Virus record (IMG/VR): IMGVR_UViG_3300026224_000019
Coordinates: 1 to 36,209 of that record
From: a virus
Taxonomy: Duplodnaviria; Heunggongvirae; Uroviricota; Caudoviricetes
Reading direction: 5' to 3' (one strand)
Length of the DNA stretch: 36,209 nt
Shown: one piece after another, positions 1 to 36,209 of the stretch
Layout of the letters: each line of letters starts with the position of its first letter
Position numbering within the stretch: the stretch's first letter is position 1
Notes under the pieces: generated by a model
The model's input: only the letters and a program-made list of their open reading frames with translations
Told to the model about the DNA's origin: nothing
Database searches by the model: none
Translations under genes and position numbers: made by a program

Positions 1-1119
1 TCAAATAACCAACTTAACCCATTCCTGACCTCGAGTATCGTTATAGCGATCGGTGGTTGCCTGGATTTTATGTCCTAGTAATGTTTTTGTATCGATACCC
101 TGTGCACGGTACAGCCGTTCTGATAGAGAGCGTTGTTCATGAAATGTTGGCGGTGTTTTTCCGGCTGGTGGAATTATTCCAGCCAGATCCCGCGCTTTGG
201 CAAAGTAATCGCTCAGGTTGTCTTTACTCATTGGTTTTGGTTGTTTCTGGTGCCGACTATGAATCAGGTATGGACTCAATATTTTGTCCCTGCATCCATT
301 AATCACTTCTTTTAGCGATATCCCGATGGCATCACAGCGTAGCGTAAGCGGTAACGCAAGACGCATTCCAGTTTTTCCCTGGGTAATATGCAGGTGATCG
401 TTCCACACATCTGAAAAACGCATGTGGCAAATATCATCACGGCGCTGGCCAGTAACAATCGCAAGAAGCATTGCGTTACGGATAAAGTGTTTTTCAGGCG
501 TTGCGTTGTAAATTTTTTGCCAGTCTTCCAGAGTGAGCCTGGCTCTGGTTACTTTAGGGATCGGTTTACGGGTAGCCTCCGGAGGATTCCATCCGGGAGG
601 GACTTCCCCTGCATGCTGTGCTTCTTTATAAATATCAACCCATAATCCGCGATTTACTCTCGCTGTGCTGACCATGTCTTTATCCAGCCACTCGTCCAGT
701 ATTAATGCAAAGTCTCTTACTTCCAGTTCTTTCAATGGGTGGTTTCCCAGACGGGAAACCAGGAATGCAGCCATTCGCGCTTTTTCTTTGTGGGTTGTAG
801 CTGCAATATCTCCATTTTTCAGCCGCGCGTCCTGTATTTTCAGATATCGATCAACCCATGCCTTTAATCTGATACCCCGACGTTTTGTTGCTGACGGGCT
901 TTCATCAATTTTGCGCATGAAATATTCGGCTTCTGCTGCAGCTATTCGCTGATTGGCTGTGGAAGCGATTCTTTCAGCTTTGCCTTTGTCTGTTCCGAGT
1001 CCGTGAAATTTTCCAGTCACAGGGTTTTTATACTGGTAGTAAACTCTGCCAGTTCTGCGATCAAACTTTTCGTAAAGACCGGCTACGTCAGTGCTGTTTT
1101 TTCGTGGCCTCGGTGACAT
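1..1119 (-). CDS. int: Tyrosine recombinase, lambda-family phage integrase (372 aa)
   Basis: Full ORF with stop at window position 1-3. C-terminal catalytic region resembles lambda Int (LAIVTGQRRDD, PPTFHEQRSLSERLY, LLGHK...TTDRY). Sits at the prophage edge next to an Xis-like gene. Confidence 0.9.
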   Translation of the reverse strand: MSPRPRKNSTDVAGLYEKFDRRTGRVYYQYKNPVTGKFHGLGTDKGKAERIASTANQRIAAAEAEYFMRKIDESPSATKRRGIRLKAWVDRYLKIQDARLKNGDIAATTHKEKARMAAFLVSRLGNHPLKELEVRDFALILDEWLDKDMVSTARVNRGLWVDIYKEAQHAGEVPPGWNPPEATRKPIPKVTRARLTLEDWQKIYNATPEKHFIRNAMLLAIVTGQRRDDICHMRFSDVWNDHLHITQGKTGMRLALPLTLRCDAIGISLKEVINGCRDKILSPYLIHSRHQKQPKPMSKDNLSDYFAKARDLAGIIPPAGKTPPTFHEQRSLSERLYRAQGIDTKTLLGHKIQATTDRYNDTRGQEWVKLVI

Positions 1120-1357
1120 GAGTTAAAATCTCCTTCAGTGCATCATCATCGCCAGTATGAATTTCCGGCGCAATTCCCGTTTCACCAGGTCCAACAAATA
1201 CTGCCCGGCGATCTATCAGCCAACGTCCACGAATTTTTTGTGGTCTTGGTACGATGTATCCAAGTTTTCCGTATTTCACCAGGGTAGTGTTTGTTATTGG
1301 GAGACTGAACCGTTTGGGTTTCCACTCATCGAGCGTTATCAGGTACTGTTCGCTCAT
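1088..1357 (-). CDS. xis: Excisionase, lambda Xis-like (about 89 aa)
   Basis: MSEQYLITLDEWKPKRF...VPRPQKIRGRWLIDRRAV parallels lambda Xis (MYLTLQEW...PPPVKDGREYLF). Start placed at the ATG with GGAG 8 nt upstream; the track start at 1366 is a GTG lying directly against that GGAG. Overlaps the int start by 32 nt. Confidence 0.7.
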   Translation of the reverse strand: MSEQYLITLDEWKPKRFSLPITNTTLVKYGKLGYIVPRPQKIRGRWLIDRRAVFVGPGETGIAPEIHTGDDDALKEILTHVTEATKKQH

Positions 1358-1418
1358 GGTTATCACTCCGGAACGCGCCAGTTGCAGAATACCAACTACA
1401 ACTGGCGACGGTTGAACA

Positions 1419-3899
1419 TTAAAAATCAGTCTGATTCGGGATCAGTTTTTGTATCGTGGCTGTAACGTATTTCGCCTGGTGACGGGCATCATCCAGCGCA
1501 TGGTGGCGCACGCCTTCAAATGGAATAACTGTTCTGGCATCGAAGCCGATAGTTTTTCCCAGTTCAACGATTGTACGTACATCGCGATCGTTGTAGTAAC
1601 GCCACGGGCAGGGGATGTTCAGGCGTTCGTACGAGGTTCGTAAAATAGTGTTGTCGAAAGTTGCACCATTGCCCCATACCTGAACGAATTTTTCATCTGA
1701 GTATTCGTTGATGAACTCCCGAAACCGCGAAAGGGCATCCTTCAGTTTTACCTGGTCTGTTAAAATGGCAGCTCTGGCTTCACTGGACTGCTTCAGCCAC
1801 CATTCGATGGTGCCACCGTCAGGAACAGCCCCTGTATTCATTGCGTCAGTCAGACTGATAACGATATAAAATACTGGCCCGATTTCCCCTGTTTGTGGGT
1901 CGAAGAAAACCGCACCAATAACCACGATGGGCGCATTGGCGTTGGTTCCCATTGTTTCAAGGTCGATCATCAGGTGGTACCACACTCTGCTGGTGGATGT
2001 GATAATGTGATGACCGTTCACCGCAATTAAGGGATCTGCCGTCTCGCCAGTTTTATTATCGCTGGCGTGGTCCTGAGCGCTGCCAGCATTCTTCTTGTGT
2101 GAATGTTCAGCGCCTTCCATTTCCTCCGGATCATCTTCCTGAACTTCAACCTGATACTCTTCATCGAATGTTTCCTGGTATGTTGCGTCGCCCATCACCG
2201 CGCCACAATCAGGGCAGTTGCCGCCGCCGGTTTGACCGCAGGCGGTGCAGACTTTTTCCGGTTCCTGTTGCGCTACTGGCTCAGGTTGTTTCGTTTCTGG
2301 CTCGTTTTGTAACGCATTTGGGCCGTTTTGTTCCGCTTTCTGGTCGTTCTGTTCCGTTTCTTGCTGGTTCTGATTCACTGAATCGCGGGTTTCAATCCCC
2401 TTCACCCATTTCGGATCATTCGGGTCGCTAATCCCTGCAACAAATTCACCACGTGATACAGCAAGCAACTTATCGGCGTCAGGCTGGCTGATATTGGCTG
2501 CCTGCATAATTTTGTTTACTTCGTCAGCGGTAACTTTTACCGGCTCTGGTTGTACGGTCGTGTCAGATGCACCAGTATTTTGTTGTGAACCTGAGTACGT
2601 GCCGTTTTTACGTGCGAAGTATTCCTCTTTTGTGATTTCCGTAGCTCCCAAAGCCAGCGCTTTTTCCAGACCAGAAAGTTTGTTTGCACGACCATATTTT
2701 TCGCCATCCTTATCGGTGAAAAGGAAGTAGAACGGCCCCTCACGCTCTACAGATGGTTCAGTTTCCAGCGTGCTTTCATTTTTTTGGGTATCAGATACTT
2801 CAGTTTCCACTGCATCAGTTTGTGCTGCTGACGGCTGGAGAATATCAGCAGTGCTCTGGTCTGTTTCTTCATCCTCAAACACGCCCTTTGTCGCCAGGTA
2901 TTCAGTGATGTATTTGTTCAGTGCCACGGGATCCTTGTGAATGTCGAGCGGACGCTCACGGACAAGACCAAAAATAGTCTGACGGTTGTAGCGAATGGCA
3001 TCAGGCTGTTTGCGCATTGATGCGGAAATGCGCTTCCAGTCTTCGCGGTCTTTGGCGATAACTTCATTTTCTGCCCAGCGAAGGATGTTACCGTCAATGC
3101 TTCCGGGGTCCGTATCACCAGGCCAGAGATAGCAGGCCAGCTCCCTGTCCAGCGCTTTCCATGTCTGCTTATATTCGCGACGAATGGCAGCAGTGGCAGG
3201 GTTGATTTTTTCTGCTGAGTTTTCAGTGTGCTGTCGGTTGACTCTGACGCGGGCAAGGTCAACAACAGACGTGTATTTTCCAGTCTCTTTGCGCTCTGCG
3301 TCCTGCCGTTTTTTCCAGTTACGTAATTCAGCCTGAATTTCGGGCCATTTGGCACTCGGCTTGCATTTGTGCTTAACCCATCCGATAGCGAACAGTTTGC
3401 GTTCCGGATACATAGCGTTAATTTCAGGCGTTTTCATCAATGCCTCAACGATATGCCCGTCGAATGTTGCCATGTCCTCCTGCAACAATTCCTGTGCACT
3501 AATCACCATATCAACGGTGATGTTTTCACATGTACCGAACTTAACCAGGACCGCGTTCTGTACTTCAAGGGACAGCTTGTCAAAATTGACGTTCATCGGA
3601 TCGGATTCTGGTTCGACCGGAATAAAGGAAGCGGATTCCTCATCCCAGCGGTTTTCCAGCATATATTCGGTATCCCAGGAGTCGATGGCAGGGCGGGGCA
3701 TGCCGGGTTTATCCTCGCAGACAAGAAATTTATAAGCGCAGTCCTGAGCAGCCGGATATTGCTCCAGGAATTGCCAGGTAAATTTGGCACGGGCGCGACG
3801 TTCGTCGCCGGCTTCAATGGCAGTGGCTACAGCGACTGCACCTTCTTCCTTTATTGCCTGTTCGTCCGGAATGGCGGCGCAAATAAAGACTTTACTCAT
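1419..3899 (-). CDS. Large prophage exonuclease (826 aa): C-terminal DnaQ-like 3'-5' exonuclease domain, N-terminal ~550 aa of unknown function with a Cys4 zinc-ribbon motif
   Basis: C-terminal MIDLETMGTNANAPIVVIGAVFFD ... HHALDDARHQAKY matches the DEDDh exonuclease motif pattern. CTACGQ...CPDCG zinc ribbon mid-protein. Occupies the recombination-gene position next to int/xis. Confidence 0.7.
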   Translation of the reverse strand: MSKVFICAAIPDEQAIKEEGAVAVATAIEAGDERRARAKFTWQFLEQYPAAQDCAYKFLVCEDKPGMPRPAIDSWDTEYMLENRWDEESASFIPVEPESDPMNVNFDKLSLEVQNAVLVKFGTCENITVDMVISAQELLQEDMATFDGHIVEALMKTPEINAMYPERKLFAIGWVKHKCKPSAKWPEIQAELRNWKKRQDAERKETGKYTSVVDLARVRVNRQHTENSAEKINPATAAIRREYKQTWKALDRELACYLWPGDTDPGSIDGNILRWAENEVIAKDREDWKRISASMRKQPDAIRYNRQTIFGLVRERPLDIHKDPVALNKYITEYLATKGVFEDEETDQSTADILQPSAAQTDAVETEVSDTQKNESTLETEPSVEREGPFYFLFTDKDGEKYGRANKLSGLEKALALGATEITKEEYFARKNGTYSGSQQNTGASDTTVQPEPVKVTADEVNKIMQAANISQPDADKLLAVSRGEFVAGISDPNDPKWVKGIETRDSVNQNQQETEQNDQKAEQNGPNALQNEPETKQPEPVAQQEPEKVCTACGQTGGGNCPDCGAVMGDATYQETFDEEYQVEVQEDDPEEMEGAEHSHKKNAGSAQDHASDNKTGETADPLIAVNGHHIITSTSRVWYHLMIDLETMGTNANAPIVVIGAVFFDPQTGEIGPVFYIVISLTDAMNTGAVPDGGTIEWWLKQSSEARAAILTDQVKLKDALSRFREFINEYSDEKFVQVWGNGATFDNTILRTSYERLNIPCPWRYYNDRDVRTIVELGKTIGFDARTVIPFEGVRHHALDDARHQAKYVTATIQKLIPNQTDF

Positions 3900-3990
3900 T
3901 TTGTTTTAACCTCATTACAGATTTAAGGGTGAACAAATCCCTGCCATTGCTGGCATATATAAAAAGAATCTGATTTTTGAATTACCGCAC

Positions 3991-4185
3991 TCAGGATTTT
4001 GATGCAGGTGTTTCAGTAAAATTCTGGTGTATGATTTTTTCTACCGGATAACAGTTACCGGGAATTTTCTGTTCTTTCATTGCGGCAATACATTCCTCCT
4101 TGCTGTCATAAATACCCGTTACCATATCAACCGGTTCGCTGTTAGCCATAAAAACAAGCATGACCGAGGCCCACATTACACCCAT
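3991..4185 (-). CDS. Small membrane protein (64 aa), possibly YdfD-like
   Basis: Hydrophobic N-terminus (MGVMWASVMLVFMA). Lies immediately downstream of the DicB-like gene, the position of ydfD in Qin. The homology call is from memory only. Confidence 0.45.
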   Translation of the reverse strand: MGVMWASVMLVFMANSEPVDMVTGIYDSKEECIAAMKEQKIPGNCYPVEKIIHQNFTETPASKS

Positions 4186-4373
4186 GATTTTTTCTCCTGG
4201 AAAATGCCAAGTTTAAGAAGGGCGAGTCGGGAAAGCATGGAATTATCATTGAGAAGATAAGGTTCATATTTCCTCATATTAATGGCATCCTCAGTGAAGT
4301 CTTTATTGCTGAGCTGAATGCCAATATCAAAACAACCTTCAGATGTATTAACGTTTGGTAATAACGTTTCCAT
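4176..4373 (-). CDS. dicB: DicB-like cell-division inhibitor (65 aa)
   Basis: N-terminus METLLPNVNTSEGCFDIGIQLSN...FTEDAIN matches my recollection of E. coli DicB (MKTLLPNVNTSEGCFEIG...FTEDAINKRK). GAGGA RBS 8 nt upstream. Lies downstream of the DicF-like RNA as in Qin. Confidence 0.75.
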   Translation of the reverse strand: METLLPNVNTSEGCFDIGIQLSNKDFTEDAINMRKYEPYLLNDNSMLSRLALLKLGIFQEKKSWV

Positions 4374-4390
4374 TATCGCGTCCTCAACAA

Positions 4391-4530
4391 TGAATTTTGT
4401 GATGCGGTGCCTGGTGCCTCCAGGTGACGTTAACCAGTTAACAATTAACGCCGGAGTATTTCACCCATAAGGTTGCTTGTTTTAACTGTTCCGCGTGCGC
4501 TGAGCCGCATTCACCGCATCACAAAATTCA
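4391..4530. repeat. Perfect 19-bp inverted repeat (TGAATTTTGTGATGCGGTG / CACCGCATCACAAAATTCA) flanking 102 bp; candidate RNA duplex / processing site
   Basis: Arms at 4391-4409 and 4512-4530 are exact reverse complements. Inner region holds nested palindromes (CCTGGTGCCTCCAGG, GTTAACCAGTTAAC). Confidence 0.8.
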
Positions 4531-4590
4531 CTTTAAAAAGGGCGGACATCAGCCAGCAATGAAACTGATGCCGCCAAAAGGTAATCAACA
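4531..4590 (-). ncRNA. dicF: DicF-like small RNA with intrinsic terminator
   Basis: Minus-strand sequence ...UUUUGGCGGCAUCAGUUUCAUUGCUGGCUGAUGUCCGCCCUUUUU resembles E. coli DicF as I remember it (UUUGGCGGUAUCAGUUUU...GCCGCCCUUUUU). GC stem (4540-4552 / 4565-4575) followed by a U-run. Located upstream of the dicB-like gene. The 5' end is approximate. Confidence 0.6.
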
Positions 4591-4915
4591 TGGGTTGTTG
4601 CAGCGGGGTTGTCACTCAGGCGTATGGTCAACCTGACAACCCGGTGTTATCTCGAGGAAAAGATAGCCTCGCCATACTTACCGCCGCGCCATTTCGCGGA
4701 TTGCCACAACCGGAAGCGCACGGTCGAAGATGCCGGTGGCACGCAACAGAGGGAGAAATAACTTCGCCGTGCGCTTTCGCGTTATGCCCTGACTTTTCAG
4801 GGATATATCCTTTCAGTAAACTGTCAGTGCCGGATTCTTATCCGTGTCCGGCGCACGACAACACGCTGTCACGTGTGGTCTCCATTCTCAACCAGTAACC
4901 TCAATGGAGGATAAA

Positions 4916-5158
4916 ATGCCAACAAAACTATGCCCAGCCTGTAATTCTTCGTCTGATTTCTCAGAGAAGAATGGTTATTATATTTTTGATTGCCCGAAAC
5001 ACGGTGTATTCCATATATCAAAACTTGATGGGATATTTGTGAAACCAAGTCAGTATCAGGCTGACAAGTTAAATAAAATTCTCAATGCCAAAAGAGCGCC
5101 AGGCTATACGGGACCTATAGAGGTTTTACCGCGTCCTCGTCTTGTGGAACTGGATTAA
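4916..5158 (+). CDS. Hypothetical zinc-ribbon protein (80 aa)
   Basis: ATG at 4916 preceded by GGAGG with 6-nt spacing. CPAC...CPKH motif. The only plus-strand gene in the leftward early region. Its 3' end overlaps the convergent 186-aa gene by 44 nt. Confidence 0.55.
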   Translation: MPTKLCPACNSSSDFSEKNGYYIFDCPKHGVFHISKLDGIFVKPSQYQADKLNKILNAKRAPGYTGPIEVLPRPRLVELD

Positions 5159-5675
5159 ACCAGTGCTCCTGAATCGCTCGTATTTTTACCCTCGGATGAT
5201 TGCCGGGGGTGATTATTAATTCTGGCGGACATGGTTCTCCATTATGACAAATTGCGCTATAAGTGAAATCAGCCAGAGCAGTGCCGGTCATTATTATTCC
5301 GAACTTATCAAGCAGCGAGAGCAAATCACGCAAACAGGAGTTATCAGTTTTTTCGTTATAAAATGAATCCCCTGATGCAGAGAGCATTTCACCTCGCTCT
5401 GCGATGCGTTTGACCATTTTCCAGAATTCTTTTTTTGAATACTTTTCCTCGACATAAAAACCCATCGCCGAGGCAATCCGCTTTGCAGCTTCTTCAGTAT
5501 CCTGGTTGTTTGTTACCGAAACAGAGTACAATCCGATAAACGCATCGCGCACATTACGAGCCATATTATCAGTGTCTTTTTTCGTTACCGATTCCAATGC
5601 AAGTTCGTTCAGGTGTTGACGGAGTGTCTGTGCTGCAATCTCCTGGATTGATAGTGGTAAATCTTTAAATTCCAT
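5115..5675 (-). CDS. Hypothetical protein (186 aa), leftward early operon
   Basis: Complete ORF; ATG 11 nt downstream of the YdfB-like stop. No motif recognised. Confidence 0.6.
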   Translation of the reverse strand: MEFKDLPLSIQEIAAQTLRQHLNELALESVTKKDTDNMARNVRDAFIGLYSVSVTNNQDTEEAAKRIASAMGFYVEEKYSKKEFWKMVKRIAERGEMLSASGDSFYNEKTDNSCLRDLLSLLDKFGIIMTGTALADFTYSAICHNGEPCPPELIITPGNHPRVKIRAIQEHWFNPVPQDEDAVKPL

Positions 5676-5686
5676 CTTTAACCCCG

Positions 5687-5815
5687 TTAGCCGTTAGATT
5701 TTGCCGAACTGGAAAGCGCCTGTTTAAACTCACTGAAGCTGAGAGCTTCTTCGCCTTCGGCAAGGCCTTCGAAGTATTCTTCGTAAGCCTTTTCCATGAT
5801 TGTGTCGAAATCCAT
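5687..5815 (-). CDS. Small acidic protein (42 aa), YdfB-like
   Basis: MDFDTIMEKAYEEYFEGLAEGEEALSFSEFKQALSSSAKSNG. Start overlaps the upstream stop (TGAtATG). Same size and position as Qin ydfB. Confidence 0.5.
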   Translation of the reverse strand: MDFDTIMEKAYEEYFEGLAEGEEALSFSEFKQALSSSAKSNG

Positions 5816-5816
5816 A

Positions 5817-5972
5817 TCACTCACCTGAGTTTCTTTCCAGCCAGCGACGGGCACCATTTTCGGTTTTAAACGTTTTGCTTTTGGTATACGTCATCGCGGT
5901 GAACGTACCGTCCTGGTTGGGGAACACGCCACATACCAGAGATTCGCTGTTGCCAAGATCGATAGTATCCAT
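5817..5972 (-). CDS. Small protein (51 aa), YdfA-like (DUF1391-type)
   Basis: Internal ATG (MDTIDLGNSESL...) with GAGGT RBS; matches the size and position of Qin ydfA. The track ORF extends to 6065, but that start has no RBS and sits inside a promoter-like element. Confidence 0.5.
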   Translation of the reverse strand: MDTIDLGNSESLVCGVFPNQDGTFTAMTYTKSKTFKTENGARRWLERNSGE

Positions 5973-6049
5973 GCTGACCTCATTTCCCCTTAACGCCGGG
6001 GTAGCGGAACTGTTTGCTGAGAACACCGTGCGGTGTCTTGATGGATGGT

Positions 6050-6101
6050 AATTTAGTTTTCTCATGAAAATTGGTCAAGTGTTTTTGATGAGAAAACTCA
6101 A
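6050..6101 (-). promoter_or_regulatory. Candidate leftward early promoter and operators (pL/OL-like)
   Basis: Minus strand: TTGACC (6078-6073), 17-nt spacer, TAAATT (6055-6050). Flanked by inverted copies of TGAGAAAACT (6055-6064 reverse, 6089-6098 forward), a motif also present in the OR region. Confidence 0.5.
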
Positions 6102-6165
6102 TATTTAATGCAAAATAAAGCCAATACATTGAAATGTAAGGCTTTAAAATTAGTGAAGGGGGGGG

Positions 6166-6573
6166 TTATTGATGTTTGTTACGTTTGCGAGCTTCTAGTA
6201 GCTCGGTGAATAGGCGATTAAAATTCTCAACGCGGGCACGGAGTTCGCTGATTTGTGCTTGCTGCTCTGATTTTGGAAGTGCGCGATACAATCGCAACAT
6301 CTCCAACTCATCTTCCGATAAGTCTAAGGCGCTGTTGAGTGCAACTGGTGGATCTGGTGTTTTATCCTCGTCACCAAACAGTATCCAAGTTGGTGAACAT
6401 TGCAATACCTCAGCCAGGCGATGCAAATTTTGCCCGCGCGGGGCTGTATGGTCGCTTTCCCATAGTGAAATTGATGAGCCAGATACGCCAGCAGCTTTGC
6501 TTAAATCGTTTTGACTTAAACCAACCTGTTTGCGTCTTTCTCTAATTCGTTGGCCTAAAGTTTTCTCGTTCAT
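6166..6573 (-). CDS. dicA: Prophage repressor, HTH XRE-family, DicA-like (135 aa from Met18 of the track ORF)
   Basis: GLSQNDLSKAAGVSGSSISLWE helix-turn-helix; VLQCSPTWILFGDEDK and MLRLYRALPKSEQ...RARVENFNRLFTELLEARKR match my recollection of E. coli DicA. Divergent from the Cro-like gene. Confidence 0.8.
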   Translation of the reverse strand: MNEKTLGQRIRERRKQVGLSQNDLSKAAGVSGSSISLWESDHTAPRGQNLHRLAEVLQCSPTWILFGDEDKTPDPPVALNSALDLSEDELEMLRLYRALPKSEQQAQISELRARVENFNRLFTELLEARKRNKHQ

Positions 6574-6594
6574 ATTTAGATATCTTAATAACCC

Positions 6595-6637
6595 TTGACT
6601 TGAGATTCCTTGAGTGATTACCATTGAGAAAACTCAA
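6595..6637 (+). promoter_or_regulatory. Candidate rightward early promoter/operator (pR/OR-like)
   Basis: TTGACT at 6595-6600; TACCAT at 6619-6624; palindromic operator TTGAGAAAACTCAA at 6624-6637; GGAGGGG RBS before the Cro-like ATG at 6651. Confidence 0.45.
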
Positions 6638-6650
6638 CTTTGGAGGGGTG

Positions 6651-6878
6651 ATGTTTAAATCAGACGTAATTAATTTTTATGGGACGAAAGCCAAAGTAGC
6701 GAAAGCTGCTGGTGTTGATCCATCTGCTGTTTCTCAATGGGGAGAACTGGTTCCTGAAGGTCGCGCGATGCGCCTGCAAGAGGCATCTGGCGGGGAACTT
6801 CAGTACGATCCCAAAGTTTATGACGAATATCGTAAGGCAAAGCGTGCGGGGCGGTTGAACAATGAAAATCACCCCTGA
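6651..6878 (+). CDS. Cro-like HTH protein (DicC/YdaS family, 75 aa)
   Basis: Divergent from the repressor across an operator-containing intergenic region. ATG 6651 has a strong RBS. C-terminal motif VPEGRAMRLQEASGGELQYDPKVYDEY. Confidence 0.65.
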   Translation: MFKSDVINFYGTKAKVAKAAGVDPSAVSQWGELVPEGRAMRLQEASGGELQYDPKVYDEYRKAKRAGRLNNENHP

Positions 6879-7413
6879 ACAGGTTTGTGAGGCTCTGGAT
6901 GCCTGGGTATGCCGACCAGGAATGACACAGGAGCAGGCGACGATATTAATCACAGAAGCCTTCTGGGCCCTGAAAGAACGCCCGAACATCGATGTTCAAC
7001 GCGTCACGTTTGATGATGGCGCGGTTGATCAACGGGCGCTGGGCGTTAACCGGGTGAAGATATTCGAACGCTGGAAAGCTATCGACACCAGGGATAAGCG
7101 TGAAAAATTCACGGCGCTGATTCCGGCAATTATGGAGGCTATCCGGATCAGCGATTTCAGGTTGTATTGTGAAATTACTGACGGAAAAAGCATTACGTAC
7201 ATGATCGCCGGGTTAAACAAAGAATATGGCGATGTGGTGGAGTCCGGGCTGCTTTTTGCGGATCCAGCTGTTGTGGAACGTGAGACTGACGAGCTTATAG
7301 AAAAAGCTATTGCTTTCAAGCACGCGTATCGTCAGCAATACCAATATTACTTTGCAGATAAACAAATATCTGTCTGGGGTTCGTATGAGTATCGATGCAC
7401 TACGATGGGCTAA
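6862..7413 (+). CDS. YdaT-like protein at the cII position (183 aa)
   Basis: Position immediately after the Cro-like gene with overlapping start; family call from memory, no motif verified. Confidence 0.45.
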   Translation: MKITPEQVCEALDAWVCRPGMTQEQATILITEAFWALKERPNIDVQRVTFDDGAVDQRALGVNRVKIFERWKAIDTRDKREKFTALIPAIMEAIRISDFRLYCEITDGKSITYMIAGLNKEYGDVVESGLLFADPAVVERETDELIEKAIAFKHAYRQQYQYYFADKQISVWGSYEYRCTTMG

Positions 7414-8425
7414 AAAGGTGAAAACCGGCAGTTCATCCAGTAAGTCAGTATTGACCTGGCTTGCTGATATGTGCGGTGCCGATTTGTGTGCATACCCGTC
7501 TGTATCAGCCCTGGCAGAAGTAACGGAACTGAACAAAAAGACTGTGCAGGACAGCTTACGACACCTGATGGAGATTGGGTTAATTGTTGATACCGGTGAG
7601 AGAAAAGGCAGAACAAAGCAAATTGTGGTGTACCGACTTATCGGTGTAGAAGAAAGTGTTGCCGAGCCTGAATACACCCAAAAACGGGAGTCTTTAAAGG
7701 TGGGTAAAATTGGTGCTGTTAATAAAAACAGTACCGAAAACGGTTATGTTTCAGCACAAAACAGACCCAAAAACGGAACTCTTAACTGCATGGAAAATAA
7801 CCAAAGACACCCAAATTTTCCATTAAAGACACCCAAAAACGGATCACGGAACCCAAAGGAACCCAAAGATCTAAACCCCACACATAACGCACGCGAGAGT
7901 GCTCCGACCAGTGAGCAGGATGTTTTGTCGTTACAGGCAACGCCCCCTGTATTCCTGGATGGCCTGAGCGAACCCATCGGAAAATTTCCGATGACCGATA
8001 GCTGGCATCCGTCGCGGGATTTTCGGCGACGGGCTGCGTTGTGGGGGATGGCTTTGCCGGAACCAGAATTTACACCTGCTGAACTTGCCGCCTTCCGGGA
8101 CTACTGGGCAGCGGAGGGGAAAGTTTTCACGCAGGTTCAGTGGGAGCAGAAATTCGCCCGTCACGTAAATCACGTCAGGGCGCAGGCTAAACCAGTCAGC
8201 AAGGGGGTAAACCATGCAGCAGCACCAGGTGGCACCGCATCACGGGCAGTTCAGGAAATTCGGGCAGCACGTGAGCGGTGGGAGCGTGAAAACGGATTTA
8301 TCAACGACGGAAACTGCCTGGAAGCTGTGGGAACTCATGGGGGAGGTTTATTCGAACCGCTGGACCCAGAAGAACGGGGCCGCACCTTCGAAGCTCTGGA
8401 TTGCACAGATTGGCGCGATGACTGA
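7385..8425 (+). CDS. Replication initiation protein, O-like (N-terminal HTH, DnaT-like C-terminal region)
   Basis: MSIDALRWAKK...SVLTWLADMCGADLCAYPSVSALAEVTELNKKTVQDSLRHLMEIGLIV is a typical phage replication-protein HTH. C-terminal DSWHPSRDFRRRAALWGMALPEP...FRDYWAAEG resembles the DnaT ssDNA-binding domain. The 3' end is uncertain: the ORF runs 212 nt into the P-like gene in another frame. Confidence 0.6.
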   Translation: MSIDALRWAKKVKTGSSSSKSVLTWLADMCGADLCAYPSVSALAEVTELNKKTVQDSLRHLMEIGLIVDTGERKGRTKQIVVYRLIGVEESVAEPEYTQKRESLKVGKIGAVNKNSTENGYVSAQNRPKNGTLNCMENNQRHPNFPLKTPKNGSRNPKEPKDLNPTHNARESAPTSEQDVLSLQATPPVFLDGLSEPIGKFPMTDSWHPSRDFRRRAALWGMALPEPEFTPAELAAFRDYWAAEGKVFTQVQWEQKFARHVNHVRAQAKPVSKGVNHAAAPGGTASRAVQEIRAARERWERENGFINDGNCLEAVGTHGGGLFEPLDPEERGRTFEALDCTDWRDD

Positions 8426-8879
8426 GCAGCAAATCCGGCAGGTCTGCCGCCAGTGCATGGACCGTTGCAGGGCAGGTGAAACATGGCCTCCGGACCTGGC
8501 TGAGTTTGTGGCGCTGATTTCGGAAAGCGGGGCCAATCCATTTGGTCTGACGGTGGATGCTGTGATGGAGGAGTACCGACGCTGGCGCAATGAGTCCTGG
8601 CGATACGACGGAAGCGATAAATATCCGTGGCCTCAGCCTGTGCTGTATCACATTTGCCTCGAGATGCGTTCAAAGGGGATTGAGCGCCAGATGACCGAAG
8701 GTGAGTTAAAACGACTTGCAGAACGGCAACTGGCGAAATGGGCAAAGCATGTTGGTGACGGCTTCAGCGTTCCGCCCGTACGGCGGCAACTGGCAGCACC
8801 AAAACGCCCGTCGGGGCCAACACCAATTGAGTTGCTGAAACAGGAGTATGAACGCCGGAAAGCGGCTGGTTTTGTATGA
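8214..8879 (+). CDS. Replication protein P-like (helicase loader), 221 aa
   Basis: WPPDLAEFVALI..., YPWPQPVLYHICLEMRSKG, ELKRLAERQLAKW parallel lambda P (PSPGQFVAWC, YPWKSNAHYWLV, ELRRKAADEL). ATG 8214 has an AAGGGGG RBS. Alternative start at 8417 overlaps the O stop (ATGACTGA). Confidence 0.6.
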   Translation: MQQHQVAPHHGQFRKFGQHVSGGSVKTDLSTTETAWKLWELMGEVYSNRWTQKNGAAPSKLWIAQIGAMTEQQIRQVCRQCMDRCRAGETWPPDLAEFVALISESGANPFGLTVDAVMEEYRRWRNESWRYDGSDKYPWPQPVLYHICLEMRSKGIERQMTEGELKRLAERQLAKWAKHVGDGFSVPPVRRQLAAPKRPSGPTPIELLKQEYERRKAAGFV

Positions 8880-8909
8880 ATTGTGAAGGTGATTTTTTCA
8901 GGAGGATTT

Positions 8910-9137
8910 ATGGCGAAACCTTTTTCTCTCGAACAGCGGGAAGAGCTGAAGGCACGAATTATCGGATTGGTACGCAAAAATGGACGCATGACGATGTCAC
9001 AGCTGGAGAGAGCGACGGGAGCAGGCTGGCATTCGGTTCGACGCTGCCTTGTGGATGTGCTGGCTTGTGGCGATTTATACATGTCCGGTAAATACGGTGT
9101 TTTTTGCATCAGAGCAGGCGTATCGCGTATGGCGTAA
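8910..9137 (+). CDS. Hypothetical protein (75 aa)
   Basis: ATG 8910 with AGGAGG RBS; nin-region position. Confidence 0.5.
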   Translation: MAKPFSLEQREELKARIIGLVRKNGRMTMSQLERATGAGWHSVRRCLVDVLACGDLYMSGKYGVFCIRAGVSRMA

Positions 9138-9306
9138 GACACCGGAGAAAAGAACCGACCTGACACTGATTCGAAAGTTACCAGACGGAGAAATACGCCG
9201 CTACGACAGGCGTCAGAACATAATCTGTAGCGAGTGCCGGAAGAGCGAAGCTATGCAGCGCGTACTGGCGTTTTATCAGGGTAATTTTCAGGAGGTGGTG
9301 CGGTGA
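9049..9306 (+). CDS. Hypothetical protein, start uncertain
   Basis: Track ORF overlapping the previous gene; stop lies 4 nt before the next gene start. No clear RBS, and in-frame GTG alternatives exist. Confidence 0.3.
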   Translation: MWMCWLVAIYTCPVNTVFFASEQAYRVWRKTPEKRTDLTLIRKLPDGEIRRYDRRQNIICSECRKSEAMQRVLAFYQGNFQEVVR

Positions 9307-9569
9307 GTGAATCAAAATGCCAGGTTAAGGGCAACAAGATAGAACCATGTGCAGCACTGGCAAAGTCCCTTGAGCATGATGCTGAATACACGATGCGAAA
9401 AGGTCTGCTGATATACAAAGTCTGGAATGAGAATTTAACTCGCGCCCCTGATTTGGTGATGTTGCGTTCCGGTGAATTTTCTAAATCACCTATTCGAGTC
9501 TCATTTTGCCCGTTCTGTGGTGAAAGTCTGAAAACATGGAAAAAGGAGACAACCAGTGAGCAAGATTGA
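9303..9569 (+). CDS. Hypothetical protein (88 aa) with C-terminal CPFCG motif
   Basis: GTG start with AGGAGG RBS; overlaps neighbours by a few nt (operon-style coupling). Confidence 0.5.
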   Translation: MSESKCQVKGNKIEPCAALAKSLEHDAEYTMRKGLLIYKVWNENLTRAPDLVMLRSGEFSKSPIRVSFCPFCGESLKTWKKETTSEQD

Positions 9570-10455
9570 CTATCAGGCACTGCGTGAGGCGGCGGAACGT
9601 GCAATTCCAGCAATGGAACGCCTGTTAATGTTGCCAGCTGATGATGATTTGTTAAGTGAACAGGAACTTAAAGATTACGGTGTGGATATTGATGCGCTCA
9701 ACGCCTTCAAATTTCTGGCCGGACCAGAAACCGTGCTGGCACTACTGGATGAACGGGAAAGAAACCAGCAATACATAAAACGCCGAGACCAGGAAAACGA
9801 AATGATGGTTGATGCCATGCACGCGGCTATTGCCCTGACAAGTGTTGGAATAGACCTGGACGATTACGACGAATGCGTCTTGCGACTACATGAATGGGGC
9901 GCTTTACCTGACTATTGCATTGCGCTTTATGTGGATTTCGTTCACGGAATTGTATCGAAAAACAAACTTCTGGATTTTGGTTATATCAACGGTGCACCGG
10001 TATGGACGTTGCGTGATGAGCTGGAAGCCGCAGAGAACAACCTTATTGATAGTGAGTGCCATGTTGCTGAACTGGAAGAAGCGCTACGCGATAAGCAGGC
10101 GTTACTTGAAGCATCAGAGAAGCGCATAGCAGAACTGGAAACAAAAGCGAACCAGCAAACCAGAATAAGCGATAAGGGGCTGACAAAGCTGATTGCCGAT
10201 GCTGACAAAATGCTGGGTATGCGTTCGCCGGTTATAGACAGCGAGTGGTGGACGCTTTTACGGCAGTTCCTGATTGAACTTCAGGATCGCCGCAGAAACA
10301 GCATTTCTGAATCTGGAATCCGTGCTGAAACCCTGAATGATTTAATCCGACATATTGACAGAAACCTGGATATTGACGCGATGAAATCGCCGTTTGAACT
10401 GTCATCTGAAATTGTGGATTACGTTAATAGGCAACTGCACAAGGAGAATTCGTAA
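9556..10455 (+). CDS. Ead/Ea22-like coiled-coil protein (299 aa)
   Basis: N-terminus MSKIDYQALREAAERA and central coiled-coil (ELEEALRDKQALLEASEKRIAELETKANQQ) typical of lambdoid Ea22-like proteins. GTG start with AAGGAGA RBS. Confidence 0.6.
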   Translation: MSKIDYQALREAAERAIPAMERLLMLPADDDLLSEQELKDYGVDIDALNAFKFLAGPETVLALLDERERNQQYIKRRDQENEMMVDAMHAAIALTSVGIDLDDYDECVLRLHEWGALPDYCIALYVDFVHGIVSKNKLLDFGYINGAPVWTLRDELEAAENNLIDSECHVAELEEALRDKQALLEASEKRIAELETKANQQTRISDKGLTKLIADADKMLGMRSPVIDSEWWTLLRQFLIELQDRRRNSISESGIRAETLNDLIRHIDRNLDIDAMKSPFELSSEIVDYVNRQLHKENS

Positions 10456-10631
10456 TGCAGGTGGCATTTGTTGGCTTGTTACCGCATCCGATCCGCCTTT
10501 GGGCGGATATGTCACTCATAAAAACGCATTTTTTTACTACTGATGGCGGCATTCCGGCACCAAAGCGCCGCCATACCGGTATTGCAGCGGCACGACGAGC
10601 AGCAAAGAGACGCAGGAGAGCAAAACGATGA
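10455..10631 (+). CDS. Hypothetical small basic protein (58 aa)
   Basis: ATG overlaps the upstream stop (TAATG) and its own stop overlaps the next ATG (ATGA). Below the track size cut-off, so found by manual translation. Confidence 0.35.
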   Translation: MQVAFVGLLPHPIRLWADMSLIKTHFFTTDGGIPAPKRRHTGIAAARRAAKRRRRAKR

Positions 10632-10816
10632 AAAACCGTAAAGCAAAGATTCTGTTAGCTCGCAGAAACGGTGTTGGGGTCTGGCGATGGTTGAGGATTA
10701 GTAACAGACGAGTGAGGTTGACGGGGTGTTGCGGGGTGATGGGTCACAGCTGTTGCAAAAAGCCCAGCGCGGCGCAAAACCGCTGGAAAAACCACTTGCG
10801 CACTAAAGGAGAGTGA
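10628..10816 (+). CDS. Hypothetical basic protein (62 aa)
   Basis: Track ORF, translationally coupled on both sides. Confidence 0.35.
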   Translation: MKNRKAKILLARRNGVGVWRWLRISNRRVRLTGCCGVMGHSCCKKPSAAQNRWKNHLRTKGE

Positions 10817-10817
10817 T

Positions 10818-11183
10818 ATGGCACTGACGAAAAAACAACGTGCAGAACTGCGCATGAAGTTCGGCGGTCGCTGCGCTTATTGCGGCTGCGAACTTGGCGA
10901 AAAGTGGCATGCAGACCATGTAAAACCGGTCATTCGTTTTGATGGAAATATGCTTCACCAGGAACGTGACGATATATCCAACATGGTTCCGGCATGCCAC
11001 CCATGCAATCTGCACAAGCATTGCAGTAGCCTGGAAGATTATCGGCGAATTATCAGTGATGGTCGTCGTGAATTCCTTGCGTCCGGGAAAGGCAAAGCGC
11101 TGGTTCGTATGGGATTGGTTGAAATGAAACCTGACCCGGTTGTGTTCTGGTTTGAAAAATATCAAGAAGGGGCTACAGCATGA
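10818..11183 (+). CDS. HNH endonuclease (121 aa)
   Basis: CAYCGC...HADHVKP...N...ACHPCNLHK is the HNH/His-Me finger pattern with paired Cys motifs. Confidence 0.7.
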
Positions 11184-11524
11184 CGACTTTTACCAGAGAG
11201 CAGTTAATAGCTCACGCAGAGGAGACTATTGAAGCACAGAGACTGTGCATACCGGGCACAATCGACCATGACATCATCCGCACATATAAGATGGATATTG
11301 CTGTTCTGGAAATCGCACTGGTATCGCTGGCAGCAGAGCCAGCCGGTAAATTGCATGAATACAAACCAGTGGGATATCAGCGTCTGGTTGATGAGTTAAT
11401 CATGCTGGTAAAGCAGTTAACCTGGCAACTGAGGAAAGCGAAGCCAGACTGCAAATTACCGGATAAGGCGATGAGTTATCTGGAGCGGAACGGACTGATA
11501 AGCGTGGAGGATATTTTACGATGA
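11180..11524 (+). CDS. Hypothetical protein (114 aa)
   Basis: Track ORF, start overlaps the HNH stop. Confidence 0.5.
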
Positions 11525-11814
11525 CTGGCCTGAAGCATTCACAACGGTAGGAATTGCGATGGCAGTGGCGCTGGTGGTGTATTCGATTTGCCGCTGGGGA
11601 TAAAAACGGTTTGCGGGAAAAAGGGAGTTAAGTAAAATTGCTGCGGGTGCTTGAGGCTATCTGTCTCAGGCATGAACACCAAAAGGCAGATAGAGAAAAG
11701 CCCCAGTTAACATTACGCGTCCTGCAAGACGCTTAACATTAATCTGAGGCCCAATCTATGTCTCACAAATGTAGGTTAGCCTCTTACGTGCCGAAAGGCA
11801 AGGAGAAGCAGGCT

Positions 11815-11970
11815 ATGAAGCAGCAAAAGGCGATGTTAATCGCCCTGATCGTCATCTGTTTAACCGTCATAGTGACGGCACTGGTAACGAGGAAAGACCT
11901 CTGCGAGGTACGAATCCGAACCGGCCAGACGGAGGTTGCTGTCTTCGTAGACTACGAATCTGAGAAGTAA
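11815..11970 (+). CDS. hokD: Hok/Gef-family type I toxin (51 aa), HokD-like
   Basis: MKQQKAMLIALIVICLTVIVTALVTRKDLCEVRIRTGQTEVAVF is the Hok signature (single TM, conserved Cys, RxxxxEV). AAGGAGAAG RBS. In-frame upstream extension from 11758 could be the mok-like leader frame. Confidence 0.8.
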   Translation: MKQQKAMLIALIVICLTVIVTALVTRKDLCEVRIRTGQTEVAVFVDYESEK

Positions 11971-12041
11971 GAGTGACCAGGCGGGAGAGTAATCTCCCGC
12001 CACCTCTGATGTGTCGGCATCCTCAACGCACCCGCGCTTAA

Positions 12042-12066
12042 CCCGCTTCGGCGGGTTTTTTGTTTT
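12042..12066 (+). terminator. Intrinsic terminator after hok
   Basis: CCCGC-TTCG-GCGGG stem-loop followed by TTTTTTGTTTT. Confidence 0.6.
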
Positions 12067-12136
12067 ACGTATTCTGGTTTACAATCCACAGGCCAGCCTG
12101 AACAACTGGCACCTGCTGCGCCAGCAGAGAAAACCG

Positions 12137-12409
12137 ATGGCGCACAATACCAAACATCACAATTCTGATACCGACCTTGCCAGCAGGCACGGGCGGCGTT
12201 CTCATGCATTCAAATCTGACTGGTTCCAGCATGATCCATGCACTGAAGAACAGGCCGAATGGCTGATTCAGAACTACCGCAGACGTGGTTACGAGTTTCA
12301 GAAAGACCTCAGCCTCGACTTCCGACACTGGATCATCTCAGTCAGACTGCCTTACTCTGAACGCCCACCGCGTCCGTCCCGCACATTCCAGCAACTGATC
12401 TGGAGGTAA
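12137..12409 (+). CDS. Hypothetical protein (90 aa), possibly Rem-like
   Basis: Internal ATG of the track ORF chosen because the upstream part overlaps the hok terminator. Position between hok and the DUF968 gene mirrors rem in Qin. Confidence 0.4.
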   Translation: MAHNTKHHNSDTDLASRHGRRSHAFKSDWFQHDPCTEEQAEWLIQNYRRRGYEFQKDLSLDFRHWIISVRLPYSERPPRPSRTFQQLIWR

Positions 12410-12410
12410 C

Positions 12411-13457
12411 GTGCGGGTATTGCTTCGACCTGTTCCGGTACCGGAACTCGGGCTGGTGGTCCTTAAGCCTGGTCGTGAATCCATGCAGGTATTTCATAAC
12501 CCTCGAGTGCTGGTGGAGCCTGAACCGAAAAGCATGCGCGGGCTGCCGTCTGGGGTCGTTCCTGCCGCTCTCCAGCCGCTGGCGGAAGATAAATCTCTGC
12601 TGCCATTTTTCAGCAATGAGCGGGTGATTCGTGCTGCCGGCGGCGCAGGTGCACTGTCTGACTGGCTCCTGCGTCATGTTAAATCCTGCCAGTGGCCTCA
12701 TGGTGACTACCATCACAGCGAAACCGTCATACATCGTTACGGTGCTGGTGCGATGGTGTTGTGCTGGCACTGCGATAACCAGCTGCGTGACCAGACCTCC
12801 GAATCACTCGGGCAACTTGCTCATCAAAACCTGTCAGCATGGATGACTGACGTCATCCGTCACGCAATGAATGGCACACAGGAGCGGGAATTATCGCTGG
12901 CTGAATTATCCTGGTGGGCGGTCTGCAATCAGGTGGTGGACGCATTACCTGAGACAGTATTGCGTCGTTCTCTGGGGTTACGTGCGGAAAAAATCCGCTC
13001 AATGTACCGTGAAAGCGACATCGTACCGGGAGAGCAGACCGCCATCAGCATACTGAAGCAGCGCACAAAAAATCTTGCGCCGCTGCCTCACGCCCACCAG
13101 CAAAACCCGCCACAGGAAAAGACGGTGGTCAGTATTGCCGTTGATCCGGAGTCTCCTGAATCTTTCATGAGGCGGCCTAAACGTCGCCGTTGGGTAAATG
13201 AGAAATATACGCGCTGGGTGAAGATACAGCCGTGTGCGTGTTGTGGTCAGCCAGCCGACGATCCCCATCACCTGATTGGTCACGGTCAGGGAGGGATGGG
13301 GACAAAAGCCCACGATATTTTCACGCTACCGCTGTGCCGGGAGCATCACAATGAACTTCATGCTGATCCGCTGGCATTTGAAGAAAAGCATGGTTCCCAG
13401 ATTGATTTAATTTTTCGTTTTCTTGATCACGCCTTTGCAACCGGCGTGCTCGGGTAA
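12411..13457 (+). CDS. DUF968 family protein (YdfU-like, 348 aa) with C-terminal HNH-like zinc motif
   Basis: Size and position (before rusA and Q) as Qin ydfU. C-terminus CACCGQ...HHLIGHGQGG...CREHHNELH. GTG start with GGAGG RBS. Confidence 0.65.
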   Translation: MRVLLRPVPVPELGLVVLKPGRESMQVFHNPRVLVEPEPKSMRGLPSGVVPAALQPLAEDKSLLPFFSNERVIRAAGGAGALSDWLLRHVKSCQWPHGDYHHSETVIHRYGAGAMVLCWHCDNQLRDQTSESLGQLAHQNLSAWMTDVIRHAMNGTQERELSLAELSWWAVCNQVVDALPETVLRRSLGLRAEKIRSMYRESDIVPGEQTAISILKQRTKNLAPLPHAHQQNPPQEKTVVSIAVDPESPESFMRRPKRRRWVNEKYTRWVKIQPCACCGQPADDPHHLIGHGQGGMGTKAHDIFTLPLCREHHNELHADPLAFEEKHGSQIDLIFRFLDHAFATGVLG

Positions 13458-13469
13458 AAGAGGTTACTG

Positions 13470-13844
13470 ATGCGTATAGAGTTTGTTTTGCCTTACCCGC
13501 CGACGGTGAACACCTACTGGCGACGTCGTGGCAGTACATATTTTGTATCAAAAGCCGGTGAGCGTTATCGCCGTGATGTGGCGCTCATTGTTCGCCAGCA
13601 GCGGCTGAAATTAAACCTGTCCGGAAGGCTGGCGATAAAGATTATTGCAGAGCCACCGGATAAGCGCCGCCGTGACCTGGACAATATACTGAAAGCACCA
13701 CTGGATGCGCTGACGCATGCGGGACTGCTTATCGACGACGAGCAGTTTGATGAAATTAATATTGTGCGCGGACTGCCCGTTCCCGGTGGTCGGCTGGGCG
13801 TGAAGATTTACGAAATAATGCATGACGGGCAGGTCAAAAAATGA
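13470..13844 (+). CDS. rusA: Holliday junction resolvase RusA (124 aa)
   Basis: PYPPTVNTYWRRRG..., EPPDKRRRDLDNILKAPLDALTHAGLLIDDEQ matches RusA catalytic motifs (DRRRRDLDN, D-x-L). Confidence 0.85.
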   Translation: MRIEFVLPYPPTVNTYWRRRGSTYFVSKAGERYRRDVALIVRQQRLKLNLSGRLAIKIIAEPPDKRRRDLDNILKAPLDALTHAGLLIDDEQFDEINIVRGLPVPGGRLGVKIYEIMHDGQVKK

Positions 13845-14662
13845 AGCTGGAAGATTTACCGAAATACTATTCCCCAAAATCGCCTGGCCTGACTGATGCA
13901 TCCGCCTCGACGTCAAAAGATGCGCTGAGCATCACTGATGTGATGGCTGCGCAGGGTATGACACAAAACCGGGCTGAGATGGGGTTTTCTGCGTTCCTGG
14001 GGAAAATGGGCATTAGTATGAATGACAGGGCGCGGGCAACAGAATTACTGGCAGATTATGCATTAAGTCAGTGCGATCGCGTGGCGGCGTTAAGAAAACT
14101 TCCGGTAGAAATAAAACCGGCAGTGATGCGCATTATGGCTTCGTACGCTTTTGAGGATTATGCCCGCAGTGCAGCGAGTAAAAAGCAATGCCCTTGTTGC
14201 CGAGGGGAAAAATTTATTGAAAGCGAGGTTTTTACAAACAAGGTTCAGTATCCGGATGGCAAGCCGCCAGTATGGGCAAAGTGTACGAAAGGTGTGTATC
14301 CGTCTTACTGGGAAGAATGGAAAAAAATCCGGGAGTTGGTGAAAGTTTCCTGCCCGGTATGCAAGGGGAAAGGAGAGATTTCCACTGCCTGTAAAGATTG
14401 CCGTGGACGCGGTGTTGCCATTCATCGTGAAGAGTCGGAAAAACAGGGCGTACCAGTTTTCAGAAACTGTCAGCGTTGTGGTGGTCGTGGCTATGAAAGG
14501 CTGCCATCAACGGAGGCATTTAATGCCATATGCAAAGTGACGAGTGCTATCACGCTTGATACGTGGAAAAAATCAGTGAAATGCTTTTACGATACATTGG
14601 TGGTTCGGTTTGACATTGAAGAGGCATGGGCAGAGCAGCAGTTAAAGAGGGTAACGCGATAG
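13841..14662 (+). CDS. Late antiterminator Q-like protein (273 aa)
   Basis: Position directly after rusA and before a terminator and the lysis genes. Multiple CxxC zinc motifs (CPCCRG, CPVCKGKG, CKDCRGRG, CQRCGGRG). Confidence 0.65.
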   Translation: MKLEDLPKYYSPKSPGLTDASASTSKDALSITDVMAAQGMTQNRAEMGFSAFLGKMGISMNDRARATELLADYALSQCDRVAALRKLPVEIKPAVMRIMASYAFEDYARSAASKKQCPCCRGEKFIESEVFTNKVQYPDGKPPVWAKCTKGVYPSYWEEWKKIRELVKVSCPVCKGKGEISTACKDCRGRGVAIHREESEKQGVPVFRNCQRCGGRGYERLPSTEAFNAICKVTSAITLDTWKKSVKCFYDTLVVRFDIEEAWAEQQLKRVTR

Positions 14663-14744
14663 TGTTGTTGATTTTTCCCGAATCTGTGGTAAATTTGCCC
14701 TAACGATGGGCGTTTTATGCCTGACGTTAGAAGAATCTTTACAG

Positions 14745-14771
14745 CCCGCCATCGAGCGGGTTTTGTTGTTT
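14745..14771 (+). terminator. Candidate tR'-like intrinsic terminator downstream of Q
   Basis: CCCGC-CATCGA-GCGGG followed by TTTTGTTGTTT; a second GGCGGGCC-TTTTT element lies about 40 nt further on. Confidence 0.5.
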
Positions 14772-14936
14772 CTGAGGCTCGCTATGGCGGGCCTTTTTCA
14801 TATCCGCGCCACGCCCGGCGCACATCAAAAAACCACAGAGCCTTTCAGGGGTGAGCTTACGGGATGGTCAGTGTGACTTTCTCTGTGGGCTGGTCACTCC
14901 TGGGCGCAGGCTCACCCACTAAAAGGAAAAGTCACG

Positions 14937-15362
14937 ATGTTTGGTATTTTCAAAAAGAAAACCCGCAAGGCCATTACTGAAGTGAAGAAGATGGAGAACC
15001 GCGACGCAGTGGAGGCGACCGTCTGGGGCGCGTATTCCATTGCATATGCTGACGGCACCTGTGACGCGAAAGAAATCGCGGTACTGGAGAAAACCATTGC
15101 GGCACTTCCTGCCTTTGCGCCGTTCTCCGGTGAGATTGCACAAATGAGTGCAAATATCCGCGCCCGTTATGAAGCGTCGCCGCGCTCTGCCAATGCTGAA
15201 GCCCTTCGCCAGCTGGCTGATGTTGCCGGTACTGATGATGCAGTTAATGTACTGTGCCTGTGTCTGGATATCGCAGACCAGGATGGCATTGGTCCGGATG
15301 AAGAAGCGCAGCTCAAGAAAATTGCTCAGGCGCTGCAGTTACCGCTGGAGCAGTACCTGTGA
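14937..15362 (+). CDS. TerB-like domain protein (141 aa)
   Basis: Two repeats of the TerB pattern (IAYADGTCDAKEIAVLEK; CLDIADQDGIGPDEEAQLKKIAQAL) and a TerB-like N-terminus. Confidence 0.6.
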   Translation: MFGIFKKKTRKAITEVKKMENRDAVEATVWGAYSIAYADGTCDAKEIAVLEKTIAALPAFAPFSGEIAQMSANIRARYEASPRSANAEALRQLADVAGTDDAVNVLCLCLDIADQDGIGPDEEAQLKKIAQALQLPLEQYL

Positions 15363-15511
15363 AAAGTGCGCGCCTTGTGCTGGCTGCCATCCTGCTGTTT
15401 CTGGTAGTGGCGGTGGATTTCACCGGACGGCTGATGTCGGTGCTGGCAGATGGTGTGCTGGTGGCGATGGCGCTGGTCGTGCTCCGGCCTTTACTGCGTA
15501 AATCTGAATAA
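15359..15511 (+). CDS. Small hydrophobic membrane protein (50 aa)
   Basis: GTG start overlapping the TerB-like stop (GTGA). Almost entirely hydrophobic (LVLAAILLFLVVAV...VLVAMALVVL). Below the track cut-off. Confidence 0.4.
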   Translation: MKSARLVLAAILLFLVVAVDFTGRLMSVLADGVLVAMALVVLRPLLRKSE

Positions 15512-15559
15512 CACCACACAAAAGGCATCTGCGGGTGCCTTTAACGGGGTGTTTTTTAC

Positions 15560-15582
15560 GGGCCGCTGGTGGCCCTTTTTTA
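15560..15582 (+). terminator. Candidate intrinsic terminator closing the cargo pair
   Basis: GGGCC-GCTGGT-GGCCC followed by TTTTTTATTT. Confidence 0.4.
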
Positions 15583-15600
15583 TTTACAGGAGAAAAAAGT

Positions 15601-15993
15601 ATGTCTGAACCCTTATCCGGTTCCGGCACGGCTGCGGCGCTCGGTGGGGCGACGGTGTACGGGCTGTTTACCGGAACGGATTTCGGGATTGTGTTTGGTG
15701 CGTTCGCCGGGGCGTTATTTGTGGCAACGATGCCGCAGACGCTTTCAGCCTGGCGTGTTGCGGCGCATTTTCTGGTGTCGTTTATCGTGGGCGTACTGGG
15801 GGCAGAGGTTCTGGCATCCTGGCTGGTAAAGCATACAGAGTTTGACGGTGCACCTGTCGACGCATTGTGTGCAGTACTGGTGTCTGTATTGTCGGTAAAA
15901 GTGCTGTCCTTTGTGCACAGGCAGGACGTTATATCACTGATGTCCTGTCTGCTCTCCCGCCTGAAGAGTGGTGGAGGCGACAATGTTAAGTAA
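15601..15993 (+). CDS. Holin-like membrane protein (130 aa)
   Basis: ATG with AGGAGA RBS; multiple predicted TM segments; first gene of a cluster ending in an endolysin. Confidence 0.5.
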   Translation: MSEPLSGSGTAAALGGATVYGLFTGTDFGIVFGAFAGALFVATMPQTLSAWRVAAHFLVSFIVGVLGAEVLASWLVKHTEFDGAPVDALCAVLVSVLSVKVLSFVHRQDVISLMSCLLSRLKSGGGDNVK

Positions 15994-16258
15994 CCTTCCC
16001 GGATTACTGAATGTGGCGTTATGCACGGTTATCGTGCTGACGCTCTTTTTTTATCGTCGCCGTGATTCCAGACATAAACCGCTGATGTCATGGCTGGCCT
16101 GGCTGCTGATGTTGCTTTATGGCTTTGTTCCACTCAGCTATCTGTGTGGTCGCCCGTTAGAAACAGACTGGTTCCAGGTGTTTTTTAACCTGCTGTTCTG
16201 CGTGCTGGTGATACGCGCACGCGGGAACGTCACAAAAATCTTTCCATTGTTGAGGTGA
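15983..16258 (+). CDS. Second holin-like or antiholin-like membrane protein (91 aa)
   Basis: Two or three hydrophobic segments; start overlaps the previous gene; immediately precedes the endolysin. Confidence 0.5.
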   Translation: MLSNLPGLLNVALCTVIVLTLFFYRRRDSRHKPLMSWLAWLLMLLYGFVPLSYLCGRPLETDWFQVFFNLLFCVLVIRARGNVTKIFPLLR

Positions 16259-16260
16259 AT

Positions 16261-16638
16261 ATGTCGGGTAAATTCAGATTTAGTCGTCGCAGCGAAAAGA
16301 ATCTGGAGGGCGTCAAACCACAGCTGGTTGCTGTCGTTCGCCGTGCCCTTGAGCTGACGGAGGTTGATTTCGGTATTACGGAAGGCCTGCGCAGTAAGTA
16401 TCGCCAGAAACAGCTGGTCGCAGAAGGTAAGAGCCAGACCATGAACAGCCGCCACCTGACCGGTGATGCGGTGGATGTTGTGGCCTACATTGGCAGCCAG
16501 GTGTCATGGGACTGGCCTCTGTACGAGAAAATCGCGCAGGCATTTAAGCAGGCTGCCGCAGAGCTGGGAACCGCCATTGAATGGGGCGGGGACTGGAAAA
16601 CACTGAAAGACGGGCCTCATTTTCAATTGAAGCGATAG
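16261..16638 (+). CDS. Endolysin, peptidase M15 family (125 aa)
   Basis: SRHLTGDAVDVV and GPHFQL match the zinc-binding H-x6-D ... H pattern of M15 (VanY-like) cell-wall peptidases. Confidence 0.7.
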   Translation: MSGKFRFSRRSEKNLEGVKPQLVAVVRRALELTEVDFGITEGLRSKYRQKQLVAEGKSQTMNSRHLTGDAVDVVAYIGSQVSWDWPLYEKIAQAFKQAAAELGTAIEWGGDWKTLKDGPHFQLKR

Positions 16639-16708
16639 CTTGCAAAACATACAGGGCCGCCATGAGCGGCTTTTTTATTGCTCAAAAAACGAAAGAACGG
16701 GGGTACGT

Positions 16709-16990
16709 ATGTACGCACTGAAAAAAATCACGGTAACTGAAGATGGTCGTCAGGTTGAAGAAGTGCATGTTCTGGGGAATATGTATCGCCTGGAATTTTA
16801 CCCGCGCAACACTCACCTTGCTGCCCAAGTGGAGTATTGCCGGGATGGAAATGTGCCATGCATTTTGGTGGAAAAAACGGATGAAGCCTACATCACCACG
16901 CTGGCTGGTGACACGGTGCGTTGTATCTGTCGCGGTGACAGTAAAGCCAGGGATGAAATAGCCAGATGCCGCACCCAGGGCAGTAAATAA
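16709..16990 (+). CDS. Hypothetical protein (93 aa)
   Basis: Internal ATG of the track ORF; followed by a strong terminator. Confidence 0.45.
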   Translation: MYALKKITVTEDGRQVEEVHVLGNMYRLEFYPRNTHLAAQVEYCRDGNVPCILVEKTDEAYITTLAGDTVRCICRGDSKARDEIARCRTQGSK

Positions 16991-17001
16991 AAAAAACAAA
17001 A

Positions 17002-17035
17002 CCCCGGCTGCTGGAACAGTCCGGGGTTTTGAGTT
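17002..17035. terminator. Bidirectional intrinsic terminator
   Basis: CCCCGG-13 nt loop-CCGGGG, A-run upstream and TTTTGAGTTTT downstream. Confidence 0.6.
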
Positions 17036-17122
17036 TTCACGTCAGAGAGGAAATTGTGAGTAGTGAGTACGGAGAAAATCCTCGTGGGAAAGTATAAAAG
17101 ATTCTTTTTGAGGTTGTCCATT

Positions 17123-17236
17123 ATGAAAGGTATTGAAGTGGAAACTCCCGCGAGCCTTGATTTGACAAGGGCTGCGGCCTTTGCAATTCGCCTTGTGGCG
17201 GTCGCTGTTCTGATTTGGGCTGTGCGTTGGTGGTGA
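17123..17236 (+). CDS. Small membrane protein (37 aa)
   Basis: C-terminal TM (AAAFAIRLVAVAVLIWAV); stop overlaps the next ATG. Found by manual translation. Confidence 0.35.
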   Translation: MKGIEVETPASLDLTRAAAFAIRLVAVAVLIWAVRWW

Positions 17237-17237
17237 T

Positions 17238-17420
17238 ATGACGCGAAAACACTGGACACACAGAATGCCACGAACTGCGGCGAAATGGGCACTGGTAGCG
17301 ATACTGGTGCCTTTTTTATTGGTGGGATGCGTTAGCCTGGATAAAGCGCGCCAGCTTTTCGATACCGCTTCTCTGGTCTGTGAAATTGTCGACGGTGTCC
17401 GGCAGTGTCTGCAGAACTGA
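17238..17420 (+). CDS. Lipoprotein (60 aa), possible o-spanin-like or Bor-position cargo
   Basis: Signal peptide with lipobox LLVGC; several Cys in the mature part; located after the lysis genes. Confidence 0.5.
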   Translation: MTRKHWTHRMPRTAAKWALVAILVPFLLVGCVSLDKARQLFDTASLVCEIVDGVRQCLQN

Positions 17421-17595
17421 TCGCCTGTAAGAGCAGAATATTTTGCTGAAAAATGAAGGGGGGCGCCAGCGTCCGGAAAGCATGAAATTCTGTGTTTGTG
17501 GCTACTCAATAAAATAAATTCTTTCTGTCGCCGCGAATACTCAAATGTTGATCAGTGCCCGCTGCGGCGACGGGCTTTGATATCAGGAGACGATG

Positions 17596-17991
17596 ATGAA
17601 AAAAACAGAAAGCAAACCGATTGTAATTGGTACCGCTGCTGTTCCGTTTAAGTTTGAGTTGTCACAACTGGTGGAGGTACGTATCAGTGATGAATGGGGG
17701 GAAGTGAGGGGGCGTGCTCAGTATGCAGGTAGTGAAAACCAGTACTTGATCCACTACAAAGCAGCTGATGGTCGCGCCATGACGGAGTGGTTTGGTGAGT
17801 CAATGCTGGAAGCAACAGAAGATGGTCGTTATCCGGGCTGTCCGGTATTTGCCTGCATGGAATTGCCGGAAGGCGCAGTAGTTGAACTGCAGCCGGGTGA
17901 GATGTTCGTGATGACAGACATCATTGATGGTAAACCGCAGTATTCGCGTATTGAAATGAATGGTAAGAGTGCTCGCCTGATTCGTGAGTAA
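17596..17991 (+). CDS. Hypothetical protein (131 aa)
   Basis: ATG with AGGAGA RBS at 6-nt spacing; isolated gene between lysis and packaging modules. Confidence 0.5.
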   Translation: MKKTESKPIVIGTAAVPFKFELSQLVEVRISDEWGEVRGRAQYAGSENQYLIHYKAADGRAMTEWFGESMLEATEDGRYPGCPVFACMELPEGAVVELQPGEMFVMTDIIDGKPQYSRIEMNGKSARLIRE

Positions 17992-18243
17992 CAGGCATTA
18001 CAGCAGCTCTTCAGCGAGGGGCTGCGATAATGTAGGTGTTGGAGTGTATGCAAATGATAATTGCTCCCATTTTCACGGGTCCTTCCTGGAATTTAGAACA
18101 CCGAGGGGATACGGATGCGCAGAAATCGCCAAATTTTTGCATTTTCATCGTTCATCACCACCACTGTAATTTATTGATAATGAAAGGTTAAAAAATAGCT
18201 GGTGTCGAAAATGTTTGTTTTTTGTTCATCACTGGAGGGGTAA

Positions 18244-18744
18244 GTGGATAAGGAATTGAAACACCTTGTTCTTAATGTCAGCCAGTTAGCTGCGCTGTCG
18301 GGTGTGCACCGACAGACTGTCGCATCAAGAATCAAAAATGTCCGAACAGCGGGTGGGCATGAGAGTAACCTCAAGCTGTATAAACTTACTGATATTCTGG
18401 CAGAGCTAATGAAGTTGCCACCGCCTGTCGCTGAAGGGGAAATGGATCCCCATGACCGAAAAGCCTGGTATCAGTCAGAACGGGAACGTCTGAAATTTGA
18501 ACAGGAGGTCGGAGAACTGATCCCTGCGTCTGATGTCGCCCGTGAATTTGCTGAAATGGCAAAGGCTATGGTGCAGGTTCTGGAAACTCTCCCCGATATT
18601 CTTGAACGCGATTGCGCTCTCGAGCCTTCGGCTGTCATGCGGGTGCAAAGCATTATTGATGATTTGCGTGACGAAATTGCGCGGCGGGTGGCAGATGACA
18701 GCAAACAGGAAGATACAGAGGAGGAAAATCAGGAGGACGAATAA
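18244..18744 (+). CDS. Terminase small subunit, Nu1-like (166 aa)
   Basis: N-terminal HTH (LNVSQLAALSGVHRQTVASRI) like lambda Nu1; acidic C-terminus; immediately precedes the terminase large subunit. Confidence 0.6.
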   Translation: MDKELKHLVLNVSQLAALSGVHRQTVASRIKNVRTAGGHESNLKLYKLTDILAELMKLPPPVAEGEMDPHDRKAWYQSERERLKFEQEVGELIPASDVAREFAEMAKAMVQVLETLPDILERDCALEPSAVMRVQSIIDDLRDEIARRVADDSKQEDTEEENQEDE

Positions 18745-20861
18745 TGCCTGTGCAGGCGACCGCCAGATCGTTGAAACTGGATACGGGCCAGTTAATTAAA
18801 GCGCCGCGCAGGATGCCTGTTGCCGAAGCGGTACAAAAATTTATGCGAGTCCCTACATCTGGTGGCAACTCTGTTCCGTGGGATCCGCTGGTTGCACCGT
18901 ATGTGATTGAACCCATGAACTGCCTGTCGTCCCGTGAGTTTGATGCGGTTGTTTTTGTTGGCCCTGCCCGTACGGGCAAGACTAACGGCCTGATTGATGG
19001 CTGGGTGGTTTATAACATTGTTTGCGATCCGTCAGACTTTTTGCTGGTGCAGATGACGCAGGATAAGGCGCAGGAGCACTCCAAAAAGCGCCTGGCAAGA
19101 ACATTTCGTTGCAGTCCGGAGGTCAGAAAACGCCTCAGTCCACGCCGCAACGATAACAACGTTCATGACAAATATTTTCTGTCAGGCAGCTTTCTGAAAA
19201 TCGGCTGGCCCTCCATCAATGTCATGTCATCCTCTGATTTTAAATGTGTGGCGCTGACTGATTACGACCGATTTCCTGAAGATATCGATGGCGAAGGTGA
19301 TGGTTTCTCCCTGGCTTCAAAACGTACCACCACATTTATGTCAGCTGGTATGACGCTGGTGGAGAGTTCTCCCGGGCGTGAAATCACAAACAGCAAATGG
19401 CGCAGAACGTCACCGCATGAAGCCCCGCCCACCACGGGGATCCTTTCTCTGTATAACCGTGGCGATCGTCGTCGCTGGTACTGGCCTTGTCCGGATTGCG
19501 GTGATTATTTCCAGCCATCGATGGAGGCTATGACGGGGTATCGTGACAATCCTGATCCTGTAAAAGCCAGTGAAGCGGCTCATATATTATGCCCTCATTG
19601 TGGCAACCGAATCACCGCAGACATGAAACGTGAACTGAATGGTCGCGGCGTCTGGTTGCGTGAAGGTGAGCAGATTGACAGAGAAGGGAATGTTACCGGA
19701 ACGCCACGTCATTCAAGGATAGCCAGCTTCTGGATGGAAGGCCCCGCTGCAGCCTATCAGACCTGGGCGCAACTGGTTTACAAACTACTGACTGCTGAGC
19801 AGGAATATGAAGCCACAGGCAGTGAGGAAACACTGAAGGCGGTGATTAACACCGACTGGGGATTGCCTTATTTGCCTCGTTCCGCCATGGAGTTGCGCAG
19901 TGCAGATGTTCTGATGCAGCGGGCTGAGGATTACGGTAAGCGCCTGGTACCGCCGAAAGTGCGTTTTCTTATTGCGGCTGTGGACGTGCAGGGCGGGAAG
20001 AACCGACGGTTTGTGGTGCAGATTATTGGCTATGGCGAGGACGGCGAACGCTGGCTGGTGGACCGTTATAACATCCGACAGTCATTGCGTTGCGATGAAA
20101 ATGGCGAAGCATTACCTGTGCATCCCGGAGCTTACCCTGAAGACTGGCAGTTGCTGGTCACCGATGTACTGGAGAAAACGTATCCGCTCCAGTCCGATCC
20201 GGCCCGCAGAATGCCTGTACTGGCAATGGCGGTGGACAGTGGTGGTGAGGACGGGGTGACGGATAACGCCTATAAATTCTGGCGAAAATGTCGTCAGGAT
20301 GGACTGGGGCGACGGGTTTTTCTGGTAAAGGGAGACAGCACGAAACGCCAGAAAATTATTACCATCACACACCCGGATAATACCGGGCGAAGCGATCGCC
20401 GTGCGGATGCTCAGGGGAAGGTGCCGGTATATCTCCTGCAGACAGATCTGCTGAAAGATCAACTAAGCAATAACCTGCAACGTGAAATGCCCGGACCGGG
20501 CTACATTCATTTTCCTGACTGGCTAGGGGAGTGGTTTTATGAAGAGTTGACCTATGAGGAACGTGGTGCTGACGGGAAATGGCGCAAGCCGGGAAAAGGG
20601 AATAACGAAGCGTTTGACCTTTTTTGCTATGCCCATGCCGTCGCCATTCTGCGTGGCTATGAAAAAATCCGTGACTGGAGCAACCCTCCCCAGTGGGCAA
20701 GAGGGCAGGATGCTGACGCGGGGACTTCGGCAGACAGACGTTCTTCCGACACAGTGGACAAGAAAAACGTTGTCGGAAGAGATGAGCGGCAAAAAGCAGC
20801 GTCGCCGGAAGCGTTATCCGGAAACTGGTTATCACTACCCCGAAACGGAGGATGGTTGTGA
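18744..20861 (+). CDS. Terminase large subunit, lambda GpA family (705 aa)
   Basis: Walker A VFVGPARTGKT; CPDCGDY...CPHCG zinc ribbon; size and order as lambda A. Confidence 0.9.
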   Translation: MPVQATARSLKLDTGQLIKAPRRMPVAEAVQKFMRVPTSGGNSVPWDPLVAPYVIEPMNCLSSREFDAVVFVGPARTGKTNGLIDGWVVYNIVCDPSDFLLVQMTQDKAQEHSKKRLARTFRCSPEVRKRLSPRRNDNNVHDKYFLSGSFLKIGWPSINVMSSSDFKCVALTDYDRFPEDIDGEGDGFSLASKRTTTFMSAGMTLVESSPGREITNSKWRRTSPHEAPPTTGILSLYNRGDRRRWYWPCPDCGDYFQPSMEAMTGYRDNPDPVKASEAAHILCPHCGNRITADMKRELNGRGVWLREGEQIDREGNVTGTPRHSRIASFWMEGPAAAYQTWAQLVYKLLTAEQEYEATGSEETLKAVINTDWGLPYLPRSAMELRSADVLMQRAEDYGKRLVPPKVRFLIAAVDVQGGKNRRFVVQIIGYGEDGERWLVDRYNIRQSLRCDENGEALPVHPGAYPEDWQLLVTDVLEKTYPLQSDPARRMPVLAMAVDSGGEDGVTDNAYKFWRKCRQDGLGRRVFLVKGDSTKRQKIITITHPDNTGRSDRRADAQGKVPVYLLQTDLLKDQLSNNLQREMPGPGYIHFPDWLGEWFYEELTYEERGADGKWRKPGKGNNEAFDLFCYAHAVAILRGYEKIRDWSNPPQWARGQDADAGTSADRRSSDTVDKKNVVGRDERQKAASPEALSGNWLSLPRNGGWL

Positions 20862-21076
20862 AAAAAGATGAGATTTTCCAGATGCTGGTTATCGTGCGAC
20901 AGGCATACAGGGATTCCCTGGATGGTAAAAGTGTGTCTTTTACCGGGGTGAATGGCAGGGCGATCACCAACCATGATCCTGTTGCATTACGCAGGGAGCT
21001 TGAATACTGGGAAAAACGCTGGGCGGCGGCCTGCCAGCCCACAAGGAAACCGTACAAACTCGCCCGTTTCTCCTGA
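20858..21076 (+). CDS. Head-tail joining protein, gpW-like (72 aa)
   Basis: Small ORF between terminase and portal as in lambda W. GTG start has GGAGG at proper spacing; the track ATG at 20852 abuts the RBS. Confidence 0.5.
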   Translation: MKKDEIFQMLVIVRQAYRDSLDGKSVSFTGVNGRAITNHDPVALRRELEYWEKRWAAACQPTRKPYKLARFS

Positions 21077-21084
21077 GGTTTTTT

Positions 21085-22596
21085 ATGGGTTTTTTTGATA
21101 AAGCACTTGGCGCAATTGCGCCAGGGTGGGCAGTTTCGCGCGCCAGAAACAAAATACTGCTGAGAGCTTATGAGGCGGCGCAGCCTTCACGCCTGAATAA
21201 GGCGCGGCGCGAGAGCCGTTCTGCCGATACAGCGGTTTTTTCTGCCGGTACCTCGTTAAGGGAGCAGGCCAGGGCGCTGGATGAAGATCACGATATCGTG
21301 ATTGGTCTGCTGGATAAGCTGGAAGAGCGGGTTATTGGTGCGCAGGGGATCCAGGTCGAACCACAACCACTGAGAAGCGATGGCACCCTGCATGAATCGC
21401 TGGCAGAGCAGATCTCGGCATTGTGGTCTGAATGGTCTGTTCGCCCTGAGGTCACGGGGATGTTCACCCGCCCGGAGGCCGAACGGATGGCATTGCGATC
21501 TGCTTTGCGTGATGGCGAGATGTTCGTACAACTGGTGCGTGGTCCTGTCGCCGGTCTGAATCATTCCACTGTGGTGCCATTATCACTGGAACTTCTCGAA
21601 GCAGATTTTGTTCCGGTCAGTCTGAACACGAACGCGGGTCAGCAAGTCCGCCAGGGCATTATTCTTAACAACTGGGGGCGGCCTGTAGGGTATCGGGTTT
21701 ATAAATACCATCCTGCAAATATGCGTGGATTCAGCGCCGATCTCAAAACTGTTCACGCAGACAACATGCTTCATCTGGCGATGCGGAAACGGCTTCATCA
21801 GGTGAGAGGTGTCAGCCTGTTACATGGTGTGATTCGCCGGATTGCTGATCTGAAAGATTATGAAGAATCAGAGCGTGTGGCTGCCCGTATTGCTGCCGCG
21901 CTGGGTTTCTACATTAAGCGTGGTGATGCCGCCAGCTTTCCGACGGATAACGACTGGACACCCACAGAACAAAAACCCCGGTACTTTGATATTTCGCCGG
22001 GCATGATTTTTGACGAACTGGCCCCCGGTGAAGATCTGGGGATGGTGGAGTCGAATCGTCCGAATGTTCATCTTTATGAATTCCGGAACGGGCAGTTGCG
22101 TGCTGTGGCTGCCGGAACCCGTGGCAGTTATTCCAGTATTGCCCGTGACTATAACGGCTCCTACAGTTCGCAGCGTCAGGAGCTGGTGGAAGGTTACGAA
22201 GGCTACGGGGTTTTACAGCAGTGGTTTGTCGGTCAGTACAGCCGCCCGGTGTACCGGGCATGGCTGGAGCAGGCGATACCTTTTCTTGAAATTCCTCCTG
22301 ATGTGGATATGTCCACGCTTTTCAATGCCACTTATCTTGGCCCGGTGATGCCGTGGATTGATCCGGTGAAGGAGGCTGCAGCATGGCGGGCCATTCTTCG
22401 CGGTGGTGCCGGGACGGAGGCCGAGTGGATACGTGCCCGTGGGCAGTCACCGCAGGAGGTCAAACGTCAGCGACTGCGTGAAACTGAATTTAACCGGGAA
22501 AACGGGCTGGTGTTCGATTCTGACGCCGCTAACGATAAAGGAGTGATCCCTGATGCAGCAAATGATAAACCCGCGTCTTCGCGGGACGATGATTAA
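21085..22596 (+). CDS. Portal protein, lambda gpB family (503 aa)
   Basis: Size, position and N-terminus MGFFDKALGAIAPGW typical of lambda-family portal proteins. Confidence 0.85.
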   Translation: MGFFDKALGAIAPGWAVSRARNKILLRAYEAAQPSRLNKARRESRSADTAVFSAGTSLREQARALDEDHDIVIGLLDKLEERVIGAQGIQVEPQPLRSDGTLHESLAEQISALWSEWSVRPEVTGMFTRPEAERMALRSALRDGEMFVQLVRGPVAGLNHSTVVPLSLELLEADFVPVSLNTNAGQQVRQGIILNNWGRPVGYRVYKYHPANMRGFSADLKTVHADNMLHLAMRKRLHQVRGVSLLHGVIRRIADLKDYEESERVAARIAAALGFYIKRGDAASFPTDNDWTPTEQKPRYFDISPGMIFDELAPGEDLGMVESNRPNVHLYEFRNGQLRAVAAGTRGSYSSIARDYNGSYSSQRQELVEGYEGYGVLQQWFVGQYSRPVYRAWLEQAIPFLEIPPDVDMSTLFNATYLGPVMPWIDPVKEAAAWRAILRGGAGTEAEWIRARGQSPQEVKRQRLRETEFNRENGLVFDSDAANDKGVIPDAANDKPASSRDDD

Positions 22597-24643
22597 TCCC
22601 CGCGCCAGCCTTGCGGGGGTGGATGCCGCTAATGGTCAGTGCTGGTATGAAATCCGTGCACAGACTGCCGGGCGGGTGGAAATTTACCTCTATGACGTGA
22701 TTGGCGGATGGGGCATCACCGCGCAGCAGTTTATTGCTGACTGTAAGGATGCGGGGGTGTTTGAGGCCAGCGCTATTGATCTGCATATCCACAGCCCGGG
22801 CGGTGATGTGATGCAGGGGTTTGCCATCTTTAACACGCTGTCACGGCTGAAAGCGAAGGTGGATATCTGGGTGGATGGTGTTGCAGCCAGCATGGCCTCC
22901 ATGATTGTCTGCCTGCCAGGCGCCACAGTGCATATGCCTGAAAATTCCTGGCTGATGGTGCACAAGCCGTGGGGCGGGATCGCCGGTGATTCCGATGATA
23001 TGCGTGATTATGCTGACTGGCTGGATCGCAACGAGGCGCTGATGCTGTCAGCCTACATGAATAAAACCGGACTCGGGCAGGAGGAGCTGGAAGCCATGCT
23101 GAAAGCAGAAACCTGGCTGAACGGTGCTGAAGCCGTGGAAAAAGGCTTCGCTGATACGCTTGAACCTGAATTACAGGCTGCGGCCTGTGTGAACCAAAAT
23201 AAACTGAAGGATTACCATAATATGCCAGAACAGATTAACGCGCTTTTTGCTCCACGTGCAGAAACGACAAACGGACAGCCGCAGGAGCCGAAAGCAACCC
23301 CGCAAAATGCGCAACAGATCGCTGCTCAGCAGGCACCATCAACCGGAAATGTGGATATCAGCGCAATTGCTTCGCAGGTTCAGCAACAACTGATGGCAGC
23401 CAATGCGGAACGTGTGCAGGCTGTAACCGCAGTTTTTGCCTCTTTCCCGTCTTATGCCGCACTGAAAGCGGAGTGTCTGAACGACATGACCTGTACGGAA
23501 GCACAGGCCCGTGAAAAACTGTTGCAGGCGCTGGCAGCCGGAACGACACCAAGTGCAGGCCCGGGCGCTGTTCATATTCATGCCGGGAACGGTAATCTGG
23601 TCGGCGATTCCATTCGTGCGGCTGTGATGGCACGCGCCGGATATGCCGAAGCAGAAAAAGATAATGCTTATAACGGTTTTACACTGCGCGAGCTGGCGCG
23701 TGCTTCGCTGGTTGATCGCGGTATCGGTATCTCCGGTCATTCCGCACCGATGGCGATGGTGGGGCTGGCATTTACTCACAGCAGCAGCGATTTCGGCAAT
23801 ATCCTGATGGATGTGGCTCATAAAGCTGCGTTGCAGGGCTGGGATGATGCCAGCGAAAATTTTGACAAATGGACCCGCAAGGGAACGCTGACTGATTTTA
23901 AAACCGCGCATCGTGTCGGGCTGGAAACTTTCCCGACGCTACGAAAAGTATTGCCGGGGGCTGAATATAAATATGTGACCCTGAAAGATCGTGGCGAACC
24001 GATTGCACTGGCGACTTATGGCGAATTGTTCAGCATTGATCGCCAGACCATCATCAATGATGACCTGGATATGCTGACCCGTATTCCGATGGCAATGGGG
24101 GCGGCAGCGCGGACTACCGTGGGTGATCTGGTCTGGGCCGTGCTGACCAGCAATCCGAAAATGTCGGATGGCAAACCGCTGTTCCATGCAGATCATGGCA
24201 ACCTGGTGACTGCAGATTTGTCTATTGAGGGGCTGGATTCCGGGCGTAAAGCCATGCTGCTCCAGAAATCGGGTGACCGCCGCCTGAACATTCGTCCTGC
24301 TTTTATGTTGACGCCTGTTGCCATTGAGTCGCGTGCCAATCAGTTGATTAAGTCTGCCAGCGTGCCCGGTGCAGATGCGAACAGCGGCATTATTAACCCG
24401 ATTCAGAATTTTGCCACGGTTCTGTCAGAGGCCCGCCTTGATGACAGCAGCCCGACGGATTATTACCTGGTGGCAGCGCAGGGGCGTGACACGATTGAAG
24501 TGGCTTACCTCGACGGTATTGATACGCCGTATCTGGAGCAGCAACAGGGCTTTACGGTTGATGGTGCAGCATTCAAGGTGCGCATTGATGCCGGAGTGGC
24601 ACCGCTTGACTGGCGTGGCATGGTCAAAGTGAAAAAACAATAA
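22553..24643 (+). CDS. Prohead protease (ClpP/S14-like) fused to major capsid protein (696 aa)
   Basis: N-terminal ClpP-like region (IHSPGGDVMQGFAIFNTL, MVHKPWGG); C-terminal ~350 aa has capsid-like character; no separate major capsid gene follows. AAGGAG RBS before ATG 22553. Confidence 0.7.
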   Translation: MQQMINPRLRGTMINPRASLAGVDAANGQCWYEIRAQTAGRVEIYLYDVIGGWGITAQQFIADCKDAGVFEASAIDLHIHSPGGDVMQGFAIFNTLSRLKAKVDIWVDGVAASMASMIVCLPGATVHMPENSWLMVHKPWGGIAGDSDDMRDYADWLDRNEALMLSAYMNKTGLGQEELEAMLKAETWLNGAEAVEKGFADTLEPELQAAACVNQNKLKDYHNMPEQINALFAPRAETTNGQPQEPKATPQNAQQIAAQQAPSTGNVDISAIASQVQQQLMAANAERVQAVTAVFASFPSYAALKAECLNDMTCTEAQAREKLLQALAAGTTPSAGPGAVHIHAGNGNLVGDSIRAAVMARAGYAEAEKDNAYNGFTLRELARASLVDRGIGISGHSAPMAMVGLAFTHSSSDFGNILMDVAHKAALQGWDDASENFDKWTRKGTLTDFKTAHRVGLETFPTLRKVLPGAEYKYVTLKDRGEPIALATYGELFSIDRQTIINDDLDMLTRIPMAMGAAARTTVGDLVWAVLTSNPKMSDGKPLFHADHGNLVTADLSIEGLDSGRKAMLLQKSGDRRLNIRPAFMLTPVAIESRANQLIKSASVPGADANSGIINPIQNFATVLSEARLDDSSPTDYYLVAAQGRDTIEVAYLDGIDTPYLEQQQGFTVDGAAFKVRIDAGVAPLDWRGMVKVKKQ

Positions 24644-24645
24644 AT

Positions 24646-24671
24646 AACCGCCGGACAGGGCGGTTTTTTTT
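24646..24671 (+). terminator. Intrinsic terminator after the capsid gene
   Basis: AACCGCC-GGACAG-GGCGGTT followed by TTTTTTTT. Confidence 0.6.
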
Positions 24672-24716
24672 ATGGCTGAAGCGGCGCACTTTGCGCCGCA
24701 TTTACCGGAGAAAAAA

Positions 24717-25046
24717 ATGTCAAAAAATTTTGTTCAGGACGGAAAAAACGTCGACTGGGTGAACGGGACCGGGAAGGCGGTGTCATCTGGCGATCTGGTT
24801 GTTCAGGATAATCTTGTTGGTGTTGCTCACGCTGATATTCCGGACGGGGATGTGGGCATTCTGCATACGGTGGGGGTTTTCTCTTTACCTAAAGAGGCAG
24901 AGGCGCTAACGCAAGGCAAGCTGGTGTATTTCAAAGCGGATACGGCAACACTGACCGCAACGAAATCAGGTAATACGCTGGTGGGAACAGTATGGGCATC
25001 GGCTGAAGCCGGAGATGCCTGTGTTTGTGTGCGTCTGGGGTACTGA
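24717..25046 (+). CDS. Small head protein, putative decoration/cement protein (DUF2190-like, 109 aa)
   Basis: Position right after the capsid gene; Gly/Val-rich beta-type sequence; GGAG RBS. Confidence 0.45.
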   Translation: MSKNFVQDGKNVDWVNGTGKAVSSGDLVVQDNLVGVAHADIPDGDVGILHTVGVFSLPKEAEALTQGKLVYFKADTATLTATKSGNTLVGTVWASAEAGDACVCVRLGY

Positions 25047-25402
25047 TGCATCGATTTCATAAACGGCTGATGCGGGCAGATGCCCGCATTTCCCGGCTTT
25101 TTTCCGAGGAGTGTCCGGCGATACTGTCTATTGGCAGCGAGCGTCGCCCTGTTATGGTGATTTTTGAATCTCCGGATGCGCCGGTTCGTGTTCCGGGTGG
25201 TGGAGAAATTAACGATCAGGCTCCGGCATTCAGCGCACTGACAGAGGATATTAAGGGGCTCAGCACAAACTGCACAGTGGAGCTGAACCACGAATTTTAC
25301 CGCGTCACGCATATTGGTGCGGATGAAATGGGGCGTACACGCGTAACGCTCGGGCGTGGACGGGGGACGTCATTACCGACCATCGAATGGAGTAAAAAAT
25401 AA
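25046..25402 (+). CDS. Hypothetical head completion / connector protein (118 aa)
   Basis: Start overlaps the upstream stop (TGATG); position between head and tail modules only. Confidence 0.35.
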   Translation: MHRFHKRLMRADARISRLFSEECPAILSIGSERRPVMVIFESPDAPVRVPGGGEINDQAPAFSALTEDIKGLSTNCTVELNHEFYRVTHIGADEMGRTRVTLGRGRGTSLPTIEWSKK

Positions 25403-25423
25403 ACTTCATAAGGAGATATCGCA

Positions 25424-26107
25424 ATGGCGCGGGCATCACGCATCCGGCGAAATCTGTTGTTTGATATCGACGTCGAAGAATTGCGGGATATTGCGGCGCA
25501 GGCTGGTGCAACGCAGCACCAGTTCCGTCTGGCCTATTCCCGCGCACTGAAGCGAACGGCATCAAAAATGCGCATGAAGGCGCTTGCGGAACTGAAAACC
25601 GGCCTGGCTCCCCGCAAAATGGACACACTGGACAGGCGGCTTTTTTCCACCCGCATTACCCGGGGTAATGCTATGGATGAAGCCCGTCTCTGGTTTGGCC
25701 TTAATGCGATCAAGATAAAAGATTTGCGCGGACGCATTCGTGGGCAACGTGTCCGGCGTCATGATCTCCGTGATCCGGTAACCGGGCGGTTTATCAAAGA
25801 GAACCGTGTCCGGCGACGTCGCCGCAAAGCCAGCGATCCCGTTTTTGAACCCAACGGTTCGTTTTTATCTCCTGCCGCGTATGAAAACGGGCTGGTGATA
25901 CGTAGTCGCAAAGAGAACCGACGAACAATCATCATCAAAAATCCTGAAACCGGGCGTGTCCGGGAGGCTGAAGCTGGTATTTATGCCAGCACGATGGATT
26001 ATGTTGAAGATGTGGCTTTTGCGGAGTGCCTGGAAATTTTTATGAAAGAGTTCGAATCGGACATCCGGCGACGCGCGAAGTACGGCATTACCGTGGCCCC
26101 CCGATAA
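25424..26107 (+). CDS. Hypothetical basic protein (227 aa), possible neck/virion morphogenesis protein
   Basis: AAGGAG RBS; Arg-rich; assigned by position only. Confidence 0.4.
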   Translation: MARASRIRRNLLFDIDVEELRDIAAQAGATQHQFRLAYSRALKRTASKMRMKALAELKTGLAPRKMDTLDRRLFSTRITRGNAMDEARLWFGLNAIKIKDLRGRIRGQRVRRHDLRDPVTGRFIKENRVRRRRRKASDPVFEPNGSFLSPAAYENGLVIRSRKENRRTIIIKNPETGRVREAEAGIYASTMDYVEDVAFAECLEIFMKEFESDIRRRAKYGITVAPR

Positions 26108-26121
26108 AATGTGAGGACGCA

Positions 26122-26691
26122 ATGGCTGAACCCTTATGCATGGCATCCTGGCACGCTGCTGTGCTGGATGCCCTGAAAAAACTTAAATGGATCAATGATG
26201 CGGACACCTATCCGGAACGGGTCACGCAACTGGTCACTCCGGCGGTGTTTCTGGCGGTGGATGGCTGGGATGCGAAAAGCAATGCAGACGGGCAGATGAC
26301 GGTGGTGTTGTCTGCCGCGCTGTGGGTACTGGTTGACCGTGCCGGTGAGTCGGATAAAGAAAAAAAAGAAGAACGCAGGGCGATAAAGCCGGATATTTTT
26401 ATCCGTTCGGCGGCCGCCGCGTTGTCGCACTGGCTCGACGGGCAGACGTTCGGACTGGCAAATGTGGAGCCTGCCATTTTTATATCAGCGGACGCAGATG
26501 AAACCGATCCGCGTCTGGATGATTATCTGGTCTGGCAGATTTCATTTAACCAGACGGTGACGTTTGGTATGGATCCCTTTGCCACGGATAACCTGCCGTT
26601 ACAGCGGGCCTGGCTGGGCGTGGCACCGGAGATCGGGCGACAGCATGTGGATGATTATCGGCTGATTTTTGAGGGAAAGCCACGTGAATGA
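26122..26691 (+). CDS. Hypothetical tail completion / virion morphogenesis protein (189 aa)
   Basis: GAGGA RBS; lies immediately upstream of gpV, where P2-like phages carry tail completion genes. Confidence 0.4.
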   Translation: MAEPLCMASWHAAVLDALKKLKWINDADTYPERVTQLVTPAVFLAVDGWDAKSNADGQMTVVLSAALWVLVDRAGESDKEKKEERRAIKPDIFIRSAAAALSHWLDGQTFGLANVEPAIFISADADETDPRLDDYLVWQISFNQTVTFGMDPFATDNLPLQRAWLGVAPEIGRQHVDDYRLIFEGKPRE

Positions 26692-27304
26692 GGTTCTGGG
26701 GGATTTACAGCGTCGCCTGGCAAATATGGTCCGGCGTGGGGTGATCCACTCGGTGCGGCTGGACGGTGGTTTTCCGGAATGCCGCGTGGATCTGGGGGAT
26801 ATTGTGACCACCTGGCTGCCATTGTGTCAGGGTTTTGCCGGGAAAAACCGGGCAGATTTTGAGCCGTTTGCTGTGGGCGATGCGGTCACGGTACTGTCAG
26901 AGGCCGGGGAGCTGAATAACGGTCGTGTTTTTCCCGGCTGGAATACCGGTGAGGCACCGGCTCCGCAGGGCAGCGACAGTGAGCACATCACCCGTTACGG
27001 AGATGGCACGGAAATTTGCTATAACCGGGAGACGCACTCACTGACCATTATTCTGGCGGAAGGGGGCACCTATGCCATTACCGGGAATGGTGTGCTGGAC
27101 GGAAACGTCATGATCTCAGAAGACCTGATCGTGAACGGACGCACGATGGTTGAAGGTGAAGTGGTGGTGAAAAGTGATTTTTATGCAAAAGGCGAGGTGA
27201 CGGATAAATCCGGCAGCATGAGCCGGATCCGGGAAACGTTTAATGGACACGACCATCCCGGAGACAGTGGGGGAACCACGAAAGTACCGAATCAGAAAAT
27301 GTGA
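26684..27304 (+). CDS. Baseplate assembly protein V (P2 gpV-like spike)
   Basis: RRLANMVRRGVI..., VFPGWNTG, HDHPGDSGGTT match P2 gpV (IRTGIIVE..., HKHPGDSGGTT). Start could be GTG 26684 or TTG 26669. Confidence 0.75.
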   Translation: MNEVLGDLQRRLANMVRRGVIHSVRLDGGFPECRVDLGDIVTTWLPLCQGFAGKNRADFEPFAVGDAVTVLSEAGELNNGRVFPGWNTGEAPAPQGSDSEHITRYGDGTEICYNRETHSLTIILAEGGTYAITGNGVLDGNVMISEDLIVNGRTMVEGEVVVKSDFYAKGEVTDKSGSMSRIRETFNGHDHPGDSGGTTKVPNQKM

Positions 27305-27325
27305 CCTGCTGCGGCAGGTTTTTTT
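27305..27325 (+). terminator. Hairpin plus T-run between gpV and the sheath gene
   Basis: CCTGC-TGCG-GCAGG followed by TTTTTTT. Confidence 0.5.
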
Positions 27326-27342
27326 ATGTCCGGAGAATGCAA

Positions 27343-28803
27343 ATGGGGCAATTACATGGTGTGGAAACCATCGAGCTGACAGCAGGCACGGTGGCAGTAA
27401 CCACAATAGAGACAGCCATTATTGGTGTGGTGGGAACCGCGCCGCAGGCTGCCGGAGCTGTGGCAGCGACACTGACAGCGGGAACGCCGCTGCTGGATAA
27501 CGAGCTGACCTTTACGGCAAAAGCGGGGGGACGGAGCGGAAATACCATTACCGTTATTGCTGAACAGGCTGTCAAAGAAAAAAGTGCGGGTGCGGTTCCC
27601 ACGTCAGCAAAATGGGAAAACGGAAGCCTGTTGATTTGGCTTGGATGCAGTGAAGAGGGGGCAGGCAATGCCACCGTCAGTGATGTTGTGACGGCGGTGA
27701 ATGGTGTGGCGGGGGCCGGGGTGAGTGCCACCGGCAGCGGTGACGGTATTGTGTCGCCGTTTTCCGGCACACTGAGTGGCGGTGAAGATGAACCGTTTCC
27801 GCTGAACACGCCAGTGGCGATGGCGGGAACAACGGCGCTTTCACGTCTGGGGATCACCGGAACACTGAAGCAGGCGCTGACGGAGATTAACGACCAGCGT
27901 AACGCGCTGTCGGTGATCGTCCGGGTGGAAGAAAAAACGAAGCCGGAAGAGCAGCGTGCTGCCATTCTTGCGGGGATCAGCATGCTGTCATCGGCAAAAT
28001 CCGTCACCACGTATCAGCCACGTATTGTGATTGCACCAGGATTCAGTGAAGACGATGCGGTGGGTAAGGCACTGGAAACGGTGGCCGGAAAACTGCGTGC
28101 AGTGGCGTACGTGGATTGTGCTGCGGGCGCGACACTGCAGGATGTGGTGCAGCGTCGCCAGTCTTACGGTGCCAGGACTGAATTACTGCGCCCGCGTGTG
28201 CAGGTCAGTAATGCAGAGGGGCAACTGGTGTATCGCCCGTATTCGGCCTTTGCTGCCGGACTGCGTGCCCGTATTGACTATGAAAAAGGGTGGTGGTGGA
28301 GCAAATCAAACCAGGAGGTTTACAACATCCTCGGTGTTGAGCAGGTGGATGAATTTATCCTCGGTGAGCGTAACTGCGATGCCAACCTGCTTAATATGCA
28401 GAATGTCTCCACCCTGATCCGCCGCGCCGGATTTAAACACTGGGGAAACCGGCTGTGCTCGTCCCATCCTCAGTGGCATTTCGAGTCCGTCCGCCGTACT
28501 GCGGATGTGATTGAAGACAGTATCCAGGAGGCGATGCTGGCGTATGTTGACCGCCCGCTCGATCGCCAGAATGCGGACGACATTATTGGCACCATTAATG
28601 CGTATATGCGCCGTCTGGTGGCAGAAGGTGCCATCTTCGGGGGGCGGGCATGGCTGGATCCGGAACTGAATACCGCCGAAACGCTGGCAGCCGGTGAACT
28701 GTACATCAACTATGACTTCGGTCCCAAATCGCCGACTGAACTTATCAGCATGCGGGTGAGCGTCAACAACGAATACGGCATTAAGGAGATGACGGCAACA
28801 TGA
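27343..28803 (+). CDS. Contractile tail sheath protein (P2 FI-like)
   Basis: N-terminus MGQLHGVETIEL...TAIIGVVGTA parallels P2 FI (HHGVQVLEI...TAIVGMVCTA); C-terminal GFKHWGNR motif. ATG chosen by RBS spacing. Confidence 0.85.
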   Translation: MGQLHGVETIELTAGTVAVTTIETAIIGVVGTAPQAAGAVAATLTAGTPLLDNELTFTAKAGGRSGNTITVIAEQAVKEKSAGAVPTSAKWENGSLLIWLGCSEEGAGNATVSDVVTAVNGVAGAGVSATGSGDGIVSPFSGTLSGGEDEPFPLNTPVAMAGTTALSRLGITGTLKQALTEINDQRNALSVIVRVEEKTKPEEQRAAILAGISMLSSAKSVTTYQPRIVIAPGFSEDDAVGKALETVAGKLRAVAYVDCAAGATLQDVVQRRQSYGARTELLRPRVQVSNAEGQLVYRPYSAFAAGLRARIDYEKGWWWSKSNQEVYNILGVEQVDEFILGERNCDANLLNMQNVSTLIRRAGFKHWGNRLCSSHPQWHFESVRRTADVIEDSIQEAMLAYVDRPLDRQNADDIIGTINAYMRRLVAEGAIFGGRAWLDPELNTAETLAAGELYINYDFGPKSPTELISMRVSVNNEYGIKEMTAT

Positions 28804-29306
28804 GCAGTAAAAACACATTACGGGCCTGGACTTTTTTCCGCCAGGGGATCCGTATTCAGGGAGCGCATGAGTTCACGCCCCCCACGCTGTCCATAACCAC
28901 CACTGATTTACGCACCGGGGCACAGGATGCCCCCACGCCGGTTGACGACGGCATGGAGGCGCTGACCTGCCAGATTAAATTCTATGGTCTGGATACAGAC
29001 ATGCTGTCCAGTCTCGGATTTGTCAGTGGCAACCGCTCCCGCTTCACGGCCTATCAGGGCTATCTGGCAAACGGCACCGCGCTGGGGACCACCGAAGAAA
29101 TCGAAGGTTTTGTGAAAACGGTGACGCCGGATGCACGTGGAAACAGCAGCCTGTCAGAAAATGCGGTGACAGTGGAAATCGCGGTGAATTATTACCGTCA
29201 GACGCTGGAGGGGATCGAACTCATTATGATTGATACCGAGCGTTTTGAGCGTCGGATCAACGGCGTGAATGTTCTCGCCGGCCTGTCGGCAAAAGTGCGT
29301 CTCTGA
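28800..29306 (+). CDS. Tail tube protein (P2 FII-like)
   Basis: Follows the sheath with overlapping start (ATGA); size 168 aa. Confidence 0.8.
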   Translation: MSSKNTLRAWTFFRQGIRIQGAHEFTPPTLSITTTDLRTGAQDAPTPVDDGMEALTCQIKFYGLDTDMLSSLGFVSGNRSRFTAYQGYLANGTALGTTEEIEGFVKTVTPDARGNSSLSENAVTVEIAVNYYRQTLEGIELIMIDTERFERRINGVNVLAGLSAKVRL

Positions 29307-29324
29307 GCACTGATTAACGCATAA

Positions 29325-29346
29325 CGGCCTGCGGGCCGTTTTTTTT
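29325..29346 (+). terminator. Intrinsic terminator after the tail tube gene
   Basis: CGGCC-TGCG-GGCCG followed by TTTTTTTT, then AAGGAG RBS of the next gene. Confidence 0.6.
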
Positions 29347-29358
29347 AAGGAGCAGATT

Positions 29359-29658
29359 ATGAATATTCCGGGTGAAACCCGCACCATCACACTGTACACG
29401 CCGGTCACTCTGGGGGGCGGTGCTGTGCTGGAACGTATCACCATGCGCGAACCGCTGGTGCGCGATCGCATTGCCTTCACCAAAGACCGGGGAACAGAGG
29501 AGGAAAAAGAGGCGCGTATGATTGCGCAGCTTTGTAATCTGAGTGAGCAGGATATCTGGCTGCTGACCGCAGCGGATTATGCCCAGCTGACGGATGCCTT
29601 TAATGTTTTTATGCTGCCACCCGGGAAGCGACCGAAACCGAAATCTTCAGAGGGTTAA
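29359..29658 (+). CDS. Tail assembly chaperone (P2 gpE-like, 99 aa)
   Basis: Position between tube and tape measure; AAGGAG RBS. Confidence 0.7.
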   Translation: MNIPGETRTITLYTPVTLGGGAVLERITMREPLVRDRIAFTKDRGTEEEKEARMIAQLCNLSEQDIWLLTAADYAQLTDAFNVFMLPPGKRPKPKSSEG

Positions 29659-29786
29659 GGTTTCTCGGGCGGCGGCTGCATTTTCCTCTTTCCGATTATC
29701 TGTCCATGCCGTTCAGTGTGTTTACGGCATTTTTACTGGATGAAGTGGAGGCAGTAAAACGTGGGAAGCGTAAGCCAGAATCTTAA
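29604..29786 (+). other. Candidate E-prime extension frame (-1 relative to the chaperone), reachable by programmed frameshift
   Basis: The -1 frame is open from 29604 to a TAA at 29784-29786 and overlaps the tape measure start, as for P2 E+E'. No canonical X XXY YYZ heptamer was found; GTTTTTA at 29605-29611 is the best candidate. Confidence 0.35.
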
Positions 29787-31419
29787 GGCCACCGTGTCGT
29801 TCGGGGGCAAACTGGACAGTTCGTGGCGTCGTTCGGCGACGGATCTGCGAAAAAATCTGCAGGATGTGGAGCAGCAGGCTGCGCGTTTGCGTAAAGAGCA
29901 GGCAGAGCTGGCGGCAGAAATGAAACGGGCGGCGCTGGCAGGGAAACGTTTTAAGTCGATGGAGGATGAATACGCCCGGCTCACGGCTGAAATTAAGAAA
30001 GCGGATGCGGCCCAGAAAAAACTGAACCGGAGCCTTGAGCGTCGCGATCGGCTCGGACGTTTTATGGGGAAGGGAAAAAGCCTGCTTGCCGGAACCGGTA
30101 AATTTGCCTGGAATGCCGGTCTGGCGATGGGGGGCGGTGCCGTGACCACGGCACTTGGTGCGCTGATTGCTCCGGCTGCCATGAATGCGCAGACGGCTGA
30201 AACAGCGGGTAAAGCGACTGCGTATGGCGTGGATACCCGCACGTACATGAACTGGGACGCCCTGGCAAAACAGTACGATATGACCGGCGATAATATCGGG
30301 GATCTGTTTGAGGAATACCTGCATAAGGCCGGGGAATATAAACAAAATGGCAAGCAGAGTTCGCTTTCTGACGCCTTTGAAACGCTGGGATTTGAGGAAG
30401 GCGATCTTGCCGGACTGAGTGATAAGGAACAGTTCGAAAAAATTATCGACAGGGCGCTGTCACTGAAGGATGAATCAAAGGCATCGTTTGCGCTGGATGC
30501 ATTGTTTGGTGGTGAAGCCAGTAAACTGCTGATGCTGATCAAACGTTCTGGAAAAAGTTTTCAGGAACTGCTGGCTGAGCAGGATAAATATAACCTGGTG
30601 ACAAAAGAGGGTGTGGCTGGCGCACTCGCCGGAAACAAGGCTGTTTCTGATTTGCAGCAGGTTTTTTCTTCTGCGGTTGCAGAAATTTCCGGACAACTGG
30701 GCGCAGAGCTGGCCCCCGCCATACAAGAGACAGCGGGTGACCTGGCAGAGTGGTTTAAAGGCGGAGGCATTAAAAAGGTTGTGTCTTTTCTGAGGGACAC
30801 GCTGTATCCGGCGGCCCTGAAGTTCGGCGAAGGCGTCATTTTTGTCGGAAAAATTATTTTTGCAGTAGCCAAAAAACTCGCCTGGTTATTACCGGATGAA
30901 CAGGGCGATCAGAAGCAGATTCTGGAGTATGTCGGGCGTGGTGACATGACCGCTGCCCGGACAGTGGCCCGGAACAGCGGGCAGGATGCCTGGCTTGATG
31001 AGCAACTGAAAAATAATCCGGATTTTGAAAAGAATGTCCGTGAAAAATATAACGCCGCGAAGGGCTTTATGGGCATTGTGGATACGGATGCGTTTCATGA
31101 ATCGGTGAACAGTTACCTCACGCCGGAAAAAACGTTCGATTTTTCGTTGCCGGCAGCGCAGGCAGGATCTGCCGGAAAACAGGATGATCCTTTTGCCAGT
31201 GCGGGAGCATGGCAGGCTGCCGTGCAGGCCATTCCTGTTGAGGGCGGACAGTCCGGCGCACAGCTGAATGACAACAGCGTGAAGAATTATAACTTCAACA
31301 TTGTTGCGCAGCCCGGACAGAGCGAACAGGGTATTGCGGACGCCATTGCCGGTATGACGAAAAACAACCCGGCCTTCAGTGGTAATAATGCGTTGTGGGA
31401 TGGAGGAAGTGTCTGGTGA
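29761..31419 (+). CDS. Tail tape measure protein (552 aa)
   Basis: Long Ala/Gly-rich, coiled-coil-rich ORF after the chaperone; GTG start with GTGGAGG RBS. Confidence 0.8.
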   Translation: MGSVSQNLKATVSFGGKLDSSWRRSATDLRKNLQDVEQQAARLRKEQAELAAEMKRAALAGKRFKSMEDEYARLTAEIKKADAAQKKLNRSLERRDRLGRFMGKGKSLLAGTGKFAWNAGLAMGGGAVTTALGALIAPAAMNAQTAETAGKATAYGVDTRTYMNWDALAKQYDMTGDNIGDLFEEYLHKAGEYKQNGKQSSLSDAFETLGFEEGDLAGLSDKEQFEKIIDRALSLKDESKASFALDALFGGEASKLLMLIKRSGKSFQELLAEQDKYNLVTKEGVAGALAGNKAVSDLQQVFSSAVAEISGQLGAELAPAIQETAGDLAEWFKGGGIKKVVSFLRDTLYPAALKFGEGVIFVGKIIFAVAKKLAWLLPDEQGDQKQILEYVGRGDMTAARTVARNSGQDAWLDEQLKNNPDFEKNVREKYNAAKGFMGIVDTDAFHESVNSYLTPEKTFDFSLPAAQAGSAGKQDDPFASAGAWQAAVQAIPVEGGQSGAQLNDNSVKNYNFNIVAQPGQSEQGIADAIAGMTKNNPAFSGNNALWDGGSVW

Positions 31420-31895
31420 GTGTGGGTTCGGTTATTGCTCTCGCTGAAGACAGCCTTCAGCGTGACAACAGTTATCTCCGTGGTGCTGCAGATGCCAGAG
31501 TCATGCTGATGCTGGGGGATTTCGCCTTTTCCGTGGATACCACGGCATATAACCAGCTGACCCGTGAGGCGGGGTGGACCTGGAGCGAGCAGGCGCGCAT
31601 CGGTCAGCAGAGTCTGCTGCAGTACACCGGGAAGAACGGGCGAACCGTTCGCCTTGAAGGGGAATCGCACGCCTTTTTGGGGAAGTCGGGGACGGAGGCG
31701 GTGAACACGCTGTATGACCTAGCGAATAAGGCTGAGCCGCAACTGCTGGTCAGCGGAGAAGGTGATGTGCTGGGATGGTGGGTGGTGGAGCGTTTTTCTG
31801 ATTCCACCGACCGTTTTTTGCCTGGCGGTGGGCACCGTAACAAAAAGTGGAGTCTGGAGCTGAAACATTATGCCGACGATCTGGATAACCCGTGA
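31416..31895 (+). CDS. Tail protein U (P2 gpU-like)
   Basis: MLMLGDFAFSVDTTAYNQLTREAGWTW parallels P2 gpU (MMVLGLFVFMLQTVPYQELQYQRSWRH). GTG start overlaps the tape measure stop (GTGA); an in-frame ATG at 31503 is an alternative. Confidence 0.6.
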   Translation: MSVGSVIALAEDSLQRDNSYLRGAADARVMLMLGDFAFSVDTTAYNQLTREAGWTWSEQARIGQQSLLQYTGKNGRTVRLEGESHAFLGKSGTEAVNTLYDLANKAEPQLLVSGEGDVLGWWVVERFSDSTDRFLPGGGHRNKKWSLELKHYADDLDNP

Positions 31896-32085
31896 CGGGG
31901 ATGTGCTTGATGCGATTTGCGCCACGCATTACGGCACGGAAAATCTGTCTGCCGTGCTCACTCTTGTGCTGGAGGCCAATCAGGGGCTGGCAGAGAAAGG
32001 CGCGGTTTATCCGGCGGGGATCCGCATTGCGTTGCCTGAAATCACACAACAGGTGTCTGAGTCGCCATACAGCCTGTGGGATTAA
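31870..32085 (+). CDS. Tail protein X (P2 gpX-like, 71 aa)
   Basis: TRDGDVLDAICATHYG...VLEANQGLAEKGAVYPAGIRIALPE...LW parallels P2 gpX. Confidence 0.7.
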   Translation: MPTIWITRDGDVLDAICATHYGTENLSAVLTLVLEANQGLAEKGAVYPAGIRIALPEITQQVSESPYSLWD

Positions 32086-32096
32086 GGGAGGAGATG

Positions 32097-33269
32097 ATGA
32101 CGTCATTATCAGAACAGCTGCAGGCAATAAATGCCGCGTATCAGGCGTCCCTGAAAAATGAGAAAAAACAGGAAACCATCGCCACGACTGTCCGGGAATT
32201 CTGCCCGGCGTATCGGGTGACAGCTGAAGGGCGGGATATCACGCGGGTGCTGGCCCGTTATCTTGTGGATATCACCCTGACGGATTACGGCGGAGCCACC
32301 GCCAGGTCTGATGAACTGAAGATCACGCTGCTTTCTGAAAGACTGCCCCTGCCGACAAAGGGGGCGCGTCTGCGGGTGGCGCTGGGGTTTAACGGTAATC
32401 TGGTGGACAAGGGCTGGTTTGTGGTGTGCGGCGTGAGCAGCAGCGGCCCGCCGCGTCGGATCGAAATTTATGCTACTGCTGCCCCCATGAATGCGGAAAA
32501 GCAGTCCGGCGACGTGCTGAATCAGAAAACACGAAGCTGGGATAATCTCACGCTGGGTGATCTGGTGAAAACTGTTGCCACGGAAAACGGACTGAAGGCC
32601 CGGGTGGCGGAGAAGCTGGCGGGGATCCGCATTACCCATGTGGATCAGGTGGCAGAATCGGATGCCAGCCTGTTGTCCCGCCTTGCCCGGACGTATAACG
32701 CCGTCAGTAAACCTGCCGGAGGTTACTGGTTGTTTCTGGAGCAGGGTGCCGGAACCACCGTATCGGGCGCGCCCCTGAAGACCGTGACGCTGACACCTTC
32801 CGTGGTGTCATCCTGGAATTATCAGGAAGGTGAACGGGGGAGCTCTACCGGAGAAAAGAAGAAAGAAAAAATCACGGTTCGTTATTTTGACAAGGCTGAC
32901 GGGCGAACCAAAACAGCAACCGTGGAGCATGACGGCTCGTCTGTAACCAGTCCGTACACGCAGCCGGAAAAGGAAACGGCTGAACAACAGGCAAAGTCAA
33001 AAAAAACACAGGCGCAACGCAACAGCCGGAAAATGACGCTGACAGGGCCGTGCCGTCCTTCATATGTTGCCATGACCGCCGAATCCGGCGTGGTGACATC
33101 CGGATTTGGTAAGCGGGAAGATCGCCGCTGGCTCGTGGAGTCACTGGCGTTTTCCCTCTCTTCTTCAGGCTTTACCTTCACGTTTAATCTGGTGGCTGAA
33201 ATCAAAAGCAAAAAATCCGGTGATAAAACGCCGCCGGATTATTTTGGTACCGGATCAGGAAAAAAATAA
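32097..33269 (+). CDS. Late control / tail protein D (P2 gpD-like)
   Basis: Position after U and X; about 390 aa; ATG chosen by spacing from GGGAGG. Confidence 0.8.
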   Translation: MTSLSEQLQAINAAYQASLKNEKKQETIATTVREFCPAYRVTAEGRDITRVLARYLVDITLTDYGGATARSDELKITLLSERLPLPTKGARLRVALGFNGNLVDKGWFVVCGVSSSGPPRRIEIYATAAPMNAEKQSGDVLNQKTRSWDNLTLGDLVKTVATENGLKARVAEKLAGIRITHVDQVAESDASLLSRLARTYNAVSKPAGGYWLFLEQGAGTTVSGAPLKTVTLTPSVVSSWNYQEGERGSSTGEKKKEKITVRYFDKADGRTKTATVEHDGSSVTSPYTQPEKETAEQQAKSKKTQAQRNSRKMTLTGPCRPSYVAMTAESGVVTSGFGKREDRRWLVESLAFSLSSSGFTFTFNLVAEIKSKKSGDKTPPDYFGTGSGKK

Positions 33270-33271
33270 TC

Positions 33272-33625
33272 ATGAATGGTGTGAACTGCCGGACGGGGAA
33301 GCGCCTGTCCGGTGCGGCGCATCTGCGCCAGTCAGTCAGCGATATTCTGAACACGCCAGTGGGAAGCCGTGTTCTGGTCAGGGATTACGGCAGCGATCTT
33401 TTTGAATTGCTGGACTCTCCCCGGGATGACCTGCTGAGGCTGCGCATAATTGCTGCCACGGCGACGGCGCTGGCGCGCTGGGAGCCCCGGCTGAAAGTGT
33501 CAAAAGTGATCGTGACGTTTCCGGAAGATGAGGCCGGATGTGTGGTGGATATCACGGGGACGAATACGGAAACCGGTACACAGGTAACAACAGGAGGAAT
33601 AACCGTTTATGGCAGAAAGTTATGA
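33272..33625 (+). CDS. Baseplate assembly protein W (gp25-like, 117 aa)
   Basis: ILNTPVGSRVLVRDYGS matches P2 gpW (ILRTPVGSRVMRRDYGS). Confidence 0.8.
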   Translation: MNGVNCRTGKRLSGAAHLRQSVSDILNTPVGSRVLVRDYGSDLFELLDSPRDDLLRLRIIAATATALARWEPRLKVSKVIVTFPEDEAGCVVDITGTNTETGTQVTTGGITVYGRKL

Positions 33626-34514
33626 TGTGATCAATCTTTCGGATTTGCCCGTACCGGATGCCATTGTGGTGCCTGACGCATCGGTGATTTTCGGGGCCTG
33701 GCTGGCACGTCTGCGCGAACTGGATCCGGAATTTGATGCTCTGGTGGAATCCGACCCGACTTACAAGCAGGGCGAAGTGACCGCCTTTCAGCTCACCCTG
33801 GCTTTTCAGCGGGTGAATGATGCCGTGCGGGCTGTTTTTCTGGCAAGTGCGCAGAAGGCCGATCTCGATCAGATTGGCGCGGCGTTCAATGTCGGACGTA
33901 TGGTGATTGTTCCGGCAAATCCGGATGCCGTGCCTCCGACGGATGCGGTTATGGAAGAGGACGAGGCTTTTCGCGAACGTATTCAGTTGTCCTGGTCGCA
34001 ACTGAATACTGCAGGCGCCCGCAATGCCTATCGTTTTCATGCCCGCTCTGCTGATGAAAATGTGCTGGATGCTGATGCCTATGGTCCGGAAGAGCACGGG
34101 CGTGCGGGGGAGGTGGATGTCTACGTATTGTCCCGTGAAGGAAATGGCACTGCCAGCGAGGCGTTGCTGGATGCGGTCAGTGCGCGGCTGAATGCTGATG
34201 AAATTCGTCCGCTGACGGATTTTGTGACGGTGAAAAGCGCCATTATTAATGACTATACCGTGACGGCTGAACTGGAAATACCGGACGGCCCGGATGCCGG
34301 TGAAGTGCTGGAAAATGCGAAAAGCACGCTGATGTCTTATACCCGGCTGGCAAACCGGATTAATGGCATGGTGCCGCTGTCCGCCATTTACGCAGCACTT
34401 CAACAGACTGGTGTGGCGCGGGTTATTCTGTCCAGTCCCCGGGCTGATATCGAACCGGCAACCGGCACGGCTCCCCGCTGTGCTGCCGTTAATGTGACGC
34501 GCAGAGAGGTATAG
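33609..34514 (+). CDS. Baseplate assembly protein J (P2 gpJ-like, 301 aa)
   Basis: Size and position after W; AGGAGGA RBS; start overlaps the W end. Confidence 0.8.
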   Translation: MAESYDVINLSDLPVPDAIVVPDASVIFGAWLARLRELDPEFDALVESDPTYKQGEVTAFQLTLAFQRVNDAVRAVFLASAQKADLDQIGAAFNVGRMVIVPANPDAVPPTDAVMEEDEAFRERIQLSWSQLNTAGARNAYRFHARSADENVLDADAYGPEEHGRAGEVDVYVLSREGNGTASEALLDAVSARLNADEIRPLTDFVTVKSAIINDYTVTAELEIPDGPDAGEVLENAKSTLMSYTRLANRINGMVPLSAIYAALQQTGVARVILSSPRADIEPATGTAPRCAAVNVTRREV

Positions 34515-35071
34515 TGATGGCGGAGACGTTTCGCTCACTTCTGCCGCCTTCCGCTGTCAGGCCGGAGCGGGCACAGGAGCAGGCCACAACAGAAAGCATC
34601 CTGACACTTGATACGGATATGGTCAGAAAGGTGAAAAATCCGGATACCTGTCCGTTGCATCTGTTGCCGTGGCTGGCCTGGGAGTTTGCTGTGGATTTCT
34701 GGCAGGATGACTGGAGTGAAGAGCAGAAGCGGCAAATTTTACGTGATGCGGCATATGTGCATCAGCACCGGGGAACGGCGGGGGCAGTGCTGCGGGCGCT
34801 CAGTGCGGTTGGTGTTCCGGCTGCAATCAAAGAGTGGTGGCAGGATTCACCGCGCAAAAAACCGTACACCTTTCGTGTGGAGCTGTTTTTGCGGGAAGGT
34901 GCTGACAGTGTGCTTTACAGTCAGGTCAGGGCGCTGGTCATTAAGGCCAAGAATTTACGCAGCGGTCTGAGCACCATTGACGTAAATACGGATATCGGAA
35001 AGGACAGCCAGTTTTATGTTGGTGGCGCGGTGACCGCGCATATTGATGTGGTGATTGAGGCGGGAGAATAA
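34514..35071 (+). CDS. Tail protein I (P2 gpI-like, 185 aa)
   Basis: Follows J and precedes the fibre gene; overlapping start. Confidence 0.75.
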   Translation: MMAETFRSLLPPSAVRPERAQEQATTESILTLDTDMVRKVKNPDTCPLHLLPWLAWEFAVDFWQDDWSEEQKRQILRDAAYVHQHRGTAGAVLRALSAVGVPAAIKEWWQDSPRKKPYTFRVELFLREGADSVLYSQVRALVIKAKNLRSGLSTIDVNTDIGKDSQFYVGGAVTAHIDVVIEAGE

Positions 35072-35072
35072 C

Positions 35073-36209
35073 GTGACCACGAAACATTGCAGTATTCTGA
35101 CAAACAGAGGGAAAGCGCTCGAGGCTGCGTCTGCGGCGGGTGGTGCGCCGGTGGTGCTGGACGGGTTTGTGGTGGGGGACGGAAACGGAAATGCTGTCAC
35201 ACCAGAGGCCGGGCAGACGGCGCTGGTCAGGGAAGTTTATCGCGGCACCATCTCACGTCTGACGGTATCGCCTGATCAGGAAAACCAGTTTATTGCGTAT
35301 CTTGTACTGCCGGAGGGCGTGGGGGGGTTTACGGTCAGGGAAGCGGGGTTGCTGACCACCGATGGTGAGCTTTATGCCGTCGGAAGTTGTGCAGCCATTG
35401 AGAAACCGGTAAATGGCGTTACCGCCACACTGCAGTTCCGGCTGGCAGTGGAAGAAAGTGCGCAGGTCACGCTGAATGTGGCGACCGGGGATGGTCTGTT
35501 TCTGCGTCAGGACAGGAATCTTTCGGATGTGGAAGACAGGGATGAGGCCGTTGAAAACCTCGGATTAAAACCCACGGTGGACAAGGCAAAAAATGCCGTT
35601 CAGCGTGATGGTGACACCATGACCGGGGAACTGAAAATCCGTGGTGTTAATGCGCTGAGGATTTTCAACGAAGCCTTTGGTCTGATTTTTCGTCGTTCGG
35701 AAGAGTGCCTGCACCTTATCCCTACCAGTGAAGGTCAGGGCGAGAATGGCGATATTGGTCCACTTCGACCGTTCACTATTAATCTGCGGACGGGTGAAAT
35801 ATCCATGTCGCATAAAGTGTCTGTTGGCGGCGGTTCTCAGGTCAATGGTGCGCTGGGTATCGGCGTTCAGAACGCGCTGGGTGGAAACTCAATTGCTTTC
35901 GGGGATAACGATACCGGCCTGAAACAGAATGGTGACGGCCTGCTGGATGTTTATGCCAATGGTCAGCACGTATTCCGTTTTCAGAATGGCGCGTTACAAA
36001 GTAACCGGGCAGTGAATGTTTCAGGACGGGTAACACCGTCAGACTACGGAAACTTTGATGCCCGTTATCAGCAGCGAAATGGCGGTGTGCAGGATATCAG
36101 GCTGGGTAGTCAGAGGGTTGACGGGCACTATGACGATGATTTTACCGTTCCTTCGGGGTATGTCGTGGTTGGTGGTGATGTTGCCCCGTCATCAGCACTA
36201 AAACTGTAT
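35073..36209 (+). CDS. Tail fibre protein (P2 gpH-like), 3'-truncated by the window end
   Basis: GTG start with GGGAGA RBS. N-terminus VVLDGFVVGDGNGN...; NALGGNSIAFGDNDTGLKQNGDGLLDVYANGQHVFRFQNG matches P2 gpH (NALGGSSIVLGDNDTGFKQNGDGILDVYANSQRVFRFQNG). No stop before position 36209. Confidence 0.8.
   Translation, partial: MTTKHCSILTNRGKALEAASAAGGAPVVLDGFVVGDGNGNAVTPEAGQTALVREVYRGTISRLTVSPDQENQFIAYLVLPEGVGGFTVREAGLLTTDGELYAVGSCAAIEKPVNGVTATLQFRLAVEESAQVTLNVATGDGLFLRQDRNLSDVEDRDEAVENLGLKPTVDKAKNAVQRDGDTMTGELKIRGVNALRIFNEAFGLIFRRSEECLHLIPTSEGQGENGDIGPLRPFTINLRTGEISMSHKVSVGGGSQVNGALGIGVQNALGGNSIAFGDNDTGLKQNGDGLLDVYANGQHVFRFQNGALQSNRAVNVSGRVTPSDYGNFDARYQQRNGGVQDIRLGSQRVDGHYDDDFTVPSGYVVVGGDVAPSSALKLY

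Follow-up and report, generated by a model that had tools for sequence, protein, structure and literature searches.

Prophage comparisons suggest that a small lipoprotein in the spanin slot of about 100 related phages may breach the outer membrane without a partner

Genes and hairpins of the lysis region

The stretch of phage DNA analysed here, 36,209 nucleotides long and referred to as the window, contains a lysis region whose six open reading frames were all confirmed on the plus strand at the coordinates given in Table 1. A sequence-only reading of this DNA had proposed a lysis cassette with two holin-like proteins and an M15 endolysin, and matches in Pfam, PHROGs and the PDB agree with it. 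Hydrophobic segments were detected in HolA, and the start of holB and the end of holA share 11 nt. The endolysin has neither a signal nor a SAR segment and is read as cytoplasmic; its nearest solved structures in a PDB profile search are ChiX (5OPZ, E 8e-43), 8Q2G and the T5 endolysin (2MXZ, E 1.5e-23). Holins of families PF16931 and PF05449 followed by Peptidase_M15_4, downstream of a late antiterminator, characterize the phiP27-type cassette. This is the arrangement found here and, by these sequence matches, the region is the known phiP27-type prophage lysis cassette. Upstream, the phage of the window has TerB/DUF3927 where phiP27 has stx. No sigma-70-like promoter was found on the plus strand between Q and the terminase, and the lysis cassette lies within the Q-dependent late operon and is read from the Q-antiterminated late transcript.

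Table 1. Coordinates and database matches of the lysis region and its surroundings
Feature	Position	Strand	Match or description
Late-gene antiterminator Q	13841..14662	+	Pfam Antiterm PF03589, E 4e-51
Terminator-like hairpins	14743-14795		Just 3' of Q
HolA, holin-family membrane protein, 130 aa	15601..15993	+	PF16931 Phage_holin_8, E 5e-22; phrog_198 'holin', E 9e-41
HolB, 3-TM holin-family protein, 91 aa	15983..16258	+	PF05449 Phage_holin_3_7, E 6e-24; phrog_217 'holin', E 2e-39
Endolysin, M15 L-alanyl-D-glutamate endopeptidase, 125 aa	16261..16638	+	PF13539 Peptidase_M15_4, E 1.5e-12; phrog_465, E 6e-75
Terminator-like hairpin and T-run	16653..16680 (hairpin 16653-16673)	+	8-bp stem with 5 GC pairs, tail TTTATTGCTC
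orf93, 93 aa	16709..16990	+	phrog_33497, E 2e-51, PHROG without assigned function
Intrinsic-terminator-like G+C-rich hairpin and T-run	~17000..17037	+	AACCCCGGCTG...CAGtCCGGGGTT; direct sequence reading
Tail-anchored membrane peptide, 37 aa, MKGIEVETPASLDLTRAAAFAIRLVAVAVLIWAVRWW	17123..17236	+	phrog_4493, E 7e-16, PHROG without assigned function
Prolipoprotein, 60 aa	17238..17420	+	phrog_7528, E 7.5e-38, PHROG without assigned function; lipobox LLVG-C31
Terminator-like hairpin and TTTTTTATT	17287..17321	+	11-bp stem, inside the signal-peptide codons of the lipoprotein
phiP27 L33-like ORF, 132 aa	17593..17991	+	phrog_1935, E 9e-66, PHROG without assigned function

The 93-aa open reading frame and the terminator that had been described after the endolysin are both present, and a hairpin scan also recovered a partial stem of that terminator. 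The earlier description overlooked a second hairpin, which lies directly 3' of the endolysin gene. The small membrane peptide and the lipobox lipoprotein exist and adjoin as claimed, with the lipoprotein starting 1 nt past the stop of the peptide (TGAtATG). The hydrophobic segment of the peptide is C-terminal. An alternative GTG start at 17063 would extend it to 57 aa, and codon-position variation in the aligned loci did not discriminate between the 37-aa and 57-aa starts because the aligned sequences are too similar.

The signal peptide of the lipoprotein comprises residues 1-30, and the codon of Cys31 lies at 17328-17330. The lipobox is followed by Val, and not Asp, at +2, as in the signal of an o-spanin. 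The 30 aa of the mature lipoprotein (CVSLDKARQLFDTASLVCEIVDGVRQCLQN) include the conserved residues Cys48 and Cys57; the mature part contains no Pro, has a net charge of -1 (-4 to +3 in the family) and a muH of ~0.3, and no hydrophobic segment was found past Cys31. AF2 modelled one long helix (pLDDT 68; 60-67 in the mature part), and the mature lipoprotein is probably helical, with an amphipathicity that barely exceeds that of shuffled controls (p 0.008-0.5). In a six-frame scan, no other ORF of the window had a credible lipobox; the one further match to the pattern is a 28-aa ORF on the minus strand (11784-11870). Sequences resembling a Shine-Dalgarno (SD) site precede the long-form start in all lineages. 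The hairpin inside the signal-peptide codons has an MFE of -20.9 kcal/mol (z = -3.6 versus shuffles) and is kept in divergent homologues, of which L168 has two base pairs altered on both sides.

Searches with the lipoprotein, the peptide and orf93 against Pfam, NCBIfam, PHROGs and PADLOC returned function-unknown PHROGs only, and a PDB profile search gave no meaningful match for the lipoprotein. Its signal-peptide sequence occurred in no paper found in the literature, and no paper was found that joined P27, Stx2e, holin, endolysin and lysis.

The gene slot of the lipoprotein and of Rz/Rz1

The position of the lipoprotein gene is conserved. In all of the 68 IMG/VR loci that were anchored on the lipoprotein and extend at least 2.2 kb upstream of it, the gene comes after holA, holB and an endolysin (44 M15, 24 GH108); it starts at most 20 nt past the endolysin stop in 30, and no Rz/Rz1 was found anywhere in these loci. 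HolB served as an independent anchor and gave 75 informative loci, with the lipoprotein in 72, neither system in two and canonical Rz/Rz1 in one (L141). The embedded Rz/Rz1 of L141 starts 16 nt after the M15 stop, which is the position of the lipoprotein start in E. coli W. Lipoprotein and Rz/Rz1 never occur together in about 150 loci, which are closely related E. coli prophages and therefore not independent.

The flanks of the gene are shared as well. The junction TGAnATG at the stop of the small peptide is common to the transition from peptide to lipoprotein in the window and to that from peptide to Rz in strain 99-3165 and in EHEC prophages. Both arrangements have the same L33-like gene downstream. 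This 132-aa ORF forms the right border of the slot, after the lipoprotein in many loci and after Rz/Rz1 in 99-3165. By position alone, the slot of the lipoprotein is that of Rz/Rz1, as one Rz/Rz1-bearing relative and the shared peptide junction show.

The family is small, with just 23 members among 1.84e9 representative proteins in a profile search. Its precursors measure 54-62 aa and share the motif C-x15-17-C-x8-9-C; among 19 homologues the lipobox Cys and C48 are invariant and C57 is conserved in at least 90%. The species-representative genome scan yielded only two loci; therefore, our comparisons draw mainly on IMG/VR prophage contigs, and the divergent members come from metagenome contigs. 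These divergent lipoproteins are ~45% identical in the mature part, retain the lipobox Cys and two further Cys, and start 0-10 nt past the endolysin in otherwise different cassettes: holin_3_1 with GH108 and then a convergent gene (L168), holin_3_1 with M15 in a Q-lambdoid context (L171), holin_3_1 with an M15-like endolysin (L173), and holin_8, holin_3_7 and GH108 in a Mu-like phage (L175). In none of these four loci does the lipoprotein have a membrane protein as its neighbour. The position is thus kept beside other holins (PF05106), beside other endolysins (GH108) and in a Mu-like phage.

A late gene behind the endolysin could also be an accessory without a part in lysis. The lipoprotein would then be non-lysis or regulatory cargo, for example a receptor-masking or exclusion lipoprotein (Cor, Llp), an envelope modifier or a modulator of lysis timing, in a phage that is truly spanin-less and whose outer membrane fails passively or by shear. 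We regard this as rather unlikely. It would fit the lack of an assigned function for the matches in every library, and spanin-less phages do exist (13%; Kongari et al., 2018). The two lipoprotein-free relatives among the 75 and an LT-IIb prophage that has neither lipoprotein nor Rz/Rz1 also point in this direction, which may mean that the lipoprotein is not essential or that the prophages concerned are defective. Moreover, unrelated inserts cluster 3' of the endolysin, where the gap has taken up orf93, KilA-N, a 90-aa antisense ORF or toxin genes. However, unlike a moron, the lipoprotein stays next to the endolysin whatever the holin, the endolysin or the phage type, and often the two genes overlap or lie no more than 10 nt apart. 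Its failure to co-occur with Rz/Rz1 in the loci compared, and the presence of Rz/Rz1 in its place in L141, likewise argue against cargo. Bor-like cargo, which had been offered as one reading of the lipoprotein, is not borne out: no match was obtained in Pfam, NCBIfam or PADLOC, and in Pfam the Bor, Cor and Llp families showed no similarity to the lipoprotein; a promoter-like site for the gene itself was not found on the plus strand, and in every lineage compared the gene is tightly coupled to late lysis genes. The Rz/Rz1 slot, the mutual exclusion with Rz/Rz1 and the listing of the phiP27 homologue as an o-spanin indicate that the lipoprotein is very probably a lysis-related, spanin-like element.

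Candidate partners and a proposed outer-membrane step

A two-component spanin would require an inner-membrane subunit, that is, a linked type-II protein (N-in, C-out) with a periplasmic domain, and the window encodes none. No type-II membrane ORF of i-spanin size was found in a six-frame scan of the 36-kb window, tblastn with lambda-type Rz and Rz1 gave no match to it, and neither PF03245 (Rz) nor PF06085 (Rz1) matched in the cassette at E<=1 in Pfam. In hhalign, the lipoprotein aligned to Rz1 with a probability of 14% and over the signal peptide only. The earlier statement that the cassette has no recognisable spanin pair is hence upheld. Homology of the lipoprotein to a characterised non-lysis protein and a canonical spanin elsewhere, which would have pointed away from an unconventional system, were both looked for and neither was found.

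The partner could be non-adjacent. The lipoprotein would then be an o-spanin that works with a distant phage protein, with a holin, or with a host inner-membrane or periplasmic protein, which we consider improbable. In a survey of spanins, the phiP27 protein was catalogued as an o-spanin and its pair as a 'separated' singleton, and distant i-spanins would escape the survey method (Kongari et al., 2018). The conserved periplasmic cysteines agree with this, as such cysteines are typical of spanin subunits (Kongari et al., 2018). Against it, the complete phiP27 genome, like the window, holds no type-II membrane candidate of suitable size. The lipoprotein is found with unrelated holins (PF05106 alone, or PF16931 with PF05449), and therefore no particular holin is its partner. 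The 64-aa phiP27 'i-spanin' was considered and rejected as the partner: it has no PHROG match, occurs in only a handful of loci and lies antisense to the 90-aa ORF, which matches phrog_36812 (E 5e-20). The pairing of this protein with the phiP27 lipoprotein (Kongari et al., 2018) looks spurious.

The sequence-only reading had suggested a nearer partner, with the 37-aa peptide and the lipoprotein forming an unconventional spanin pair. In such a two-component mini-spanin, the peptide would be a type-I protein (N-out, C-in, Pf3-coat-like) with ~16 periplasmic residues. The two genes are translationally coupled, the acidic N-tail and basic C-tail of the peptide fit N-out insertion, and a type-I protein could serve as i-spanin (Kongari et al., 2018). 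Nevertheless, the pair is highly unlikely. The peptide is missing from 33 of the 68 lipoprotein loci, about half of the cassettes, and from every divergent lineage, and in the 30 loci mentioned above the lipoprotein directly follows the endolysin. In EHEC prophages, 86-97% identical peptides lie 2 nt 5' of complete Rz/Rz1 pairs. Such pairs work without a third subunit, and therefore the peptide is not the i-spanin of the lipoprotein. Its homologues P0124 and P0133 are present in ~1000 contigs each. The combined periplasmic length would be ~46 residues (30 plus ~16), below the surveyed range of 62-300 residues, of which the phiP27 call is the 62-residue extreme (Kongari et al., 2018). Of the earlier proposal, the spanin-like character of the lipoprotein is thus retained and its pairing with the peptide finds no support.

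Neither the peptide nor orf93 belongs to a spanin; both are optional and are inserted where the endolysin is separated from the outer-membrane gene. orf93 is present in just seven of the 68 lipoprotein loci. According to its AF2 model (pLDDT 88.8; seven strands and one helix) it is a soluble all-beta protein, for which Foldseek found no fold match in the PDB at E<=0.001; homologues occur in Proteus, Xenorhabdus, Providencia and Edwardsiella.

The mature lipoprotein reaches at most ~10 nm when extended and ~4.5 nm as a helix, compared to ~20-25 nm for the periplasm; 30 residues cannot span this distance and therefore the spanin mechanism is not directly transferable. By homology, HolA and HolB permeabilise the inner membrane and so give the signal-less M15 endopeptidase access to the peptidoglycan, which it cuts. 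For sorting, disulfide formation and membrane disruption we infer the following course. The outer membrane would be dealt with by the 60-aa lipoprotein, with no phage-encoded inner-membrane partner and no Rz/Rz1 spanin. The precursor would be exported by Sec, lipidated at Cys31 and cleaved, and would be delivered by Lol to the inner leaflet of the outer membrane, because residue +2 is Val or Ala and not Asp. There it would build up during late gene expression as a ~30-residue, proline-free, moderately amphipathic helix, and DsbA would presumably oxidise the two conserved cysteines to a disulfide, either within one molecule or between molecules. With the wall gone, turgor would press the membranes together and the tethered helix could destabilise the outer membrane. 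It may do so as a minimal one-sided spanin that inserts into the apposed inner membrane or fuses with it, or by perturbing the inner leaflet of the outer membrane, as colicin-release lipoproteins do.

That a lone, ~30-residue helical outer-membrane lipoprotein with two conserved cysteines performs the outer-membrane lysis step is a reading to which we give roughly even weight, judging from gene position and sequence. More tentatively, and with somewhat less than even confidence, we propose that the family may represent one more class of outer-membrane disruptors in phages, one that works without a partner and in which a lone lipid-anchored helix with a disulfide would take the role of Rz/Rz1, and that the 'shortest known two-component spanin' of phiP27 may be this solo protein.

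The question bears on how phages without a recognisable spanin breach the outer membrane; to our knowledge, only spanins and the phiKT disruptin are established for this step so far. If it acts alone, no smaller outer-membrane lysis factor would be known, and the lipoprotein could help to define what is minimally needed to destabilise the outer membrane, a point of interest for engineered lysis and for making Gram-negative bacteria sensitive to endolysins. One entry in the spanin catalogue would then need correction, and annotation would improve for about 6% of complete E. coli genomes, Stx2e and Stx2k phages included, in which toxin release is governed by lysis. If it does not act alone, the locus is an ordinary lysis module of the phiP27 type, described before, whose passenger gene is uncharacterised. 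The family is found in E. coli, is tiny and offers a natural 'swap' with Rz/Rz1, and it is therefore well suited to the lambda Rz(am)Rz1(am) complementation system.

Comparison with known lysis systems

The cassettes of phiP27 (Stx2e; L28-L30) and phiSTEC1575-Stx2k consist of the same gene families, arranged alike, and share ~91% nucleotide identity with the window. phiSTEC1575-Stx2k also has orf93 and the peptide, whereas phiP27 has the 90-aa antisense ORF between endolysin and lipoprotein, and its RefSeq record annotates the lipoprotein region in the wrong frame (L32). The endolysin is close to ChiX of the ChiWXYZ type 10 secretion cassette of Serratia (see above). The Chi system serves chitinase export and includes the spanin pair ChiY/ChiZ, but the window holds an ordinary prophage late operon.

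For a lone lipoprotein, the nearest functional analogues are the colicin lysis or bacteriocin-release lipoproteins (PF02402), which resemble it in precursor size, lipobox and mature length. These yield a mature lipopeptide of ~28-33 residues that permeabilises the envelope without a partner and in an OMPLA-dependent manner. However, they lack the conserved Cys pair and belong to SOS-controlled plasmid colicin operons, not to the region 3' of a phage endolysin, and PF02402 did not match the lipoprotein at E<=1 in Pfam.

With lambda Rz/Rz1, too, the last product of the cassette is a small outer-membrane lipoprotein that has cysteines in the periplasm, and the slot is the same, but an i-spanin is absent here. 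Rz1 has 10 Pro in 40 residues, whereas the mature lipoprotein of the window is proline-free, predicted to be helical and too short to bridge the periplasm. The unimolecular spanin gp11 of T1 is also encoded by one gene of a lysis cassette and carries an outer-membrane lipoprotein signal. In proteins of the gp11 type, a transmembrane domain at the C-terminus provides the inner-membrane anchor and the periplasmic domain is rich in beta structure (Kongari et al., 2018), in contrast to the 30-residue mature part without a transmembrane domain found here. The disruptin gp28 of phiKT, too, is one small protein, cationic and antimicrobial-peptide-like, that takes the place of the spanin in the outer-membrane step (bioRxiv 10.1101/515445). 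The lipoprotein of the window is predicted to be lipid-anchored and is near-neutral (net charge -1), which sets it apart from a disruptin, a small, strongly cationic and amphipathic peptide. The cassette type is therefore already known from phiP27 and the Stx2k phage, and what these comparisons suggest as new is the partner-less reading of its lipoprotein.

Layout of the lysis cassette

The two holin-like proteins preceding an M15 endolysin in the sequence-only reading were confirmed by Pfam and PHROG matches, and its order after the endolysin (93-aa ORF, terminator, 37-aa TM peptide, 60-aa lipobox lipoprotein) proved accurate on coordinates. The best matches of the endolysin in the PDB are L-Ala-D-Glu endopeptidases (ChiX 5OPZ, E 8e-43; 8Q2G; T5 endolysin 2MXZ, E 1.5e-23). 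It lacks an N-terminal hydrophobic segment and therefore depends on holin holes. Homology establishes the route from holin(s) through a cytoplasmic L-Ala-D-Glu endopeptidase to peptidoglycan loss. Orf93 is moron-like in its bracketing by terminator-like hairpins; its AlphaFold model is all-beta and confident (pLDDT 88.8), no fold match was found in the PDB, and homologues occur in Proteus, Xenorhabdus, Providencia and Edwardsiella. Between Q and the holins lies a moron of two genes with matches to phrog_1470 ('TciB-like') and phrog_632 ('tellurite resistance').

Features of the lysis region and of related loci (window positions unless another sequence is named)
Feature	Position	Strand	Remarks
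Hok/Gef-family toxin ORF	11815-11970	+	PF01848, E 4e-23; prophage early/late junction region
Lambdoid Q antiterminator	13841-14662		PF03589, E 4e-51; + strand cassette starts ~0.9 kb downstream
TerB-family gene	14937-15362	+	moron
DUF3927 gene	15359-15511	+	moron
Terminator-like hairpin	15560-15575		ends the TerB/DUF3927 moron
holA, 130 aa	15601-15993	+	PF16931 Phage_holin_8, E 5e-22; phrog_198
holB, 91 aa	15983-16258	+	PF05449 Phage_holin_3_7, E 6e-24; phrog_217; 11-nt overlap with holA
Endolysin, 125 aa	16261-16638	+	Peptidase_M15_4; phrog_465 'endolysin', E 6e-75
Terminator-like hairpin	16653-16673		directly 3' of endolysin gene, before orf93
orf93	16709-16990	+	between two terminator-like hairpins
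Strong hairpin and T-run	~17000-17037		between orf93 and 37-aa peptide
37-aa peptide	17123-17236	+	C-terminal hydrophobic segment; alternative upstream GTG 17063 gives 57 aa
Lipoprotein, 60-aa ORF	17238-17420	+	textbook lipobox LLVG/C31; 1 base after 37-aa peptide stop
Terminator-like hairpin	17287-17321	+	11-bp stem, loop GCGA, plus TTTTTTATT; within lipoprotein signal-peptide codons
Other tail-anchored peptide sites	L004 2513-3062; L178-L185 3501-3614		related loci
Enterotoxin genes eltIIbA and eltIIbB	LT-IIb prophage (L091, KU052038.1) 4255-6226		directly after holA-holB-GH108, usual lipoprotein place
L32	phiP27 NC_003356.1 (L186) 20630-20861		public annotation error: wrong frame across lipoprotein gene
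Lipoprotein gene, unannotated	PP818812.1 (L092, 'Actinobacillus phage vB_Apl-pPE4') 4522-4701
Class II S-type holin and YdfR-like gene	phiSTEC1575-Stx2k (L001) 3065-3629		just upstream of holA-holB-M15

The slot of the proposed outer-membrane lysis gene

That the cassette has no recognisable spanin pair was upheld, and window scans, tblastn and the phiP27 genome gave no canonical spanin elsewhere. Across the full 36 kb, six-frame scanning gave the lipoprotein gene as the sole credible lipobox ORF; the pattern otherwise matched only a 28-aa ORF on the minus strand (11784-11870). Apart from obviously spurious antisense frames, a hydrophobic-segment ORF scan of the window showed no protein with an N-terminal anchor and the size of an i-spanin, lambda-type Rz/Rz1 queries had no tblastn match in the window, and the complete phiP27 genome contains no type-II membrane candidate. 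The STEC383 prophage is nearly identical to the window (99.5% over 16640-17600), and its PGAP annotation lists no 'lysis protein'.

Related loci were gathered from IMG/VR via the lipoprotein (80) and via holB (80), and components were mapped by tblastn. All 68 lipoprotein-anchored loci with at least 2.2 kb upstream contain holA, holB and an endolysin, which is of the M15 type in 44 and GH108+PG_binding_3 in 24, and tblastn detected no Rz/Rz1 at any point in these loci. Of the 68, 35 carry between one and three small tail-anchored peptides in the gap and seven have orf93; in 30, as in E. coli W and M19, no more than 20 nt separate the endolysin stop from the lipoprotein start. Among the 75 holB-anchored loci with enough downstream DNA, the lipoprotein is present in 72. 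Two have neither lipoprotein nor Rz/Rz1 (one of these, L104, has a convergent moron after the endolysin), and one, L141, encodes a canonical embedded Rz/Rz1 (145 aa + 71 aa) starting 16 nt after the M15 stop. Since Rz/Rz1 takes the lipoprotein's place in L141 and no locus has both, the lipoprotein and Rz/Rz1 thus share one slot, without co-occurrence in the loci compared. The LT-IIb prophage has no lipoprotein.

A word-indexed search recovered close relatives only (at least 67% identity; Escherichia, Salmonella, Citrobacter, Cronobacter, Yersinia), and the family is small, as a profile search matched no more than 23 of 1.84 billion representatives. Divergent members among these (e.g. ...LVGC AAYEKACVWLGIAAEMCNTIDKIKERCND) retain three Cys: that of the lipobox, one 14 to 17 residues on and one 9 to 10 further. 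Upstream of the lipoprotein, a PF05106 holin is combined with GH108 in L168 (where a convergent YfbU gene follows), with M15 in L171 (lambdoid with Q) and with an M15-like endolysin in L173; the Mu-like L175 (GemA, Mor, Mu portal) has PF16931 and PF05449 holins with GH108. In these four loci the lipoprotein starts 0-10 nt past the endolysin stop or overlaps it, and has no membrane-protein neighbour. This position is kept while every other cassette component swaps, which is the strongest argument for a lysis gene and not a passenger. The lipoprotein is very probably a component of the lysis cassette.

Candidate inner-membrane partners

The lysis regions of the Stx2e phage phiP27 and the Stx2k phage phiSTEC1575-Stx2k are ~91% identical to the cassette region; their annotation names holins and endolysin and calls the three genes downstream 'hypothetical'. 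In the Stx2k phage, the S-type holin and YdfR-like gene are apparently left over from a second lysis module, of lambda type, that lacks its lysozyme. With ~94% identity between PP818812.1 and the E. coli prophage DNA here, the host given in that record seems questionable.

PhiP27 has been listed with a 'separated' two-component spanin, each subunit a singleton family, whose combined periplasmic length of 62 residues was the shortest among 528 systems surveyed (Kongari et al., 2018; PMC6139136). The o-spanin (20706-20861) in that survey is a homologue of the window's lipoprotein, and part of the sequence-only speculation, the lipoprotein as a spanin element, is already in the literature. The published i-spanin (20348-20542, 64 aa, TTG start) is doubtful because it lies antisense to a 90-aa ORF matching phrog_36812 (E 5e-20), is not itself matched by any PHROG, does not occur in the window and is found in just a handful of related loci. 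The two-component reading therefore does not hold for phiP27. A reading of the lipoprotein as an o-spanin whose partner is unlinked or a host protein agrees with the published o-spanin call, and we consider it improbable.

The 37-aa peptide had been proposed to form an unconventional spanin pair with the lipoprotein. It was rejected as partner, since it is missing from about half of the lipoprotein cassettes, and peptides 86-97% identical to it abound in EHEC-type prophages that carry a class II holin and R lysozyme, where the peptide stop lies 2 nt before a complete Rz/Rz1 pair. The P0124 and P0133 peptides occur in ~1000 contigs each, P0133 in 2585 blocks of the contig index. A mini-spanin of peptide and lipoprotein, adjacent as their genes are, is thus highly improbable. 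The peptides form their own, optional class of small membrane peptides, which precede whichever outer-membrane lysis gene is present; that a small membrane protein can have a role in lysis has a precedent in LambdaSo Lcc6. The same endolysin-side gap also houses the related pepB (phrog_1115) and pepC (phrog_4906). Together with the 37-aa peptide MKGIEVETPASLDLTRAAAFAIRLVAVAVLIWAVRWW these form a tail-anchored family; many E. coli prophages, those with EHEC S/R/Rz cassettes among them, have one to four copies between the endolysin and the gene for outer-membrane lysis. The peptide-stop/ATG junction is common to both arrangements, with Rz next in one and the lipoprotein in the other, and the L33-like gene lies further downstream in both, which supports the equivalence of the slots in a second way.

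Properties and possible action of the lipoprotein

Under the Lol sorting rule residue +2 governs the destination membrane of a lipoprotein. This residue is Val or Ala, and the lipoprotein should therefore reach the outer membrane. Its mature part (30 residues, proline-free, net charge -1 with a family range of -4 to +3) is too short for spanning the periplasm. Its amphipathicity is moderate (muH ~0.3, hardly higher than in shuffles), and AF2 predicted it to be helical at low confidence (pLDDT 60-67). Nothing outside the signal peptide resembles Rz1, and no similarity was found to the Pfam colicin-lysis family, defence proteins or PDB chains. Nor was there any to Bor in Pfam, which speaks against the suggested Bor-like cargo. 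More generally, cargo with a non-lysis or regulatory role, in a phage that truly lacks spanins, is rather unlikely given the conserved position after the endolysin.

The hairpin within the signal-peptide codons folds at -20.9 kcal/mol (z = -3.6 vs shuffles). It is retained in the divergent homologues L173, L170 and L177; in L168, both sides of two base pairs are altered. L171 has another hairpin and L175 none. The window's hairpin may account for the stronger conservation of the signal peptide relative to the mature part, or alternatively may be an attenuator of transcription that is not Q-modified.

For the lysis role, we propose that the lipoprotein builds up in the outer membrane during late expression and, once the wall is lost, would destabilise this membrane without a dedicated phage inner-membrane partner. 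The case for such partner-free action is evenly balanced. The cassette type, and the lipoprotein as spanin-like, were known beforehand. What is new is comparative evidence for a conserved stand-alone lipoprotein family that replaces Rz/Rz1 positionally, and evidence that neither the published phiP27 i-spanin nor the adjacent 37-aa peptide partners it. The lipoprotein could work as a one-sided fusogen when the membranes are pressed together by turgor; alternatively, it could disturb the outer membrane's inner leaflet, a mode that it would share with bacteriocin-release lipoproteins.

What the first reader, a model, noticed from the sequence alone, without database searches (positions are those of the whole stretch)
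29359..29786. Tail chaperone with a candidate E/E-prime programmed frameshift lacking a canonical slippery heptamer
The -1 frame is open from 29604 to 29786 and overlaps the tape measure start, the conserved architecture of P2 E+E' and lambda G/GT. I could not find a canonical X XXY YYZ site in the 3' 55 nt of the chaperone gene; GTTTTTA (29605-29611) is the best candidate. The +1 frame also carries a 46-codon ORF (29603-29743). The shift mechanism or direction may therefore be unusual.
Basis: partly seen in the sequence, partly recalled or inferred. Interest (0 to 1): 0.45.

Follow-up and report, generated by a model that had tools for sequence, protein, structure and literature searches.

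The report
Unannotated tail-chaperone frameshift on UUUU
An E. coli prophage tail-chaperone gene almost certainly makes a second, longer protein by the usual -1 ribosomal slip, using a minimal four-base U_UUU site instead of the textbook seven-base one; this is ordinary biology that genome annotation has missed.

Summary
The 99-codon chaperone gene (29359-29658, Pfam PF10109) lies between the tail tube and tape-measure genes. It is overlapped by a 60-codon -1 frame (29604-29786) that has no start codon of its own, and no in-phase X_XXY_YYZ heptamer is present.

Comparison with about 80 related loci settles the direction:
- The -1 extension is always open and under purifying selection (pN/pS 0.37).
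- The +1 frame is not conserved (pN/pS about 2).

The shift must fall within 29604-29643. The only slippery element shared by all 45 distinct relatives there is the in-phase tetramer U_UUU (29607-29610, within GTT TTT ATG). Its Val and Phe codons are frozen at synonymous sites. It sits on the family-invariant Phe codon, the same place as P2's proven T_TTT_TTG.

Z_ZZN tetramers, U_UUU included, are documented -1 motifs in E. coli. About half of 68 diverse family members also lack a heptamer. So neither the mechanism nor the direction is unusual.

The predicted product is a 142-aa E+E' fusion, join(29359..29610, 29610..29786). A stable downstream hairpin exists in this window but is not demonstrably conserved. 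RefSeq and the related phage records do not annotate the fusion. Low interest: a new member of a known kind.

The parts
29323..29346 (+). Terminator-like hairpin plus T-run between the tail tube gene and the chaperone gene. It may attenuate transcription into the chaperone and tape-measure genes.
   Evidence: Pattern scan. A T-run upstream of the start codon is present in most related loci. Function is inferred.
29347..29352 (+). Shine-Dalgarno AAGGAG of the chaperone gene, 6 nt before the ATG.
   Evidence: Read from the sequence. GGAG is conserved in relatives.
29359..29658 (+). Frame-0 tail assembly chaperone ('E'), 99 aa, the major product.
   Evidence: PF10109 Phage_TAC_7 at 2e-13 and phrog_166 at 1e-24. 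79 homologous protein clusters. Frame-0 pN/pS is 0.21.
29607..29610 (+). Proposed -1 shift site: in-phase tetramer U_UUU, within GU[U_UUU]AUG. tRNA-Phe on UUU 29608-10 re-pairs to UUU 29607-09.
   Evidence: It is the only in-phase Z_ZZN present in all 45 unique overlap sequences. Val83 is GTT in 20/20 and Phe84 is TTT in 21/21, whereas Val34 uses four codons and Phe81 two. GTTTTTATG is found in 57/57 viral-contig CDSs. The position is homologous to P2 T_TTT_TTG. The tetramer is functional in E. coli reporters (PMC4066793).
29610..29786 (+). -1 frame extension ('E''), 58 codons plus stop. The predicted fusion, join(29359..29610, 29610..29786), is 142 aa with the junction ...AFNVF|YAATREATE...
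   Evidence: Open and conserved in all relatives. pN/pS is 0.37 in the -1 frame against 0.98 and 1.99 in the others, and the third-position periodicity switches to the -1 frame. There is no internal start codon.
29613..29676 (+). Predicted long hairpin downstream of the shift site. It is a possible stimulator, and its inner GC-rich stem starts 9 nt after UUUU.
   Evidence: MFE -33.8 kcal/mol. z is -2.2 (96 nt), -3.55 (75 nt) and -2.45 against synonymous randomisation. It is not supported across homologues: no covariation and mean z about -0.5.
29747..29751 (+). Shine-Dalgarno GGAGG of the tape-measure gene, lying inside the E' coding sequence.
   Evidence: Read from the sequence. Conserved in alignment A2.
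29761..31419 (+). Tape-measure protein gene (GTG start, 552 aa). Its first 26 nt overlap the end of E'.
   Evidence: Its position between the chaperone and gpU. The start column is GTG or ATG in all relatives. RefSeq names it 'AAA family ATPase'.

Best explanation
This is the E/E+E' (lambda G/GT-type) tail assembly chaperone pair of a P2-type contractile tail in an E. coli prophage. Most ribosomes translate 29359-29658 and release the 99-aa chaperone. A minority slip back one base when tRNA-Phe is decoding UUU at 29608-29610. The anticodon re-pairs perfectly with UUU at 29607-29609 (tetramer U_UUU). The next codon read is UAU (29610-12), and translation continues in the -1 frame to TAA 29784-86. 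This gives a 142-aa fusion, ...AFNVF-YAATREATE...KPES.

By analogy with lambda and P2, the shared N-terminal part coats the tape-measure protein and the E' part recruits tube subunits. The slip frequency fixes the ratio of the two proteins.

Shown here: gene context, family membership, a conserved and selected -1 extension without its own start, the interval that must contain the shift, the invariance of U_UUU, and its homology to the P2 site.

Inferred: that the slip happens at all, its efficiency, whether tRNA-Phe slips in the A or the P site, and the role of the downstream hairpin.
For: - Context: sheath, tube, PF10109 chaperone, tape measure, gpU, gpX, gpD in that order.
- The -1 frame is open for 57-82 codons with the conserved motif RFLGRRLHFPxxDYLxMPF in 21 genome and phage loci. 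In 55 of 57 unique viral-contig CDSs it runs 58 codons after the Phe codon.
- In the extension, pN/pS is 0.37 in the -1 frame against 0.98 in frame 0 and 1.99 in the +1 frame. Third-position entropy switches from frame 0 to the -1 frame.
- The frame-0 stop position varies and the -1 frame opens only at 29604 in most relatives. The shift is therefore confined to 29604-29643.
- Within that interval U_UUU is the only in-phase slippery tetramer present in 45 of 45 unique sequences.
- Synonymous sites of GTT TTT are frozen, while the flanking codons and other Val and Phe codons of the same gene vary.
- The Phe codon is nearly invariant across the wider family. It carries the slip site in P2 (T_TTT_TTG, annotated and experimentally established; PMC3091744), Wolbachia WO, Mica and Alexa (A_AAT_TTT), and phiRSP (G_GGT_TTT).
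- The nearest outgroup, Serratia locus L019, has the canonical T_TTT_TTG exactly where the window has T_TTT_ATG.
- U_UUU is the third most efficient -1 tetramer in E. coli reporters. With a stimulator, the six tetramers that clearly worked ranged from 0.26 to 5.6%, and tetramers are used in IS elements (PMC4066793).
- The predicted fusion is 142 aa, the same length as P2 E+E'.
Against: - There is no direct evidence of the fusion protein.
- Tetramers alone were barely above background in reporters without a stimulator (PMC4066793). The downstream hairpin seen in this window shows no covariation and no consistent excess stability in relatives.
- Immediately after the site (the LPP codons) the substitution pattern follows frame 0, not the -1 frame, so the overlap region itself does not pinpoint the site.
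- E' does not hit Pfam PF06528, which recognises P2 E'. The profile alignment to P2 E+E' is weak (E 0.023).
Confidence: 0.8

Rival explanations
1. Transcriptional slippage: RNA polymerase inserts one extra U at the T5 run (29606-29610), so a fraction of mRNAs carry E and E' in one frame.
For: The T5 run is invariant in the clade. An insertion of one base would give the same -1 frame and the same protein.
Against: Known programmed transcriptional realignment uses runs longer than 7-8 A or T (PMC3711429; longer from my own knowledge). Relatives place ribosomal-type motifs that are not homopolymer runs at the same spot: A_AAT_TTT, G_GGT_TTT, GTA_AAG, GAT_TTC.
Confidence: 0.04
2. The -1 shift occurs at the last sense codon before the frame-0 stop (G_GGU_UAA, 29652-29658), stimulated by slow termination.
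For: G_GGU followed by a stop is in phase in the window. A stop codon in the A site is a classical pause.
Against: It is present in only 2 of 45 unique relatives. In 22 of 45 the frame-0 stop lies 12 nt upstream of this position, so the conserved extension residues encoded before it could not be reached. The -1 residues upstream of it (REATE..I.R) are conserved.
Confidence: 0.03
3. A Mu-like -2 (or +1) shift into the +1 frame ORF 29594/29603-29743.
For: The +1 frame is open for 50 codons in the window. Phage Mu uses a -2 shift in its chaperone gene (PMC5009743).
Against: In relatives the +1 frame is open for anything from 19 to 75 codons, has no conserved sequence, and gives pN/pS 1.99.
Confidence: 0.01
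4. There is no recoding. The -1 ORF is made independently, or is a relic, and only the 99-aa protein matters.
For: No database record annotates a fusion. Hafnia phage yong2 has a separate 39-aa ORF called in this frame. E' has no Pfam or NCBIfam hit.
Against: There is no ATG/GTG/TTG in the -1 frame before the last 23 codons, yet the most conserved residues lie upstream of that. Purifying selection acts on the -1 frame. The slippery site is frozen at synonymous positions.
Confidence: 0.05

Closest known systems
Bacteriophage P2 gpE / gpE+E' (-1 frameshift at T_TTT_TTG; Christie et al. 2002, as cited in PMC3091744)
   Same: - The same gene slot between tube (FII) and tape measure (T).
- The same chaperone family, PF10109.
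- The slip lies on the same conserved Phe codon (GGT TTT TTG against GTT TTT ATG).
- The fusion is 142 aa in both.
- E' overlaps the tape-measure start.
- The motif HFPLSDYLSMP resembles P2 HWPPSELYPMS.
   Different: - One base (A instead of T) removes the second half of the heptamer and leaves only U_UUU.
- E' is not recognised by PF06528.
- E is only weakly similar to P2 E (hhalign E 0.023).
- The prophage is not a P2 relative overall: it has a lambda-type integrase, terminase and portal.
Lambda gpG / gpGT (G_GGA_AAG) and the conserved tail-chaperone frameshift of Xu, Hendrix and Duda 2004
   Same: The same logic: two products with a common N-terminus in a fixed ratio, encoded just upstream of the tape-measure gene (PMC5009743).
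   Different: No sequence similarity, a contractile rather than a non-contractile tail, and a tetramer rather than a heptamer.
Z_ZZN tetranucleotide -1 frameshift motifs in E. coli (Sharma et al. 2014, PMC4066793) and in IS1/IS3 elements
   Same: U_UUU is in phase, allows cognate re-pairing of tRNA-Phe, and is one of the three most shift-prone tetramers.
   Different: In the reporters the tetramers needed a strong pseudoknot. Here no conserved stimulator could be shown.
Tetramer-only sites in other PF10109 chaperone genes: Pseudomonas phage ZRG1 (TCT_TTT_TCG), E. coli phage vB_EcoM-569R10 (GTA_AAG), and many IMG/VR contigs (GCT_TTT_CTC, GAT_TTC_...)
   Same: The same family, the same position, and no canonical heptamer.
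   Different: Different flanking codons. None of these is annotated as frameshifted in the phage records fetched here, and I know of no experimental test.

Membership tests
P2 E/E+E' (lambda G/GT-type) tail-chaperone programmed -1 frameshift | The gene lies between the tail tube (major tail) gene and the tape-measure gene. | tested here: met
   Tube 28800-29306 (PF04985), chaperone 29359-29658, tape measure 29761-31419, then gpU, gpX and gpD.
P2 E/E+E' (lambda G/GT-type) tail-chaperone programmed -1 frameshift | The frame-0 product belongs to a tail assembly chaperone family. | tested here: met
   PF10109 Phage_TAC_7 at E 2e-13 (score 50.6, cut-off 25). phrog_166 at 1e-24.
P2 E/E+E' (lambda G/GT-type) tail-chaperone programmed -1 frameshift | An overlapping -1 ORF without its own start, running to or over the tape-measure start, conserved and under selection. 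| tested here: met
   pN/pS is 0.37 in the -1 frame, and the frame is open in all relatives.
P2 E/E+E' (lambda G/GT-type) tail-chaperone programmed -1 frameshift | A canonical X_XXY_YYZ slippery heptamer in phase within the overlap. | tested here: not met
   No in-phase heptamer in the window or in the other clade sequences with GTTTTTATG. Of the 45 sequences only locus L019 has one (T_TTT_TTG). Only the tetramer U_UUU is present in all. The heptamer is usual but not universal in this family: 36 of 68 diverse members have one.
P2 E/E+E' (lambda G/GT-type) tail-chaperone programmed -1 frameshift | The slip site is at the position homologous to the proven P2 site. | tested here: met
   Phe84 aligns with the P2 slip-site Phe and is nearly invariant in family alignment A5.
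P2 E/E+E' (lambda G/GT-type) tail-chaperone programmed -1 frameshift | The extension belongs to Pfam PF06528 (Phage_P2_GpE). | tested here: not met
   No hit even at E<=10, whereas P2 E' scores 2e-22. Only a short motif resemblance is seen.
P2 E/E+E' (lambda G/GT-type) tail-chaperone programmed -1 frameshift | Two proteins with a common N-terminus are actually produced, and both are needed for tail assembly. | not testable with these tools
   Needs western blot or mass spectrometry, plus genetics.
Z_ZZN tetramer -1 frameshift signals (Sharma et al. 2014) | [quoted passage not shown] | tested here: met
   GU U_UUU AUG: UUU 29608-10 re-pairs to UUU 29607-09.
Z_ZZN tetramer -1 frameshift signals (Sharma et al. 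2014) | A flanking stimulator: a downstream structure 5-9 nt away or an upstream SD-like element. | tested here: inconclusive
   The window hairpin is stable. There is no covariation and the mean z in relatives is about -0.5. An upstream GGA lies 12 nt before the site in 17 of 19 sequences, but it is weak.
Mu-type -2 frameshift in the tail chaperone gene | A conserved extension in the +1 (that is, -2) frame. | tested here: not met
   The +1 frame varies in length and gives pN/pS 1.99.
Programmed transcriptional realignment | A long homopolymeric A or T run (about 8 or more). | tested here: not met
   The run is only T5. Relatives use non-homopolymer motifs at the same site.

The most novel reading that the evidence does not exclude
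The core recoding signal of the whole PF10109 chaperone family may be the tetramer U_UUY on one invariant Phe codon, with the heptamer as an optional add-on. In this reading, about half of the family, including this widespread Enterobacterales prophage clade, makes an essential tail protein from a tetramer alone. It may be helped by a long-range hairpin whose two arms are the Leu-Pro-Pro codons of frame 0 and the Gly-Arg-Arg codons of the -1 frame. That would be a natural, essential, tetramer-only -1 frameshift in E. coli, suitable for studying single-tRNA slippage.
Probability: 0.4. Interest if true: 0.35.

Novelty: new member of a known kind. Interest (0 to 1): 0.2.

Why it matters
The value is mainly practical. 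A tail protein that is probably essential (142-aa E+E') is missing from RefSeq annotation of these E. coli prophages and from two isolated phages (Citrobacter phage Chris1, Hafnia phage yong2). Heptamer-based frameshift finders will keep missing it and roughly half of its family.

For recoding specialists it adds a well-conserved natural example of a U_UUU tetramer site at a position where relatives carry full heptamers. It does not change the current picture of tail assembly or of frameshifting.

Tried and rejected
- Megablast of the tail module against phage genomes found nothing. Protein-level search was needed.
- A shift at the frame-0 stop (G_GGT_TAA) was my first guess for the junction. 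I rejected it because the stop position varies and the motif is present in 2 of 45 relatives.
- A conserved downstream RNA structure was tested four ways, and none gave support across the family:
  - RNAalifold gave only a trivial -1.9 kcal/mol consensus.
  - The window's own hairpin, counted on 17 homologues, paired in 66% of cells, no better than shuffles, with no excess of compensatory changes.
  - Per-sequence dinucleotide-shuffle z-scores averaged -0.47.
  - Synonymous randomisation of the 3' arm averaged z -0.49, with 8 of 19 below -1 and 5 above +1.
- Pfam and NCBIfam searches for E' gave no hit.
- A PDB sequence search found no relative.
- A viral-contig scan with the E. coli phage 569R10 chaperone placed first returned mostly the same clade and added little.
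- The Christie 2002 paper is not held in the library. There is no paper on phage yong2.
- I considered a link between the invariant Pro-Pro pause motif and the slip. The pause would occur 3-4 codons after the ribosome has passed UUUU, and a collided trailing ribosome would sit about 10 codons upstream. I do not propose it as a stimulator.

Full report
**What is in the sequence**

Window 27.3-33.3 kb encodes a P2-type contractile tail module. In order:
- sheath (27340-28803; PF04984, PF17482)
- tube (28800-29306; PF04985)
- a 99-aa protein (29359-29658) that hits Pfam PF10109 'Phage tail assembly chaperone proteins E, or 41 or 14' (2e-13) and phrog_166 (1e-24)
- a 552-aa tape-measure candidate (GTG 29761-31419)
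- gpU, tail protein X and gpD

- The -1 frame is open from 29604 (after TAA 29601-03) to TAA 29784-86.
- It has no ATG, GTG or TTG until 23 codons before its end.
- It overlaps the tape-measure start by 26 nt.
- The +1 frame is open 29591-29740.
- GTTTTTA is at 29605-11.
- No in-phase X_XXY_YYZ heptamer lies in the overlap.

By my estimate, a 60-codon open frame and one slippery tetramer are not beyond chance in a single sequence. The case therefore rests on comparison with relatives.

**Origin**

The region is 99.8% identical to an E. coli chromosome. It occurs in 16 of 5,426 complete E. coli genomes. The window as a whole is a mosaic prophage: lambda-type integrase, gpA-type terminase, lambda-family portal, a ClpP-protease/capsid fusion, and the P2-type tail.

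RefSeq annotates only the 99-aa 'phage tail assembly protein' and calls the tape measure an 'AAA family ATPase'. The related isolated phages Citrobacter phage Chris1 and Hafnia phage yong2 also lack a joined CDS.

**Direction of the shift**

I examined 19 loci from Enterobacterales genomes plus the two phages. The genera are Providencia, Citrobacter, Pantoea, Enterobacter, Scandinavium, Erwinia, Tatumella, Rouxiella, Rosenbergiella, Izhakiella and Serratia. Amino-acid identity to the window ranges from 53 to 83%.

- The -1 frame is always open for 57-82 codons.
- It encodes a conserved sequence: ..REATE..I.RAIRFLGRRLHFPxxDYLxMPFSxF..DE.E...
- The +1 frame is open for anything from 19 to 75 codons and shows no conservation.
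- In 57 further unique CDSs from viral contigs, the -1 extension is 58 codons after the Phe codon in 55.

Substitution patterns agree.

| Region | Frame 0 pN/pS | -1 frame pN/pS | +1 frame pN/pS | Where variation concentrates |
|---|---|---|---|---|
| Body of the gene | 0.21 | 1.35 | 2.34 | frame-0 third positions |
| Beyond the frame-0 stop (29659-29757) | 0.98 | 0.37 | 1.99 | -1 frame third positions |

The -1 frame is therefore translated and the +1 frame is not. A Mu-like -2 shift is excluded.

**Where the shift happens**

In most relatives the -1 frame opens only at the position of 29604. In 22 of 45 unique sequences the frame-0 stop lies at the position of 29644. The shift must therefore fall within 29604-29643.

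Among 45 unique overlap sequences, the only in-phase Z_ZZN tetramer present in all is U_UUU on Phe84 (window 29607-29610).
- The next most frequent, C_CCG, is in 30 of 45 and is absent from the window.
- G_GGU before the stop is in 2 of 45.

The two codons that form the site are frozen at synonymous positions, while other codons in the same gene vary.

| Codon | Genome and phage loci | Viral-contig CDSs |
|---|---|---|
| Val83 (site) | GTT 20/20 | within GTTTTTATG, 57/57 |
| Phe84 (site) | TTT 21/21 | within GTTTTTATG, 57/57 |
| Val34 | GTG 7, GTA 5, GTT 7, GTC 2 | four codons used |
| Phe81 | TTT 13, TTC 7 | TTT 44, TTC 13 |
| Asn82 (adjacent) | not counted | AAT 30, AAC 26 |

Entropy at frame-0 third positions is 0.0 across GTTTTTATG, against 1.30 just upstream and 1.01 just downstream.

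The T at the third position of Val83 has no coding reason to be fixed in either frame. The need for a U_UUU slip site is the explanation I can offer.

**Homology to known sites**

P2's annotated and experimentally established site is GGT TTT TTG. It gives E (91 aa) and E+E' (142 aa) (PMC3091744).

A profile alignment, although weak (E 0.023), places the window's Phe84 on P2's slip-site Phe. It also aligns HFPLSDYLSMP with P2 HWPPSELYPMS.

In an alignment of ten divergent PF10109 chaperones this Phe is nearly invariant. The motif around it varies:
- T_TTT_TTG in P2, Wolbachia WO and the Serratia locus L019, the nearest outgroup of the window's clade
- A_AAT_TTT in Burkholderia phage Mica (annotated as frameshifted) and Acinetobacter phage Alexa
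- G_GGT_TTT in Ralstonia phage phiRSP
- TCT_TTT_TCG in Pseudomonas phage ZRG1
- GTA_AAG, two codons later, in E. coli phage vB_EcoM-569R10

The window differs from the canonical T_TTT_TTG by a single base (ATG for TTG).

**How unusual is the missing heptamer?**

It is not unusual. Of 68 diverse, unique family loci from viral contigs with a -1 extension of at least 30 codons:
- 36 have an in-phase canonical heptamer
- 32 have only a tetramer: U_UUU 23, U_UUC 7, A_AAG 2

Sharma et al. tested all 16 Z_ZZN tetramers in E. coli (PMC4066793).
- With a strong downstream pseudoknot the hierarchy was A_AAG >> U_UUC > U_UUU > C_CCY > A_AAA.
- The six tetramers that clearly worked ranged from 0.26 to 5.6%.
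- Without a stimulator they were barely above background.
- Tetramers are used by IS1 and IS3 elements.

The PRFect tool also lists a run of five identical bases among its backward-slip motifs (PMC10885494). Lambda needs only about a 30:1 ratio of the two products (PMC5009743). A percent-level tetramer would therefore be adequate.

**Stimulators**

The window has a stable predicted hairpin at 29613-29676.
- MFE is -33.8 kcal/mol.
- z is -2.2 over 96 nt and -3.55 over 75 nt.
- z is -2.45 against synonymous randomisation of its 3' arm.

In about 11 of 19 relatives the MFE contains a CCGCCCG/CGGGCGG stem starting 6 nt after UUUU.

Conservation of the structure is not supported:
- RNAalifold finds no consensus structure.
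- The window's structure is paired in 66% of cells in homologues, no better than shuffles, and there is no excess of compensatory changes.
- Mean z-scores are about -0.5.

Both arms encode conserved residues (Leu-Pro-Pro in frame 0, Gly-Arg-Arg in the -1 frame). Their complementarity may therefore be a by-product of coding. P2 itself is reported to lack a downstream structure (PMC3091744). I treat the hairpin as a possible, unproven stimulator.

**Mechanism proposed**

1. tRNA-Phe decoding UUU (29608-10) re-pairs to UUU (29607-09).
2. UAU (29610-12) is read next.
3. Translation ends at TAA 29784-86.
4. The product is join(29359..29610, 29610..29786), 142 aa, with the junction ...AFNVF|YAATREATE...

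Whether the slip occurs with tRNA-Phe in the A site (tRNA-Val in P cannot re-pair) or in the P site with AUG awaiting its tRNA cannot be decided here. The chaperone roles of the two products are inferred from lambda and P2.

**Rivals**

- Transcriptional slippage on T5 is unlikely. The run is short, and relatives use non-homopolymer ribosomal motifs at the same place.
- A shift at the stop codon is window-specific.
- A -2/+1 shift is refuted.
- Independent initiation is ruled out by the lack of a start codon upstream of the most conserved residues.

**Verdict**

This is a real and conserved, but ordinary, tail-chaperone -1 frameshift that uses a known minimal motif. It is unannotated, and heptamer-based searches would miss it. 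It is a new member of a known kind, of low interest (0.2).

Noticed in passing
window 29761-31419: The tape-measure gene (552 aa, GTG start with GGAGG 29747-51) has no Pfam hit and only weak coiled-coil-type NCBIfam hits. RefSeq names it 'AAA family ATPase', which looks like a misannotation. It is short compared with P2 gpT (2448 nt), which suggests a shorter tail.
   Followed up: partly
window 29323-29346: A terminator-like hairpin (7 bp, 5 GC) followed by a T-run sits between the tube gene stop and the chaperone start. A T-run is present upstream of the start in most relatives. It may be an attenuator that lowers chaperone and tape-measure expression relative to sheath and tube.
   Followed up: partly
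window 29614-29625: Leu-Pro-Pro is invariant two codons after the slip site (Pro-Pro-Gly in the window). Pro-Pro-X is a known EF-P-dependent pause motif. The geometry (3-4 codons past the site) argues against a role in the slip, so its conservation may reflect chaperone function.
   Followed up: no
window 29610-29783 (-1 frame): The E' extension family (RFLGRRLHFPxxDYLxMPF) is not covered by Pfam PF06528 or by NCBIfam. This probably explains why annotation pipelines never call it. Its HFPxxDYLxMP motif resembles P2 E' HWPPSELYPMS.
   Followed up: partly
window 1419-3899 (- strand): An 826-aa ORF lies next to the lambda-type integrase. It has a C-terminal Rv2179c-like 3'-5' exoribonuclease domain (4e-68). 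About 640 N-terminal residues have no Pfam hit.
   Followed up: no
window 22553-24643: A single 696-aa ORF combines a ClpP-type protease domain with a major capsid domain (PF25209, and a weak Mu gpT hit). Together with the lambda-type terminase and portal and the P2-type tail, this makes the prophage a head/tail mosaic.
   Followed up: no
window 31870-32085: Tail protein X (PF05489) lies between gpU and gpD here. In the P2 region fetched, U is followed directly by D.
   Followed up: no
L026:935-940 (Escherichia phage vB_EcoM-569R10) and L027 (Pseudomonas phage ZRG1): These related chaperone genes also lack a heptamer. They appear to use GTA_AAG (A_AAG) and TCT_TTT_TCG (U_UUU), with -1 extensions of 56 and 62 codons. 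Neither is annotated as frameshifted.
   Followed up: partly
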